Assembly: GCA_026225415.1 (NCBI GenBank)
Contig: JAMFSS010000006.1
Span: forward strand, 1-64,000
DNA: 64,000 nt
DNA from: Alphaproteobacteria bacterium
GTDB taxonomy: Bacteria; Pseudomonadota; Alphaproteobacteria; UBA9219
Direction: 5' to 3'
Below the pieces are notes generated by a model. That model was not told where the DNA came from and ran no database searches. It saw nothing but the letters and a program-made list of their open reading frames with translations. The position numbers and the translations under genes are program-made. This document shows, in pieces, positions 1 through 64,000 of the stretch (position 1 is the stretch's first letter; each line of letters opens with the position of its first letter).

Positions 1-289
1 CTGCATCCCATTCCGCGTCCGAAGCCGTTGGCACCATAATATCGCTGGCGCATGTGTTCTGTACCTGGATGCAGGTTGTTTGCGAGGGCCTGAACGCCGT
101 TGGCACGATAGAAGTTGTCTGGCCGCGAGCCACATAGGCGCAAGTCGGCGGATTTGTGAGCGAGCAATCGGTTTGTTGAGCCACGCCGCCATTCGTGCTG
201 CTATCCGCCAAAGCTTGCATGGGCACAACCGCAAGCATAAGTAAACCCGTAAGAGCCAATCGTATGATGCGCGCGCCGTTGCGGTTCAT
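1..289 (-). CDS. secreted cysteine-rich hypothetical protein, 3'-truncated by the window edge (N-terminus MNRNGARIIRLALTGLLMLAVVPMQALADSS...)
   Basis: I translated the minus strand by hand. The ATG at 287-289 follows the S74-domain gene. A Sec-type signal peptide is followed by a Cys-rich, Thr/Gln-rich region. The signal peptide resembles that of the ORF at 52706..53077. This ORF is not in the supplied track because it runs off the window. Confidence 0.35.
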   Translation of the reverse strand, partial: MNRNGARIIRLALTGLLMLAVVPMQALADSSTNGGVAQQTDCSLTNPPTCAYVARGQTTSIVPTAFRPSQTTCIQVQNTCASDIMVPTASDAEWDA

Positions 290-317
290 GATTATGTCCT
301 TATTGTCTTATGGCCAC

Positions 318-959
318 TTACGGGTTCAACGTTACCGGCTGTTGCACAGCATTACTGTCGGCTTTCACCGAGTGAAGGCGGGTATTTTCCTGCTTCAACG
401 TTTGCATGCTGACGCGGATTTCTTTGACCTGGGCACGCAGATCGTCATTTTGCGCTTTCAGGTCGCGGATCGCTTCGATCATTGGCCCGACAAGGCTGTC
501 ATATTCCACGGCCATCACGCCGGATTCATTTTTGGTGACAATATTCGGGAAAACTTGCGCGACATTTTGCGCGACCACGCCCATGTCGGCGCGGCCATCT
601 TTTTTCCAGTTAAATTCGACGCCATGCAGCGCCAATACTTTGTCCAACGCGCCATTGATAGGATGGATGTCTGTTTTTAAACGCGCATCCGAGCTGTGGT
701 AATAAGCGCCCGATGTCATTGATGCAGCAGTAATGGTACCGTTTGAGGTGATGTTGTTGCCTGTAATCAACCCTGTTACGGCCAAGGGTGTGGTAACTTG
801 AAACAGAGACGTTGTCCATGTTCCGACAGAAGTGCCATTAATACCGAAAACCTGTTGGGAACCGGTGGTGTCGAGCGTGATGGCGGCCCGTGCGCCCGAT
901 GACACACCCACCGTCATAATCGCGGCCAGAGCCATAATTTTCAAAGATGCTTTTTGCAT
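318..959 (-). CDS. secreted protein with a C-terminal intramolecular-chaperone autoproteolytic domain (peptidase S74 / endosialidase tail-fibre chaperone type)
   Basis: The start is trimmed to MQKASLKIMALAAIMTVGVSSGARA, a signal peptide, with a GGGAGA ribosome-binding site upstream. The C-terminus reads SSDARLKTDIHPI...LHGVEFNWKKDG...MGVVAQNVAQVFPNIV...VEYDSLVGPMIEAIRDLKAQNDDLRAQ. This matches the SDxRxK catalytic motif and fold signature of the phage tail-fibre C-terminal chaperone domain. It is a paralog of the C-terminus of the ORF at 51252..52697. Confidence 0.6.
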   Translation of the reverse strand: MQKASLKIMALAAIMTVGVSSGARAAITLDTTGSQQVFGINGTSVGTWTTSLFQVTTPLAVTGLITGNNITSNGTITAASMTSGAYYHSSDARLKTDIHPINGALDKVLALHGVEFNWKKDGRADMGVVAQNVAQVFPNIVTKNESGVMAVEYDSLVGPMIEAIRDLKAQNDDLRAQVKEIRVSMQTLKQENTRLHSVKADSNAVQQPVTLNP

Positions 960-1156
960 ATTCTTCTCCCTGTGGCGCTTTTGGCCGTTAAAGCAATAAT
1001 TCCGCAAAATGCGGATAAATTATTTCTAATATCGTTATAGTCGCATGTTTTCGTTAAGACTTTGTTTATTGCAGTAAATAAGGAATAGCGGATATTTTCT
1101 TTATATATAACAATGAATTACAAAAAATATTCTTGATTTTGTAGTATAAGCATTAC

Positions 1157-1306
1157 ACGAGGGTCGTCATCCCGGCGCAAGCCGGGATCCAATGGCGCCC
1201 AAGCGCCGTTTGTCGCCAAGCGACAACAGATTGTTTTAATGTTTCGCATCAAGCGCCCCCTGAAGGGCGCTAGATCCCGGCTTGCGCCGGGATGACGACC
1301 CGAGAG
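1157..1306. repeat. nested palindromic, MITE/REP-like element of about 150 bp
   Basis: Perfect 29-bp terminal inverted repeats (gggtcgtcatcccggcgcaagccgggatc / gatcccggcttgcgccgggatgacgaccc), each itself a hairpin (cccggcgcaagccggg). They enclose three further internal hairpins (ggcgcccaagcgcc; ttgtcgccaagcgacaa; agcgccccctgaagggcgct). The element is intergenic, between the S74 gene and the GIY-YIG gene. Confidence 0.6.
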
Positions 1307-1338
1307 TTAGGCTTATATTTTTGGGATTGTTAGGGGAT

Positions 1339-1629
1339 TTATAATTTAAGAATGTCTTCGTACAAATCTTTCCATTCAGGATTCATTTTTTGGATGAGTT
1401 CAATTTTCCATGCCCGCTTCCATTCTTTGGCGCATTTTTCGCGGTGGATTGCATCCCTAATATCTTCGGTAAACTCATAATAAACGAGTAGTTTTACATT
1501 ATATTGCGCGGTAAACCCTTTAACAGCGCCGCTTTTATGTTCAGACACACGCCGCACCAAATCATTGGTCACGCCGCAATAAAGCGTTCCGTTACGTTTA
1601 CTGGCGAGGATATAAAAATATCCTGACAT
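1339..1629 (-). CDS. GIY-YIG nuclease family protein (UPF0213/YhbQ-like)
   Basis: The 96-aa product reads YFYILASKRNGTLYCGVTNDLVRRVSEHKSG...VYYE. This is the GIY-YIG motif architecture. Its start overlaps the purA stop. Confidence 0.85.
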   Translation of the reverse strand: MSGYFYILASKRNGTLYCGVTNDLVRRVSEHKSGAVKGFTAQYNVKLLVYYEFTEDIRDAIHREKCAKEWKRAWKIELIQKMNPEWKDLYEDILKL

Positions 1630-2920
1630 CAGTCCTCAAAAGGATCTTTCATTAAAATGGTATCGTCGCGTTCGGGGCTGGTCGAAAGCAGGATAACCGG
1701 CGCTTCGATTAGTTCTTCGACGCGGCGGATATATTTAAGGGCACGCGACGGCAGATCGGCCCAGCTGCGCACGCCATGTGTGCTTTCGTCCCAGCCTTCG
1801 CAGATATCATAGATGGGCTCGACGGCGGCCTGTGCCTGTTGTCCGGCGGGCAGATAATCAATAATTTTGTCGCCCAGTTTGTATGCTTTGCAGATTTTCA
1901 GTTCTTTCAACCCATCCAGCACATCAAGCTTGGTGAGCGCGATGCCGTCAATGCCACCGGTCTTCACTGCCTGACGCACCAGCACTGCATCCAACCAACC
2001 GCAACGGCGTTTGCGTCCGGTGACGGTTCCGAATTCGCGGCCAATGGTGCCCAGACGTTCGCCCGCTTCGCCAAAATCTTCGGTCGGGAAAGGACCCGAG
2101 CCGACACGCGTAGTGTATGCTTTGCAAATACCCAGAACGCGGCCAACGGTTCTGGATCCGACGCCGGAGCCCGTTGCCGCATTGGCGGCCACAGTGTTCG
2201 ATGAGGTTACAAAAGGATAAGTGCCGTGATCGATGTCGAGCAATGCGCCCTGTGCACCTTCGAACAGCATCAACTTGCCTTCTTTGCGCGCGGTTTCAAG
2301 TTTTTCCCACACGACGCCAACATAGGGCATGATTTTCGGCGCGATTTCCATAATGTCGGCAAACAGTTTCGCCGCATCGAATGTTTCAGCACCCGTTGCC
2401 TGCAAATACAAATTATGGTGTTGAACCAGATAATCGAGTTTGGCGCGCAACACTTCCGGTTCGGCCAGATCGCACAGGCGCACAGCGCGGCGGGCGATTT
2501 TGTCTTCATAAGCGGGGCCGATACCGCGGCCGGTTGTGCCGATTTTCGCATCGCCACGGGCGGCTTCGCGCGCGCGATCGACCGCGCCATGTAAAGGCAA
2601 AATCACCGCGCAATTTTCTGCGACCATTAAATTAACCGGCGAGATCGCGACGCCTTTGGCGCGGACGGTTTCGATTTCTTTCAGCAAATGCCACGGATCA
2701 ACCACGACGCCATTGCCGATGACCGACATTTTGCCCGGACGCACAACGCCGGAAGGAAGCAGGCTGAGTTTGTATTCGACCCCGTCGATAACCAACGTGT
2801 GACCCGCATTATGGCCGCCCTGATAACGCACGACCATATCCGCGCGGTAGGATAGCCAGTCAACGATTTTGCCTTTGCCTTCATCGCCCCATTGGGCGCC
2901 CACGACCACGACGTTTTTCA
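1629..2920 (-). CDS. purA: adenylosuccinate synthetase
   Basis: [23 protein letters not shown]... gives the P-loop and a full-length PurA. The start is trimmed to the ATG at 2918-2920. Confidence 0.95.
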
Positions 2921-3008
2921 TGATGTCTCGACGGTTATGGCGTTCGGGGCAAGGCATCCGAAACGCGATGTAAAAACAACCGCCTTGCAGCCCTTCTTAG
3001 ACCGCGAT

Positions 3009-3053
3009 CGTTTTCTATGCAAGCCTTCTAAAAGAAGGTTTGCATAGAAAACG
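3009..3053 (-). terminator. long hairpin with a 20-bp stem downstream of the 3111..4172 gene
   Basis: cgttttctatgcaagccttct-aaaa-gaaggtttgcatagaaaacg is a near-perfect palindrome. It sits between the hydrolase-like gene and the purA promoter region. Confidence 0.5.
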
Positions 3054-3110
3054 TGAATCGCCGGTCTCATTACAAAAGTCGGGAGTCGCGGGTGAGGGAA
3101 AGGGGATTCT

Positions 3111-4172
3111 TTAGTTAATGTCAGCGGCAGGGGAACAGATGCCATCGCCGAACAAAATGCTCATGCCGCAACTGGAGCCATAAAGCGTAACGGCGTCATT
3201 ACCCGCTTTTTGGGGCGACATGAAATTCTGGGTTTTCGTGGCGACTTCGCCATAGAGCGATTGCAGATAGAGATTGTAATTGCCGGATCGGGCAAAGTCA
3301 TCGCGCCCTTCTGCCAACGCTGCACATTTGCTGTCGGGAAGCGCATCGGGTGCGGCGGCGTTTAGATAGGTGATAAAGCGCAAGGCGTAATCGGTTTTGG
3401 CTTCATTCGCGCCGACGCGCCGCGCATAGCTGTTGAGTTTATCCAGCCCGTAAGGATAGGCGTTATAATCGGGACAGGCCACAGCATCGGCGCGGCCAAA
3501 ACCTTTGGTGCCGCCCAAGGGACGGTTGGGAGTCAGATAAAGATAGGAAGACGCATCGGCGACCAGATAGCGAAGCCCGATATTCTGTTCGGCCATACGC
3601 GGCGCGGCCACACCGAAAGCCGCGTAGCGTTGCGTAAAATTGCCGCCTGCGCCATATCCGGCGATAACGACATCACGCATATCGGGGAAAATCTGCGGGT
3701 CGGACAGATACATCAAGAGCAGATCGATGACCGTGAATGAACTGATACCCCTTGCCGTTGGTGCCGCGTTTGAATCATCGCCTTGCGGCCAGCCATCCAT
3801 CGACCAGTTGGCGAAATCCTTGCCCTTGTCCGGCAGATGGTCGGCAAAACGCGCGATATCGGAAGGCAGCAGAAATTGCGGCGCCACGATCATCACCGCA
3901 TTATTGTCCGACCCCGCCAATGCCGAAAGTGTCGCCAGCGCATTGCTGGCATCGCGTGATTGGTCATGAAGGACGATGATGGCGCGTCCGATGCCCGGAT
4001 GCGGTTGGTCGAGCGGGTGATTGGCCGCCAGCGGCACATATTGCGGTTCGGCATCCGACGGGGCATCGAAAGGCAATACAGGAAAATAGCCGACCGCCGG
4101 AACAACGTCCGTGGCCAGTGCCGATCCTGAAAAAAACAACGCGCAAAGGAGAAGGGGGACAAAACGCATCAT
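3111..4172 (-). CDS. secreted hypothetical protein, possibly a hydrolase; function unclear
   Basis: The start is trimmed to MMRFVPLLLCALFFSGSALA, a signal peptide. No nucleophile elbow or other catalytic motif is confidently recognisable. Confidence 0.4.
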   Translation of the reverse strand: MMRFVPLLLCALFFSGSALATDVVPAVGYFPVLPFDAPSDAEPQYVPLAANHPLDQPHPGIGRAIIVLHDQSRDASNALATLSALAGSDNNAVMIVAPQFLLPSDIARFADHLPDKGKDFANWSMDGWPQGDDSNAAPTARGISSFTVIDLLLMYLSDPQIFPDMRDVVIAGYGAGGNFTQRYAAFGVAAPRMAEQNIGLRYLVADASSYLYLTPNRPLGGTKGFGRADAVACPDYNAYPYGLDKLNSYARRVGANEAKTDYALRFITYLNAAAPDALPDSKCAALAEGRDDFARSGNYNLYLQSLYGEVATKTQNFMSPQKAGNDAVTLYGSSCGMSILFGDGICSPAADIN

Positions 4173-4361
4173 CGGGCTATCTAAAACTGCTTTGGCCGAT
4201 TCCACAAGCGGTCATTGTGCGTTGCACTGTTACCCTGATGACAAAGGGGCGCGGGTGGCCTAGCTTGCCTGTCACGAACCCGGGGTGCTTTTTCGATTCG
4301 TCGGAACGGCTGAGATTATACCCGATAACCTGATCCGGATAATGCCGGCGTAGGAAGTGAA

Positions 4362-5366
4362 ATGAATCATACCCAATCGCGGGTTCATGCCCGTGTGAAT
4401 AATAATTTTAGCCGTCAGTTTTTTGAAGCGCCGCGCATTGCGGGGCGAAAAATCACCGCCGGGTTCACCTATCTGCAACGCATATCCAAGGCGGGGACTT
4501 ATGATGTGTGGTTTCCGGGTGAATTGCGCGAGGCGTTGGATGCGCGGACCGAAGCCGGATTGCCGATAACCGATGCGCAATTTCCCGCGCAGTGGGCGGC
4601 GGTGCGGCAATTTGAATTATTGCAAGAAGCGGGCAACCATAAAATTTATGACCTTCAGCCGGATATGATCGAGCGCGCGACATTGGATTTGTCGCGCAGC
4701 ATGCGCGCCGGCGGCATTCGCATCACCGTCGCGACAATGGGATGTTACGGCGAGAGCGAAAGCGGTGACGAGCTGGAAATCCTTGATCTGGATTTGCAGA
4801 CGCGCATCGCGCAGATGATCCACATGCTGTATCTGGACGAACAAAGCGACGAAGAAAATACCGCGACAGATGCGACGTTAGCAGCAGAGCTGTGGGATTA
4901 TCGCACCGCCCTGCCCCATATCGGCATGTGTTTGGGGGCGCGGGATTTGTTTTATCCTGCCGAAGAAGAAAACAAAAAAAAGAAGGGTGGAAAAAAAGGC
5001 GGCACGGGCGCGATGTCGATTTCCCACCGCACCCACAAACAGGCGCGGCGGTTTTTCGATATCCTGAACCAGTTGCCGCAAAACCATATTGTGCATGACA
5101 CCGCGATTGGTTTGCAGCTGCCGGAATTGAATGGCGTCAATCAATGGAATTATATCGCATCGCCCGATGAAACATTGGCGGCGTTTAACCGCGTGATGGG
5201 CGATGTGTTCGATAAATTCAACGGTATTTCTTTATCGCGTTTGAACGGCCATGTTGATGCGACAGCGGAGATTAAATCTTCGACTTTGCATCTGCGCAGC
5301 TATGGGCATCCTTTGCGCGATGCCGATTTATCGTTTTATCGCGGCACGTCTTTGGCGTTGAATTAA
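4362..5366 (+). CDS. hypothetical protein
   Basis: 334-aa ORF with a good ribosome-binding site (aggaagtgaaATG) and normal GC. It contains an acidic region and a KKKKGGKKGG linker. I recognise no family. Confidence 0.4.
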   Translation: MNHTQSRVHARVNNNFSRQFFEAPRIAGRKITAGFTYLQRISKAGTYDVWFPGELREALDARTEAGLPITDAQFPAQWAAVRQFELLQEAGNHKIYDLQPDMIERATLDLSRSMRAGGIRITVATMGCYGESESGDELEILDLDLQTRIAQMIHMLYLDEQSDEENTATDATLAAELWDYRTALPHIGMCLGARDLFYPAEEENKKKKGGKKGGTGAMSISHRTHKQARRFFDILNQLPQNHIVHDTAIGLQLPELNGVNQWNYIASPDETLAAFNRVMGDVFDKFNGISLSRLNGHVDATAEIKSSTLHLRSYGHPLRDADLSFYRGTSLALN

Positions 5367-5884
5367 GCTTTGCGCGTTTTTTGCGTATCGACAGTGATAA
5401 GCCGCACGCCGGATTCGGCAAGTTTAATCACACCTGTTTCAATGCTGGTTTTCCATTTGGATTTCAGTTTGGCATAGCGTCGTTTGCTGCCCACCGGCAC
5501 ACAGACTTCGGCGATTTGCAATTCGCCGATCAATCCCGCGCACACGGCGCAGGGTTCAAGCGTGACATAGAGCCGCGCACCCGCGATTTTTTTATGATGG
5601 CGCAATGCCTGCATCAGAGCGAGTTGTTCGGCGCAATTGATCCAAAGTGATTTATGGCCGTTTTTATAACGTTCGGGGCGGCGGCGATCGACCCCTTCGG
5701 GGAAACGGTTGGCCGCCGAAGCGATTTCGCGCCCGCGCGCATCGACCAACACGGCGCCGACATGAACCGTGGGGTGCGGGCTGCCGCCTTTGCTGACCGG
5801 GGCGGTGGCGACTTGTTCGGCGCGGTGCAGCCAACGGCGATGTTCGGCCAGATCGTCAAAACGGCGGGGGGCTTTTTTAACCAT
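5363..5884 (-). CDS. CMP/dCMP-type deaminase (zinc-binding) family protein
   Basis: It carries the CAEQLAL...TLEPCAVCAG motif (H/C-A-E ... P-C-x-x-C). Confidence 0.75.
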   Translation of the reverse strand: MVKKAPRRFDDLAEHRRWLHRAEQVATAPVSKGGSPHPTVHVGAVLVDARGREIASAANRFPEGVDRRRPERYKNGHKSLWINCAEQLALMQALRHHKKIAGARLYVTLEPCAVCAGLIGELQIAEVCVPVGSKRRYAKLKSKWKTSIETGVIKLAESGVRLITVDTQKTRKA

Positions 5885-5992
5885 AACTTTTCCTTAAATC
5901 ATTAAGGGGATGGTTATTTTCCGCCTATCTCTTTACGATTCCGTTAAAATTCATGCTTTAGTTGCGCACCTGTCATGTGGTAAACATGCCCC

Positions 5993-6982
5993 ATGTCAAA
6001 AACAGCCACAAAATATAAACCGATGAGCGATCAGGAAATCCTTCACGCCGCCGCGCATGTGTTAAATGCCGAAGGCGATGCGTTGAAAATTTTGGCCAAT
6101 GAATTGGGCGATAGCTTTATCAAAGCCGCGCAAACGATCCTGGCCTGCAAAGGCCGCGTGATTGTCACCGGCATGGGCAAGAGCGGCCATGTCGCGCGGA
6201 AAATCGCCGCGACTTTGGCATCGACCGGCACGCCTGCGCATTATGTGCATCCGGGCGAAGCCAGCCACGGTGATTTGGGCATGATTGTTGGCGACGATGT
6301 TGTGATTGCCTTGTCGAATTCGGGCGAGACAGCGGAATTGGCCGACATGATCGCCTATACGCGCCGTTTTGGGATTCCGTTGATTGCCATGACGCGGCAT
6401 GAAACCAGTTCGTTGGGCGATGCGTCCGATATCACGTTACGTTTGCCGAATGTGCCCGAAGTTTGCCCGATGGGTTTGGCACCAACAACATCAACCACGA
6501 TGATGTTGGCCTTGGGCGATGCTTTGGCTGTCGCCGTGATGGAAAGCAAAGGCTTTGCCGCCGAAGATTTCCGTAATTTCCATCCGGGCGGCAAATTGGG
6601 TCGCACTTTGATGCGCGTTGGCGATGTTATGCGCAAGGGTGCGGATATGCCGTTGGTTGGCGAAAACGACGCGATGGCGCAAGTGTTGGTCGTGATGACG
6701 CAAAAAAGTTTGGGTTGCGCCGGTGTTGTGGGTGCCGATGGCAGTTTGGTCGGCATTATCACCGACGGCGATTTGCGCCGCCACATGAACAGCGATTTAA
6801 CAACGCGCAGCGCCGCGCAGGTGATGACAAAAAACCCCATGAATGTTTCGCCGCACATCCTTGCCGCCGAAGCGATTAAAATTCTGAACGACAAAGCCCG
6901 CACGCAATTATTTGTAGTTGAAGATTCCAAACCCGTCGGCGTTTTGCATCTGCATGATCTGTTACGCGCGGGCATTGCGTAA
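5993..6982 (+). CDS. kdsD: arabinose-5-phosphate isomerase (KpsF/GutQ/KdsD family; SIS + CBS domains)
   Basis: GRVIVTGMGKSGHVARKIAATLASTGTPAHYVHPGEASHGDLGMI is the SIS domain. C-terminal tandem CBS domains are present. Confidence 0.9.
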   Translation: MSKTATKYKPMSDQEILHAAAHVLNAEGDALKILANELGDSFIKAAQTILACKGRVIVTGMGKSGHVARKIAATLASTGTPAHYVHPGEASHGDLGMIVGDDVVIALSNSGETAELADMIAYTRRFGIPLIAMTRHETSSLGDASDITLRLPNVPEVCPMGLAPTTSTTMMLALGDALAVAVMESKGFAAEDFRNFHPGGKLGRTLMRVGDVMRKGADMPLVGENDAMAQVLVVMTQKSLGCAGVVGADGSLVGIITDGDLRRHMNSDLTTRSAAQVMTKNPMNVSPHILAAEAIKILNDKARTQLFVVEDSKPVGVLHLHDLLRAGIA

Positions 6983-6984
6983 CC

Positions 6985-7635
6985 ATGTTACGAACTTACC
7001 GCATCCCTCCCCTTTCCGGTAAAGCTGACAGCGTTGTTATTTTCCTGCATGGTTTGGGCGATAATGGCGCGGGTGGTTTGTTGGAATTGGGGCGCGTCTG
7101 GCAGCAAGCGTTGCCCAATACCGAATTTTTGTGCCCCGATGCGCCGTTTGAATTTGATATGGCGCCACCGGATCTCGGCGGCCGGCAATGGTTTTCGTTG
7201 AAAGAATTCACGCAAGCGGCGATTGAAACCGGCGTGAAAACAGCCGCGCCCCTTTTGGATGATTATATCAATACTGTTTTGGTAGGGTTGGATTTAACAC
7301 CGGCGCGGTTGGCATTGGTTGGGTTTTCGCAAGGAACAATGATGTCGTTGTATGTGGCGCCGCGGCGCGGCGAACAGATCGCCTGCATCATCGGTTATGC
7401 GGGTCGTCTGATTTTTGGCGATGAATTGGCCGTTGAGAAAAAATCATCACCGCCGGTTTTGTTAATTCACGGCACGCATGATGCCGTGTTGCCGTTCGCA
7501 TCCATGCGCGAGGCGGAAGCGAGATTACAAAAGGCCGAGATTCCGGTGCGTACTCTGGCATGCCCCCAATTGGGTCACAGCATCGATGATGCCGGTATCG
7601 CCGCCGGCATGGCTTTCCTGCAGCAATATTTATAA
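6985..7635 (+). CDS. phospholipase/carboxylesterase family alpha/beta hydrolase
   Basis: VVIFLHGLGDNGAG...GFSQGTMMSL...HGTHDAVLPF gives the Ser-Asp-His esterase arrangement. Confidence 0.8.
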   Translation: MLRTYRIPPLSGKADSVVIFLHGLGDNGAGGLLELGRVWQQALPNTEFLCPDAPFEFDMAPPDLGGRQWFSLKEFTQAAIETGVKTAAPLLDDYINTVLVGLDLTPARLALVGFSQGTMMSLYVAPRRGEQIACIIGYAGRLIFGDELAVEKKSSPPVLLIHGTHDAVLPFASMREAEARLQKAEIPVRTLACPQLGHSIDDAGIAAGMAFLQQYL

Positions 7636-8016
7636 AAGATCGAGCGCCAGGCGGGTGAGTTTTTTGTTACCCCATTTGGCGACAGCCAGTTGGGTGTTTT
7701 GACGCCAATGGCTGCTTAAAGAAAACATGCGCCCATGTTCTTCATAAAAATCGCGATATGTTTGCATTGTGAGAAACGAATTGGAAAAAGTGGAAAAGAG
7801 AGGCTCTAACTTTTGGCAAATCTCTTTATCAAATCGACATTTATTCGTTTCTAGATCTGCCAATGTTTGAAGATCGATGCCTGTTTGTTGGGCAATATCT
7901 TCTCTAGTCAATTTGCGTCTTTCAATAGTGTATTTCCAAAACTCACCGGCTGTTGGTGGGATGAGTTCAATTTTTTCTGGCTTTACCGCCCCATACCCGT
8001 AAATAACACGCGCCAT
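7630..8016 (-). CDS. helix-turn-helix domain protein (XRE-like)
   Basis: LTREDIAQQTGIDLQTLADLE is an HTH segment. The gene is partly AT-rich. Confidence 0.4.
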   Translation of the reverse strand: MARVIYGYGAVKPEKIELIPPTAGEFWKYTIERRKLTREDIAQQTGIDLQTLADLETNKCRFDKEICQKLEPLFSTFSNSFLTMQTYRDFYEEHGRMFSLSSHWRQNTQLAVAKWGNKKLTRLALDLL

Positions 8017-8183
8017 TTTGTCCCCACTGAAATTTCAAAAACCCAAAAACATTAGATAAATTTATACCATTGTCTGCTGTATGTCGCAAGATACCCCCTA
8101 GACATTCCACCCAACCATGCCCACATTAGGGATACGTGATTCTTGGTTATGTCCTGAATCTGAAAAGGGGAAATACGGTTGTG

Positions 8184-8744
8184 ATGCCGTCATTTGAAGC
8201 TTGTCCCGCCCTTGTGCTGAACGCGGATTATCGCCCGCTCAGCTATTTTCCGCTTTCGCTGTGGTCTTGGCAGGATACGATCAAGGCCGTTTTTCTGGAA
8301 CGCGTCACTATTCTGTCGGAATATGACCGCTGCGTTCATTCCCCAAGTTTTGAAATGCGTATCCCCAGCGTGATTGCGTTGCGCGACTATGTGCCGACCT
8401 CGCGCTATCCCGCCTTTACCCGTTTTAATGTTTTCCTGCGCGACAGTTTTCGTTGCCAATATTGCGACCGGCGCAAACCGACGCCGGAATTGACCTTCGA
8501 CCATGTTATCCCGCGTTCGCGCGGCGGCCGTACATCATGGGATAATGTTGTGACCGCCTGCGGCCATTGCAATATGCGCAAGGGCAGCATGTTGCCCACG
8601 CAATGCGGCATGCATCCCCATCGCGCGCCCTGGCGGCCACAAAGCCATGAGTTACAGGATAATGGCCGCAGCTTTCCGCCCAACTATCTGCATGATAGCT
8701 GGCGCGATTTCCTTTATTGGGATACCGAGTTGGAACAGGGGTAA
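8184..8744 (+). CDS. HNH endonuclease family protein
   Basis: CQYCDRRKPTPELTFDHVIPRSRGGRTSWDNVVTACGHCNMRKG is the HNH motif. The start is trimmed to MPSFEACPALVLNADY. Confidence 0.85.
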   Translation: MPSFEACPALVLNADYRPLSYFPLSLWSWQDTIKAVFLERVTILSEYDRCVHSPSFEMRIPSVIALRDYVPTSRYPAFTRFNVFLRDSFRCQYCDRRKPTPELTFDHVIPRSRGGRTSWDNVVTACGHCNMRKGSMLPTQCGMHPHRAPWRPQSHELQDNGRSFPPNYLHDSWRDFLYWDTELEQG

Positions 8745-8860
8745 TCTAACCCTATGTTTATGCCATTTTAACCATAAAATTTAAGGGTTTATAAACCCTG
8801 CCGTCATAGAATGCTGTTAATTAATTGAAACTATATTTCTTTGTCTGAAAGGCCGAAATT

Positions 8861-9103
8861 ATGGTATGGAAGACCCTCATGGTTGGAGCCTTTGCTCGCC
8901 AAGTATCTGACTCAGGGGTTACTATGCCGTTTCTAAAATCCAATCATCGTCAAAAAATGGATCATCTTTCGGCTGCACTTACCCCGGTGTTCGAAAGAAT
9001 AGAAGAGGGTCACAAAAGAAATGAGCCTGAAACGGTAGAAGCAATTAGACGTATAGGTGAAGAACTACGCAGGGGGGAAAAACTGGTTCTTACACATAAT
9101 TAA
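8861..9103 (+). CDS. hypothetical small protein (AT-rich islet)
   Basis: 80-aa ORF in a low-GC stretch. No recognisable domain. Confidence 0.25.
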   Translation: MVWKTLMVGAFARQVSDSGVTMPFLKSNHRQKMDHLSAALTPVFERIEEGHKRNEPETVEAIRRIGEELRRGEKLVLTHN

Positions 9104-9214
9104 ACTTTACGCGGCCAAAACTAAAAATTTATTTGATATTTTTGATACTCAATTAAAGAATTAATAACGTCCGATAGATAGAATACCCTCATATTTTATA
9201 TAAGGGATATTGTA

Positions 9215-9913
9215 ATGTTATTTCGCCCCTCTCCTGAAGATATAATAATAGAAATTCAAATAGAGTTTTGCACTTTGGCACTTCAAGGTGAGCCTTACGC
9301 ACTTGAGGTCATGCATGATTTCTCAAATAATATCGGTGTTGGCCCCAACCAAATCAGTCTTAAAGAAGCGCTAAAAATCGTACAGTCACCAGAAAAATTA
9401 AAAGCAGTAGTTAAAAATTACCAAGAGGGCCTCACAAAACAAGGCATTAATATCAGTGACTACAAACAGAGCCCCGAAGACAAAGAATGGCTCAATAATA
9501 TTGTCTCCATATTATTATTAAACCACGGCAATCCTGTAGCCAACAAAAGGACTAGTTTATTATTAAATGCTCAAGTGAGCGCTCTTTCGTTTCTTGCTGG
9601 TAGCATTCTTGCGCCATTCGCTAATATTTTGCTGGGAGATCCAATAGACAAATTTGATCATTATTGGAATCCGCCACAATCCAAATCGAGATTAGAAGAA
9701 AAATCGATTACGGGCACCAAACCAAGAATTATCCTCATATCGCGTGATAAATTTGGAGGGATAAATTCTTTACAACTTCCAACTTCGGGATCGATTTCGG
9801 ACTCGTTGGTGAAATCTGTTATATCGGATAGAGAAAAAATGCCGCAACAAAGCCACCCCCATCGCGTTACCCGCGCCCCACATCATCGCGCCATTCGTAA
9901 ATGTGTCCGTTAA
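9215..9913 (+). CDS. hypothetical protein, AT-rich and probably horizontally acquired
   Basis: 232-aa ORF in a markedly AT-rich segment (about 9100-9900). No recognisable domain. Confidence 0.35.
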   Translation: MLFRPSPEDIIIEIQIEFCTLALQGEPYALEVMHDFSNNIGVGPNQISLKEALKIVQSPEKLKAVVKNYQEGLTKQGINISDYKQSPEDKEWLNNIVSILLLNHGNPVANKRTSLLLNAQVSALSFLAGSILAPFANILLGDPIDKFDHYWNPPQSKSRLEEKSITGTKPRIILISRDKFGGINSLQLPTSGSISDSLVKSVISDREKMPQQSHPHRVTRAPHHRAIRKCVR

Positions 9914-10031
9914 TGAGGGCGTTAGAGGGCAAAAAACGCCTATCAAGCCCGAATCCAAATCAACCAACCCATTAATAAATAATAGATAATATCTGGCATG
10001 CCCCTTGCTTAGTAGATGGCAGGGAGAACTC

Positions 10032-11072
10032 ATGACCGATATCGCCGCCATTTCATCATCCACCGCGTCCGATAATAGCGCGACGCTGGCCACTGCCGCG
10101 TCGGCCAATAAGGATTTCAAATTTTATACCGCCGCGCCTGCGACCGATAATGACGACACGACGGTAAGTTTTGGCGATTTTCTGGATATGATTAACCCCT
10201 TACAACATATTCCGGTTATCAGCGCCGGATATCGTTCGATCACGGGCGATACCATAAGCCCTTTTGCGCGCATTGCGGGTGATACGCTTTATGCCGGTAT
10301 ATTGGGTGTTGCCTCTGCCGGTATTGCCGCCGTGGGCGCCATTGCCGATGAAGCCTTTGCCGCCAATAATGAGGGCACCGGCATGGTGGGTACGGTTTAT
10401 GCCGCCTGTTTCGGTGATGATCAAGCAACAGCCGCGCCTGCCACACAATTGGCCGCCGCCGATGCTGCGGCACCTGTCTATGGCGTGAATGGCATGACGC
10501 CGATACCAACCACAGCCGTGACAGCCACGGCCATCACGCTGGATACCGCGGCTTTGAATACGCAAGCACCCATTCTTGTTAACACACCCGCATCCGCGCC
10601 CCAGATGACAGCTCAGGCCGGTGATGTCGCCGGACAAGCTTTGCCATTGGATCGGTCCAAGGCTGCCTATGGCGGTGTGATGGACACAACCATGACACAG
10701 AGCGCGCAACAGAACCAATCTTTGGCGATGGCCCTGACGGGTAACGAAGGCATTATCAAAGCGCAACATGCCTTGCGGAACAGCCGCTTTATGTCGGCCA
10801 GCCCCATACCGGGCTCCGTCGCCGCAACTGACGTCACAAGCCAACCGCAAAATGCTTCGCAATCAATGATTATGAGCCGCGCGCAAGCCGCGCCTGTGGC
10901 GGCACCGGCACCAGATGCGGAAATGCAAGAGGCCATGAAACCGACCCCGCAAACCCAAGCCGCAATGCAGGGTATGTTGAAGGATTTGCAATCATTGAAG
11001 GGCATTGACCAATATCGCAATGCCGCCCAAAGCACGCCCATGCCGGGATCTTCCGTCAATTTGTCAAATTAA
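10032..11072 (+). CDS. hypothetical Ala/Thr/Gln-rich low-complexity protein
   Basis: AGGGAGA ribosome-binding site then ATG at 10032. The long ORF has coding-like GC. A conserved-looking segment (FGDFLDMINPLQHIPVISAGYRSITGDTISP) is followed by low complexity. Confidence 0.45.
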   Translation: MTDIAAISSSTASDNSATLATAASANKDFKFYTAAPATDNDDTTVSFGDFLDMINPLQHIPVISAGYRSITGDTISPFARIAGDTLYAGILGVASAGIAAVGAIADEAFAANNEGTGMVGTVYAACFGDDQATAAPATQLAAADAAAPVYGVNGMTPIPTTAVTATAITLDTAALNTQAPILVNTPASAPQMTAQAGDVAGQALPLDRSKAAYGGVMDTTMTQSAQQNQSLAMALTGNEGIIKAQHALRNSRFMSASPIPGSVAATDVTSQPQNASQSMIMSRAQAAPVAAPAPDAEMQEAMKPTPQTQAAMQGMLKDLQSLKGIDQYRNAAQSTPMPGSSVNLSN

Positions 11073-11126
11073 GCTTGACCTAAACGTCCCAGCCCGTGAC
11101 ATTCGCACAAAATAACTGTGTGAAAC

Positions 11127-12233
11127 ATGGCCAAGAATTATACCCTGCAGGAAATTGCCACCGCTGTTGAAGGCTGTTTGATCGGCGACGGCAATCGGCG
11201 CATCACGCGTTTGGCGCATCCCGCCGATCTGATGGGCGACGGCGACCTGACGCTGGCGATGGATGAAAAATTATGGCCCCTTTTGACAGACCAAAAAGAT
11301 GTTGTGGCGATTGTCGCCGGCAAGGAAGAGGCCAGCGCGTTTTTGCCCAACCGTATTATCGTCACACGCCCGCGTGTGGCTTTGGCAAAACTGACCAGCC
11401 TGTTTGCCGAATCTGTCCATGTGGCATCCGGTATTCACCCCAGCGCGGTGATCGAACCCGGCGCAAAGATTGGCAAAAACCCATCGATTGGCGCGTTCGT
11501 TTATGTGGGCGCGAACGCCGTGATTGGCAATGATGCGACGTTGCATCCGCAAACATATATCGGACAGGACGCGGTGATTGGCGACGGGGCATTGATTTAT
11601 GCCGGTGCCAAAATCGGCGCGGGCACGCGCATCGGCCACCGCGTGATTATTCATTTTAACAGCAGCATCGGCGCGGATGGTTTCAGTTTCGTGACACCAC
11701 AAACCGGCAGCGTGGAAGCCGCCAAGGCGGGCACCGGCAATGAAGTCACCGCATCCAACACGCATTTAATCCGCATTGCGTCATTGGCACCCGTTATTTT
11801 GGGCGATGATGTCGAAGTGGGCGCCAACACCAGCATCGACCGCGGCACGATCGCATCAACACGCATCGGCAATGGCACCAAAATCGATAATCAGGTGCAG
11901 ATCGGCCATAACGTCACCATCGGCGATAATTGCATGATTTGCGGCCGCGTCGGCATCGCCGGCAGCGTTAAGATCGGCAACCGTGTGGTATTGGGCGGCG
12001 CCGTAGGCATTGCCGACCATATAACTATTGGCGACGATGCGATTGCTATGGCGATGGCCGGTATTGGCGGCAATATCGCGGCACGCAGCATTGTGGGAGG
12101 AATCCCGGCCGTTCCGCGCGATAAAATGATGGAAAATTTCTTCCTGTTGGGTCGATTAAAACAAAACATAAATAAAATCAAAGAATTAGCCGACAAAATC
12201 GACGCTCTTGAGAAAAAAGATAAAAACGATTAG
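11127..12233 (+). CDS. lpxD: UDP-3-O-(3-hydroxyacyl)glucosamine N-acyltransferase
   Basis: LpxD N-terminal domain plus left-handed beta-helix hexapeptide repeats (IGxxxxIGxxAVIGxD...). There is an unusual charged coiled C-terminal extension (LKQNINKIKELADKIDALEKKDKND). Confidence 0.9.
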   Translation: MAKNYTLQEIATAVEGCLIGDGNRRITRLAHPADLMGDGDLTLAMDEKLWPLLTDQKDVVAIVAGKEEASAFLPNRIIVTRPRVALAKLTSLFAESVHVASGIHPSAVIEPGAKIGKNPSIGAFVYVGANAVIGNDATLHPQTYIGQDAVIGDGALIYAGAKIGAGTRIGHRVIIHFNSSIGADGFSFVTPQTGSVEAAKAGTGNEVTASNTHLIRIASLAPVILGDDVEVGANTSIDRGTIASTRIGNGTKIDNQVQIGHNVTIGDNCMICGRVGIAGSVKIGNRVVLGGAVGIADHITIGDDAIAMAMAGIGGNIAARSIVGGIPAVPRDKMMENFFLLGRLKQNINKIKELADKIDALEKKDKND

Positions 12234-12265
12234 CTGTATGCTCCTAAACTGATGAGGCTTGGATA

Positions 12266-12517
12266 ATGCCAAATACCCAAATTGATGAAATCCTCGATAT
12301 CGTTGCGCAGAAGGCGGTTATTGACCGCAGCAAGCTGTCGCCCGAGGTTAAATTGACCGATCTGAATGTCAGTTCTTTGGACATGGTCGAGGTTATTTTT
12401 GCCCTGGAAGACCGTTTCAGCATCCAGTTGCCCTTTAACGCCAATACCTCGTCCAGCGAGGTTCAGACCGTGGGCGACGTGATTGCCATGGTCGAAAAAC
12501 AATTGGCGGGGAAGTAA
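12266..12517 (+). CDS. acyl carrier protein, possibly a specialised AcpXL-like ACP
   Basis: 83 aa. DLNVSSLDMVEVIFALEDRFSIQLP carries the phosphopantetheine-attachment Ser in a DSLD context. The gene lies immediately downstream of lpxD. Confidence 0.85.
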   Translation: MPNTQIDEILDIVAQKAVIDRSKLSPEVKLTDLNVSSLDMVEVIFALEDRFSIQLPFNANTSSSEVQTVGDVIAMVEKQLAGK

Positions 12518-12519
12518 AA

Positions 12520-12650
12520 TAGAGAGAAGATTGAGCGGAACAAGAGTAAGAATGGAGGGAAAATGGTTAATGTTTCTTCCTTGTCTCGATTTTTCCCTCG
12601 ACTCTCGCCCTTCTTCCCGTTCTTTCTCCTTCTTTCTTGACTCCCCCATC
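12520..12650. repeat. polypurine/polypyrimidine element: an AG-rich arm followed by a CT-rich arm
   Basis: agagagaagattgagcggaacaagagtaagaatggagggaaaatgg is followed by ccttgtctcgatttttccctcgactctcgcccttcttcccgttctttctccttctttcttgactccccc. The two arms are partly complementary (gagggaaaa / ttttccctc). The same type of element occurs at 13084-13120 and 60970-61105. Confidence 0.5.
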
Positions 12651-12716
12651 TCAAACCCCCTATAAACCGGCGCTCGACACAATTAACTGAAGGCGCGGCA
12701 ACCCCGCGATTGAAAT

Positions 12717-13019
12717 ATGGCACGTGTATGCACAGTCACCGGCAAGAAGCCGCATTTTGGTAACAATGTTAGCCACGCGAATAACAAGACGCGTCGCCGT
12801 TGGCAGCCAAACCTGCAAATCTGTTCTTTTCCCTCCGAAATTCTGGGCAAGTCGGTCGCCATGCGCCTGACCGCCAATGGTATCCGCACCGTCGAACATA
12901 ACGGCGGATTGGATGCGTGGTTGATCAGCACCCGCGACAGCCGTTTGTCTGAGACCGCATTGAAGATCAAGAAGCAGTTGAAGAAGGCGCAAGCCCGCAT
13001 TGCCAAGGCAGCCGCGTAA
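12717..13019 (+). CDS. rpmB: 50S ribosomal protein L28 (long alphaproteobacterial form)
   Basis: [34 protein letters not shown] is the L28 signature. Confidence 0.9.
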
Positions 13020-13121
13020 CAAGACTGGGATTAGAGATAGTAAGGGGCTAGAGCAAAAGAGGCATTTGTCTTTTTTGCTCTAGCCCCTTTCTTTTTCTTC
13101 CTCTTCCTCTATCTTCTTCCC

Positions 13122-13976
13122 ATGTCCTTGCTGGCCACATCCTTGCTTGCGCAAACAATCGATGACCATATCGCATGGATGGCGGCGTGGAACCGCATGG
13201 CCTGTTTCGATACAGCCAGCCGCGCGCATCGTTCCGAGGCCCTGCCCGCGCCCGAATCTTTTGCCCAGTGGCGGGTAGAGACAGCCAAGAATTTGCAGGA
13301 TCAGCCCGCATTAGATCGTTTGGTGAGTCTGTATGACCAGCTGCATCGGGTCGCCAAGCTGGTGATGTTAAAAGCGCCCGACGGCGAAGCGGTTGCCGCC
13401 AGCGATTACGACAGCGTCACATTAAAATATCAGGAATTCATTATCGGTTTGCGGCGCATGGAGCGCGCCTTTGCCACCGCCGCATCGGGTCTGGATAATC
13501 TGACGGGTTTGCGGTCGCGCACCGGCATGCAAGATGATTTGTTGCGCGAGATCAGCCGGTTTCAGCGCAGCGGCAAACCGTTTTGTTTGGCGCTCATGGA
13601 TATTGATCATTTTAAAAAGGTCAATGACACTTATGGTCATGATAATGGCGACCGCGTTTTATCCGCCGTCGCCAACCATGTCAGCCGCTCCCTGCGTCCG
13701 TTCGATGATGCGTGGCGATGGGGCGGCGAAGAACTTTTACTCTGTTTGAAAGAAGCGGATATTACCGCCGGAACTTTGGCGTTAGAGCGTGTGCGGGCGG
13801 GTTTGGAAAAACTGCCGGTGAAATTGAGCGACGGGAAAACGATCACCGTCACGGCATCGTTTGGCATTGCCGAAATGGTCAAAGACGCCAGCGCCGACAG
13901 TTTGTTGGAACAGGCCGATAAAGCCCTGTATCGCGCCAAAGGCGGCGGGCGCAACCGTATTGAGCAAGCACGTTAA
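13122..13976 (+). CDS. GGDEF domain protein (diguanylate cyclase-like; variant GGEEL motif with an RxxD I-site)
   Basis: LTGLRSRTGM...LMDIDHFKKVNDTYGHDNGD...RPFDDAWRWGGEELLL...YRAKGGGRNRI. Confidence 0.85.
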   Translation: MSLLATSLLAQTIDDHIAWMAAWNRMACFDTASRAHRSEALPAPESFAQWRVETAKNLQDQPALDRLVSLYDQLHRVAKLVMLKAPDGEAVAASDYDSVTLKYQEFIIGLRRMERAFATAASGLDNLTGLRSRTGMQDDLLREISRFQRSGKPFCLALMDIDHFKKVNDTYGHDNGDRVLSAVANHVSRSLRPFDDAWRWGGEELLLCLKEADITAGTLALERVRAGLEKLPVKLSDGKTITVTASFGIAEMVKDASADSLLEQADKALYRAKGGGRNRIEQAR

Positions 13977-14181
13977 CTATATTACATCTTGTACTTATTA
14001 AATATTTTTCTGATCCATCAAAAAGGCAAGAAAGCGCGGTATTTAAAACAAGAAAATTCTAAACAATAAATCGTTATTTATATGGACATTCATTGGTCAA
14101 CAAGCGTAACCAAGTCGCTAGTTAAGCGCTTAGATGTTGCTTGATTTTTACATCACAATCGTTTCAAAAGGAGATATTTCT

Positions 14182-15486
14182 ATGAGCGAAGAACAGACAC
14201 CAGAAACAAAATCACCGGTCAATAATCGCATCATTGCACGAAGCCTTGGAACCGTGGCTGTCGTAGCGGCTAAGGCTGGCCTGGATCAATATATGCATTA
14301 TGCCATTGGGAACGAACAAGCCAAGCTTTCCACTACACAACTTCAAGATACTGACGCAACAGTGCAAGTCGGAACGATGAACAATCTTGTGCCCTTCGCA
14401 ACTGGCGCAGAATGGGCATTGACAGTTGGTGCTCTCTATCTTCTTTGGAACAAGCCGGTAAAGAATTTGCTGGCTAACCGTCGCAACTGGTTGCCAGTTA
14501 TCATCGCGGGTTCTTTAGTAGCAGGTGCGGCAACGACAGATCGGATCCAGACCGGTATCGCACCAGCAATGGCAGGTAGCAGCCACGTTGACAGCACTGA
14601 ATATGTTACCATTGGCTCAAACGAAACAGCCTTTGCGATACCTATGCAAGGCGCAAACAGAAAAAACCAAGCCGAGTTTATGTCTGAACAATTTCTGCGC
14701 GACAACAAGGTTGCGACGAAACGTTTTCAAGTTCCGCACATGCACTACTTTCCGTGGGGCAGCTTGACAGGTCTATACATTCCAGCAACTCAGCTTTTGG
14801 TTGTTGATCGGACACCTTTTGTTCAGGATTGGCAAGACGGTTCTAACGGTACTTCACCTGGCAATCAGGGTTTCCATATGCAAACCTCGGATGGGATTGC
14901 TCTTTCGTTCGGACTTATTGTGTCTGCTTCGGTCAAGGAAGAAGATGCCGCAAGATTTGTCTATAATTTTGGCGCACGCCCCGTCACAGGCGAAGACCCC
15001 ACCTATGCCTCTGTCGTACATGGGCGCAGTTTGGCGGATGTTATGGACACCAAGGTTCGCGGCGCGGTGCAGGCTGCTTTGTCCAGAGAATATGGCTCTT
15101 TAACAGCCGATCAAGCCTTGGCGCAAAAAGCAACTATCATGACCACGGTTCAGAAAGAAGTGACAGACTTCTATGCCCAAAAAGGTATCACCATTGAAAC
15201 AGTTGGCTACTCGACTTCACCCAAGTTTGATGACCAAAAAATTCAGCAAGCCCTAAACGAAGTATATACCAATGCGAAAACAGCCCAAGCAAATCTTGAG
15301 CTGTTAAAAGGGCTTGATTTAGCTAAAGCACAGGCTGAAATTAACAATAGAAACGCAGATGCTGTTGCGAAGATGAAATTTGGTCAATGGAATGGTGAGC
15401 TAAAAACACCGCAAATCGTTACCCCCAATGGCCCGATGTTTTATGGCACTCCAAACTCGGTCGGCCTTGCGTTACAACCTAAATAA
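14182..15486 (+). CDS. SPFH/band-7-like membrane protein (putative), encoded in an AT-rich islet
   Basis: The start is trimmed to MSEEQT with an AAAGGAG ribosome-binding site. It has N-terminal transmembrane helices. The C-terminal part (GITIETVGYSTSPKFDDQKIQQALNEVYTNAKTAQANLELLKGL...AQAEINNRNADA) matches the HflK/C-stomatin domain-end pattern. GC is lower than the surroundings. Confidence 0.45.
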   Translation: MSEEQTPETKSPVNNRIIARSLGTVAVVAAKAGLDQYMHYAIGNEQAKLSTTQLQDTDATVQVGTMNNLVPFATGAEWALTVGALYLLWNKPVKNLLANRRNWLPVIIAGSLVAGAATTDRIQTGIAPAMAGSSHVDSTEYVTIGSNETAFAIPMQGANRKNQAEFMSEQFLRDNKVATKRFQVPHMHYFPWGSLTGLYIPATQLLVVDRTPFVQDWQDGSNGTSPGNQGFHMQTSDGIALSFGLIVSASVKEEDAARFVYNFGARPVTGEDPTYASVVHGRSLADVMDTKVRGAVQAALSREYGSLTADQALAQKATIMTTVQKEVTDFYAQKGITIETVGYSTSPKFDDQKIQQALNEVYTNAKTAQANLELLKGLDLAKAQAEINNRNADAVAKMKFGQWNGELKTPQIVTPNGPMFYGTPNSVGLALQPK

Positions 15487-15504
15487 TAAAGCTTTTGTTT
15501 ACAG

Positions 15505-15532
15505 CCTTCTCCAGTTGAAAAACTGGAGAAGG
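15505..15532 (+). terminator. rho-independent terminator hairpin
   Basis: ccttctccagttgaaaaactggagaagg sits after the 14182..15486 gene. Confidence 0.5.
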
Positions 15533-15552
15533 TCAAACAAAAAATTAAGAGA

Positions 15553-15582
15553 AAGCCGCTTTGTTCGCAAAGCGGTTTTTTT
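15553..15582. terminator. hairpin with a T-run; bidirectional terminator that also serves dnaJ
   Basis: agccgctttgttcgcaaagcggttttttt. dnaJ ends at 15604 on the opposite strand. Confidence 0.5.
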
Positions 15583-15603
15583 ATTTAAGGGATGGCTAAA
15601 CGC

Positions 15604-16740
15604 CTACTTCCGACCCAACGCTTCTTTGACACGGGTAATAAAGCTTTCGCTTTCAGGATGGGTTTTGTTGTTTTCGGCTTCGACCGCAAATTCCTGCAAC
15701 AATTCCTTTTGCCGTTTGGTCAGGTGTGCCGGTGTTTCGACCGCCAGCTCGACATACAAATCGCCGCGCGAACCGCCGCGTAAAATACTCATGCCCTTAT
15801 TTTTAATTCTGGCGCGGTGGCCGGATTGCGTCGCGGCGTCGATTTTGACTTCGGCCACATTGCCATCAATCGTAGGCACTTCAATGCTGCCGCCAAGTGC
15901 CGCCGTCGTCATGGCGATGGGGGCGCGGCAGTATAAATTCGCGCCGTCGCGTTGGAAAATGGGATGTTGTTCGACGCCAAGTATAACATACAGATCGCCC
16001 GCACCGCCGCCGCGCGCTCCCGCCTCGCCTTCGCCTTGCAACCTGATGCGCATGCCGTCTTCGACACCGGCGGGGATTTCGACCGCCAAAGTGCGTTGTT
16101 GGCGCACGCGCCCTTGGCCATTACATTTTTTGCATGGCGACTGGATAACACGTCCCGCGCCTTGGCAAGTGGGGCATGTGCGTTCGACCGTAAAAAATCC
16201 TTGTTGCGCGCGGACGCGGCCATGGCCTTTGCACATGGTGCAATCGATCGGCGCGGTGCCGGGCGTAGCGCCCGTCCCTTTGCAATCGTCGCAGGCAACC
16301 GCATTGGGTATGGTGATATTTTTGGTGACGCCTGCGAAAGAGTCTTCGAGCGATATATCAAGATCGTAACGCAGATCGGCGCCGCGTTGCGCGCCCTGGG
16401 ATTGCGATTGGCGACGTCCACCGCCGCCCAGAATTTCGCCGAACATTTCATCGAATATGTCAGAAAAACCCGCGCCAAATTCAAAACCACCGAAACCCCC
16501 ACCTCCGCCGCCTTGTTCGAATGCAGCATGGCCGAAACGGTCATAGGCCGCGCGGCGTTGGTCATCGCGCAAGACGTCATAGGCTTCGTTGACTTCTTTG
16601 AATTTATGTTCGGCTTCGGCGTTGCCCGGATTGCGGTCGGGATGATATTTCATCGCCTGCGCACGATAAGCTTTTTTCAGCTCATCCGCCGATGCGCCTT
16701 TGGAGGCGCCTAAAAGCTCGTAATAATCTTTCTTAGCCAT
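15604..16740 (-). CDS. dnaJ: molecular chaperone DnaJ
   Basis: J-domain (YHPDRNPGN) and G/F-rich region are present. There are four CxxCxGxG zinc-finger repeats and a C-terminal domain. No dnaK lies adjacent upstream. Confidence 0.95.
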
Positions 16741-16827
16741 TTCCAGCCCTTAACGTAATTTGTCGGTGTTATATAGGGGCTGGGGTAGATAATGACAATG
16801 GGGCAGAAAACGCTTTTAAAAGCTGTT

Positions 16828-17586
16828 TTAACCGTTGGTCGTCGTTGTTGGCGCGCCCGCCGTTGCCACAGGCGTATAGGTATAAGGCGAGAAGACATTG
16901 GTGATATCGGCCGAAGAGAGCGACAGGCTGCCCGCCACCAGCTCCAGACTACCATCGCTGTTGGATTGCACGCTGGTGACTTTGAAGAGGGCCACGGGGC
17001 TGCTGACGGCGATTGCGTTGCTGGCATTATCGATGGCATTGACGGTAAAGGTATAGGCACCATCAGGTGCCGTGGTCGTGCCGTCATTTTCCAGCCCGTT
17101 CCAGGTGACATAATTGCCGCCCGCCGCGCTGCCGCCATTGATGGTGGAAACGGTGGCGCCCGTGGAATCGCGGATGGTGATTGTTGTGCTGCTGGCGGCA
17201 CTCGCGAGGCTGTAGCCGAATTCCGACGCGCTGTTTTCCAGAGGAAATTGATATTGCGCGCTATTGGCCTGAACCAGCGAACCGACATAGCCGATGCCTG
17301 TCGCGAGGCTGTTGGTGGCGGATGCGGCGGTAAGATTCTGCAAATCGGTATTGGTGGTGATTTGTTGTTGCACCTGTGCCATCTGCACCAGTTCTTGCGT
17401 AAACTGGTTAGGATCGGCCGCATTGGTCGGATCCTGATTTTGCAGCTGGGTTGTCAGAATTTTCAGATAGGTCGCGAAATCCAGATTAAGCGAGGATGAC
17501 AAGGAGCTGGTCGAGCTGGTGGTTGCCGTTGAAGATGCCGCCGCTGCCGATGCGTTATTAAGGGTGGTGATTGCTGCAATTGTCAT
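16828..17586 (-). CDS. flgD: flagellar hook-assembly (capping) protein FlgD
   Basis: LDFATYLKILTTQLQNQDPTNAADPNQFTQELVQMAQVQQQI is the FlgD N-terminal signature. Confidence 0.8.
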   Translation of the reverse strand: MTIAAITTLNNASAAAASSTATTSSTSSLSSSLNLDFATYLKILTTQLQNQDPTNAADPNQFTQELVQMAQVQQQITTNTDLQNLTAASATNSLATGIGYVGSLVQANSAQYQFPLENSASEFGYSLASAASSTTITIRDSTGATVSTINGGSAAGGNYVTWNGLENDGTTTAPDGAYTFTVNAIDNASNAIAVSSPVALFKVTSVQSNSDGSLELVAGSLSLSSADITNVFSPYTYTPVATAGAPTTTTNG

Positions 17587-17605
17587 CGGATGCTCCTCTG
17601 GCCCT

Positions 17606-19522
17606 TCACGCCACGATATTTACGGCGCTGGGCGTAATGTAATATAACTCTGTCACCGAACCGATATCGACAAGCCCACCTTCGGTTCCATCTCCACCCT
17701 GATCAGATGCAGTTTGCGTGCCATTGGCAGAATCGCCGGTGCCGTTACCTTGGCCTGCACTTTGGTTCGTGTTTTGGCCGTTGCCATTCAGGTTGAATTG
17801 CAAACTGCCGGGGTCGGCGCGCAGCCCTGCATCCTGCAGCGCGCGTTCGAGGCTTCGGGAATCCTTCTGAAGCAGGTCAAGGGTTTTTGGATTATCGGCG
17901 GTGACGACACCCTGCACTTTGCCATCATTGCTGAAATCCAGCTTGACCGTTATTTTCCCCATATCGGCGGGGTGAAGTTGCAGTGACATTTGGTCATTGC
18001 CGCTTTTGACGCTGCGGTTCATTTGCAAAATGACCTGATCGACGGCGGATTGCATGGCGGCTGCGTTGCTGCCTGTGGCGCGCGTAGCCGACAAGGTGCT
18101 GGCGAAACTGTAGGTGCCGGATGCCGTGGCACCAACCGCCGTCATGCCCGAGCCAAGATCATTATTGGTTGAAGCAGATACGGATGAGCGGTTGCCATCG
18201 GTGAAAGATTGTGAGGCGTTTTGTTTATCGCCGGTGGGTTGTTTATCACTACCGGTCGTCAAAGCGGTAGTTTCTGTGGCCGCGCTTGTTGTAGCGGTTT
18301 CATCGGATGATGTTTGGGTTGACGCGGCAGAATTTGCCGTTTGCGTAACAGCGGTTGGCAGCGCGGTTCTGATATCCTTGTCGGTTGTCAAAGCGGGTTT
18401 AAGCGCGGCGAGGATATTTGTCGTAACGCTGGCATCGGCCTGAACCGCCGTTGCTGTCAAGGTGCGCGCGGCGGAAGCGTTTTGGGTCTGATCTTGCTGT
18501 TGCAAAGCCGCGATAGAGTTTTTCAGGCTGGCATCAAGCAGCGTCAATTGCGCCGTCAGATCGGACGAAGCGGGTGCAGCAGCCGTGGATGTTGTTGTGG
18601 CCGTAGTAGTGGAGTCTGTGCCAGCAACCGTGGGCAGCAATTTCTGAACATCTTTTTCAAGAAGTTTCAACAGATCAAGAAGCGGATCGGTTGTCCCGTT
18701 ATTTTGCGCGGCGGTTAACATGGCCGTCAGGGTGGTTGAAAAACTACCCCCTGCATCCGTTGTATCTGTTGTTACATCATCACCCGTGCCAGAACCGCCC
18801 ATTAAACCGGCATTTGTGGTGACAGCCGCCGCCAGCGAGGCCAGCGCCGAAGCGCCGCCCGTACCATCGGTTGAGCCTGTTGCATTGTCCGCATCCACAG
18901 ATGTGGTGGATGTGCCGCCCGATGTATTTTGCGCCTGTTCCAGATTGTGCATGGTGATTTGCGTCATAGCCAGAAGTTCGGCGATGATTTCAGCCAGCGT
19001 TTGTTGGGTGGGGTCGGTCGGTTGTGTTGTGTCTGATGTGTTTGTCGCGTCTGTGCTGCCTGACGCATGACTGTTTGTGGTCTGGCTGGCGGTTTTATCG
19101 GACAATGGATGTTTGGTTTTATCCGGCGACGAAGCCGTGGTTGAGGCACCTGTTTGGGTCGCGGCAGAAGATGCCTTGTTTTGATGCAGTGTCTGCAGGA
19201 TTTTGTGCAGCGTCGATGAAATATCGGCCAGCTTGGCGATAATCGATGACGAAGGCGCGGCGGTATCGTCTGAGCTGTAGGGTGATGTTGTTGGCCCCTG
19301 GTCGCCAGAGGAAGAAAGCGAAGAGGATGTCGTGGATGCAGGCGCGGATGTGACCGGCGTTTGCGCCGCCAAGGCCGTTTGCAAACTGTCGCTTTCGGAC
19401 AAAAGAGTGGAAAAGAGATCGCTGGTGGTTGTGATGCCGCTGGAACCACCATCGGCCAAAAATCCGCCCAACAGGGAGGCGCTGCGGGACAGGGTGTCGG
19501 CCAGAAGACTTGCTTGATCCAT
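17606..19522 (-). CDS. fliK: flagellar hook-length control protein FliK
   Basis: A long Thr/Ser/Ala-rich low-complexity N-terminus. The C-terminal Flg_hook domain reads MSLQLHPADMGKITVKLDFSNDGKVQGVVTADNPKTLDLLQKDSRSLERALQDAGL. Confidence 0.75.
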   Translation of the reverse strand: MDQASLLADTLSRSASLLGGFLADGGSSGITTTSDLFSTLLSESDSLQTALAAQTPVTSAPASTTSSSLSSSGDQGPTTSPYSSDDTAAPSSSIIAKLADISSTLHKILQTLHQNKASSAATQTGASTTASSPDKTKHPLSDKTASQTTNSHASGSTDATNTSDTTQPTDPTQQTLAEIIAELLAMTQITMHNLEQAQNTSGGTSTTSVDADNATGSTDGTGGASALASLAAAVTTNAGLMGGSGTGDDVTTDTTDAGGSFSTTLTAMLTAAQNNGTTDPLLDLLKLLEKDVQKLLPTVAGTDSTTTATTTSTAAAPASSDLTAQLTLLDASLKNSIAALQQQDQTQNASAARTLTATAVQADASVTTNILAALKPALTTDKDIRTALPTAVTQTANSAASTQTSSDETATTSAATETTALTTGSDKQPTGDKQNASQSFTDGNRSSVSASTNNDLGSGMTAVGATASGTYSFASTLSATRATGSNAAAMQSAVDQVILQMNRSVKSGNDQMSLQLHPADMGKITVKLDFSNDGKVQGVVTADNPKTLDLLQKDSRSLERALQDAGLRADPGSLQFNLNGNGQNTNQSAGQGNGTGDSANGTQTASDQGGDGTEGGLVDIGSVTELYYITPSAVNIVA

Positions 19523-19537
19523 CTTATATCCTTTGCG

Positions 19538-20017
19538 CTATACGGTACGGCTTACCGCAAGGGGTTGGCAGGTGGGGCTGTAGTTGCCCAGTTCCAGATG
19601 CGAACGGGCAGAATTTTTGTACGACTGGCGTGGCATCGCTTCGTTGCGGATCATCGTCATGATATTTTGTATAAGCTGGCGCGAGGCATCGACCGCGGCG
19701 CGCAACATGCGGGCGTTATAATCGACGGCGACGGCCAGTTTTTTGGCCATATCGCGCAACGCGTCTTTGGCTTCGGGCGTCAGTTTTTTCATCATTTCGG
19801 TTTGGGCGGCAATCGCCTTCATATTCGAGCCGTAATCCATCGCCAGACGCTGTTTGTATTTCAGCAATTCAGGATGTTCGGCCAATTTGCGTTTCGATAC
19901 GACTTCGACTTCGCGCACCAGAACGCGCACCAATTCTTCCATCAACGCGACCGTGGCCGTTACGAGCATGGGTGCGCCCTTCAAAGCCGCGATCAGTTTT
20001 TTATCAATGGGCGACAT
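19538..20017 (-). CDS. flbY: flagellar-operon protein, position-equivalent to Caulobacter FlbY
   Basis: The start is trimmed to MSPIDKK with a GGAGG ribosome-binding site. It is third in the flgI-cheL-flbY arrangement. No recognisable motif; the assignment rests on synteny only. Confidence 0.4.
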   Translation of the reverse strand: MSPIDKKLIAALKGAPMLVTATVALMEELVRVLVREVEVVSKRKLAEHPELLKYKQRLAMDYGSNMKAIAAQTEMMKKLTPEAKDALRDMAKKLAVAVDYNARMLRAAVDASRQLIQNIMTMIRNEAMPRQSYKNSARSHLELGNYSPTCQPLAVSRTV

Positions 20018-20405
20018 TGGAACCTCCGGGGGTGTTGGTTGCGGGTGCGGCATAGGCGTTGGCGGCGCGCGAAGTGGAGATGCCGTTACGTTTGCGTTCA
20101 TCTTCCTGGATACGCAGCATTTCGGTTTTGACCTGATGCGCGATACCCAGCTTGCCGGTTTTGGCGATGATTTTGCCATATTCCTGCAGCATGAAAGATT
20201 TCATGACTTCTTCGCCGTGGCCGCCGCCAAAGGTTGGGTCAACGCCCACCCCTTCGAACATCGGTTGCAGCATTTGCGTCGCGAACATCGCTTCGAAATC
20301 CTGCGCGCTTTTATCGATATTGGCGTTGAGATTTATTTTTGCCGATAAAGCAGGCACAGCGTTGGCGGCCATCGAGGTATCGGCTATGGATGAGAGTGCG
20401 TCCAT
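20004..20405 (-). CDS. cheL: flagellar rod-binding protein (FlgJ N-terminal domain-like; CheL in alphaproteobacteria)
   Basis: SAQDFEAMFATQMLQPMFEG is the Rod_binding motif. Its start overlaps the flgI stop. Confidence 0.7.
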   Translation of the reverse strand: MDALSSIADTSMAANAVPALSAKINLNANIDKSAQDFEAMFATQMLQPMFEGVGVDPTFGGGHGEEVMKSFMLQEYGKIIAKTGKLGIAHQVKTEMLRIQEDERKRNGISTSRAANAYAAPATNTPGGSNVAH

Positions 20406-21598
20406 TAGAGGATCTCCAAATCTGCCTGTAACGCGCCAGCGGCTTTGATTGATTGGAGAATCTGGATCATATCGCGGGGGCCAATGCCAAGCGCGTTCAG
20501 GCTTTGCACCAGATCCTGCAGACTGACTCCGCCTTGCAACATAGCCAGCTTGTTGCCTTTGTTTTCATCAACACTGATATCCGAGCGCTGCACGACTGTG
20601 GTCGTGCCGCCTTGCGACAAGGGTCCCGGCTGCGACACTTGGGGTGTTTCGGTGATTTTAATGGTCAGGTTACCTTGGGCGATGGCAACCGTATTGATAT
20701 GCACGCTTTCGCCCATCACGATAACGCCGGATTGTTCATCGATCACCACGCGCGCAACTTCGTCGGGCGTGACTTTCAGCTGTTCGATATCGGTCATGAA
20801 GCCCACCACATCACCGCGGCGGTTTTCGGGCACTTGCAGTTTAATCGTCGCGCTATCAATGGCATCGGCCAGCGGCGCCTTCATATGGTCATTGATCGCG
20901 TCAGCAACGCGTTTGGCCGTAGTAAAATCGGGATTGCGCAAGGCCAGACTAAGCGTGCCGAGATTGGCCAGTTTGAATTTAATTTCACGTTCGACAATGG
21001 CACCCGATGCGATACGGCCCGATGTAGGCACACCTTTGGTGACGCTGGAGCCGCTGGCGCCGGTTGCGCTGAAACCCGATGAAACAGAACCTTGTGCAAC
21101 GGCATAGACTTCACCGTCCGCGCCTTGAAGCGGCGTCACCAGCAAAGTGCCGCCTTGCAAGGATTTCGCATCACCCATGGTCGAAACAACAACATCGATG
21201 CGCGAACCTTGCGAAGAGAAAGGTGGCAAAGTCGCCGTGACCATGACGGCCGCGATGTTTTTGGTTTTAATCGTGCTGAAATCGCCGCTGGAATTAATCC
21301 CCAGACGTTCCAACATACCGATAAGGCTGCGTTCGGTGAAAGGCGCGTTGGTCAGCGAGTCGCCGGTGCCGTTAAGACCGACAACCAAGCCATAACCAAC
21401 CAGCATATTGTCGCGAACGCCTTCGAAATTGACGACATCCTTAAGGCGCGATGCCGCATGCGCGTTTGAAAGAGGCAGAAAGATCAGAAGTGCGATGGCT
21501 GCCGCCGCTTTAAGGAGGGGGTATCGGCGGGCGCGAGCGAACTTCGCCACCGATAGGCGGGGGAGAGAGAAGATTTTTAATGAAAGTGATGCAACCAT
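20405..21598 (-). CDS. flgI: flagellar P-ring protein FlgI
   Basis: LVGYGLVVGLNGTGDS and a full-length FlgI. The start is trimmed to MVASLSL (AGGAG ribosome-binding site). The longer ORF extension contains the sigma54 promoter. Confidence 0.9.
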   Translation of the reverse strand: MVASLSLKIFSLPRLSVAKFARARRYPLLKAAAAIALLIFLPLSNAHAASRLKDVVNFEGVRDNMLVGYGLVVGLNGTGDSLTNAPFTERSLIGMLERLGINSSGDFSTIKTKNIAAVMVTATLPPFSSQGSRIDVVVSTMGDAKSLQGGTLLVTPLQGADGEVYAVAQGSVSSGFSATGASGSSVTKGVPTSGRIASGAIVEREIKFKLANLGTLSLALRNPDFTTAKRVADAINDHMKAPLADAIDSATIKLQVPENRRGDVVGFMTDIEQLKVTPDEVARVVIDEQSGVIVMGESVHINTVAIAQGNLTIKITETPQVSQPGPLSQGGTTTVVQRSDISVDENKGNKLAMLQGGVSLQDLVQSLNALGIGPRDMIQILQSIKAAGALQADLEIL

Positions 21599-21627
21599 AA
21601 CAGCTCCTGATCCTCTGCCGCTATCAA

Positions 21628-21644
21628 TGCGAGAGTCGTGCCAA
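21628..21644 (-). promoter_or_regulatory. sigma54-type -24/-12 promoter for the flgI operon
   Basis: The minus strand reads TTGGCACgactcTCGCA. GG and GC have the correct spacing. It lies about 30 nt upstream of the trimmed flgI start. Confidence 0.55.
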
Positions 21645-21797
21645 GGTTGCTGGATCCCCACTAAATTTTTATAATCTGTTGTTTCATCATGATTTTTTAC
21701 AATGACTCTTGCGTCTGCCTTACGCTAGGCTATAGTCCGCAGGAAGGCATTATTTGCCCAGTTAAGTGCATAATGCGTTGTTAGTTTTGAGGTTCGC

Positions 21798-22220
21798 GTG
21801 ATTGACAAGATTGACGGCTTAGGTTCGATACGCTCGGCGCAACCGGTTAAACGCGCCGCCAAAAGCGATTCCGCCAGCGGTTCGTCTTTTGCCACGCATT
21901 TGGGCGAAGGCGACGAATCCGCCCCCGTCAGCGGCATGAGCAGCACCAATGCCGTGAACGGCATTTTGGGCGTTCAGGAAGTTGATGATGCGTTGGCCCA
22001 TGCATCGCGCGGCAAGCTGCGCGCCGAAGATATCCTCGACCGTTTGGATGATTTGCGTTTGGAATTATTGGCGGGCGGCATTTCGCGTGAAAAATTATTG
22101 CAGCTGAGCCGTATGGTCGCCCATCGTCGCGGACAGATTACCGACCCGAAACTGGCCGCCTTGCTGGATGAAGTCGATCTGCGGGCGCAAGTCGAACTGG
22201 CGAAACATTCAGCCGATTAA
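21798..22220 (+). CDS. fliX: flagellar assembly regulator FliX-like protein
   Basis: A 140-aa protein divergent from flgI, as in Caulobacter. GTG start with a GAGG ribosome-binding site. The conserved C-terminus reads VDLRAQVELAKHSAD. Confidence 0.55.
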   Translation: MIDKIDGLGSIRSAQPVKRAAKSDSASGSSFATHLGEGDESAPVSGMSSTNAVNGILGVQEVDDALAHASRGKLRAEDILDRLDDLRLELLAGGISREKLLQLSRMVAHRRGQITDPKLAALLDEVDLRAQVELAKHSAD

Positions 22221-22663
22221 ACTATCTCCAGCGTTAGCATCAAGGCATCAACCGCACCGGTATCACGTTGATAATAGCGCGGGCGCTTGCCGGTCATTTT
22301 GAACCCATGTTTTTCGTACAGCTTTTGCGCAGGCGTATTATCTTCCGCGACTTCCAGAAATATTTTTGATATATGCGCGGCGCGGGCATGTACCAAAATT
22401 TGATTAAGCAAGGCATCGGCAATGCCTTGGCGACGCGCAGCGGGTGCGGCGCAAAGCGTGAGGATTTCGGCCTCGTTGGCCGCCTGTTGCAGCATAGCGA
22501 AGCCTTTTATATCACCTTTTTCCGTTACGACCCATGTTAAAACGGCTGCGTTTGCAAGGCTGTCGGTGATTTGCGGCCGATTCCACACGCCATGCGTAAA
22601 ACTGGCGGCATGCAAGGCGGCCAACAATAGCGCATCTTCGATGACCGCTAGGCGCGTTTCCAA
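22217..22663 (-). CDS. rimI: GNAT family N-acetyltransferase (RimI-like)
   Basis: AARRQGIADALLNQ...KLYEKHGF gives acetyl-CoA-binding motif A. Confidence 0.75.
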   Translation of the reverse strand: METRLAVIEDALLLAALHAASFTHGVWNRPQITDSLANAAVLTWVVTEKGDIKGFAMLQQAANEAEILTLCAAPAARRQGIADALLNQILVHARAAHISKIFLEVAEDNTPAQKLYEKHGFKMTGKRPRYYQRDTGAVDALMLTLEIV

Positions 22664-23325
22664 AGCGGATCCTTCAGGCTTGCCAAAAAATCTTCATGCG
22701 CGGCGCGTTCGGAATCCGTAATGCCATGCGGGCGCGGCGCGCGATATTGGCGCGGTTGTGTTTGAATCGTGTCACCCAACGTCGCTTCGGCGACATTGAT
22801 TGCCAGATCAGGCTGACGGCCGCCCAGCAGTTCAAGATAGACTTCGGCAAGCAATTGGGAATCGAGCAAGGCGCCGTGAAGTTTGCGCACCGAAAGATCG
22901 ACGCCAAAGCGTTTACACAAAGCATCAAGCGAAGCGGGCGCGCCGGGGAATTTTTTACGCGCCATTTTAACCGTGTCGATCGATCGCACCATTTGCAGGG
23001 GTTTATAACCGCAACGCGTCAATTCGGCATTGATGAAACCCATATCGAAACCGGCATTATGGATGATCAAAGGTGCATCGCCGATGAAGGTCAGAAAATC
23101 ATCGACCTTTTCCGCAAAGACGGGTTTGTCGGCCAAAAATTCATCCGTCAGCCCATGCACCATCGATGCTTCGGTAGGTACCGCGCGTTCTGGATTGAGA
23201 TAGGCATGGAAATATTGATCGGTCGCGATATGGTTGATCAATTCGACGCAGCCGATTTCAACGACGCGGTCGCCCTTCAACGGATCGAGGCCGGTGGTTT
23301 CGGTATCAAGGACGATTTCACGCAT
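22648..23325 (-). CDS. dnaQ: DNA polymerase III epsilon subunit (3'-5' exonuclease)
   Basis: MREIVLDTETTGLDP...HNAGFD...HGALLD gives the DEDDh exo motifs I-III. Confidence 0.9.
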   Translation of the reverse strand: MREIVLDTETTGLDPLKGDRVVEIGCVELINHIATDQYFHAYLNPERAVPTEASMVHGLTDEFLADKPVFAEKVDDFLTFIGDAPLIIHNAGFDMGFINAELTRCGYKPLQMVRSIDTVKMARKKFPGAPASLDALCKRFGVDLSVRKLHGALLDSQLLAEVYLELLGGRQPDLAINVAEATLGDTIQTQPRQYRAPRPHGITDSERAAHEDFLASLKDPLWKRA

Positions 23326-23385
23326 TGTTTAAGCCTTTCTTTTGCCGCATAATAGCAGCGAAAATGGGGAAGCGGGAAGAGCAAA

Positions 23386-24333
23386 GTGGCCGATATAAAA
23401 GAACGAATTCTGGTAATAAGGCTGGGCGCGCTGGGCGATCTGGTGTTTTGTTTTCAGGCTTTTCAAGACATCCGTCAGGCACATCCCGATGCCGAAATTG
23501 CGTTGCTGACGCGCGCGCCCTTTGCCGGTTTTGCGCAAATGTTGCCCTGGTTTGATCGCGTGATTGTCGAAACCCATCCGGGCGTGTTGCAATGGGGCGC
23601 GTGGTGGCATTTGGCGAAGGAAATCAAATTTTTTGTCCCCACACGCATTTATGATTTACAGGGCAAAAACCGGCAAAGCATTTTGTATTTTTTGCTGGGC
23701 CGTCCTGAATGGTCGGGTGCTGTTTCTGGTTGCGCCTTTCCGCGCCCACAGGCAACCGCCGACATGCATTTTACCGATTTTCTGGCGGCGCAATTGCGCG
23801 TGGCACAGGTGCCGGCTGCGCCAAAACCTGATATGGAATGGCTGGATGCGCCGTTGGATAAATTTGCTTTGCCAGCGCGTTATGCGATTTTTATTCCGGG
23901 CTGTTCGCCCAGCGCACCACATAAACGTTGGGCGGCTGAAAAATTTTCTGCGCTTGCTAAAAAATTACAGGTGCAAGATTTTGCCTGTATCGCCGTGGGC
24001 ACAGAGACAGACAGCGATGCGGTGGCATCCATCAAACAACACGCGCCCGGCGTTATGAATTTATGCGGGCGCACATCCTTGTTTGAGCTGGGGGCGATTT
24101 TACGCCGCGCTTCGTTGGTTGTTGGCAATGATACCGGCCCTTTACACATGGCGGCTGCCGTTGGTGCACCGGTGTTAGCGTTATTTTCCGGCAGATCTAG
24201 CCCCGTTTGGTCGAAACCGCCCGGTGACAAAGTGACCGTTCTGCAAACGGAAAACCTGAATGATTTAGATGCAGAGATTGTTAGCGCTGTTTCGTTTGAC
24301 GCGTTGGAAAAAAACGCGCGGCGCGGTCAATAA
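23386..24333 (+). CDS. glycosyltransferase family 9 (LPS heptosyltransferase)
   Basis: ILVIRLGALGDLVFCFQAF...GNDTGPLHMAAAVGAPVLALF is the GT9 signature. Confidence 0.8.
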   Translation: MADIKERILVIRLGALGDLVFCFQAFQDIRQAHPDAEIALLTRAPFAGFAQMLPWFDRVIVETHPGVLQWGAWWHLAKEIKFFVPTRIYDLQGKNRQSILYFLLGRPEWSGAVSGCAFPRPQATADMHFTDFLAAQLRVAQVPAAPKPDMEWLDAPLDKFALPARYAIFIPGCSPSAPHKRWAAEKFSALAKKLQVQDFACIAVGTETDSDAVASIKQHAPGVMNLCGRTSLFELGAILRRASLVVGNDTGPLHMAAAVGAPVLALFSGRSSPVWSKPPGDKVTVLQTENLNDLDAEIVSAVSFDALEKNARRGQ

Positions 24334-25141
24334 AGCCTTTACCCACGACAGGTTTCAGAACCATAGCCGCAATATTTATCGCGCCGCAGGTGAGCCAATT
24401 TTTGGTGCCCAGATTATGGCGGTTATAATTGGCGCGACGCCAAGCGTGAAAATGATCGCCGCGCAGGATGCGCTCCATACGCGATGACATGGGTTTATCG
24501 AACCGCCCCGCCTCCACAGCATCGATGGTCGATTTTAACATACCGGCACGCATGGCGGGCGGCGTGATGCCATAGGTATCAAGCCCGTGAAACCAGGGGC
24601 GGCGCAGATCATCATCGAATGTTAGACCGCGCACGCCCTTGGCCAGAAATTTTTGTGCACCGACCATCGTGATTAAATAAGCGCCTGCGCTGTTGGGGAT
24701 TTTGGAATAGTGGATCAGTTTACGCCCGCCATCCAATTCTGCCAACGGCACATAAGCGCGACGTGGCGGCGAGGAAAGGCGTAAAATATCCCATCCTAAT
24801 GGCATGAATTTTTGCGCTTGGGTGATAAGCGTCAAAATATCCGGCGCAATTTCCAAATCATCTTCCATGACGAGTGCCATGTAACCTGCTTCGCCGCTGG
24901 CGATACGTTTCATGGCGCGAAGATGGCTGGCGTAACAGCCGATTTCACCACGTTTCATCGTGGTTTTGGGGACGCCCGCCGCATCATAAAAATAGCCCCG
25001 CAAATCATCAGGCACCTGATCACCCAGAATGCCGGGTTGGCGCGAATAATCGATGCCTGCCTGCGCCAGTTGTTTTTGCATGTGTGATAGGCGTTCGGTA
25101 TCGCGGTCGAGATTCAATAAAAGGGCGGTGAAATTCTGCAT
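24281..25141 (-). CDS. glycosyltransferase family 25 (LPS/LOS biosynthesis, Lic2B/LgtB-like)
   Basis: LNLDRDTERLSHM...GEIGCYASHL...ALVMEDDLE is the GT25 motif. Confidence 0.75.
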   Translation of the reverse strand: MQNFTALLLNLDRDTERLSHMQKQLAQAGIDYSRQPGILGDQVPDDLRGYFYDAAGVPKTTMKRGEIGCYASHLRAMKRIASGEAGYMALVMEDDLEIAPDILTLITQAQKFMPLGWDILRLSSPPRRAYVPLAELDGGRKLIHYSKIPNSAGAYLITMVGAQKFLAKGVRGLTFDDDLRRPWFHGLDTYGITPPAMRAGMLKSTIDAVEAGRFDKPMSSRMERILRGDHFHAWRRANYNRHNLGTKNWLTCGAINIAAMVLKPVVGKGFIDRAARFFPTRQTKQR

Positions 25142-25143
25142 CT

Positions 25144-25863
25144 CTATTCGCCTTCGCTAAGACGCAAAATTTTGCGCGATAGCATGACCGTTTTCATACG
25201 CAACATAACCAGATAACCGGCATAAAACATAAAACCCGCCCCCATAATCAACAAAGGCCGTAGCATATCTGGCGCAATGGCCGAGCCGCCCATGCGCAAC
25301 AAGCTGGCCGGTTGATGTAAAGTGTTCCACCATTCGACCGAAAATTTGATGATGGGGATATTGACGATGCCGACCAACAACAAAATCGCGCTTGCTTTGG
25401 CACCGCGCTCATCATCATCGAAAGAATGACGCAAAATAATATATCCGCAATAGAGCAAGAACAGCACAAGCACGCTGGTCATGCGGCCATCCCATGCCCA
25501 CCAGGTTCCCCATGTTGGTTTACCCCACAGGCTGCCTGTCGCCAGACAAAGCGCGACAAACACAGCACCCACAGGGGCAGCAGCCACACAGAAAATATCG
25601 GCCAACGTATGGCGCGCGACCAGACCGACCGCCGCCGCCGCCGCCATCGCCATATACAGCCCCATGCCCACCCATGCTGCCGGCACATGCACATACATGA
25701 TGCGGACGGTTTCGCCTTGTTGATAATCGGGCGGCGAATTGAAAAGCGCATAATAAAACCCGGCTGCAAAAGCGATAACCGCGCCAGTGGCAAAGACAGG
25801 CATCAGCCAACCCGCAAGACGGTTGAAATGGGTGGGGTTGGCGAAGTAAGTGATCGGGTTCAT
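25144..25863 (-). CDS. ccmC: heme exporter protein C
   Basis: WGKPTWGTWWAWDGRMTSVL is the tryptophan-rich WWD motif. The start is trimmed to MNPITYFANP. Confidence 0.9.
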   Translation of the reverse strand: MNPITYFANPTHFNRLAGWLMPVFATGAVIAFAAGFYYALFNSPPDYQQGETVRIMYVHVPAAWVGMGLYMAMAAAAAVGLVARHTLADIFCVAAAPVGAVFVALCLATGSLWGKPTWGTWWAWDGRMTSVLVLFLLYCGYIILRHSFDDDERGAKASAILLLVGIVNIPIIKFSVEWWNTLHQPASLLRMGGSAIAPDMLRPLLIMGAGFMFYAGYLVMLRMKTVMLSRKILRLSEGE

Positions 25864-25864
25864 G

Positions 25865-26506
25865 TTATTCTTGGGTATGACGCAAAGAGGCGGCAATGAT
25901 GAGGGGCGCGGTCGGCAAAAGCAAGGCAAGGATAGACCCGAGAAACAACAGCGGTTGAGCCGCGTCACCGGTGCAAGCCGAAACCGCAAAGATAAGAATG
26001 GGGATGTAAAACGGCACCAGAAGCAGCGTCAGAAGCGCCGCATTGCGGTGCAAGGCAACAGTCAGCGCACCCGCAATGCCGCCCAGCAAGACCAGCGACG
26101 GGATACCCAACACAAAAGTCGCGAGCAGTTTTGGTAAAACTTCCACATCCATATTCAGCAAGAGCGCCGCGGGCAACAGCATCACAACAAGCACGACAAA
26201 TATCGCGACACTATGCGCCGCCAATTTGGCAAAAATAATCGCCGCCAGCGGCACAGGCGAGATGAGCATTTCATCAAGCGTGCCATCACGCGCATCTTGC
26301 ACAAACAACCTATCGAGCGACAGCAACCCCATCAACAACGCCGCAACCCAGACAAGGCCGGGGGCAAGGCGGCGCAGCATTTCGGGTTCTGGCCCCAAAG
26401 CGAAGGGCATCAGAATAACCACAAGCACAAAGAACAAGAGCAGCGCAGCCCATTCGGTTTTTTGGCGCGCCTGTAAACGGATTTCGTGGCGGAGAAGAGC
26501 CAGCAT
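25865..26506 (-). CDS. ccmB: heme exporter protein B
   Basis: Multi-transmembrane CcmB. The start is trimmed to MLALLRHEIRLQ. It is tightly packed between ccmA and ccmC. Confidence 0.85.
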   Translation of the reverse strand: MLALLRHEIRLQARQKTEWAALLLFFVLVVILMPFALGPEPEMLRRLAPGLVWVAALLMGLLSLDRLFVQDARDGTLDEMLISPVPLAAIIFAKLAAHSVAIFVVLVVMLLPAALLLNMDVEVLPKLLATFVLGIPSLVLLGGIAGALTVALHRNAALLTLLLVPFYIPILIFAVSACTGDAAQPLLFLGSILALLLPTAPLIIAASLRHTQE

Positions 26507-26508
26507 CA

Positions 26509-27075
26509 CTACACCGCCCCCATTTTCAAATGTTGGATATCCACCAATGGCCATGTTTCATGCGTGGCGGCAATTACCATACCGCCCGTAGCGCAATGAT
26601 GCACAATGGCGGCGAACAGCAGATCGCGCCCCGCGGCATCGAGTGCGGTTGTCGGTTCATCCAGCAACCACAAAGGCGCGTTATTGATTGCCAAGCGCGT
26701 CAGGCTGAGGCGGCGCTTTTGTCCCGCCGATAAAGTGCGCACCGGCCGGTCGAGCAAGGGGGTGAGGCCAAAGGCCGCCGATGCCCGCGTAACATCTGGC
26801 ACCACGCCCTGTAAAACGGCGAAATAATCCAACATTTCTCGTGTGGTTAAAGCCGGTTTTACGGCATCAAGATGCCCGATATAGCAAGATTTTGTTTCGG
26901 ATATGGTGCCGAATGCAGGCGGCAATAAACCTGCCAGCGTGCGCAAAAGGGTGGATTTGCCGCTGCCATTATCGCCGGTAATTTGTAAAAAACAGCCTGC
27001 CGCAAGGGTGAAACCGAGATTGCGGAAAATAAAGCGCCCGTTGCGGCGGCAGGAAAGATTTTCGACGGATAGCAT
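26509..27075 (-). CDS. ccmA: heme ABC exporter ATP-binding protein
   Basis: Walker A (GDNGSGKST), LSAGQKRRLSL and Walker B (LWLLDEP). Confidence 0.9.
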   Translation of the reverse strand: MLSVENLSCRRNGRFIFRNLGFTLAAGCFLQITGDNGSGKSTLLRTLAGLLPPAFGTISETKSCYIGHLDAVKPALTTREMLDYFAVLQGVVPDVTRASAAFGLTPLLDRPVRTLSAGQKRRLSLTRLAINNAPLWLLDEPTTALDAAGRDLLFAAIVHHCATGGMVIAATHETWPLVDIQHLKMGAV

Positions 27076-27123
27076 AAGGTCGGTTCTAGCCTTTTATAAT
27101 AAGCCGTGGTAGCTCTATTTGCT

Positions 27124-27810
27124 ATGTCGGTAGCCACTTATCATCTCTATCACCACCCCCTGAACCCCGCCTCGCGCCGCGTCCGTTTGGCCTTGGCGGA
27201 AAAGAATGTCGCCTGCGCCCTTATTCTGGAAAAACCGTGGGAACCGAGCGCAACCTTACAGGCGTTAAACCCCGCCGGTGATTTGCCCGTTTTGGTTATT
27301 GAACAGGACAGCGAAAAACTGGTTCTGGCCGACGGGCAGGCGATTTGCGAATATCTGGAAGAAACCCATGCCGGTAGCCTGTTGGGCAAAACGCCGGCAG
27401 AACGCGCCGAAGCGCGCCGTTTGATCGGCTGGTTCGACCATAAAATGCGTGCCGAGGTAACCGATTTACTGGTCGGCGAAAAAGCGTTGAAACGTTTATG
27501 TGGCAAGGGCGAGCCCGACAGCGCGATTATCCGCGCCGGTTGCGCCAACATCCACGGGCATTTGAAATATCTGGGTTGGTTGACCGAACGCCGCAATTGG
27601 TTGGCGGGCGAGAATTTGACATTGGCCGATCTGGCCGCGGGTTCGCATCTTTCCATCCTTGATTATCTGGGCGATGTGCCGTGGGATGCAGCACCGTTGG
27701 CCAAGGAGTGGTATGCACGTTTGAAATCGCGCCCAGCATTCCGTAGTATTTTAGGCGACCATATTCCGGGTTTTCCGCCACCACGCCATTATGCCGATCT
27801 GGATTTTTAA
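27124..27810 (+). CDS. glutathione S-transferase
   Basis: YHLYHHPLNPASRRVRLALAEK is the GST N-terminal thioredoxin-like fold. A C-terminal GST domain follows. Confidence 0.85.
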   Translation: MSVATYHLYHHPLNPASRRVRLALAEKNVACALILEKPWEPSATLQALNPAGDLPVLVIEQDSEKLVLADGQAICEYLEETHAGSLLGKTPAERAEARRLIGWFDHKMRAEVTDLLVGEKALKRLCGKGEPDSAIIRAGCANIHGHLKYLGWLTERRNWLAGENLTLADLAAGSHLSILDYLGDVPWDAAPLAKEWYARLKSRPAFRSILGDHIPGFPPPRHYADLDF

Positions 27811-28716
27811 ATGAGCATTGCCCATAAAAACAGAGACACAGTTATTGTTGCACCTTTTGGCGTTAAACAAGCGCGCCAAACCAAGGCAATCGATTGGTTT
27901 AAGAATTTGCGCAACCAGATTTGCGCGGAATTTGAAAAAATTGAAGATGAATTGGTGGGGACGGAACATTCTGGTTTGCCCGCCGGTCGGTTTGAGCGCA
28001 AACCGTGGGTTCGAACTGAAGGCGGCGGCGGTGAAATATCCTTAATGCATGGCCGTGTGTTTGAAAAAGTCGGCGTGAACATTTCCACCGTTTATGGACA
28101 ATTTTCCGAAGAATTCCGCAAGCAGATTCCGGGCGCGGCGGAGGATGGCGCTTTTTGGGCATCGGGCATTTCTTTGGTGGCGCATATGCGCAACCCCCAT
28201 GTGCCAGCGGTACACATGAACACGCGGCATATCGTGACATCAAGATCATGGTTTGGCGGTGGCGCGGATTTAACGCCGATGTTTTTTGACACGCCGCAAA
28301 CAGCCGACAACAAACAACAATTCCACGCTGCGTTCAAAAATACTTGCGACAAACATAGCCCCGACTATTACCCCAAATTTTCAAAATGGTGTGACAAGTA
28401 TTTTTACCTGAAACACCGCAACGAACCACGCGGCGTCGGCGGCATTTTCTATGATTATCTGGAAAATAACTGGGAAGATGATTTTGGGTTTACGCAAGAT
28501 GTAGGCCGCGCCTTTTTGGATGTTTATCCACGTATTGTACGCGCGCACATGGAAAAAGACTGGACAGCCGCAGAGCGCGAACATCAAGTGATACGGCGCG
28601 GACGTTATGTGGAGTTTAATTTGCTGTATGATCGCGGCACAATGTTTGGCTTGAAAACCGGCGGCAATGTGGAGGGTATTTTGATGTCGATGCCGCCCGA
28701 AGTTAAGTGGCCTTAA
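27811..28716 (+). CDS. hemF: oxygen-dependent coproporphyrinogen-III oxidase
   Basis: [23 protein letters not shown]...HMNTRHIV...[10 protein letters not shown]. Confidence 0.92.
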
Positions 28717-29204
28717 ATAAAATCTTCTTCGTCAGTATTTTCCGAACGAATAGCATCCGTCCAGCGACGTTCCAGCTGACGCAGGGTGCGGAAGGTCGCT
28801 TCTAACCCCTGACCTTCGGTGCTGGCCAGACCTTCGGCCATTTCTATATTGAGTTTCGACAATACATCCAGAACCTCGCGCCCTTTGGGCGATAGCTTTA
28901 AACGCGCCGAACGGCGGTCGCGCACAGAGGCCTGGCGTTCGACATAGCCGCCATCGACCAGATTTTTTAAATTATATGACGCGTTGGAGCCAAGATAGTA
29001 GCCACGTTCGATCATATCGCGAACGGAGATTTCTTCATGCCCTATCGTGCCCAGCATCACCGCCTGAACGGGGCTGAGATCGACCACATTGCGGCGCGAC
29101 AATTCGATACGCACGACATCCAGATAGCGGCGATGCATGCGTTCGATCAGGCGCGGTAAATCCTGCGCGATTTGGACGGGGTTGGGCTGGGTCGTTTCCT
29201 TCAT
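28713..29204 (-). CDS. MarR family transcriptional regulator
   Basis: [12 protein letters not shown]...[50 protein letters not shown] is a winged HTH. Confidence 0.8.
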
Positions 29205-29296
29205 GGGACACAGGATACAGGGCAGAAAAATAATAATTGGTAAACGTCTGTTTTTGGCACAGAATGGCTCCCCGACCCCTTCCGCGAGGCTTCCGC

Positions 29297-29986
29297 ATGT
29301 TATGCACAAAAACTCCTTTATTTATTGCCTTATTAGCCTTAACGGCTTGTGCCACGCATGCCTCGCCCGAGGATGCGCACATGGCCGATAACCTGTGTAT
29401 GCAGGGTAAAGTTTTGCTTATGGCCGGTAAAAAGACCGAAGCCCGCGATATTTACAGCAGCGCCACCAAACGTGATGCCGGCAATGCCCGCGCCTGGAAC
29501 GGGTTGGGCGCAGCCGATGATTTATTGGGCAAACGCGAGGATGCGTTGGAAGCCTATCAACATGCAATTGATTTGATGCCGAATGATATGACTGCCAAAA
29601 ATAATCTGGCGCATCTCTATATGGAAATGGGGCAGCCAGACAAAGCGGTTGAATTACTGCAACCCTATGCCGACGACCGCACAGCGCCTGCGACATTGCG
29701 ACAGAATTTGGCGGCGGCGACCAAGGTGGTGCAGGCGGGATCGACCGATGTGTATGCCGAATTGGGGTCATACCCGACCGACGGTATGGCACAAGGCCAT
29801 ATTCGCGAAGCCAAGAGTTTGTTGGGCAACAAAGCCAAAGATTTAGATTTCACCATTGTGCCGGAAGTTAAAACCGGCGGGGGTGTACCCACATTCACCG
29901 CGAAAATTACCGGCCGCAATCCACAGGATATTTGTGATGATTTAACGGCGCAGGCGTTTCCTTGTATTCCGCATGGGAAGCAATAA
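29297..29986 (+). CDS. TPR-repeat lipoprotein
   Basis: The start is trimmed to MLCTKTPLFIALLALTAC, which carries a lipobox. Tetratricopeptide repeats follow. Confidence 0.65.
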   Translation: MLCTKTPLFIALLALTACATHASPEDAHMADNLCMQGKVLLMAGKKTEARDIYSSATKRDAGNARAWNGLGAADDLLGKREDALEAYQHAIDLMPNDMTAKNNLAHLYMEMGQPDKAVELLQPYADDRTAPATLRQNLAAATKVVQAGSTDVYAELGSYPTDGMAQGHIREAKSLLGNKAKDLDFTIVPEVKTGGGVPTFTAKITGRNPQDICDDLTAQAFPCIPHGKQ

Positions 29987-29993
29987 AAACCGT

Positions 29994-32900
29994 TTAATAC
30001 TCAACCACATCCAGCCCGTCGCCAATACAGCGCAGAGATGTTTTGACGGCTTCGGTTAAATTCCACGCGCCTTGCAATTCCACTTCGGCTTCTTCGCCAT
30101 CATCCAGATCGAGCGCAAGCGTGATTTGCCCGCGCCCCTTGGGTGTTGCCGCCAGCAATTTGTGAATATCTGCCACGGGGGCGGCATCATAGAGTTTGAC
30201 GCGGATGCCACGCGCCACACGCGCGGCGGCATCAGATAGTGGTTCAAGATTGCGGGCAATGAAACGCAGATCGGGCACGCCTTCGGTTTTTGCGCCGCCT
30301 TGATTGGTGTTTGTTTGCGCATCGACTTCGACCAAGACCGCCCGCCCCACTTCCATTACATCGCGTTTGGCAGCCAGCAATTCAGAAAACACCGTGACTT
30401 CAAACGCGCCGCCGCCATCCGACATTTGCAGGAAGGCGAATTTGTTGCCATTTTTCGAAGTGCGTTCCTGTTTCGACACCACAATACCCGCCATTTTGAA
30501 ACGCGTCGCGCCCCCTTGGCGCATGCGCGTGGCGATTTCGTTCATGCCCACGGCCCCTATGCGATCGAGAATGGCGCGGTAATTATCGAGCGGATGCGCC
30601 GACATATAAAAACCGAGCGCAGAAAATTCATGTTGCAGTTTGGTCAGATCATCCCAGTTTTTGGCGGGCGGCAAGGGTGGCCGCGCCGCGCTGTGCGCAT
30701 CGGCGAACATATTGACTTGACCGGTTTCTTTTTCCGAATGGGTTTGTTGATTGTGTTTTTGCAGCGTGTCGGTGCTGGCAACGACTTGGGCGCGGTTTTT
30801 ATTGAGCCCGTCAAAGGCGCCCGCACTGGCCAGATTTTCCATTTGTTTGCGGTTAACCGCGTGCGAATCCACACGTTCGGCCATGTCGAACAAATCTTTA
30901 AATTTACCGGCTTCACGCGCCGCAACCACGCTTTGCATCGCGGCCATACCCACGCCTTTGATAGCGGCCAGCGCATAACGGACGGAAGATTTACCTTCAT
31001 GTTCTTCCACCGCAAAAGTGGGGAAGGAATAATTGATATCGGGGGGCAACAAGGTAATGCGGTTGCGCACCAGTTCTTGGCGGAACACGTTCAGTTTATC
31101 CGTGTCACCCAATTCGAAATTCATTGCCGCCGCAAAAAACTCGACCGGATAATTGGCCTTGAGATACGCGGTTTGATAGGCCACAAGCGCATACGCCGCC
31201 GCATGCGATTTGTTGAAACCGTACCCGGCGAATTTATCGATCTGGTCGAAGATGCTCCCGGCCTGATCGGGTGGCACCGCATGTTTTTCGCCCGCACCCT
31301 TGATAAAATTGGTGCGTTGCGCAGCCATTTCCGATGCTTTTTTCTTGCCCATTGCGCGACGTAACAGATCGGCCGCGCCCAGACTATAGCCCGCCAGCAG
31401 CTGTGCCGCCTGCATAACTTGTTCCTGATAGATCAAAATACCGAACGTATCTTCCAGAATGGGACGCAAAACAGGATGCAGATAATCGGTTTTTTCTTCG
31501 GCATTTTTGCGTTTGATATAGGTCGGGATATTATCCATCGGCCCCGGACGGTATAGCGCGACCAAAGCGATGATGTCTTCGAACCGGTTGGGTTTCAATT
31601 TGCGCAGAACATCGCGCATGCCCGAACTTTCAAGTTGGAACACGCCCGTGGTGTCGCCTTTGGCCAGCATTGCGTAAGATTTTGTATCATCAAAAGGCAG
31701 GTGCCCCAGATCAACTTCGACGCCGCGTTTCTTCAACAGCTCGACCGTCATTTGTAACACATCAAGTGTTTTTAAACCCAGAAAATCGAATTTGACCAAG
31801 CCCGCAATCTCAACTGTTTTCATGTTGAACTGGGTGGCAGGCAAAGTGGCATCGGGGTCGCGATACAAAGGCACCAATTCAACCAGAGGCCGATCGCCAA
31901 TCACGACACCTGCCGCATGGGTTGACGCGTTACGGAACAATCCTTCAAGTTTAAGCGCAACATCCATCATTTGCGCCACGACGGGATCACCATCGCGCAT
32001 TTGTTGCAATTGCGGTTCGCCGTCAATCGCCTGCCCCAGCGTTACAGGATTGGCGGGATTATTGGGCACAAGTTTGCAAATTTTATCGACATAGCCATAA
32101 GGCATCGCCAATACGCGCCCGACATCGCGCAGTGCCGCGCGGGCTTGCAATTTACCAAAGGTGATAATTTGCGCGACGCGGTCATCGCCATATTTCTTTT
32201 GCACATAGGTGATGACTTCGTCGCGCCGTTCCTGGCAGAAATCGATATCGAAATCCGGCATCGAAACACGTTCGGGATTTAGAAAACGTTCGAACAGTAA
32301 ACCAAACCGCAACGGGTCGAGATCGGTGATGAGCAAAACCCACGCAACGACCGAACCCGCGCCCGACCCGCGCCCCGGCCCCACCGCGATGTTATTTGCC
32401 TTCGACCATTTGATAAAATCCGAAACGATAAGGAAGTAACCCGCAAAACCCATATTGATGATGGTGTCGAGTTCGAATTGCAGGCGGTCTTCATAAACTT
32501 TACGGTCTTTCAAATCGAGCGCATCGAGACGGAGCTTGAGGCCGTCTTTCGCCTGTGCGCGAAGTTCTTCTTCTTCGCTGCGACCCTTGGCCGTGGGGAA
32601 GGCCGGCAAAATGGGTTTACGCGCGGGCGGCATATAGGCGCAACGTTGCGCGATGACAATTGTATTATCGCACGCTTCGGGCAGATCGGCAAAAAGCGTG
32701 CGCATTTCGGCGGCGGTTTTAAAACAATGTTCCGGCGTCAGGCGGCGGCGCGACTGTTCCGCTACCACGCGTTTGTCGGCGATACACAACAGTGCGTCAT
32801 GCGCTTCATACATGTCGCGTTCACCAAAATGCACATCATTGGTGGCGACCAGCGGTATGTTCAATTTATACGCAAGCGTAATCAGATCATGTTCGATGCG

Positions 32901-33521
32901 TTGCTGGGCATTGCCAACATCGCCACCTTTGTCATCACCAACGGCATGACGATTGATTTCGATGTAAAAGCGGTTGGGGAAGAGTTTGAGATATTTTTCC
33001 GCAGCAATTGCGGCGGCATCGATTTGAGCCCCCAGTAATAAACGCCCAATTTCGCCTTCGGTTCCCGCCGATAAGGCGATCAGCCCATCGGCATGTTTCG
33101 CGAGTTCTTCGGCGGTGACATAGGGATAGGCGCGGTCTTTTTCCACAAAGGACATTGTGACCAACGCCGACAAATTGCGATAGCCCTGTTCATTTTGCAC
33201 CAGCAGCACCAGCTGGTCATACGCATCGCGCGCCATTGTTTTGAGCGTCGCCTGTTCGGGGCGCAACACGGCGATCTGGCAACCGATGATGGGTTGTATG
33301 CCGGCTTCGGCTGCCGCCTGGGCAAATTCCAACGCGCCGAACAGATTGCCTTTGTCGGTCAATCCGACCGCGGGCATATCATGTTGCAATGTCAATTTGA
33401 TAAGGTCTTTGCGGACGGGTTTATAGCCATCCTTGGGTTTGTCTTCGACAATCTTGATAGCGCCCTCGGCCAATGAATAGGCGGAATGGATGCGCAGATG
33501 GATGAAAGAAGGAGAGGACAT
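29994..33521 (-). CDS. dnaE: DNA polymerase III alpha subunit
   Basis: PHP domain (FIHLRIHSAYSLAEG), polymerase core and OB fold. About 1175 aa. Confidence 0.95.
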   Translation of the reverse strand: MSSPSFIHLRIHSAYSLAEGAIKIVEDKPKDGYKPVRKDLIKLTLQHDMPAVGLTDKGNLFGALEFAQAAAEAGIQPIIGCQIAVLRPEQATLKTMARDAYDQLVLLVQNEQGYRNLSALVTMSFVEKDRAYPYVTAEELAKHADGLIALSAGTEGEIGRLLLGAQIDAAAIAAEKYLKLFPNRFYIEINRHAVGDDKGGDVGNAQQRIEHDLITLAYKLNIPLVATNDVHFGERDMYEAHDALLCIADKRVVAEQSRRRLTPEHCFKTAAEMRTLFADLPEACDNTIVIAQRCAYMPPARKPILPAFPTAKGRSEEEELRAQAKDGLKLRLDALDLKDRKVYEDRLQFELDTIINMGFAGYFLIVSDFIKWSKANNIAVGPGRGSGAGSVVAWVLLITDLDPLRFGLLFERFLNPERVSMPDFDIDFCQERRDEVITYVQKKYGDDRVAQIITFGKLQARAALRDVGRVLAMPYGYVDKICKLVPNNPANPVTLGQAIDGEPQLQQMRDGDPVVAQMMDVALKLEGLFRNASTHAAGVVIGDRPLVELVPLYRDPDATLPATQFNMKTVEIAGLVKFDFLGLKTLDVLQMTVELLKKRGVEVDLGHLPFDDTKSYAMLAKGDTTGVFQLESSGMRDVLRKLKPNRFEDIIALVALYRPGPMDNIPTYIKRKNAEEKTDYLHPVLRPILEDTFGILIYQEQVMQAAQLLAGYSLGAADLLRRAMGKKKASEMAAQRTNFIKGAGEKHAVPPDQAGSIFDQIDKFAGYGFNKSHAAAYALVAYQTAYLKANYPVEFFAAAMNFELGDTDKLNVFRQELVRNRITLLPPDINYSFPTFAVEEHEGKSSVRYALAAIKGVGMAAMQSVVAAREAGKFKDLFDMAERVDSHAVNRKQMENLASAGAFDGLNKNRAQVVASTDTLQKHNQQTHSEKETGQVNMFADAHSAARPPLPPAKNWDDLTKLQHEFSALGFYMSAHPLDNYRAILDRIGAVGMNEIATRMRQGGATRFKMAGIVVSKQERTSKNGNKFAFLQMSDGGGAFEVTVFSELLAAKRDVMEVGRAVLVEVDAQTNTNQGGAKTEGVPDLRFIARNLEPLSDAAARVARGIRVKLYDAAPVADIHKLLAATPKGRGQITLALDLDDGEEAEVELQGAWNLTEAVKTSLRCIGDGLDVVEY

Positions 33522-33593
33522 TTGATGCAATAATTTCGCGTTTTTGAAGTGGCTGTATCATAGATAATCCAGCCTCTTTTTTCAAACGAAGTT

Positions 33594-34211
33594 TTACACG
33601 AGAAGCCCTGTATCTTGCTTACATTTGGATAATTTATCGGCCATGCGTGTTGGTTCGGGCAAACGATAACGCGTCAGGCATTTTAAGACGAGCGCTATGG
33701 AAGTGGGGAGCGAGACACGGTGCCCCGGTGAGATAAAAAGCGGCGCGACATTATCGCGGCTACGCAACACGGTACCGATCTGTTCTTTTCCTGCCATGAG
33801 CGGGCTGTGATCACCTTTTAAGGAACCCGGCATTTTAAACTGGCCGGTCAGGCGTGATTTGGCGACGCCTATGCTGGGCATATTCAGGATGACCCCCAAA
33901 TGCGCCGCGATACCCATGCGGCGCGGATGCGCAATGCCTTGCCCATCGACCATCAGAATATCGGGCGTCGTTTTTAATTGCGCGAGCGCCGCCAGCAACG
34001 CCGGAATTTCACGAAAAGAAAGCAGGCCAGGAATATAGGGAAAAGTGACCGGCGCGAAAATCTGGATTTCTTCATGGATTTTCAGCGTATCGCTGCTCAT
34101 GGTAACGATGGAGGCGTGGGCGAGATTGCGCACATTGTCATAGCCGACATCGACACCGGCGATGAGAGTTTGTTTATCAAACCTGTCTTCAAGGATCAGT
34201 TGCGAACGCAA
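33594..34211 (-). CDS. nfi: endonuclease V
   Basis: GVDVGY...IPGLLSFREIPALL...DGQGIAHPRRMGIAAHLGV...PSIGVAKSRL. Confidence 0.85.
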   Translation of the reverse strand: MRSQLILEDRFDKQTLIAGVDVGYDNVRNLAHASIVTMSSDTLKIHEEIQIFAPVTFPYIPGLLSFREIPALLAALAQLKTTPDILMVDGQGIAHPRRMGIAAHLGVILNMPSIGVAKSRLTGQFKMPGSLKGDHSPLMAGKEQIGTVLRSRDNVAPLFISPGHRVSLPTSIALVLKCLTRYRLPEPTRMADKLSKCKQDTGLLV

Positions 34212-34273
34212 CGATGTTTGTATCGCAATCGCTTCCGCCTGTGATTCCGGCGTTTTAATTAGCGGGATGTTTA

Positions 34274-34528
34274 TCAGCGTTTGGTTTCCTTGCGCTTGGT
34301 TTTTGCCAAGGTCTTTTTGTTTTTAGCTGGGCTTTTTTTATTGGACGAACCTGATTCCGATAACGCAATGGCAATCGCCTGTTTGCGGCTTTTGACCTTG
34401 CCACCCGCACCTTTTCTGCCGCTCTTTAACTCGCCATGCTTAAATTCATGCATCACGCGTTCGGTTGTTTTCTTTTGCGCGACGCTTTGTTTGGGCGTCG
34501 TTTTTTGGGCTGTTGTCTTTGTGGGCAT
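34274..34528 (-). CDS. small basic protein (DUF6496-like)
   Basis: The start is trimmed to MPTKTT with an AAGGAAAA ribosome-binding site. The conserved core reads MHEFKHGELKSGRKGAGGKVKSRKQAIAIALSE. Confidence 0.45.
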   Translation of the reverse strand: MPTKTTAQKTTPKQSVAQKKTTERVMHEFKHGELKSGRKGAGGKVKSRKQAIAIALSESGSSNKKSPAKNKKTLAKTKRKETKR

Positions 34529-34613
34529 AGACTTTTCCTTCTGCCATTTCTTTGCAATGGAAAGCAAGCCATAAGAAAAATAAGGATTCTATATTAGGAT
34601 AGTTTCAAGAAAA

Positions 34614-34651
34614 CCGTCACCCCGACACAAATCGGGATGACGGTTTTATGT
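34614..34651 (-). terminator. rho-independent terminator of ssb
   Basis: aaaaccgtcaccccgacacaaatcgggatgacggtttt is a hairpin flanked by A/T runs. It lies immediately downstream of the ssb stop. Confidence 0.5.
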
Positions 34652-34656
34652 TGTGA

Positions 34657-35127
34657 TTAGAATGGGATGGAATCATCCAGGTCGGCGCTGCTGCCAACAC
34701 TGCCGCCGGAGGAAGAACCGCCGCCATAAGCCGGTGCGCCGCCATCGTTGCTGGCCGACAGGCCACCGCCGCCGCCCTTGGAATCCAGCATCGTCAATTC
34801 GCCGCGGAAAGGCCCAAGCACGATTTCGGTGATGTATTTTTCGGCGCCGTCCTTGTCGGTGTATTTGCGGCTTTCCAACTGGCCTTCGATGTAAAGTTTC
34901 GAACCCTTTTTCACATAGCGTTCGACGATTTCGATTAGACGGTCATTCTTGACCGCGATGTTATGCCATTGGGTTTTTTCTTTGCGTTCGCCTGTCGTTT
35001 TGTCTTTCCAGCTTTCCGATGTGGCGATGGAAAAACTGGCGATGCGGCCACCATTCTGGAACGCGCGGATTTCGGGGTCTTTGCCCAGATTACCGACGAG
35101 AATGACCTTGTTTACGCTGCCTGCCAT
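34657..35127 (-). CDS. ssb: single-stranded DNA-binding protein
   Basis: An OB fold, a Gly-rich linker and the C-terminal DDSIPF tail. Confidence 0.92.
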   Translation of the reverse strand: MAGSVNKVILVGNLGKDPEIRAFQNGGRIASFSIATSESWKDKTTGERKEKTQWHNIAVKNDRLIEIVERYVKKGSKLYIEGQLESRKYTDKDGAEKYITEIVLGPFRGELTMLDSKGGGGGLSASNDGGAPAYGGGSSSGGSVGSSADLDDSIPF

Positions 35128-35534
35128 GAGAATCTCCGCTGTGAAAATTGAGAATCGGACTCTAGCCTTTTAAGGGCATGAGTCCAGTGAGGGTAAATCT
35201 TACCCACAGATTTTAATTGAAGAACAGGAACAAAACAAGTACAAATTATTAGAAGGGGAGATGGGGCATAGGCAGGTTAGGCACATAGGATAAAAGCTGG
35301 GCAACAATGGGAAAGGATTCGATATGATGCCAGAGGGGCAAACCGACAAAACGCCACAGCCCAAAAAGCAGGACACAGCGGGCAATCATTTGGTCTTCCA
35401 TCAATTCGATGAGCAGAAACATGATAACCTTATAAATATGGCTTATTTACCCAGAATAGGGCTTTTTGGCTTAAGCAGTCCTTAATTTCACTGTAAGAAC
35501 TGGTAATTTTTAACTCAGACCCTATATAGGCTTT

Positions 35535-38378
35535 ATGCTTACAGACATCAAAATACGCGGCGCCCGCGAACATAATCTGAAAAATATCGATGTTACCATT
35601 CCACGTGACAAGTTGGTGGTGATCACCGGCCTTTCGGGGTCGGGCAAATCGTCGCTGGCGTTCGACACGATCTATGCCGAGGGGCAACGGCGTTATGTGG
35701 AATCGCTGTCAGCCTATGCGCGCCAGTTTTTAGAGATGCAGCAGAAACCGGATGTGGATTCCATCGAAGGTTTATCGCCCGCCATTTCCATCGAACAAAA
35801 AACCACATCGCGCAATCCGCGTTCGACCGTGGGCACCGTCACCGAAATTTACGATTACTTGCGTTTGCTGTATGCCCGTATTGGCGTACCTTATTCGCCT
35901 GCCACCGGCTTGCCGATTGAAAGCCAGACAGTTACGCAAATGGCAGACCGCATTCGCACCATGCCCGAAGGCACCAAATTAATGTTGCTGGCGCCGAATG
36001 TGCGTGGCCGCAAAGGCGAGTATAAAAAAGAATTGATCGAACTGCGCAAGCAGGGTTTTCAGCGCGTTAAAATTGACGGCAAGGTTTACGATATTGAAGA
36101 AGCGCCGACATTGGATAAAAAGAAAAAGCACGATATTTCGGTGGTGGTCGACCGTTTGGTGGTCAAGCCCGATCTGGATAACCGTTTGCCGGATTCCATC
36201 GAAACCGCATTGAAAATTGCCGACGGGCTGATGCTTGCGGAAAATGTCACGACCGGCGAGATAACGACATTTTCTTCCAAATTTGCATGCCCCGTCAGCG
36301 GTTTTACAATTGAAGAAATCGAACCGCGTTTGTTCTCGTTCAACAATCCGCATGGCGCATGCTCAGCCTGTGACGGGCTCGGCGAAAAAATGTATTTCGA
36401 TCCCGATCTGGTGGTGCCCGATAAAACCGCGTGTTTGGCCGACGAAGCCATTGCGCCGTGGAAAACATTTTACATGCAGATTTTGCAGGCGATGTGCAAA
36501 ACCTATAAACAAAGCATGGTCACGCCGTGGAATAAATTGCCGGAAGAATTTCACCATGCGTTGCTCTATGGCACCGGCGATAAAAGCATCAAATTCACCT
36601 ATAAAGAAGCCAACCACACTTATAACCATGACAAGCCATTTGAAGGCGTTTTGGCCAATATCGACCGGCGCTGGCGCAATACAGACAGCGATTGGATGCG
36701 CGAAGAGCTGGGCAAATATCAAATGTCCAAAACGTGCGATGTTTGCCACGGCATGCGGTTAAAGCCGGAAGCTTTGGCCGTGAAAATCGGTGGCATGAAT
36801 ATCAGCCAGGTGTGCGGCTATTCCATCAAAAACGCGGTGGAATGGTTTGGTACATTGCCGAAGCAGCTGACCAAAAAGCAAACCGAAATTTCGGCGCGCG
36901 TTTTAAAGGAAATCAACGAACGGTTGGGTTTCTTGAACAATGTCGGGCTGGATTATCTGGCCTTGTCGCGCGCGTCCGGCACTTTGTCGGGTGGCGAGTC
37001 GCAACGCATTCGCTTGGCCTCGCAAATCGGTTCCGGCCTGACGGGTGTTTTGTATGTGTTAGATGAACCAAGCATCGGCTTGCATCAACGCGACAATGAA
37101 CGGTTGCTGACCACACTGAAACGGTTGCGCGATCTGGGCAATACCGTATTGGTGGTTGAACATGATGAAGACGCCATTCGGCAAGCCGATTATCTGATTG
37201 ATATCGGCCCCGGCGCGGGCGTGCATGGCGGCGAAGTGATTGCCGCCGGAAAACCGGAACAGGTGATGAAATGCGCCAAAAGCGTCACCGCGCAATATCT
37301 TACCGGCAAGAAATTTATCGCCGTGCCCGATCTACGCCGCACCGCGAAAAAAGACACATGGCTGGAAGTGATCGGCGCGAGCGGCAATAATTTAAAAAAT
37401 GTTTCAGCGCGTTTTCCATTGGGCGTTTTCACCGCCGTTACTGGCGTTTCGGGCGGCGGTAAATCGACTTTGGTGATCGAAACTCTTTATAAGGCGTTAG
37501 CGAAAAAATTGAATTTCGCACGTGATATTCCCGGCCCGCACACAGGCATCAAAGGGTTGGAATATATCGACAAGATCGTCGATATCGACCAATCCCCCAT
37601 TGGCCGCACACCGCGATCAAACCCTGCAACATATACGGGTGCCTTCACCCCCATGCGTGAATGGTTTGCCGGATTGCCGGAATCCAAAGCGCGGGGCTAC
37701 AGCGCGGGGCGTTTTTCGTTCAACGTCAAAGGCGGGCGCTGCGAAGCGTGCGAAGGCGACGGCACGTTGAAAATTGAAATGCATTTTCTGCCCGATGTTT
37801 ATGTGACATGCGACGAATGTAACGGCAAACGCTATAACCGCGAGACATTGGAAGTGAAATATCGCGATAAAAGCATCGCCGATGTGTTGGACATGACGGT
37901 GGAAGAAGGCGCGGAATTTTTCAAAGCCGTACCCAGCATCCGCGACCGCATGGAAACATTGAACCGCGTGGGCTTGTCTTATGTAAAAATTGGACAGGCC
38001 GCCACGACCCTTTCGGGCGGAGAGGCGCAACGCGTCAAGCTGGCCAAGGAATTGGCGCGCCGCGCGACCGGCAAGACTTTATATATCCTTGACGAGCCCA
38101 CGACCGGTTTGCATTTCGAAGATGTGCGCAAATTGTTGGAAGTGTTGGATGCGCTGGTGGCGCAGGGCAACACGATCATCGTCATCGAACATAATCTGGA
38201 AGTCATCAAAACGGCAGATTATATTATCGATATCGGCCCCGAAGGAGGCGATGGCGGCGGACGAATTGTCGCCGAAGGCACGCCGGAAGAGGTGGCGCAG
38301 GTCAAGGAAAGCTATACTGGCAAATATCTGCTGCCTTATTTAAAAACCACCGTTAAGGTTAAGAAGAAGGCGGCTTAG
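35535..38378 (+). CDS. uvrA: excinuclease ABC subunit A
   Basis: Two ABC ATPase modules ([14 protein letters not shown]; [11 protein letters not shown]) and zinc fingers. 947 aa. Divergent from ssb. Confidence 0.97.
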
Positions 38379-38433
38379 CCATAGCGCCCCGCTTAGTGGT
38401 GGAAATTTCTTGGCGTGATGATAAGATTCCGGC

Positions 38434-40020
38434 GTGAATGAAACAACGCAACCCAGCCACCCCCTAGCTACCCGCGCCTTGCAGCGTTTGCGGCGGCTTG
38501 CGTCCGGTAATGGCATGGAGCCGGCAGCGATTCAAATTCTGGAAACACAAGAAACAGAATTCATTATCAAAGGTGAATTGGATGTTTCGCCGATGTGCGA
38601 TGTGGAGAGCGTAAGCTATCCCGGGTTGGTGCGCGGCAAAGGCCGCGAACTGGTCGAGTCGATAGGCGCGTTGCAACAGGCCGTTGCCAAACACAAATCC
38701 GAATTTCGCGAGTCACCCGATTGGATCGAAGACGTCACCAAGGAAATTAAAACGCACGAAACGCAGGGCTGGGGCATGGAAAATGCCAAAGTCACCTTGC
38801 CTGAAAAATCAGCCATCTATGCGGCTTCAGTATTGTGCCCCAGCTGTGGCGGCGGAAAAATGTTGACCTGCACCCAATGTAACGGGCAAGGACAGATGAC
38901 ATGCGCCCAGTGTCAGGGACAGGGGCGCGAAACCTGTTACCATTGCGGCGGGCGCGGTGAAAATCCGCAACAACCCGGCCAACGTTGCACGACATGCAAC
39001 GGCACGCGTTTTGCCGTTTGCCGTTTTTGTCAGGGGCGACGTTATCTGGCCTGCCCCACTTGTAATGGGCAACGCGGCACGCCTTGCACCACATGCCAAG
39101 GAACCGGTCGTATAACGCATGAAGCAACAGTGACGTGCGGCGCGGAAACCCATTTCAGATTAAAGGCAGAAGGTTTGCCAAGTGGTTTGCGGCGCGGATT
39201 GGAACGCATCGGCCTTGCCAATCTGCATAAAGGCCACGCCGATGTCACCGCCCAGATGCCGCCGGAAGAAAAAGGCGCAAAAGAAAAAGGCGGCGAACCG
39301 CCCAAAGAAGGCGCCCCCGTTCCCATTTTGCATTATGAAGTCAAATTGCCTTATGCCGAATTGCGTATGGATTTCGGCAACAAGAAAGCAGTTGTGTCGG
39401 TTGTCGGCAAACGCTGCGCCATTTCGGGCGTGCCGAATTTTCTGGATGATGCGTTAAACCCGTGGATAGAAAAATTGCGCGTTGCTGCCACACACACCGG
39501 CAATTTGAATGAGGCGATAGAGGTTCGCGCGTTAAAAGAAATTTTGTCGCTAACAGTCGCGGGCAAAGACCGCACCGATGAAGTACGCAAACTTTATCCA
39601 TTCGGCCTGTCGGCGCAAACTATAGATGGTATTTTATCGGATATGCGTTTGGCACTAAACCGCGCAACGCTGAAAACCCGCGCAACCATGGCGATTGGTT
39701 GCGTCGTCGCTTCTGCCCTCATCGCCTATATCATTTTTATGCAAGGCATCGAAGCACGCATAACGATGGGTTGGAAATGGTATATAGGATTAGCCTTAGA
39801 CATTGCATTGACAGGCGCGATGATGGCCGCAAGCTGGGCTTTGCTTAATTTCTCAACGCGTTTTGTTTTGCAACGGCGTTTTCCGCAATTGAAGTTGGCG
39901 CTAAAACAGAAAATCGGCAAGACGGGGCGCAGTATGTTAGCCGCAATCGTTACCGTCTTTTTGGTGACAATGTTTTTCGCGACTATCCGGCCTTTGTGGC
40001 TCGCTTTGCTGATTCATTAA
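38434..40020 (+). CDS. membrane protein with about 9 tandem DnaJ-type CxxCxGxG zinc-finger repeats and C-terminal transmembrane helices (uncharacterised)
   Basis: CPSCGGGKMLTCTQCNGQGQMTCAQCQGQGRETCYHCGGRGE...CTTCNGTRFAVCRFCQGRRYLACPTCNGQRGTPCTTCQGTGRI. Four predicted transmembrane helices in the last 130 aa. GTG start. Confidence 0.5.
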   Translation: MNETTQPSHPLATRALQRLRRLASGNGMEPAAIQILETQETEFIIKGELDVSPMCDVESVSYPGLVRGKGRELVESIGALQQAVAKHKSEFRESPDWIEDVTKEIKTHETQGWGMENAKVTLPEKSAIYAASVLCPSCGGGKMLTCTQCNGQGQMTCAQCQGQGRETCYHCGGRGENPQQPGQRCTTCNGTRFAVCRFCQGRRYLACPTCNGQRGTPCTTCQGTGRITHEATVTCGAETHFRLKAEGLPSGLRRGLERIGLANLHKGHADVTAQMPPEEKGAKEKGGEPPKEGAPVPILHYEVKLPYAELRMDFGNKKAVVSVVGKRCAISGVPNFLDDALNPWIEKLRVAATHTGNLNEAIEVRALKEILSLTVAGKDRTDEVRKLYPFGLSAQTIDGILSDMRLALNRATLKTRATMAIGCVVASALIAYIIFMQGIEARITMGWKWYIGLALDIALTGAMMAASWALLNFSTRFVLQRRFPQLKLALKQKIGKTGRSMLAAIVTVFLVTMFFATIRPLWLALLIH

Positions 40021-40497
40021 TCTTTTATTTTTCCAGTCAAACCAGTAATTCTCATTGCCATGCAGAATTTCGGACACTTGTAAAAAATTGGCGACGCTCA
40101 TGCCCTCGACTTGATCGGCCATTTGCACAAGCGGTTGATAAGGGTGGTAGTCACTTTCATCATCGATACACACATATCGCGTGACTTCGGGATGTCGGGT
40201 AAGCCATGCATCAACTTCATCGCCGCGTTTATTGGTTTTTGAAACGGGCGTACGCCAATCCTGATGGAAATCACCTATGAAACCACCTTCACGAAATAAC
40301 GTCAAAATCTCTTCTTTCGTATAAATGATGCGTCTTGCTGACGAAATGACAATCTGCGTTTCAGAATCGCACTCCATCAGCCGGTTCAGTAACCCCATCA
40401 CCACCGGATCAACTTTGTCGCGTTTAGCCATGCCTGCGGCAAGATTAGCCCGTAAAGTAACGGCAACCTCATCGATATCGAAAAAGATGATTTTCAT
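39937..40497 (-). CDS. HAD-like hydrolase superfamily protein (putative phosphatase)
   Basis: The start is trimmed to MKIIFFDIDEV (HAD motif I, DxDxV). Its ATG overlaps the kdsA stop (ATGA), so it is translationally coupled. Its 3' end overlaps the convergent 38434..40020 gene by about 84 nt. Confidence 0.45.
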   Translation of the reverse strand: MKIIFFDIDEVAVTLRANLAAGMAKRDKVDPVVMGLLNRLMECDSETQIVISSARRIIYTKEEILTLFREGGFIGDFHQDWRTPVSKTNKRGDEVDAWLTRHPEVTRYVCIDDESDYHPYQPLVQMADQVEGMSVANFLQVSEILHGNENYWFDWKNKRLMNQQSEPQRPDSREKHCHQKDGNDCG

Positions 40498-41342
40498 TTT
40501 CCTGTTTTGGCGAGCCTGTCGAAAGCCTTCAGGCTTTCGATCAGTTCCGGCAATTCCTTGAGCGGCGTCGCGCTGGGTCCGTCGCAAGGCGCGTTTTCCG
40601 GATCATTATGCGTTTCGATAAAGATCGACGAAATACCCACTGCGACCGCGGCACGCGCCAAAGCCGGCACATATTGACGTTGCCCGCCCGCGCGTTCGCC
40701 GCCCGCGCCGCCACCCGGCTGTTGCACCGAATGAGTGACGTCATACATGACGGGATAACCTGTTTCGGCCATAATCGGGAAACCGCGCATATCGGTGACC
40801 AGCGCGTGATAACCAAAACTGACACCGCGTTCGCACAATATAATATTGTCATTGCCGGTCGATGCGATTTTTGACGCGACGTTTTTCATATCTTCGGGCG
40901 CAAGAAATTGGCCTTTTTTGACATTGATAACTTTGCCGGTTGCACCCGCCGCCAGAAGCAAATCAGTTTGGCGGCATAAAAAGGCAGGGATTTGCAGAAC
41001 ATCAATCACGGTTGCTGCGGGGGCGCATTGCGCGGCATCATGCACATCGGTGATAACCGGCATGCCAGTTTTCTCGCGGATATCGGCGAAAATTGGCAAA
41101 GCGTTTTCAAGCCCGATGCCGCGTGCCGATTTCATCGATGAACGGTTGGCTTTGTCAAACGAGCTTTTGTAAATCACCGGGATCTTGAACTTGTCGGCGA
41201 TTTCTTTGACCGCTGCGCTCATTTCCATTGCGTGAGCGCGGGATTCAAGCGTGTTGGGGCCAATGATAAAGACCAGCGGCAGATCATTACCAATTTTAAG
41301 CGTGCCGCCTTTGGGCAATTTGATTTCAATATGTTTAGGCAT
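40494..41342 (-). CDS. kdsA: 3-deoxy-8-phosphooctulonate synthase (KDO-8-P synthase)
   Basis: LPLVFIIGPNTLESRAHAMEM...IPVIYKSSFDKANRSS is full-length KdsA. The start is trimmed to MPKHIEI. Confidence 0.92.
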   Translation of the reverse strand: MPKHIEIKLPKGGTLKIGNDLPLVFIIGPNTLESRAHAMEMSAAVKEIADKFKIPVIYKSSFDKANRSSMKSARGIGLENALPIFADIREKTGMPVITDVHDAAQCAPAATVIDVLQIPAFLCRQTDLLLAAGATGKVINVKKGQFLAPEDMKNVASKIASTGNDNIILCERGVSFGYHALVTDMRGFPIMAETGYPVMYDVTHSVQQPGGGAGGERAGGQRQYVPALARAAVAVGISSIFIETHNDPENAPCDGPSATPLKELPELIESLKAFDRLAKTGK

Positions 41343-42084
41343 TTTGTTTTTCCTTTTTCGCACGCAAACGATAGCTGAACCAACCGACGGGTAATAACGC
41401 CGCATAAATAAGACCAATGCTGGATAAGGTCATCCAGGTATTTGTTACAAGACCCGCGACCAGCACGACTAGACCAATCAAAATAGGCACAACCCACACA
41501 GGCGCGATACGCCAGCCTTTAAGCGCGAAAGTCGGCAATTGGCTGACCATCAACGCACCCACAATCATCATCCAAAAAGCATAAAGCGGCGCGGGCAAAG
41601 TCGCGCCATCGCCATATTGCAAAACAAACGCAAGCGGCAATAATGCCATGCACGCACCCGCCGGAATGGGCACACCGGTGAAATAGCTTTTAGCCCAGGC
41701 GGGCACCGCGTGATTTTCCAGCATCGTATTGAAACGCGCCAGACGCAATACGCCGCAAACGGCGAACACCAGAACCGCAATCCAACCGATGCCGCCCGCG
41801 TCTTTCAACACCCATTCATACATAATAAAGCCCGGTGCCACGCCAAAACTTATCGCGTCTGACAGGCTGTCCAGCTCGGCGCCGAATTTGCTGGCGATAT
41901 TTAACAACCGCGCCACACGGCCATCCAGCACATCGAACACCGCCGCGATGATGATGGATAGAACGGCATATTCCCATTGTTGATTCAGCGCAAACCGAAT
42001 GCCGGTCATGCCCGAACAAAGCGACATCAGCGTAAGCATATTCGGCAAGAGCCGCGTCAGGGGCAAATCTTTGCTCATACGCAT
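41335..42084 (-). CDS. pssA: CDP-diacylglycerol--serine O-phosphatidyltransferase
   Basis: DVLDGRVARLL...GAELDSLSDAISFGVAPG is the CDP-alcohol phosphatidyltransferase motif. Confidence 0.85.
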   Translation of the reverse strand: MRMSKDLPLTRLLPNMLTLMSLCSGMTGIRFALNQQWEYAVLSIIIAAVFDVLDGRVARLLNIASKFGAELDSLSDAISFGVAPGFIMYEWVLKDAGGIGWIAVLVFAVCGVLRLARFNTMLENHAVPAWAKSYFTGVPIPAGACMALLPLAFVLQYGDGATLPAPLYAFWMMIVGALMVSQLPTFALKGWRIAPVWVVPILIGLVVLVAGLVTNTWMTLSSIGLIYAALLPVGWFSYRLRAKKEKQNA

Positions 42085-42090
42085 TCCTCT

Positions 42091-42798
42091 TTAAGCACGA
42101 ACTTCGCCGAGGCGTTGCGGTTCATTAGCCGCGAAATCCGCAATCACGGTTTCGCCACCGATCATATATTGGCCAATCGCAACCAAAGGTTTGACACCAT
42201 GCGGCAAATAAATATCGGTGCGCGAACCAAAACGGATAATGCCGAAACGGGCACCCGTCTGATAAGACTGGCCTTCCTGCGCATCGCACAAAATGCGGCG
42301 GGCAATAAGGCCGGCGATTTGCACAACGCCGATCAATTCGCCCGCTTTGGGATGATCACCCGTTAATTTCAACGTGATGCCCATACGTTCATTATCGGTG
42401 CTGGCTTTATCCAGCGAGGCATTGACGAACTTACCGGCGCGATAACGGCGCGCGGTCACAATGCCTTCGGCAGGGATGCGGTTCACATGCACATCGAACA
42501 CATTCAGAAAAACGCTGACCCGCGTGCGGGGCGCATCACCCAAACCGAATTCGGCATCGGGCACCACATCCTGGATCAAAACCACTTTGCCATCGGCCGG
42601 GCTGACCACAAGACCGGCGCGGGTTGGCGTGGTGCGGGCAGGATCGCGGAAAAAGTAAAAACACCATGTCGTCAGGATGATGCCGATAAAAAACATGGTT
42701 TTGCCGATCAGGGCGAACAAAGCCGTCACTCCGATAAAGGCGGCGATAAAAGGCCAACCGGCGGGATGGAAGAAAAGGAAAGGATTATTGTTTTTCAT
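42091..42798 (-). CDS. psd: phosphatidylserine decarboxylase (short type)
   Basis: Upstream of pssA. ...[18 protein letters not shown] with an N-terminal transmembrane helix gives the Psd proenzyme pattern. Confidence 0.85.
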
Positions 42799-42932
42799 GT
42801 TTGCGATCTTATGGGTTTAAAGAGTTTTAGGATGATGCCCACCCTAGCCGCAGCTGGCCCGCATCTCAAGATATTAACTTTGCGGATAATGTATGCTATT
42901 TCTTTGGTTGTTGGCTCTGATTCCCCACCTTA

Positions 42933-43424
42933 ATGCCCCCAAACATGCAAACAGCCGCCCTTCAACGCGATGATGAACCGGTTAATTTTGAAGAGCTTCT
43001 CCATAAGCTCGACAATGAATTTGCCGCCATTGCGCCGCATCTGCTGGAACGATTCCGTTTTGATGTCGATGGCATGAGTTATGAAATGCGCCGTATTACG
43101 CATGAAAGCGGGTTTCGTTTCCTGATCACCGTCACTATCGGTTTTCTGCCTTTCAGTATCGAATCGAGTACGCGGCGCGATGCCATCCGCCGCGTCGTGC
43201 GCGCCACGCAAGGCCTGCCGCGTGTGCATTTTGCCGTTACGCCCGCCAGCAAAATTACCGCAGGCGGCGTGTTTGAGGTCGCGCGGATAACGACGCCGGA
43301 TTTCATTTTTTATCCTTTAATGCTGTTTATTCAGGAAGCACGGCCTTTTATGGATTTGGTCGGCCAATATCTGCAAGACCCGCCAGCACCCACGCCGGAA
43401 CCACTAGTGTCCGAAAACGGTTAG
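42933..43424 (+). CDS. hypothetical protein
   Basis: 163-aa ORF with normal composition. I recognise no family. Confidence 0.35.
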   Translation: MPPNMQTAALQRDDEPVNFEELLHKLDNEFAAIAPHLLERFRFDVDGMSYEMRRITHESGFRFLITVTIGFLPFSIESSTRRDAIRRVVRATQGLPRVHFAVTPASKITAGGVFEVARITTPDFIFYPLMLFIQEARPFMDLVGQYLQDPPAPTPEPLVSENG

Positions 43425-43484
43425 ATTCTTTTAACCAATGGCGAGTTAGAATAAGGCGTTATCCATTTTTGTCAGGAATCCGTC

Positions 43485-44084
43485 TTGTCCTCTATACTCC
43501 CTTCAGCCCCCGCCTCCGTCTGTGTTTATTGCGGTTCGTCCAACGCCGTTGCCGACAAATACAAACAAGTCGCGCAACAGGTGGGCAGCGGTTTAGCGGC
43601 GCGCGGATCACGCGTTATTTACGGCGGCGGCCATGTCGGTTTGATGGGCATTGTCGCCGAAAGCGCGATCAAGGCGGGCGGCACCGTTATCGGCATTATC
43701 CCCGAACATTTGCGCGCGCAGGAAGTGCAATTTGACGGCGTGACCAAATTGCATGTCGTGCCTGATATGCACACACGCAAACGTATGATGGTCGAACATG
43801 CGGATGCGTTTGTGATTTTGCCCGGCGGGCTCGGCACGTTGGACGAAGCGTTTGAGATTCTGACATGGAAAAAATTGGGGCTGCACAACAAGCTTGTGTT
43901 GATTTTTAATCAGGATGGTTATTGGGATGAATTTATCGCGCTCTTCGACAAAACAATCACCGAAGGTTTTTCACGACCCGCCGACCGCAACCTGTTCCGC
44001 GAAGTGAAAACGGTCGATGAAATGTTTGCGGTTCTGGCAGAACCGGTCATCGCAGATCGTGGTGTTTTAACGAACCGGCTTTAA
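43485..44084 (+). CDS. LOG family protein (cytokinin riboside 5'-monophosphate phosphoribohydrolase-like, TIGR00730)
   Basis: CVYCGSS...GGGHVGLMG...PGGLGTLDE. Confidence 0.85.
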   Translation: MSSILPSAPASVCVYCGSSNAVADKYKQVAQQVGSGLAARGSRVIYGGGHVGLMGIVAESAIKAGGTVIGIIPEHLRAQEVQFDGVTKLHVVPDMHTRKRMMVEHADAFVILPGGLGTLDEAFEILTWKKLGLHNKLVLIFNQDGYWDEFIALFDKTITEGFSRPADRNLFREVKTVDEMFAVLAEPVIADRGVLTNRL

Positions 44085-44174
44085 ACTTCACAGAACCACA
44101 CTATCAATCGCCGAAGTTTGCGTTGAATGATGCGATTTTTCCAAAAAATGCAACAGACCCCCAAAATCCGACGA

Positions 44175-44923
44175 TCAGAGAACGCCCAACATGCTGGCGA
44201 CCAACGGATGACGCACAACATCTTTGTCCGTCAGCGTCACGACAGCAATGCCCGAAACCTTGTCCAGCTTGTGTGCGATTTGCGCCAGGCCCGAAACCCC
44301 TTCCAGCAAATCGCTTTGGTCGGGGTCGCCGGTCAAAACCATTGTCGAATGCCAGCCCAAACGGGTAAGCAGCATTTTAATCTGGCCATAGGTACAGTTC
44401 TGCGCTTCGTCAATCACCACAAAGGCATTGTTCAACGTACGCCCACGCATAAAACCAATCGGCGCAATTTCAATCGAGCCATCGGCCATATATTGTTTCA
44501 AACGTTTGCCGCCCATGCGGTCATTGAGCGCATCATAAAGAGGCGCAAAAAGGGCGACATTTTTTCCTGTAAATCGCCGGGCAGGAAACCAAGCGTTTCG
44601 CCCGCTTCGACCGCCGGACGCGACAGGATGATACGGTCAACACGACCGGCTTCCAACGCTTCGACGGCAGCCGTGATGGCCAGATAGGTTTTACCGGTAC
44701 CGGCGGGCCCAACGGCCACAACCAGATTATGTTGCGCCATCGCATCCATCAGAAGCGATTGGTTGGCATTTTGCGGTTTTATCTTGCGGACATAGGATTG
44801 GTCGCGCCGTTCAAAACCGGGTTGATTTAAAGGATCCCAGGGCGAATTGGATGTATAAAGGGGTTCGACATTATGCGACTTTTCATTACGGTTTGAACTG
44901 TCAAAATGACGACGCTTGCCCAT
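44175..44923 (-). pseudogene. phoH: PhoH-like ATPase gene interrupted by a single-base frameshift
   Basis: N-terminal ORF (44498..44923) reads ...VGPAGTGKTYLAITAAVEALEAGRVDRIILSRPAVEAGETLGFLPGDLQEKMSPFLR and then leaves frame. The conserved continuation PLYDALNDRMGGKRLKQYMADGSIEIAPIGFMRGRTLNNAFVVIDEAQN... is in another frame (ORF 44175..44516). The shift maps to about 44542-44556 (ggcgcaaaaagggcgac). Confidence 0.6.
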
Positions 44924-45341
44924 AGAGGCTCCTTTTCCGTCCGGCGGATGAAAACCGGACATGAACAAACCGTGCGGACACACTGCGTGACCGCATCGGG
45001 ATCTGTGAAAATATAGGTTGGGATTGAAGTGCAGAAGATACAGGGCCGGAAGATGGCTTTGGTTTGAAATATGCTGAATAAGACCTGTTAATCTTACTGC
45101 CTCCTGTTCGGCTGCCCCTTGAAGCATTACGGGGCAAAAAAACCATTAACCTGTTGAATTACAAGGTATTTACTTATGCCCTGTTAACTCTACTACCACT
45201 ATACGATAAGTCGGTTAAGAAACCATTAGGAAAGGTTCGAATTTTATATAATTCCGCATCCGCAACCTTCCTGATTTCCTTGACTCTAGGAGGAGTAATC
45301 CTTAGGTTGCGCGTCTGTTTCTAAGATTAAAGGATGTTCCT

Positions 45342-45467
45342 ATGAAAGTCGCCAATTCTCTGAAGTCGCTGAAAAAGCGCCACGCCGATTGCAAAGTTGT
45401 GCGCCGCAAGGGTCGCACCTATGTGATCAACAAAACCAACCCGCGCTATAAATCGCGTCAAGGTTAA
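45342..45467 (+). CDS. rpmJ: 50S ribosomal protein L36 (Cys-poor type B / YkgO-like form)
   Basis: Hand-translated: [41 protein letters not shown], 41 aa. It is absent from the ORF track because it is under 60 aa. The glycosyltransferase-like gene follows 8 nt later. Confidence 0.85.
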
Positions 45468-45475
45468 GTTTTGCG

Positions 45476-46366
45476 GTGAGCAAACCACAACAAATTGTGG
45501 TGACTGCTTGCAATGATCTGTATCTTCCCCTCGCGCTAGGATTGTTGAAATCCTTACGCGAGGTTTCTTTTTCTACCCCCTTCGACATTGGCGTGATCGA
45601 TGTCGGCCTTGGTGATGAAACCAAGGCCCGAATTGCCGCGTTCGGCGCCATAATCGTTCCCGCCCAACTGCACTTTGATTATCCGGGACGCGCGGCATGG
45701 GAAGAACATAATTTCGCCTATCGCGCCATGACATCGCGGCCTTTTTTACGCGAACATTTCACCGGCTATCAAACCTATTTATGGATCGATGCCGATGCGT
45801 GGGCGCAAACGCCTGACGCCATCGACACGATGTTGGCGGGTGCCGCCAATAGCGATGCACTCCATATCATTTCGGAAATCGACCGCGATTACACGCCATA
45901 TTTCCTCAGCTCGCAGCCATGGAATTATCATTTCAAATGGTACAGCGCCAATTTCCCCAGGGAATCCGTGGCCGCGATTTTTCCGCGCCCGATGTTGAAT
46001 TCAGGCGTTCTGACCATGCATACCTCATCGCCAGTGTGGAAAGCATGGGGCGATACCTTGGCGTATTGTTTACAAAATAAACCCGTCATCACGCGCGACC
46101 AGTTTATGTGCGATCAGTTGAGTTTGAATATGGCCGTGTATACGCAAGGCCTGCCGTTGAAGGTAATGCCTGCCGAATATAATTGGCTGTCGCTTTACGC
46201 GACTCCTATGTGGGATGCCGAACGTAAATTATTCGTACGCCCCACCCCGCCGCGCAGCGTGATTTCGATTTTGCATCTAACGCATGAAAAAAAATTGCGT
46301 GAGTTCGATTTGGATATTGTCGGGGGCGGCACGTATACACGCACGCTTCTTAACCAAACTACTTAA
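45476..46366 (+). CDS. putative nucleotide-diphospho-sugar glycosyltransferase (DxD motif; GT8-like fold)
   Basis: VVTACNDLYLPLALGLLKSL...YLWIDADAW. GTG start. The assignment is tentative. Confidence 0.4.
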   Translation: MSKPQQIVVTACNDLYLPLALGLLKSLREVSFSTPFDIGVIDVGLGDETKARIAAFGAIIVPAQLHFDYPGRAAWEEHNFAYRAMTSRPFLREHFTGYQTYLWIDADAWAQTPDAIDTMLAGAANSDALHIISEIDRDYTPYFLSSQPWNYHFKWYSANFPRESVAAIFPRPMLNSGVLTMHTSSPVWKAWGDTLAYCLQNKPVITRDQFMCDQLSLNMAVYTQGLPLKVMPAEYNWLSLYATPMWDAERKLFVRPTPPRSVISILHLTHEKKLREFDLDIVGGGTYTRTLLNQTT

Positions 46367-47237
46367 CTGCGGCCGCATCAATACCCGCTTCCGATGCTAC
46401 CGCCGCTTCAATAGAAGCCGCATCAAGCGCCGACTTACCGCCCAATTTCACATAACGCGCGCAGGCATGATCGAGCGCGAGGATGGATTTATCAGGATTG
46501 TTGCGATTGCGGATATAGCGGTCGGTGAGTTTCACCACTTTGGCGCAAGCTTCGCGGTCGATGGTCACGCCATAATGTTTTTCAAAATTGCCCTTCAGGT
46601 TCATCAAGATATTCAATGTCATCTGCGTATCAGGCGTGGCGAGGAATATTTTCTGGAAACGGCGATCAATGGCGGGTTCCACCGTCACATAATCTTCATA
46701 TTCTTCACGCGTGGTCGCACCAATCACATATAAATCGCCCGCCGTCAGATAAGGCTTCATCAAATCGGCAATCCCGGAATAGCTGGATGCTTTGAAGGCC
46801 AGCATCAGCTGATGAATTTCATCGATACAGAAAATAATCGGCGGGAAATCACGTGTCGCATTGCGTTCGGCAACGCCTTTTAAAATCGGGATCAAACGCC
46901 CTTCCAGATCGGCGCGTGATTGCGAACCGGCACCGATCATCGACATTTCAAGTTCGATAATGCGCGCACCCTTCAACATATCTGGCACGCGACCCTGTGC
47001 GATCCATTGCGCCAGACCGATGAACAAAGCGGTTTTACCGACACCGGCACCGCCCAGCAACATGATATTCTTCCGCAAACGTTGCAAAAGAATCAGCGTC
47101 ATATAATCGATCTCTTCATCACGACCAGAAATAGGATCGAATTTCCCTTCGCGTTCCTGCAATGTAATGTCACGGGTGTAGCGGTGAATCAAACCGTTGA
47201 GTTCGTCATCGGAGATTACAAAATTATGCTTGGTCAT
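46359..47237 (-). CDS. stand-alone AAA+ ATPase resembling the D1 domain of ClpA/ClpB
   Basis: GKFDPISGRDEEIDYMTLILLQRLRKNIMLLGGAGVGKTAL...IIFCIDEIHQLM...LYVIGATTREEYEDYV...ERRFQKIFLATPD...LTDRYIRNRNNPDKSILALDHACA. This matches ClpA/B D1 (Walker A/B, sensor, arginine finger) with no N-domain or D2. Its ATG overlaps the aroB stop (ATGA). Confidence 0.6.
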   Translation of the reverse strand: MTKHNFVISDDELNGLIHRYTRDITLQEREGKFDPISGRDEEIDYMTLILLQRLRKNIMLLGGAGVGKTALFIGLAQWIAQGRVPDMLKGARIIELEMSMIGAGSQSRADLEGRLIPILKGVAERNATRDFPPIIFCIDEIHQLMLAFKASSYSGIADLMKPYLTAGDLYVIGATTREEYEDYVTVEPAIDRRFQKIFLATPDTQMTLNILMNLKGNFEKHYGVTIDREACAKVVKLTDRYIRNRNNPDKSILALDHACARYVKLGGKSALDAASIEAAVASEAGIDAAAVK

Positions 47238-48409
47238 TTGGACAGAAATTCCTCCCACACGGCGCGGATATCCTTAACATCGGTATCGCGCGAAACAAAG
47301 GCCTGCCCAATGCCGCGCAGCAGGATAAGCGTGATCTTGCCAGCTTCGGCTTTTTTATCCTGCGCCATATAGGCCATCAGACGGTCGATGTCATAAGCGA
47401 TGGAGGGCGGTTTAACCGGCAAACCCACAGTCATAAAATGCGCATGGACATCATCATAATCTTTTTGCGGGCACAACCCTAAACGCGCCGACAACCGTAG
47501 CGCCAGCAAGATGCCCAGCGCAACCGCTTCACCATGCACCAACGCATTGCCGAAACCCGTTACGACTTCCAGTGCATGCCCGAAAGTGTGCCCCAGATTG
47601 AGCAATGCGCGAACACCGGATTCGCGTTCGTCTTTGGCAACGATTTTGGCCTTGGCGGCACAGCTGGCGCCCACCGCATAAATTTGCGCATCATGATCGC
47701 CGTTGACCAATTGGCCGCCATGCGCGGCGCACCAACGGAAAAAAACCGGATCATTGATCAACCCATATTTAACAATTTCGGCATAACCGGCACGTATTTC
47801 GCGGGCAGAAAGAGAATCCAGCAACGTCACATCAGCCAACACCAGACACGGTTGATAAAACGAGCCGACGGTATTTTTGCCGTGGGTCGTATCAATCGCG
47901 GTTTTGCCGCCGACCGAACTGTCGACCTGCGCCAGCAAAGTCGTGGGGATTTGCACATAATCAATGCCGCGCATCGCAAGCGATGCGGCAAGCCCCGCCA
48001 TATCACCAACCACACCGCCGCCCAGTGCGATGATAAGGGATTTGCGGTCGATATTCGCCGCCAGAATTTTTTCCAATACAATTTGCAGCTGCGCAAAGTT
48101 TTTGTTCGCTTCGCCCGCGGGCACAACGATATGCGTCAATACATCATGGCCGCCCGCCGCCAAATTGGCTTCCAGCCTTGCGCGATAAAGTGGGTCAACA
48201 TTGCTGTCGGTCACAATCACAGAGCGACGTGCACCAAGACGCAACCGGATAAGGGTCGCGGCTTCGGATAAAATGCTGTTGCCAATAACAATGTCATAGG
48301 ATGGCGTCGTCGCCGTATCAGCGAAATCAACACGCACAATCTTGCCGGGCGTAAAACGAGCCAAATCTACAGCGGCAGAGTCGGCGGCGATTGTGGAGGA
48401 AGGAGTCAT
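47234..48409 (-). CDS. aroB: 3-dehydroquinate synthase
   Basis: A full-length AroB with GGGVVGDMAGLAAS and the metal-binding His/Glu. Confidence 0.92.
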   Translation of the reverse strand: MTPSSTIAADSAAVDLARFTPGKIVRVDFADTATTPSYDIVIGNSILSEAATLIRLRLGARRSVIVTDSNVDPLYRARLEANLAAGGHDVLTHIVVPAGEANKNFAQLQIVLEKILAANIDRKSLIIALGGGVVGDMAGLAASLAMRGIDYVQIPTTLLAQVDSSVGGKTAIDTTHGKNTVGSFYQPCLVLADVTLLDSLSAREIRAGYAEIVKYGLINDPVFFRWCAAHGGQLVNGDHDAQIYAVGASCAAKAKIVAKDERESGVRALLNLGHTFGHALEVVTGFGNALVHGEAVALGILLALRLSARLGLCPQKDYDDVHAHFMTVGLPVKPPSIAYDIDRLMAYMAQDKKAEAGKITLILLRGIGQAFVSRDTDVKDIRAVWEEFLSK

Positions 48410-49590
48410 TTACCGATCAGCTCCTCTGCCTGGGCGCGCGCGGCCTCATCAGCTTCGCGCAACACTTCCAAATCAGTCAACGGCGCAGCATTGCTGCCAT
48501 TCAACACGGATTCATTAATGCGTTCGATATCCAAAAATCCTATACGTTTATCAAGGAAAGCCTGCACCGCGACTTCGTTGGCGGCGCTGAGCATGGCGGG
48601 CGCGGTGCCACCTTTTTTCATCGCTTCCTGCGCAAAACGCAAAGCGGGGAATTTAACCGGGTCAGGATTTTCAAATGTCAGCGAACCGATTTTCGCCAGC
48701 TCAAGACGCGGCACCGGTGTTTCCATCCGCTGCGGCCACGCCAAACAATAACCAATGGGGGTGCGCATATCGGGCGAACCCATTTGCGCCAGAACCGACC
48801 CATCGCGATATTCAACCATGCTGTGAATAACCGATTGCGGATGCACCAAAACATCGATTTGTTCGGGCGGCATCTGGAACAGGAAGTGCGCTTCGATAAC
48901 TTCGAGCGCCTTGTTCATCAAGGTTGCGCTGTCGATAGAAATTTTCGCGCCCATGCTCCAAACGGGATGTTTGACCGCCTGTTCCGCCGTCATCTTTGCC
49001 ATGTCTTCGCGCGACGTCGTACGGAACGGCCCACCGGAAGCGGTCAATATCAATCGCGCGATGCCTTCGGGATTATTGAAATCGAAAACCTGATAAATCG
49101 CGTTATGTTCGCTGTCGACCGGCAACAAGGTCGCGCCCGCTTCGGCGACAAGCTTCATCATCAAAGGCCCGGCGCACACCAACGTTTCCTTGTTCGCAAA
49201 GGTAATCGTCGCGCCGCGCCGCGCCGCCGCCAATGTGCCGGGCAAACCTGCCGCGCCCACAATGGCCGACATAACCCAATCGCTGTCGGCCTGTGCCGCT
49301 TCTTCAACCGCTTTGGCACCCGCAGCCGCCTGAATGCCAGTGCCAGCCAGCGCGTCTTTCAACGATGCATATTGGCTTTCATCGGCGACAACCGCCATTG
49401 CGGGCTTCAACAGTTTTGCCTGCTCCACCAATAATGCGACATTCTTATTGGCTGTCAGCGCGACCATTTCGTACGCATCGGGCGAACGCGCGATAAGGTC
49501 GATCGTTTGTTGGCCGACCGAACCGGTCGAACCCAAAATCGTGATTTTGCGTTTCGCCGCATTTGTTTTTATTTTTTGAACAACAGTCAC
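48406..49590 (-). CDS. dxr: 1-deoxy-D-xylulose 5-phosphate reductoisomerase
   Basis: ITILGSTGSVGQQTIDLI is the NADPH-binding motif. A full-length Dxr. Its stop overlaps the aroB start by 4 nt. Confidence 0.95.
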   Translation of the reverse strand: MTVVQKIKTNAAKRKITILGSTGSVGQQTIDLIARSPDAYEMVALTANKNVALLVEQAKLLKPAMAVVADESQYASLKDALAGTGIQAAAGAKAVEEAAQADSDWVMSAIVGAAGLPGTLAAARRGATITFANKETLVCAGPLMMKLVAEAGATLLPVDSEHNAIYQVFDFNNPEGIARLILTASGGPFRTTSREDMAKMTAEQAVKHPVWSMGAKISIDSATLMNKALEVIEAHFLFQMPPEQIDVLVHPQSVIHSMVEYRDGSVLAQMGSPDMRTPIGYCLAWPQRMETPVPRLELAKIGSLTFENPDPVKFPALRFAQEAMKKGGTAPAMLSAANEVAVQAFLDKRIGFLDIERINESVLNGSNAAPLTDLEVLREADEAARAQAEELIGK

Positions 49591-49599
49591 ATCACCCTC

Positions 49600-50481
49600 T
49601 TAAAACCAGCCGATATGTTCGCCCAAAGCTTTTTGAAAAAGAAACGCAAAAAAACCGGCGAAAGCCAAACCATCAATGCGATCGAGCACGCCGCCATGGC
49701 CGGGGATCAGATCGCCACTTTCTTTAACGCCCGACCGGCGTTTGAAATGCGATTCAAACAAATCGCCCAATTGGGCAACCACCGCCAGAAGCGGCGAGAG
49801 AACTACGGCGACCAAAGGCATTTGCGCCCCCATCCAACGCGCCGTAAGATAGCCCATAAGAATGGCCAAAGCCATCCCACCAAATAACCCGGCCCATGTC
49901 TTACTGGGGCTTATCGCGGGCGCAAGTTTGGCGCCGCCAATGATACGCCCCGCGACATAGGCGCCGATATCGGTGCCCCAGACGGTAAGCAGCACAAAGA
50001 AAACCAGCCCCGCGCCAACATCGGGCGTGGCGCGCAATGATAACAAAGCAAGCCCGCTGCCCCCCATATAAGGGATGCCGAGCGCAATCCAGGCCGCATG
50101 CTCATTTTGGTCACGCGCTGCCAGTAAAAACAAAACCAATGTCGCCAGCACACCCAGCATCGCACCGAAAGAAGGCGATAGCAGCATACCCGCCAACATG
50201 ACGATAATCAGCAAGGCGCAAGCGATGCCAACCATTTTGGGGTTCGTGGCATGGTTATGCGAAGCGGGCACAATAAGCCGCAACCACTCAAATAACCCCA
50301 CAACAACTACACAAGTGATCAGCGCCCCATAGGCAATTCCGCCCAGATAAACGCCCAATAGGGCAACAGGGGTCATAATCGCCGCCGAGATCAGGCGCAG
50401 ACGCAAATTCGCAATATCGAATTTTTCAAGAAGGGGGGCAGCTTGCAAGGATTTCAACCTGTAAAATAGAGAAAGAATCAC
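49600..50481 (-). CDS. cdsA: phosphatidate cytidylyltransferase (CDP-diglyceride synthase)
   Basis: A multi-transmembrane protein with the C-terminal CdsA signature (...FESHFKRRSGVKESGDLIPGHGGVLDRIDG). Confidence 0.85.
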   Translation of the reverse strand: MILSLFYRLKSLQAAPLLEKFDIANLRLRLISAAIMTPVALLGVYLGGIAYGALITCVVVVGLFEWLRLIVPASHNHATNPKMVGIACALLIIVMLAGMLLSPSFGAMLGVLATLVLFLLAARDQNEHAAWIALGIPYMGGSGLALLSLRATPDVGAGLVFFVLLTVWGTDIGAYVAGRIIGGAKLAPAISPSKTWAGLFGGMALAILMGYLTARWMGAQMPLVAVVLSPLLAVVAQLGDLFESHFKRRSGVKESGDLIPGHGGVLDRIDGLAFAGFFAFLFQKALGEHIGWF

Positions 50482-50580
50482 TCTTTCTAATGGTTTAACA
50501 CGGGTTCAAATCATAGGTACAGTCTTGTTACGTCCTTTCCGCGCCAAATATTAACAAAATCTTATGGCTATGCCCTTAAA

Positions 50581-51225
50581 ATGACGAGGTTTATCCCAAG
50601 ATACTGGAACAGCATGTTTCTTGTCGTTTTTGTCACTTTGGTGATTTCGATCATCGCCTTGTTCGGGCAGGTTTTAACCCTGCAGACCGCGAAAATTAAT
50701 GCCGCGCAGATTGGCCTGATGCAAACCATGATGGCATGGCATGCGGGTGCCGTCGCCGTGGGCAAAACGATTTTACCCGCCAGCCTGACGACCGCCGGAT
50801 GTTATTTAAATGCCGGATTAACGGGGGTCACCAATTGCCCGTCTTCTGTTGCCATAGCCAATGTGCCTCCCGGCTATAATTTTGGTCAATTCAGTTTTAA
50901 TTCGCTGGCGTTTGTGACCCCACCACCGGCTGTCGCCTATGTTGTTACCTATGTGGGGGCAACAGCGGCGACAGGCAATCTGGTTTTGCCGGGCAACGGG
51001 GCTGGCGCTTTTGAAACCGGTTATTCCATGAAGGATTTATCGCGGCAATTCGCCCGGGCGGTGCCGGTTTATCTGGCCTATGGTTCTGTGACCAGTTCCG
51101 GCATATTGACAATCGTGGCAAAATCCGGTGGGTCTGCAACCGGCGATACGCCACCCGCCACGACCTATTCTATTCCTATCTCGATTCCCACAGGTTCGCT
51201 GGCTATACTCTCGGTTGCCCAATGA
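50581..51225 (+). CDS. hypothetical membrane-anchored protein, operonic with the pilin-like fibre protein
   Basis: An N-terminal transmembrane helix (MFLVVFVTLVISIIALF) then a Gly/Thr/Ala-rich extracytoplasmic region. The stop overlaps the next gene. An alternative start lies at 50614. Confidence 0.4.
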   Translation: MTRFIPRYWNSMFLVVFVTLVISIIALFGQVLTLQTAKINAAQIGLMQTMMAWHAGAVAVGKTILPASLTTAGCYLNAGLTGVTNCPSSVAIANVPPGYNFGQFSFNSLAFVTPPPAVAYVVTYVGATAATGNLVLPGNGAGAFETGYSMKDLSRQFARAVPVYLAYGSVTSSGILTIVAKSGGSATGDTPPATTYSIPISIPTGSLAILSVAQ

Positions 51226-51251
51226 TGTTTATGACGCAAAAGGAACGCCCT

Positions 51252-52697
51252 ATGACAAAACGCCCTTTCCAATATCGCTCGCGCGGTTTTACGCTTATCG
51301 AATTGGCCATCGTCCTTGGCGTGGTTGGTGTGTTGGCAGCCGGTTTGTTCCGTCTGATGTCGACTGGTAATTCGCAAAGCAAAGATGCATCAACAGCACA
51401 ACAACAACAGGCATTGATCGCAGCCGTTGCCGGGTATTTGTCGGATAATAGTTCGGGTGGTGGACAGAATGTGATGAAGGCGATGGGCGCCTATGGCACT
51501 CAAAATATTCCTCTGCCGACCAGCAATACAAGCCTTAGCAACTGCCAAGCCACGGGCTACGCTTTATCGGGTGGTCTCGCCAGCCCTTATGCCAATATGT
51601 GTAACTTTCTGCCACCTGGCTTTACCCAAAGCACCACAAATTCTTATGGCCAAACTTATACTATTCAGGTTTTGAAAGATAACACGCCACCCGGCCCCAC
51701 TGCGCCGCAAACCTATTCTTATGAAATCGCGACAACCGGCCCCGTTGTGCCTGATGTGGATGGCGGCCGCATTTCCAGCCTGATCGGCGGCGATGGCGGT
51801 TTTGTTTACACATCGCCTGTTTGCACAGGTGCTGCATCATCGGTAACCGCGTGCGGTACCATGGGCGCGTGGAGCAACGTCATCACCAATCCCGGCACGT
51901 CGCAAGGTTATGGTTTTGCGTCTTCACAATTCGGTTCGATCGTTTCGCGGAGCTTTATTTCGCCCGGCACCAACAGCAGCTATTTCTGGCTGGCACGCTC
52001 TCTTATGCCGAGCGGTGCGCCGGATCTGACCTACAATACAATGGCGACCGATTTATATATGAGCGGTGCGACTAACATCAATATGAGTAGTGGCGCTTTG
52101 ATTTTCAGCGGCACCGATGTTAGCGGATCGATCCAGATGGGTACCGGTTTTATTAATTTGGCTTCGGGCTATATTTCCGGGCCGGGTCTGGCGGGTGGCG
52201 CCGCCCAAATTGAATTGGGCAGCGGTGCCTATACGGCAGGCACACTGATTTCCTTAACAACCGGATGCACGGCCATATCAACGGCGGGCTGTCCCGCAGC
52301 CCTTTATGTGACCACGGGTGATGTCTTCGTTGCCGGAGAAGTTACAGCAACAAAAGTTTATTCAGCATCGGATGAACGTTTGAAAATGAATATTCACCCC
52401 ATCGTCAACCCTTTAGACAACATCATGAAGATTGACCCGGTCAGCTTTAATTTTAAAAATGGCGGTTCAGCCAGTATGGGTATTGTCGCCCAGCAGCTTG
52501 AAACCGTGTATCCTGAATTGGTTCATGAAACCAACGGCACGAAATATGTCGAATACACCGCCCTGATCGGGCCGTTGATCGGCGCCATTCAGGAATTGAA
52601 GCATCAGAATGATGATCTTCGTGCCAAACTGCATGAACAGGAAATGCGGGAACAGGATTTGGAACGCACTTTAAAAGGCACGTCGGCAACCCCCTGA
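51252..52697 (+). CDS. type IV prepilin-like N-terminus fused to a Gly/Ser/Thr-rich fibre region and a C-terminal intramolecular-chaperone / peptidase S74 domain
   Basis: The start is trimmed to MTKRPFQYRSRG|FTLIELAIVLGVVGVLAAG, a canonical prepilin leader with the G-F-T-L-I-E motif. The C-terminus reads SASDERLKMNIHPIVNPLDNIMKIDPVSFNFKNGG...MGIVAQQLETVYPELV...VEYTALIGPLIGAIQELKHQNDDLRAKLHEQE, paralogous to the ORF at 318..959. Confidence 0.6.
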   Translation: MTKRPFQYRSRGFTLIELAIVLGVVGVLAAGLFRLMSTGNSQSKDASTAQQQQALIAAVAGYLSDNSSGGGQNVMKAMGAYGTQNIPLPTSNTSLSNCQATGYALSGGLASPYANMCNFLPPGFTQSTTNSYGQTYTIQVLKDNTPPGPTAPQTYSYEIATTGPVVPDVDGGRISSLIGGDGGFVYTSPVCTGAASSVTACGTMGAWSNVITNPGTSQGYGFASSQFGSIVSRSFISPGTNSSYFWLARSLMPSGAPDLTYNTMATDLYMSGATNINMSSGALIFSGTDVSGSIQMGTGFINLASGYISGPGLAGGAAQIELGSGAYTAGTLISLTTGCTAISTAGCPAALYVTTGDVFVAGEVTATKVYSASDERLKMNIHPIVNPLDNIMKIDPVSFNFKNGGSASMGIVAQQLETVYPELVHETNGTKYVEYTALIGPLIGAIQELKHQNDDLRAKLHEQEMREQDLERTLKGTSATP

Positions 52698-52705
52698 CAT
52701 TGTTG

Positions 52706-53077
52706 TTATTGGGTGATGATATCGCAATGGACCGCGCATTGGCCGCTTGTGTTCTGATGAATGCAGCAATGCGGCATGGTCGCGCCCTGCCCCTTGGTAA
52801 AAGCGGCAGGATTGGTCGTTAAACAACCATCATTTCCTAGACCCGAGATATCATTGAAAATATCCACGCCCTGTATGGTTGGCATGTAATGCGATGCGCA
52901 GGCACTGGCATCGGCGATCAATTTATCGGTTGAAGGGAATTGGGGATCATTACCATCGCAAGGCAAAGTTTGACGGCAGTTGAAAGCGCTCACCACCATT
53001 CCCTGCGCCATCACCTGCATGGGCGCCACGACCACAAAACCTAAAGCAACCAAACGGGCAAAAGAGGACAGGCGCAT
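52706..53077 (-). CDS. small secreted cysteine-rich hypothetical protein
   Basis: The start is trimmed to MRLSSFARLVALGFVVVAPMQVMAQG, a signal peptide with a GGAG ribosome-binding site. The mature part has 10 Cys. The signal peptide resembles that of the partial ORF at 1..289. Confidence 0.4.
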   Translation of the reverse strand: MRLSSFARLVALGFVVVAPMQVMAQGMVVSAFNCRQTLPCDGNDPQFPSTDKLIADASACASHYMPTIQGVDIFNDISGLGNDGCLTTNPAAFTKGQGATMPHCCIHQNTSGQCAVHCDIITQ

Positions 53078-53249
53078 TGGTTCTCCGGGGACAGGGACGA
53101 AACAGAAAGCCAAACATATCTTGGGCAGTTAACAAGGACAAGCCCGCATTTGGCCTTTATCTTACGCGCCGAACGGGCACCCCCACCCCGATAGACAAAA
53201 GCGCGTGGTTTCGCTATCAATACCCTTCAAAAAGTCAGGAGTATCATTG

Positions 53250-54323
53250 ATGCAAAACAGCCACTTAAAACCCGGTGTCGTTTGGGGCGAAACCTATCAA
53301 CAACTGGTATCGGCCTGCAAAAAAGGCGGCTATGCCCTGCCCGCTGTCAATGTGATTGGCACCAACAGCATCAATGCCGTTCTGGAATCCGCAGCCCGCA
53401 ATAAATCGGATATCATTATCCAGCTATCGAGCGGGGGCGCGCAGTTTTTTGGCGGTCCCTCCCTTGCCGATTCCCTGACGGCGCGTACCTTGGGCGCGAT
53501 ATCCGCCGCCCAGCATGTGCATAAAATGGCCGAACATTACGGCATCTGCGTTGTGCTTCATACCGATCATGCCAATAAATCGCTCATTCCCTGGGTGGAA
53601 GCGATGATCACCCACAGCGCCGATCACCATAGACAAAGCGGCACGCCGCTTTTCTCTTCCCACATGCTGGATTTATCCGAAGAACCTTTGGCCGACAATC
53701 TGGCCGAATGCCGCCGCATTTTGGCCAAACTTGCGCCCTTGGGCATGAGCCTTGAAATTGAATTGGGCGTAACGGGCGGCGAAGAAGACGGCGTGGGGTC
53801 GGAGGATTTGGGCAGCGCCGATCATTCGCGCCTGTATACCCAACCCGAAGATGTGTGGCAGGCTTATGAAACATTGAAACCTATCGGGCATTTTTCGGTA
53901 GCGGCATCGTTTGGCAATGTGCATGGCGTGTACGCGCCGGGCAATGTCAAATTGCGCCCCGAAATTCTGGATAAGTCGCAAAAGCTGATCCAGCAAAAAA
54001 CCGGCATCGAAAAAGCGGTTAATTTTGTTTTCCACGGCGGGTCAGGTTCCGATAAAAAAGACATTGAAAACGCCATCAGTTACGGCGTGTTCAAAATGAA
54101 TATCGATACCGACACGCAATTTGCCTTTGCCCACGGCATTGGCGGTTATGTGGCGCAAAACCCCGAAGCATTTCAGGCGCAGATAAGCCCCACAACGCAC
54201 AAGCCATTAAAAAGCCTTTATGATCCGCGTAAATGGTTACGTGTCGGCGAGAAGTCGATGGGCGCACGCATGGACGAAGCATTTAAGGATTTGGGTTCGA
54301 CCGGACGCAGCTTGGCTGCGTAA
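53250..54323 (+). CDS. fbaA: fructose-bisphosphate aldolase, class II
   Basis: IIQLSSGGAQFF...VVLHTDHANK...HGGSGS. The start is trimmed to MQNSHLK with an AGGAG ribosome-binding site. Confidence 0.92.
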   Translation: MQNSHLKPGVVWGETYQQLVSACKKGGYALPAVNVIGTNSINAVLESAARNKSDIIIQLSSGGAQFFGGPSLADSLTARTLGAISAAQHVHKMAEHYGICVVLHTDHANKSLIPWVEAMITHSADHHRQSGTPLFSSHMLDLSEEPLADNLAECRRILAKLAPLGMSLEIELGVTGGEEDGVGSEDLGSADHSRLYTQPEDVWQAYETLKPIGHFSVAASFGNVHGVYAPGNVKLRPEILDKSQKLIQQKTGIEKAVNFVFHGGSGSDKKDIENAISYGVFKMNIDTDTQFAFAHGIGGYVAQNPEAFQAQISPTTHKPLKSLYDPRKWLRVGEKSMGARMDEAFKDLGSTGRSLAA

Positions 54324-54362
54324 ATCAAAAGTCAGCTTAGCTGTTTAAAAAAGGAAAAAAAG

Positions 54363-54911
54363 ATGTTCATTCAAACCGAAGAAACACCAAACCCCGCGAC
54401 GATGAAGTTTTTACCCGGTCGCGATGTGATGGGCAGCGGAACGTTGGAAATCACCTCCGCGGCACAGGCGGCGCAGTCGCCTTTGGCAGAAATGCTTTTT
54501 AAGATCGACGATGTGCGTGGCGTTTTTCTGGGCAAGGATTTCATCACCGTCACCAAGGGCGATGAAAAAAGCTGGACGACACTTAAACCACCCGTCCTGA
54601 CCGCCATTATGGAACATTTTTCTTCGCATGCGCCGATTGTGACGGGCGCGGCAGAATCCACAGCAGAAGCGGTTGACGAGAACCCCATCATCGCCAAAAT
54701 CCGCGAATTGCTGGATCAAAAAATTCGCCCCGCCGTTGCCCAGGATGGCGGCGACATCACCTTTCAAAGCTTTGACGACGGCATTGTGTATTTGAACCTG
54801 AAAGGGTCTTGCGCGGGCTGTCCCAGTTCCAGCATGACATTGAAAGCCGGCGTCGAAAATATGTTGCGGCATTATGTGCCGGAAGTGCGCGAAGTGCGTC
54901 AAGTGCGATAA
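54363..54911 (+). CDS. nfuA: NifU/Nfu family Fe-S cluster assembly protein
   Basis: Nfu_N (MFIQTEETPNPATMKF) plus a NifU C-terminal domain with the CAGCPSS motif. Confidence 0.85.
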   Translation: MFIQTEETPNPATMKFLPGRDVMGSGTLEITSAAQAAQSPLAEMLFKIDDVRGVFLGKDFITVTKGDEKSWTTLKPPVLTAIMEHFSSHAPIVTGAAESTAEAVDENPIIAKIRELLDQKIRPAVAQDGGDITFQSFDDGIVYLNLKGSCAGCPSSSMTLKAGVENMLRHYVPEVREVRQVR

Positions 54912-54929
54912 ATAAAAGGAGCTGCGACC

Positions 54930-55958
54930 ATGAAAAAATTCTCTTCCCTTCTGTTTGCCAGCGTTTTGCTCACGCCCCTGATGGCATCCGCGCAAAGCTA
55001 TTATGAACAGGAAGGCTATCAGCCGCCGCAATTGGAACAGATGGTCGCACCCATCGCGCTGTATCCTGACGCGCTTTTAACACCGGTTTTGGTGGCATCT
55101 AATTACCCGCAACAGATCAGAGATGCGTTAGGCTGGCTCGGCAACCCCTATTTGGCGCAAACACCGCCCGATCAGGTAAGCCTGCAGTTGCAACAAATGC
55201 CATGGGATGACAGCGTTAAATTTCTGACCGCCTTTCCCCAGGTTCTGCAACGGATGAATGATAACCCTTCATGGGAACAACAGATGGGTTCGGCCTACGC
55301 CCAACAGCCTTATGATGTTATGGATGCTGTTCAAAATCTGCGCCATGATGCCGAAGAAGCAGGCGTCTTGCGCTCTAACGCGCAGGCCAGTGTTTATCAG
55401 CAAGGCAATGATATTCTGATCCAGCCAACCAACCCCAATATGATTTACGTGCCCGCCTATGATCCTGCACGCGCCTATGGCGAATGGGTTGAACCGCAAT
55501 ATCCTCCTTACGCCTTTGTTGTCGAACGTCATCGCGAACAGCTGTATGTTCCGTCGTTTTTGTCTTTCAGCTTTGTCAGCAACCATTGGCACCCTCATCC
55601 TATGGCGTGGCAAAGCCGCGAGCATGTTGATCACGCATTCCATACTTCCTATCCCGCGCCGGAAGTGCATCATGATGCACCGCATGTGGATGCGCATCAT
55701 TTTGATGCGCCCCGCCATCATGAAGATCATCCTGCGCCCGTGCATGAAGCGCCGGCAGCAGCTCCTCAAGTGCAACAGCATTTCGAAGAAGCACCGCGTT
55801 CGCCCGGCCTTGCGCATCCCCAACCGCAACAGCAGGCTGCACCTGTGCACAATGCGCCGCCCGCAGCGGCACCGGAACATCATGAAGAGCCACATCACGA
55901 GGAACCGCATCATGATGAGCCGCCCCATAATGACGGGCATGATGAGCATCATCCGTAA
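54930..55958 (+). CDS. DUF3300-family secreted protein with a His-rich C-terminal tail
   Basis: A signal peptide, then the APIALYPDALLTPVLVAS signature. The C-terminus reads HHEEPHHEEPHHDEPPHNDGHDEHHP. Confidence 0.6.
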   Translation: MKKFSSLLFASVLLTPLMASAQSYYEQEGYQPPQLEQMVAPIALYPDALLTPVLVASNYPQQIRDALGWLGNPYLAQTPPDQVSLQLQQMPWDDSVKFLTAFPQVLQRMNDNPSWEQQMGSAYAQQPYDVMDAVQNLRHDAEEAGVLRSNAQASVYQQGNDILIQPTNPNMIYVPAYDPARAYGEWVEPQYPPYAFVVERHREQLYVPSFLSFSFVSNHWHPHPMAWQSREHVDHAFHTSYPAPEVHHDAPHVDAHHFDAPRHHEDHPAPVHEAPAAAPQVQQHFEEAPRSPGLAHPQPQQQAAPVHNAPPAAAPEHHEEPHHEEPHHDEPPHNDGHDEHHP

Positions 55959-56582
55959 ATGCTGATATTGGCGTTGGATAGTTGTGGCGCGGCATGTGCC
56001 ACCGGCGTGTGGCAAGATGGTGTTATGATCGCCAGCGCCCGCGAAGATATGGCGCGCGGACAGGATGCGCGTCTGATGCCGATGCTTATGGATGTGATGG
56101 CACAGGCCAAATGTGATTTTGCGGCCTTGGATAAAATTGCCGTGACACGCGGACCGGGGAGTTTTACAGGATCACGCGTGGGGTTAGCGGCAGCACGCGG
56201 CATTGGTTTGGCGGCGAACAAATCCGTTATCGGCATCGACCGTTTTGCGATTTATCACGCAGCACATGCCGCCATCGGCAAAGATATTCTGGTGGTGATT
56301 GAATCGAAACGCGCCGAGCTTTTTTGCAAATTTTTTCCTGCGCAAAATGCACCGCATGAATTTTGTTTGTGGACCGAAGCGCAAATTGCCGATTTTATCG
56401 CCGCGCATCCCGATGTTATAATTGCCGGTGATCGCGCCAATGGCGATGAGGATATCGTGAAAATATGCGCCGATCTTGCCGCACATGCTGATGCGATGCA
56501 TCCTGACTATCAACCGCGCCCGCTTTATTTACGCGCGCCCGATGTCAGTTTTCCCACAGCCAAAGCTTCCAGCGCGCGATAA
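55959..56582 (+). CDS. tsaB: tRNA threonylcarbamoyladenosine biosynthesis protein TsaB (YeaZ)
   Basis: MLILALDSCGAACATGVW...AVTRGPGSFTGSRVGLAAARGI. Confidence 0.85.
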   Translation: MLILALDSCGAACATGVWQDGVMIASAREDMARGQDARLMPMLMDVMAQAKCDFAALDKIAVTRGPGSFTGSRVGLAAARGIGLAANKSVIGIDRFAIYHAAHAAIGKDILVVIESKRAELFCKFFPAQNAPHEFCLWTEAQIADFIAAHPDVIIAGDRANGDEDIVKICADLAAHADAMHPDYQPRPLYLRAPDVSFPTAKASSAR

Positions 56583-57049
56583 CGCCCGTGGAAATACGCT
56601 AACGGTTCCTTGGTGCCCGCGCGTTTGTGCAGATCGATAACTTCGCCGACAAAAATGCTATGGTCGCCGCCTTTATGCACCGCATGAGGTTTGCACAAAA
56701 CCCAGCCCAGCGTGCCGCGCAGAACGGGGCAACCGCCCACCCCCGCATCCCACATATTTTTCGGCGCGGGATTATGGTGACTGTCGGCAAAATGGCGCGA
56801 AACTTTTTCCTGTCCCGCTGCCAGGAAATTAATCACGAAACAATCCACCTGCCGAAAAGCTTTATGAAGCGCTGCATCACGGTCGAGGCAAAACAACACC
56901 AAAGGCGGCGCCAACGATACGGAAGTAAAAGAATTAACCGTAAGGCCAAATTCGCCCAAAGCATCATTTTGGGCCGTTACCACGGCAACACCTGTGGTAA
57001 AACATCCTAAAATCTGGCGGAATTCCGCACTGTCTATTTTTTTGCTCAT
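56525..57049 (-). CDS. flavin reductase-like FMN-binding domain protein
   Basis: FRQILGCFTTGVAVVTA...GLTVNSFTSVSLAPPLVLFCL. The start is trimmed to MSKKIDS. Confidence 0.8.
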   Translation of the reverse strand: MSKKIDSAEFRQILGCFTTGVAVVTAQNDALGEFGLTVNSFTSVSLAPPLVLFCLDRDAALHKAFRQVDCFVINFLAAGQEKVSRHFADSHHNPAPKNMWDAGVGGCPVLRGTLGWVLCKPHAVHKGGDHSIFVGEVIDLHKRAGTKEPLAYFHGRYRALEALAVGKLTSGARK

Positions 57050-57121
57050 AAGCCCCACAGAAACAGAATTTTCCTTTGTGCACAATTCTTAAATGGCATT
57101 TTGCTCGTTTTTCTTTAGAAT

Positions 57122-57577
57122 ATGGCCATGGTTAAACGCAAAAACACAGATAGAAACGTCTCTATTTCCCAAGCCGCGCTGCGTCTTGCCGCAGAAATTG
57201 ATCGCATAGCCTTTGCACAAAAATTCACGGGTTCGCCGCATGATAGGTTGTTTGATATTCTGATGGCGCGTTTCGATGTGATGCAAAAACACCGCACGGT
57301 GATTATCAACATGGCCAAGGCTGCACGGCATGATCGCGCCTTAACCCTTGCGCTTGGCCGCGCGACGATTGACGGAACCTATCGCATTATCGATACTGCA
57401 AAAATTTCTAACCCGCCGCGTCCGGTTTTGGCCGCCGGAATTACTGCGATTTATGGTTGGGCATTTTTTGCGTGGCAACGCGATACAAGCCGCGATATGG
57501 CCAAAACAATGGCGGCATTGGATCGCGGTTTGCGATTGGCAAGCAAGGCTTTGGAACTACTCAAACCACGCTCTTGA
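57122..57577 (+). CDS. hypothetical protein (possible COQ9/TetR_C-like helical fold)
   Basis: 151-aa ORF, helical with no clear HTH. The family assignment is weak. Confidence 0.3.
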   Translation: MAMVKRKNTDRNVSISQAALRLAAEIDRIAFAQKFTGSPHDRLFDILMARFDVMQKHRTVIINMAKAARHDRALTLALGRATIDGTYRIIDTAKISNPPRPVLAAGITAIYGWAFFAWQRDTSRDMAKTMAALDRGLRLASKALELLKPRS

Positions 57578-58298
57578 CGCGTGAGAGTGTAAGAACGTCT
57601 ACTTGGCTTGCGCCAGCCTTTAACAAAATACGCGCGCATTCTTCGGCTGTCGCGCCTGTCGTCAACACATCATCAATCAACACAATGTTTTTGCCATTGA
57701 TTAGCGCATGATGGTGCGGCGCAATGGCAAAAGCACCGCGCACATTATCTTGGCGTTCTTTGCGTTTCAACTTGCCCTGAATGGGTGTAGCGCGGATGCG
57801 GCGTAACAGATCCGGCATAACCGCTTTGCCCGACAACACCCCTATGTGATGAGCCAACAACGAAGATTGATTGTAACGCCGTTTAAACAACCGCCAGCGA
57901 TGAAGCGGCACCGGCATCAGATAATCCGCGCCCGCCAACATATCGCCGCCCGCGCGATACATCCATGTCGCCAAAGCCTTGGCGGTATAGGTGCGATCGC
58001 CATGTTTGAAACCCAGCACCAGCCCCCGGCTGGCATCATCATAAATCATCGCGGCGCGGGCGGCATGATAATGGGGCGGTTGCACAAGGCACGACCCGCA
58101 CACCATCCCATCACCCACCGGAATATCGAACGGTGCCCCGCAACAAGCGCAAAAAGGCGGTGCGATAAAAGGGATGGTTTTCCAACATGCCGCACATAAA
58201 GTCGCCACCCCACCCACCGGATCATCACACACAAGGCAAAGCGGCGGCAGCAACAGATCAAGCGTGCGGGTGGAGAATTTTTTAAGGACGGAACGCAT
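57561..58298 (-). CDS. comF: ComF/GntX family phosphoribosyltransferase-domain protein
   Basis: N-terminal Cys4 (CLVC...CAAC) and a PRTase motif (NIVLIDDVLTTGATAEE). The start is trimmed to MRSVLKK. Confidence 0.75.
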   Translation of the reverse strand: MRSVLKKFSTRTLDLLLPPLCLVCDDPVGGVATLCAACWKTIPFIAPPFCACCGAPFDIPVGDGMVCGSCLVQPPHYHAARAAMIYDDASRGLVLGFKHGDRTYTAKALATWMYRAGGDMLAGADYLMPVPLHRWRLFKRRYNQSSLLAHHIGVLSGKAVMPDLLRRIRATPIQGKLKRKERQDNVRGAFAIAPHHHALINGKNIVLIDDVLTTGATAEECARILLKAGASQVDVLTLSRVKSVV

Positions 58299-58429
58299 GT
58301 GGCTATTTTGCCCCAGACCGGGGCTGGTAACAAGTGGCGCCAAACCAGCGATTCTGCCTTGATGGCGCCTGCGATTGCTTTTTCTACCCAAAACATCTAT
58401 AAATCTCCGTTCCCACAAGGAGAAAAACC

Positions 58430-58723
58430 ATGAACAGCCTGAACGAAGAAGATCTGAAGAAAAACGTTAAAGACAAGGACACATGGTTGCGTTTTGTCTA
58501 TCTGGTGGTTTTCGGTGTGGCATTTTATTTGTCCATTCTTTTGACATTCGCCACTTCGGTATTTCAGTTTCTGGCCAAGCTGTTCAGCGGTTCGGCCTTT
58601 GCCGGTCTGGCAGAATTTGGCGATAATCTGGCCGCCTATCAGGGGCAGGTTACGCGCTATCTAACCTTTGCATCGGACGAAAAACCTTTTCCGTTCGCGC
58701 CATTCCCGACCAAACAACTTTAG
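58430..58723 (+). CDS. small membrane protein (DUF4389-like)
   Basis: 97 aa with two predicted transmembrane helices and a good ribosome-binding site (AGGAGAAAAACCATG). Confidence 0.35.
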   Translation: MNSLNEEDLKKNVKDKDTWLRFVYLVVFGVAFYLSILLTFATSVFQFLAKLFSGSAFAGLAEFGDNLAAYQGQVTRYLTFASDEKPFPFAPFPTKQL

Positions 58724-58762
58724 TACCCCGCATTTAATAAGCGTATTAGAAAAGGATTTCTT

Positions 58763-60304
58763 GTGAAAACCTATTATATCACCACGCCCATCTATTATGT
58801 AAACGACGTCCCGCATATCGGCCATGCCTACACGTCGCTCGCTTGCGATGTTATGGCGCGGTTTAAACGTCTGGATGGTTACAATGTCATGTTTTTGTCG
58901 GGCACCGATGAACATGGCCAGAAAATCGCCAAAGCGGCAGAAAAAGCCGGTATCGACCCGCAAGCCTTCACTGACAAGGTTTCACAGAATTTCCGCATAT
59001 TGCTGAAAAACATCAATATCTCGAATGACGATTTCATCCGTACCACAGAAGAACGACATAAAAAGGCCTGTCAGGCTTTGTGGAATGAGTTGTTAAAACG
59101 CGGCGAAATCTATCTGGGCAAATATGCCGGTTGGTATGCGATGCGCGACGAAGCTTATTACACCGAAGATGAATTGAAAGACGTCGACGGCAAAAAAATC
59201 GCGCCCAGCGGCGCAGAATGCGAATGGGTGGAAGAACCCAGTTATTTCTTCAAATTATCAGCCTGGGGCGATCGCCTTCTGAAATTCTACGAAGAAAATC
59301 CCGATTTCATCCTGCCGATTTCGCGCCGCAACGAAGTGATAAGCTTTGTCAAATCCGGCATGCGCGATCTATCCGTGTCGCGTACCGCCATCACATGGGG
59401 CGTGCCTGTGCCCGATGAGCCCAAACATGTGATGTATGTGTGGCTGGATGCTCTTACCAACTATCTGACCGCCATCGGGTATCCCGACACCAATGCCGAC
59501 ACGTTCAAAAAATTCTGGCCAGCGGATGTCCACATGGTCGGCAAAGACATTCTGCGTTTCCATGCTGTCTATTGGCCGGCCTTTTTAATGGCGGCCGGAT
59601 TGCCCGCGCCGAAACGCGTTTTCGCGCATGGCTGGTGGACGAATGAAGGACAGAAGATTTCCAAATCACTAGGAAATGTCATCGATCCCGTTGAATTGCT
59701 GGCCACCTATGGGCTGGATCAAACCCGTTATTTCCTGATGCGCGAAGTGCCGTTCGGCAATGACGGCGATTTTGCGCGTGAAGCGATGATCCGCCGCATC
59801 AACAGCGATCTGGCAAACGGCATTGGTAATCTGGCGCAACGCAGCCTGTCGCAAATCGCGAAAAATTGCGGCGGTTTGGTGCCAACACCGAAAGAGTACA
59901 CGGACAAAGACAAGGCGTTGCTGCAAAGCGCCGAAAACCTGTTGCCGCACTTGCGCAGCCTGTTCGATGTGCAGTCTTTCAGCAAAGCGCTTGATGCCAT
60001 TTGGGGCGTGATTGCCGAAGCCGACCGTTATGTCGATGAACAGGCGCCGTGGGCCTTAAAGAAAACCGATATCGCGCGTATGGAAACGGTTTTGTATGTG
60101 CTGGCGGAAACTTTACGCCATTTGGGCATTGTGTTGCAGCCCTTTATGCCCGATGCGTCCAACGCCTTGCTGGATCAGCTTGCGGTTCCCGCAGATGCCC
60201 GCAGCTTTGCGCATTTAAACGCAGCAAACGCCCTTACACCCGGCAGACCGCTGCCCGCGCCGCAAGGCATTTTTCCGCGCTATATCGAAGCGGCAAAACC
60301 CTAA
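58763..60304 (+). CDS. metG: methionine--tRNA ligase
   Basis: PIYYVNDVPHIGHAYTSL is the HIGH motif and KISKS the KMSKS motif. This is the short MetRS form. Confidence 0.95.
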   Translation: MKTYYITTPIYYVNDVPHIGHAYTSLACDVMARFKRLDGYNVMFLSGTDEHGQKIAKAAEKAGIDPQAFTDKVSQNFRILLKNINISNDDFIRTTEERHKKACQALWNELLKRGEIYLGKYAGWYAMRDEAYYTEDELKDVDGKKIAPSGAECEWVEEPSYFFKLSAWGDRLLKFYEENPDFILPISRRNEVISFVKSGMRDLSVSRTAITWGVPVPDEPKHVMYVWLDALTNYLTAIGYPDTNADTFKKFWPADVHMVGKDILRFHAVYWPAFLMAAGLPAPKRVFAHGWWTNEGQKISKSLGNVIDPVELLATYGLDQTRYFLMREVPFGNDGDFAREAMIRRINSDLANGIGNLAQRSLSQIAKNCGGLVPTPKEYTDKDKALLQSAENLLPHLRSLFDVQSFSKALDAIWGVIAEADRYVDEQAPWALKKTDIARMETVLYVLAETLRHLGIVLQPFMPDASNALLDQLAVPADARSFAHLNAANALTPGRPLPAPQGIFPRYIEAAKP

Positions 60305-60310
60305 GAAAAA

Positions 60311-60336
60311 CCCCTCTCCAACTTGTTGGAGAGGGG
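60311..60336. terminator. bidirectional terminator hairpin between metG and the PPIase gene
   Basis: cccctctccaacttgttggagagggg. A T-run follows on the minus strand, for the PPIase gene. Confidence 0.55.
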
Positions 60337-60388
60337 CGGCATCACATTCTCAGAAGAAACGATATTCAATGGGGTGAGGCTTAAACCC

Positions 60389-60943
60389 TTACTTCACATC
60401 CGCCGCAACCTGCATCTTCACAATCTTGGTCGGATCGGACACCGCACCATTGTTCGATGAAGAACCGGCCTTGATCTTGTCGACGAATTCCATACCAGAC
60501 ATCACCTCGCCCCAGATGGTGTATTGCCCATCAAGGAAAGGAGCAGGCGCAAAACAGATAAAAAACTGGCTGTCGCCGCTGTCGGGACTTGCGGCCCGCG
60601 CCATCGATACGGTGCCGCGCACATGATGAGCATCCGAAAATTCAGCCTTCAACTTCTTGCCCGAACCGCCGGTGCCGTCGCCGCGCGGGTCGCCGGTTTG
60701 CGCCATAAAGCCCGGAATAACGCGATGGAACGAAAGGCCGTTGTAAAAACCTTCGCGGGTCAATTCTTTGATGCGCGCAACATGACCGGGCGCCAGATCG
60801 GGGCGCAGTTTGATCACCACGCGGCCATCAGGCAAATCAAGATAAAGGGTGTTTTCCAGATCAGACGTAGCGGCGGCGGTCATGGGAGCGGCTCCAATCA
60901 AAAGGGTGAGAAGGATGGCGAATATGCGGGCAAAACGAGGCAT
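60389..60943 (-). CDS. ppiA: peptidyl-prolyl cis-trans isomerase, cyclophilin type, periplasmic
   Basis: A signal peptide, then GFYNGLSFHRVIPGFMAQTGDP...GTVSMARA. Confidence 0.9.
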   Translation of the reverse strand: MPRFARIFAILLTLLIGAAPMTAAATSDLENTLYLDLPDGRVVIKLRPDLAPGHVARIKELTREGFYNGLSFHRVIPGFMAQTGDPRGDGTGGSGKKLKAEFSDAHHVRGTVSMARAASPDSGDSQFFICFAPAPFLDGQYTIWGEVMSGMEFVDKIKAGSSSNNGAVSDPTKIVKMQVAADVK

Positions 60944-60969
60944 GGAAACACCAAGAGGCTAGGAGTTAG

Positions 60970-61105
60970 AAGAAGGGATTAGGGAAAGATAGGGGAATTA
61001 GAGAAGGAGGGAAAGAGTAAGATTCACGAATCCCTTTCTTCTTTTCTCTCTACACACTAATCTTCCCCTAATCTTCCCCTAATCTTCCCCTAATCTTCCC
61101 CTAAT
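60970..61105. repeat. imperfect palindrome: an AG-rich arm and a CT-rich arm containing 4.5 copies of the 11-bp tandem repeat ctaatcttccc (61047-61101)
   Basis: gggattagggaaagataggggaattagagaaggagggaaag ... ctaatcttcccctaatcttcccctaatcttcccctaatcttcccctaatccctacc. It lies in the divergent promoter region between the PPIase gene and gmhB. Confidence 0.6.
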
Positions 61106-61113
61106 CCCTACCT

Positions 61114-61656
61114 ATGAACAAAAACCGCGCCCTTCTTCTTGACCGCGATGGCGTCATAAATCGCGATAAAGCCTATGTCTGGCACATTGCCGATTTTGAA
61201 TTTATGCCCGGCCTCTTTCCTTTTTTGCGGAATGTACGCGATGGCGGGTTTCGCGTTGCCATAGTGACCAACCAGTCAGGTGTGGCGCGTGGTTTCTATA
61301 CCGAGCAGGATTTTGAAAACCTGACCGCACACATGTTATCGGAATTACGGCGCGAAGGGATTGAGATCGAGCTGACCCTTGCCTGTTTTCATCATCCCGA
61401 AGGGGTTGATGCCGCCTACAAACGCGAAAGTTTCTGGCGTAAGCCGAACCCCGGCATGGTGATGGAAGCCGCGCGGCGGATGGATTTGAATGTGGACACA
61501 TCGGCCTTTCTGGGCGATTCCTTGCGCGATCTGGAGGCGGCACAGGCAGGCGGGATCGGCAAATGTTTGTGGATGACATCCCCCGACACCACACCGCCGA
61601 CAGGCATGACGGTGGTTAGAAATTTTGATCAAGCGTTGGCGGGTCTGTTTGCCTAA
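61114..61656 (+). CDS. gmhB: D-glycero-beta-D-manno-heptose-1,7-bisphosphate 7-phosphatase
   Basis: LLLDRDGVIN (HAD motif I), VAIVTNQSGVARG and GDSLRD. Confidence 0.85.
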   Translation: MNKNRALLLDRDGVINRDKAYVWHIADFEFMPGLFPFLRNVRDGGFRVAIVTNQSGVARGFYTEQDFENLTAHMLSELRREGIEIELTLACFHHPEGVDAAYKRESFWRKPNPGMVMEAARRMDLNVDTSAFLGDSLRDLEAAQAGGIGKCLWMTSPDTTPPTGMTVVRNFDQALAGLFA

Positions 61657-64000
61657 AGGTGGAGGGAAATTGCTGGCTGCCGGTTGAATCGGTATGGATG
61701 CCACCAAGATTCTTCAGGAAGAAATGGAAACTGACCGATGTGCCGGAACTGATATCGACGCGATCCGTATCATCATGACTCAAATTAATGCCCGCGCCGA
61801 AACATTCATCGACATAACTGAGGCTTATCCCGTCGCTGCGCGGCCCGGGTTGCGGTTCGAAAGATTGAACATGGCTTCCGCTGAGCGTCCAGTATTTCTT
61901 GAAGGTCGAAGATAGGCTTATCGTCATCTGCTGCACTTCGCCGACAAAACTACTGGTTGTGGTCGTCGTGTTATTATCTTCATAGGCTTCGATATAATTG
62001 ATCGTCGGTTTGAAAAGAGGCGTCCCGAAACTAAGCGTCGCGTCTTGCTGTTGGGGCGAAAAATCCTGTTCCGACAGACGGAAACCGTAATTGGCGGTAA
62101 TCCAGGAAACCGGCACAAAATCAATGCGCCCGACATAATCGGACGCACGCGTCGTCAACCCTGATTGCGCGGGAAATTGGTTATCGGTCGTGAAATTATA
62201 GCTTTCACCACCAAACACATCGACGCGCGAGCCGGAATCCATGGCAAAACTGTTGCGCAACCCATAAGTGGCGCGGCTACCGCCTTCGATCAAATCGCTG
62301 CCCGTGAAACGGTTGGGTGAAAAGAGATTGGTTTCGTCAAATTCGACATCCAAACTATCTTCGATGGGTTGTTCGGTAATCTGCCGGACTTTGGGCGCCG
62401 CCGTTATAGCGACAATCGGTTCGACCAGCTGTTGATAGCCATCGCCAACAAAACTTCCACTGCGCCCCATCGGATAGCGCATCACGATATTGGCCTGTTC
62501 GAACTGACGGGTAAAATTGGCATTGTTATAAACTTGCCCGTTTTCCGCCGATACGACATTATTGGCCAAATAACTGTCGGTGCGAAACAAACCGGAAACC
62601 GTGGTGACCAGACCGGTTTGTGAAATAAGTTGTCGCTCCCAGCCTTCATTCAAAGACAGACGCCGTGTATCCGGCCCCTGTTGCGCGATGGGTTGGCCGG
62701 AATTATCGCGCTGTGTTACCAAAGTATTGCCATCCAGAGACCACCGCCCGCCCAGCGTGCTGCCAGGATCGCCAAGCGCGCTGAAAGTCGCGGATGGAAG
62801 AACCAACGGTTCAACCACATCGGTGCCCGGACGCAAATCCTGGAAATAATAGGAATTCACCGCCAGATAATCTCGGTTTTTGAAACCTTCGAGATAGGCA
62901 CGGGTCGTTGTCTGATCGAGCGACGAAATCTGATAACGGTCAAGATAGCTTTTATCCGACACATATTGCACATCGCTGCCGATACGCCAGATAGGATCAA
63001 GCCCGTCGATAAAGGTACCGAATAAATGGCCGCGCCATTGCTTGCCTTCATCATAGCCCGTATCATTGACCAGATCGGCATAGGTGGTCGACCCTTCGAG
63101 CTGTAATTTACCGTGATCGAAACGCTGGCGATATTGGGTATCCAGCTGCGCTATATCCGTCGTGCTGAAAGTCGGCGTTATCGTCATATCCTTATCGGGC
63201 GCGATATCGACATAGTATGGCGTCTTTATATAAGTGCCGATGCGCGACGTGACGCCGGGCTCGGGTGCCAGAAAACCTTGCAACCGTTTCACAGTCGGGT
63301 CGGGTCCCGACAAATAAGGCGTATAGGCGATAGGCACGCCGGCAAAATCGATTGTCGTATCATGATAATAAAGTTCGTGTTCGGTATTATCATGCGTGAT
63401 GGTTTGCGCATCCAGCTGCCACAAAGGTTCTTGTTCGGGATGGTCGCGGCAAATATTACAAGCGGTATAAGCAGCCTTGTTAGCCACCGTATAACGTTCG
63501 TCATAGCGTTCGGCAGTACGTGACGCCATGCGCGAATTATCGGGAAACAGAATACCGACATTGGCGACAAAAGCCTGTTTCATATCACCGGTGATTTCCT
63601 GATGATCGGCGAATTGAACTTCGCCCGAAGGGGTCAGCATCGCCACATGGCCATCGGCGATCATAACGCCAGTCGTCTGGTTATAAATTACCTTATCTGC
63701 ATGCAGAACATAATCGCCGCGCACAATTTCGACTTTGCCGGTGGCAGTCACCAGATTATTGGCGCTGTCGGAATGCATTTGTTGCGCCGTGATAAAAGTT
63801 TCGCCCGGATGCTCTTTCTTTTCTTCGGCGGCGGCCTGAATACCAGGCGGCGGCGATGTTTGCGCGCCCTGCGGCACTTCGCCCACATAACCGATAGGTA
63901 ACGGCGCGATGGCTGGCATGGAAACAGGGGCGGGCATTTGCGACACATCGCCCACATATCCTATCGGCGGCGCGGCATAGGCGGGGCACGCGAAAAACAG
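61616..64000 (-). CDS. lptD: LPS-assembly protein LptD (5' end beyond the window)
   Basis: The OstA N-terminal domain (LHADKVIYNQTTGVMIADGHVAMLTPSGEVQFADHQEI) plus a large beta-barrel. The reading frame stays open upstream of the listed start (...LFFACPAYAAPPIGYVG...), so the true start and signal peptide lie past position 64000. Confidence 0.8.
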   Translation of the reverse strand: MFFACPAYAAPPIGYVGDVSQMPAPVSMPAIAPLPIGYVGEVPQGAQTSPPPGIQAAAEEKKEHPGETFITAQQMHSDSANNLVTATGKVEIVRGDYVLHADKVIYNQTTGVMIADGHVAMLTPSGEVQFADHQEITGDMKQAFVANVGILFPDNSRMASRTAERYDERYTVANKAAYTACNICRDHPEQEPLWQLDAQTITHDNTEHELYYHDTTIDFAGVPIAYTPYLSGPDPTVKRLQGFLAPEPGVTSRIGTYIKTPYYVDIAPDKDMTITPTFSTTDIAQLDTQYRQRFDHGKLQLEGSTTYADLVNDTGYDEGKQWRGHLFGTFIDGLDPIWRIGSDVQYVSDKSYLDRYQISSLDQTTTRAYLEGFKNRDYLAVNSYYFQDLRPGTDVVEPLVLPSATFSALGDPGSTLGGRWSLDGNTLVTQRDNSGQPIAQQGPDTRRLSLNEGWERQLISQTGLVTTVSGLFRTDSYLANNVVSAENGQVYNNANFTRQFEQANIVMRYPMGRSGSFVGDGYQQLVEPIVAITAAPKVRQITEQPIEDSLDVEFDETNLFSPNRFTGSDLIEGGSRATYGLRNSFAMDSGSRVDVFGGESYNFTTDNQFPAQSGLTTRASDYVGRIDFVPVSWITANYGFRLSEQDFSPQQQDATLSFGTPLFKPTINYIEAYEDNNTTTTTSSFVGEVQQMTISLSSTFKKYWTLSGSHVQSFEPQPGPRSDGISLSYVDECFGAGINLSHDDTDRVDISSGTSVSFHFFLKNLGGIHTDSTGSQQFPSTFRQTDPPTLDQNF

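Follow-up and report, generated by a model that had tools for sequence, protein, structure and literature searches.

The prepilin-S74 fusion gene and its neighbours

The stretch of DNA analysed here, called the window below, is 64 kb long and carries on its forward strand an open reading frame (51222/51252..52697) that encodes a protein of 491 or 481 aa, depending on the start chosen. ATG 51252 is preferred over ATG 51222, as an AAGGAA Shine-Dalgarno sequence lies 7 nt upstream of it; the database gene call for the protein is likewise of 481 aa, and the leader that results matches those of homologues, which are 10–17 aa long. With this start, a 26-nt gap separates the gene from the stop codon of the upstream gene (51225). 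The first-pass annotation had placed a membrane-anchored gene upstream, overlapping with its stop: the upstream ORF is real, but the overlap holds only for ATG 51222, which is probably the wrong start. Profile searches, a family alignment and hhalign comparisons describe the 481-aa product (51252..52697, + strand) as a PilV-like prepilin followed by a phage-type fibre and an S74 chaperone.

The first-pass annotation had read this protein as a prepilin N-terminus joined to an S74 C-terminus, and had proposed a profile search and a survey of related genomes for the same fusion. In the profile search, both domains scored above their Pfam cut-offs, with N_methyl (PF07963) at aa 9–33 (E 1.6e-6, 27.9 bits against a cut-off of 21.2) and Peptidase_S74 (PF13884) at aa 373–425 (E 2.6e-13, 50.5 bits against a cut-off of 22). 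The prepilin cleavage/methylation domain TIGR02532 of NCBIfam was also matched (24.6 bits, cut-off 16.3). The survey returned the same picture, N_methyl and Peptidase_S74 both being present in 27/27 aligned family members, whose overall identity to the window protein is 27–54%. Because every member carries both domains, the architecture is a conserved one, and neither chance nor misassembly accounts for the fusion. Eight of the residues concerned (G12, F13, T14, L15, E17, S373, D374 and K378) are invariant among the 27 homologues. The prepilin-S74 fusion is thus confirmed as real.

The protein opens with a class III (prepilin) leader, MTKRPFQYRSRG (51252..51287, + strand), covered by the N_methyl and TIGR02532 matches and with cleavage predicted after G12; all of the 27 homologues have such a basic, Gly-terminated leader within the length range given above. 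The mature pilin part (aa 13–260; 51288..52031, + strand) comprises an alpha-1 helix (FTLIELAIV...), an alpha/beta head and a WLAR...NTM motif. The pilin fold is present in the AF2 monomer model, where the long alpha-1 helix packs on the alpha/beta head with a pLDDT of ~90 for aa 15–245, and C191 and C201 are invariant in the 27-member alignment. Judged by profile comparison, the N-terminal ~260 aa share homology with the constant region (Shufflon_N, PF04917) of PilV, which is the adhesin at the tip of IncI/R64-type type IVb pili. When the family profile was compared with a bona fide PilV by hhalign, aa 1–260 aligned with residues 1–221 over 221 columns (probability 99.0%, E 2.4e-18); the PilV reference itself carries Shufflon_N at E 2e-77. 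The only plasmid genes matched by the fusion protein in tblastn were annotated pilV. PF04917 is matched directly by 3 of the 27 family members; the window protein alone gave no Shufflon_N match in the Pfam search, and its link to PilV rests on the profile comparison. The Phe at the mature N-terminus and the short leader are type IVa-like, unlike classic type IVb pilins. Weak, sub-threshold similarity to the N-termini of GspH and GspG was seen in NCBIfam, confined to the N-terminus of the protein.

A Gly/Ala/Thr/Ser-rich segment (aa 246–372; 51987..52367, + strand), recognised by its length variability and by PHROG alignments, presumably forms an intertwined trimeric fibre and the receptor-binding region. 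Within it, aa 261–355 are the most variable part of the family, 71–168 aa long and with a mean identity of 25% to the window protein, and such variability ahead of the cleavage site fits the expectation for a receptor-binding part. C339 and C347 are nearly invariant in the 27-member alignment, and the pLDDT of the segment is <50 in the monomer model. Residues ~245–481 match the extreme C-termini of phage tail-fibre PHROGs (phrog_8215, E 2e-33), and the alignments with these families run from aa 195–286 onward (phrog_1980, aa 221–471; phrog_5481, aa 244–463; phrog_21722, aa 286–462).

The remainder of the protein (aa 373–481; 52368..52694, + strand) is made up of the S74 intramolecular chaperone, with PF13884 covering aa 373–425, and a long, conserved C-terminal helix (435–477 in the model). 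The S74 fold was confirmed at the level of the structural model, which matches 7dc3 and 3gw6. At its start lies SDERLK (52368..52385, + strand), the predicted autocleavage site, N-terminal to S373, with a Ser373/Lys378 dyad. The motif SDxxxK is catalytic in S74 domains and is the site of autocleavage in characterised S74 proteins (PMC10769870), and SDERLK aligns with SSDRRIK of the long tail fibre of phage S16 (6f45). The first-pass annotation had singled out this motif, and the Ser-Lys dyad was upheld by the invariance of S373, D374 and K378 in the 27 homologues. From these residues we infer autocleavage before S373 and, by analogy with other S74 proteins, trimerisation of the fibre segment.

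All three ORFs of the module exist as first described, and the three-gene module is conserved in 16–18 loci. The upstream gene (50614..51225, + strand) encodes 203 aa from the conserved start M12 (ATG 50614), or 214 aa from the alternative ATG 50581; its product is without a leader and is anchored by an N-terminal hydrophobic helix. It models as a pilin-like fold closest to PilM, in a model built from a 3-sequence alignment with a pLDDT of 63, the homologue search having returned 3 proteins. Its profile gave no meaningful match among PDB sequences, and homology to the pilin head of the fusion protein was rejected (hhalign probability 1.8%). Speculatively, it may resemble PilM in role too, as part of the assembly apparatus or of the tip. 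The convergent downstream gene (52706..53077, − strand) encodes a small Sec-secreted protein of 123 aa with a signal peptide and eight conserved cysteines, in agreement with the secreted Cys-rich protein of the first-pass annotation. Homologues occupy the same convergent position at at least 8 loci (tblastn), and 8-Cys ORFs from 13 loci can be aligned, showing a signal peptide and cysteines spaced as C..C / C / C / CC / CxxxC. No Pfam, NCBIfam or PHROG family matched this protein. By analogy with CofJ and TcpF it may, again speculatively, be a periplasmic or tip-bound accessory.

Chromosomal setting and pil operons of relatives

The window is housekeeping chromosome, and the module is flanked by aroB-dxr-cdsA and fba-nifU-tsaB; flanks and module are syntenic in relatives at ~50% identity. 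The GC content is unremarkable. As the first-pass annotation had stated, phage structural genes are absent from the neighbourhood, none having been found among the ~35 window ORFs scanned. We found no gene for an ATPase, a platform protein, a secretin, PilO, a major pilin or a prepilin peptidase in the 64-kb window by tblastn with 23 pil-operon proteins from loci L068-L070, a prepilin motif scan and an ORF scan, and the motif scan gave no further prepilins. We also looked for the elements of a shufflon: positions 50400–53400 contain no suitable inverted repeats, no rci recombinase gene is present, and the next gene downstream is the conserved convergent one, followed by fba. Shufflon-like switching of the C-terminus was therefore dropped, and without repeats or rci the gene behaves unlike the classic PilV switch.

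The module lies in varied neighbourhoods across relatives. In the clade formed by the window and loci L065 and L067 it is detached from any pil operon, and no pilus machinery is encoded within ±10 kb in the closest relatives. In L004, L068 and L069 the fusion gene closes an operon that also encodes the secretin PilN (Secretin_N_2), PAP_PilO, an ATPase (T2SSE), a platform protein (T2SSF) and PilS-type pilins, and the gene order is that of a real plasmid pil operon ending in pilV. The fusion gene also follows PilS-type pilins in L003 and L070. Going by these gene families, the machinery linked to the fusion in more distant relatives is that of an R64-type type IVb pilus and not a Gsp-type T2SS, at odds with the T2SS-like secretion route entertained in the first-pass annotation. 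A distant pilin-S74 protein, P0085, adjoins a lone T2SSF gene. The idea that P0085 and the additional S74 fibre of L007 share a partner gene was rejected, as their 404-aa and 411-aa neighbours are unrelated.

A candidate trimeric pilus tip

We propose, with a probability of about 0.6, that the fusion protein is a PilV-type minor pilin serving as tip adhesin of an IncI/R64-like type IVb pilus, encoded on the chromosome of an uncultured lineage of Alphaproteobacteria, and that the usual C-terminal adhesin segment has been swapped for a phage-tail-fibre-like module. The protein would insert into the inner membrane, where prepilin peptidase would remove the 12-aa leader after G12 and leave F+1 and E+5, a processing step to which the observed motif points. 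The C-terminal part would then be periplasmic, and the conserved cysteine pairs could oxidise there. The S74 chaperone would bring three membrane-anchored copies into register and template an intertwined Gly/Ser/Thr-rich trimeric fibre from aa ~246–372; this is suggested because S74 domains act in this way in endosialidase, the T5 fibre, MyRF and the mosaic adhesive trimeric (MAT) proteins of Bdellovibrio. The Ser373/Lys378 dyad, whose invariance was observed, would cut before S373 and yield a chaperone fragment of ~12 kDa (aa 373–481, computed mass ~12.2 kDa) and a mature pilin of ~36 kDa. The pilin trimer would finally prime and cap a three-start type IVb filament in the manner of CofB/TcpB, with a phage-style receptor-binding fibre at the pilus tip. 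The pilus-displayed trimeric fibre of the first-pass annotation has gained support from the PilV homology and from the PilV operon position in relatives; the trimer and its display on a pilus are themselves inferred from sequence.

A more specific proposal is offered tentatively, as possible rather than probable: the protein may represent an undescribed class of type IV pilus tip, in which a PilV-type pilin is made into a trimeric receptor-binding fibre by a self-cleaving S74 domain in the periplasm. Release of the chaperone would act as a quality checkpoint licensing pilus initiation, and a broad lineage of uncultured Alphaproteobacteria would use the tip to recognise other cells (prey, hosts or mating partners) by their surface polysaccharides, paralleling the MAT fibres of Bdellovibrio and phage receptor-binding proteins.

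If the pilin N-terminus were a mere anchor in those genomes where the module has left the pil operon, the protein would be an inner-membrane-anchored trimer of the periplasm or envelope that never enters a pilus. This would agree with the varied neighbourhoods of the module and with the lack of pilus machinery in the window and within ±10 kb in the closest relatives. However, G-1, F+1, T2, L3 and E+5 are invariant in the detached clade too, and a plain anchor would not need them; in L004, L068 and L069, moreover, the module directly adjoins complete pil operons. In Micavibrio, an alphaproteobacterium, pil genes have been reported to be dispersed (PMC3189940), so a detached module need not signal loss, and we consider the anchor-only model unlikely.

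The fusion protein could also be a cargo or pseudopilin of a T2SS-like machine, its fibre being pushed out or released to the medium with no long-pilus display. The sub-threshold GspH/GspG similarity, the lone T2SSF gene beside P0085 and the additional secretory activity of type IVb pili, TCP and CFA/III among them (PMC10120004), are consistent with such a role. The pilin head is homologous to PilV, however, and the genes linked to the fusion in relatives (Secretin_N_2, PAP_PilO, PilS pilins) belong to R64-type and not to Gsp machinery; since the pilin helix stays attached to the fibre after cleavage, free release would not be expected. A Gsp-type T2SS pseudopilin was rejected, on the sub-threshold and N-terminal nature of the NCBIfam similarity and on the R64-type machinery of relatives, and the broader cargo model is improbable. 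A similarly low probability is given to a third model, in which the S74 domain is retained uncleaved as a permanent trimerisation or coiled-coil module. Conservation of the C-terminal helix 435–477 would suit it, but 27 sequences with just 27–54% identity to the window protein all keep the catalytic Ser, its neighbouring Asp and the Lys, and the same motif gives autocleavage in characterised S74 proteins (PMC10769870). A prophage tail-fibre relic, fused to a pilin gene by chance or misassembly, is effectively refuted, even if the C-terminal 230 aa match phage tail-fibre families and NCBI calls homologues "tail fiber domain-containing protein," by the housekeeping flanks with their synteny at 50% identity in relatives, the absence of phage genes among the ~35 window ORFs, the unremarkable GC content and the identical full-length architecture in ~85 clusters at 90% identity and at least ~130 at 50%.

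Comparison with known pilins and fibres

The PilV proteins of the thin type IVb conjugative pili of IncI1/IncI2 plasmids (R64, R721, TP114) share with the fusion protein a prepilin leader, the alpha-1 helix and homology over the first ~220–260 aa. Like pilV, the fusion gene of some relatives comes last in a PilN-PilO-PilP-ATPase-platform-PilS operon, and in both families the C-terminal part is variable and presumably recognises receptors; that of PilV sets recipient recognition (PMC9045228). Unlike pilV, the window gene is chromosomal, lies among housekeeping genes and is without a shufflon or rci. Its product also departs from PilV in its mature N-terminal Phe, in falling by itself below the Shufflon_N threshold, and in a C-terminal half that consists of a phage-fibre-like segment and a predicted self-cleaving S74 chaperone.

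CofB of the ETEC CFA/III pilus and TcpB of the V. cholerae TCP are homotrimeric type IVb tip or initiator minor pilins that bind a secreted partner (PMC6048534, PMC9565799, PMC10120004). In these proteins the beta-rich C-terminal domains that follow the pilin domain form the trimer, start assembly, lie at the tip and bind the operon-encoded secreted partner (PMC6048534). The S74 fusion would reach a comparable trimeric tip state and also has a conserved secreted neighbour. No sequence homology between CofB/TcpB and the fusion protein was found, and their C-terminal domains (H-type lectin and others) were not matched in sequence or fold; the trimers of CofB and TcpB are held together by H-type-lectin-like or other domains and form without a cleavable chaperone, whereas the fusion has S74. 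The clash that the first-pass annotation saw between pilin export and the folding of trimeric fibres is less sharp than it made out, given the homotrimeric CofB/TcpB (PMC6048534, PMC9565799) and the Sec-exported S74 fibres of Bdellovibrio (PMC10769870).

How PilV-type pilins are arranged at the tip and recognise their targets is an open question according to the authors of the TP114 study (PMC9045228). The natural fusion of a PilV head to a folding module predicted to trimerise obligately and to cleave, and so report on, itself makes tip stoichiometry directly testable. If the more specific proposal above holds, the fusion would give the first evidence at sequence level for PilV-family pilins acting as trimers at the pilus tip. 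The fusion also ties pilus tips to the folding of phage receptor-binding proteins and adds type IV pilins to the known range of the S74 chaperone, which already takes in virions, MyRF and Sec-exported fibres. It suggests swappable phage-like receptor-binding tips on retractable pili, and the module is a sign of a surface system conserved across a large clade of uncultured Alphaproteobacteria. Literature searches combining pilin, pilus or type IV pili with S74 or intramolecular chaperone gave no description of the family and returned only the Bdellovibrio MAT study (PMC10769870); those combining PilV with tail fibre gave none evidently on such a fusion. The data thus suggest a pilus tipped by a phage-style receptor-binding fibre, for which we found no literature description. 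The first-pass annotation had named no earlier description of the architecture, and these searches gave none; in databases, automatic annotation already labels family members "tail fiber domain-containing protein" or PilV.

At its other end, the fusion protein resembles the S74 ends of phage endosialidases and tail fibres (K1F endoNF, T5 pb1, S16 gp37) and of eukaryotic MyRF in its Pfam match, its fold (7dc3, 3gw6) and its SDxxxK motif, as well as in having the domain at its very end, behind a Gly-rich fibre (a presumed one in the fusion protein), and in the long C-terminal helix. The carriers differ: in those cases a cytoplasmic virion protein or an ER-membrane transcription factor, here a type IV prepilin that would fold membrane-anchored in the periplasm. 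The MAT proteins of Bdellovibrio are Sec-exported cellular S74 fibres that self-cleave at SDxxxK and are thought to be used for recognising other cells (PMC10769870). The fusion protein is likewise a cellular, non-phage, exported adhesin candidate with an S74 end, for which cleavage is predicted. MAT proteins, however, are ~1000 aa long and have a Sec signal peptide and a conserved beta-rich N-terminal anchoring domain of ~130 aa, neither of which is present in the 481-aa fusion protein with its prepilin leader and PilV head. A second S74 gene of the window (321..959, − strand), missed in the first-pass annotation, encodes a protein with a Sec signal and is nearer to the MAT logic, yet its product has only 213 aa. 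Some of the MAGs that carry the module are labelled "Bdellovibrionales"; in one of the carriers it lies next to Dot/Icm-like genes, and additional S74 fibres are encoded in others.

The fusion gene and its family

The three ORFs reported in the first-pass annotation are all present at 50581..51225 (+), 51222/51252..52697 (+) and 52706..53113 (-), and the last of them also contains an ATG at 53077. Of the two possible starts of the central gene, 51252 is better than 51222, because AAGGAA lies 7 nt upstream of it, the database's own gene call gives 481 aa, and the leaders of homologues are 10-17 aa long. With 51252 as the start, the gene begins after a gap of 26 nt from the upstream stop, so the two do not overlap as had been described. 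The claimed fusion of a prepilin N-terminus with an S74 domain was correct, as Peptidase_S74 (Pfam E 2.6e-13, aa 373-425) and N_methyl (Pfam E 1.6e-6, aa 9-33) both score above their gathering scores and the prepilin cleavage/methylation domain of NCBIfam also passes. The S74 domain is genuine.

The same fusion was found in other genomes. A word-indexed search retrieved ~85 full-length relatives (33-54% identity), all with S74 and most also with N_methyl in precomputed Pfam matches, from MAGs labeled Alphaproteobacteria, Rhodospirillaceae, Pseudomonadota or Bdellovibrionales. When 1.84 billion cluster representatives were searched exhaustively with a profile, 558 proteins scored E <= 1e-30, and about 130 of the best 150 covered the whole profile. 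This family is sizeable and uncharacterized, its members bearing only the automatic labels "tail fiber domain-containing protein," "prepilin-type ... protein" or PilV. Literature searches linking pilins and type IV pili to S74 or to intramolecular and endosialidase chaperones turned up no description of such a fusion, and a search linking PilV to tail fibres turned up nothing evidently about one.

Both Pfam families were matched by every member of a 27-protein alignment, in which the invariant residues, prepilin and catalytic ones among them, include G12, F13, T14, L15, E17, C191, C201, S373, D374 and K378. Mean identity to the window protein was 61% in the alpha-1 helix and 51% in the S74 domain, and 25% in residues 261-355, a region that varies from 71 to 168 aa among relatives. 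The alignment indicates that the pilin-S74 architecture is conserved and is no accident.

A PilV-like half and a phage-like half

In more distant relatives, the fusion closes a pilus operon as its last forward gene. The order in three of the retrieved loci (L068, L069 and L004, the last beginning at the gene after the secretin) is a Secretin_N_2 secretin of the PilN type, PAP_PilO, a protein of ~310-340 aa, the T2SSE ATPase and the T2SSF platform, followed by several prepilins including PilS-type pilins, two leaderless proteins of ~190-200 aa and then the fusion; L070 and L003 contain the pilin part of this arrangement. A plasmid operon of Stutzerimonas (NZ_CP073106) has the same order, with a final gene annotated pilV, and the N-terminal 250 aa of the window protein matched only annotated pilV genes among 72,556 plasmids. 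Comparison of the family profile with this annotated PilV, which itself matches Shufflon_N at E 2e-77, gave an hhalign probability of 99.0% (E 2.4e-18, aa 1-260 versus 1-221), and the motifs in common include LPxGF..N.YGQ.Y, GG..I.....R....G..GGF, G.W....YG and [WY]L.R...N.M. Shufflon_N was also matched directly by 3 of the 27 relatives. The AF2 model (pLDDT ~90) predicts a pilin-like helix at 15-64 and an alpha/beta head to aa ~245. The operon position in relatives, the PilV profile match and this confident pilin-like head identify the N-terminal half as a minor pilin of the PilV type, belonging to a type IVb pilus like that of R64/IncI.

A second conserved family of ~190-200 aa (L068 8727..9299, L069 8421..9002, L070 8499..9098, L004 8353..8937 and L003 4237..4824) is encoded in the relatives' pil operons after the PilS pilins and before the PilM-like gene; its members start with a hydrophobic stretch, lack a prepilin motif and match nothing in Pfam, and none occurs in the window.

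The PilV-like part gives way to the phage-like part around aa 245-260. The extreme C-termini of PHROG tail-fibre and baseplate profiles align to the fusion (phrog_8215, E 2e-33), and several of these alignments start as far back as aa 195-286, which argues that the phage-like part takes in fibre sequence ahead of the chaperone. Residues 246-372 are rich in Gly, Ala, Thr and Ser and have a pLDDT below 50 in the monomer model, as would be expected of an obligately intertwined trimer, though this is no proof of one.

A conserved module in a housekeeping region

The three-gene module is itself conserved. In 16 of 18 loci, a homologue of the upstream gene lies directly 5' of the fusion. Its product has a conserved start at M12 (ATG 50614), and family N-termini read M[YF]LxVFV, a leaderless hydrophobic helix; W42, H43 and C63 are invariant, C75 is nearly so, and an LPxGY motif is present. 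This protein matched no family and no PDB sequence and had no detectable homology to the pilin head of the fusion. The convergent downstream gene was found by tblastn in at least 8 loci, and its ORFs from 13 loci align; the product has a Sec signal peptide, a mature part of ~100 aa with eight conserved cysteines, and no family match.

As had been noted, no phage structural genes lie nearby: the about 35 window ORFs scanned are chromosomal housekeeping genes, among them purA, flgD, fliK, flgI, dnaJ, dnaE, uvrA, ccmB/C, hemF, LPS glycosyltransferases and DAHP synthase. The module lies between aroB-dxr-cdsA and fba-nifU-tsaB, and these flanks recur gene for gene at L065 and L067, two relatives' loci with fusions only ~50% identical. 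With these surroundings, this synteny and an unremarkable GC content, a phage origin of the locus was rejected. No type IV pilus machinery was found within the 64-kb window, and members of the window's clade carry the module apart from any pil operon. In this clade G-1/F+1/E+5 are fully conserved, which argues for retention of pilin function.

Elsewhere in the window, a flagellar cluster at 16828..21661 (-) with flgD, a fliK-like hook-length gene and flgI shows the organism to be probably motile. A low-GC patch at 8001..10000 (0.435 versus about 0.52 elsewhere), in an area with an HNH endonuclease gene (8136..8744) and two ORFs with no Pfam match (9215..9913 and 10005..11072), may be a small foreign insertion. 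A TPP riboswitch (RF00059, 4271..4372, +; Rfam 54.6 bits, just above the gathering score) lies immediately 5' of, and slightly overlaps, ORF 4362..5366, whose 334-aa product has no Pfam match and may therefore be a thiamine-related transporter or enzyme that has escaped annotation.

Proposed assembly and other S74 proteins

S74 domains trimerize, fold triple-beta-helix fibres and self-cleave at SDxxxK, including in the cellular, exported mosaic adhesive trimeric (MAT) fibres of Bdellovibrio (PMC10769870). The type IVb minor pilins CofB and TcpB carry a pilin domain and beta-rich C-terminal domains that homotrimerize; they start assembly, sit at the tip of a three-start filament and bind a secreted protein encoded in their operon (PMC6048534; PMC9565799; PMC10120004). 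In PilV, the C-terminus sets recipient specificity (PMC9045228). Combining these, we infer that the prepilin would be cut after G12 and that the S74 domain would put three membrane-anchored copies in register in the periplasm. The fibre would then fold, conserved Cys pairs could oxidize, and cleavage before S373 would free the chaperone (109 aa, 12.2 kDa), leaving a 360-aa (36.1 kDa) pilin trimer that would prime and cap the filament. The fusion groups with PilV by its homologous N-terminal half but differs in the whole C-terminal half and in lacking a shufflon, no shufflon-like repeats being found around the 3' end of its gene. Its proposed working state resembles that of CofB and TcpB, although it is homologous to neither, and it is not a MAT protein.

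The best 120 UvrA homologues (72-89% identity) all come from MAGs labeled "Alphaproteobacteria bacterium" or "Bdellovibrionales bacterium," with no named cultured relative among them; the lineage is uncultured. Dispersed pil genes have been reported in Micavibrio-like predatory alphaproteobacteria (PMC3189940), and kinship to these is a speculative lead.

A second S74 gene in the window, at 321..959 (-), encodes 213 aa comprising a Sec-type signal peptide (MQKASLKIMALAAIMTVGVSSGARA), a Thr/Gly/Ser-rich stalk of ~65 aa, SSDARLK and Peptidase_S74 (Pfam E 2.1e-16). The C-termini of this protein and the fusion share 39% identity over 140 aa (E 7e-31), its neighbors, a GIY-YIG nuclease gene (1342..1629) and purA, are not phage genes, and its product looks like a miniature exported S74 fibre. 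In the relative's locus L007, ~4 kb upstream of the module, an extra S74-terminated fibre (6..986, +), cut by the contig end and followed by a Gly-rich 404-aa protein, has repeated VGIGTxxPxxxL motifs that resemble the capping-loop consensus reported for Bdellovibrio MAT. A distant 545-aa protein with N_methyl and S74 (P0085, L072 8763..12886 region) has a pilin head that does not align with the PilV-like family and may be an independent pilin-S74 fusion; its gene lies between a lone T2SSF gene and one for an uncharacterized 411-aa protein, with polysaccharide-export genes downstream. With these three proteins beside the fusion family, these bacteria appear to use S74 modules repeatedly to build exported proteins. 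At L073 (1..9000, carrying the relative P0062), which also has several large proteins with no Pfam match, the module adjoins Dot/Icm-like type IVB secretion genes (TrbI/DotG-like, DotM_C), recalling the pairing of thin pilus and I-type T4SS on IncI plasmids.
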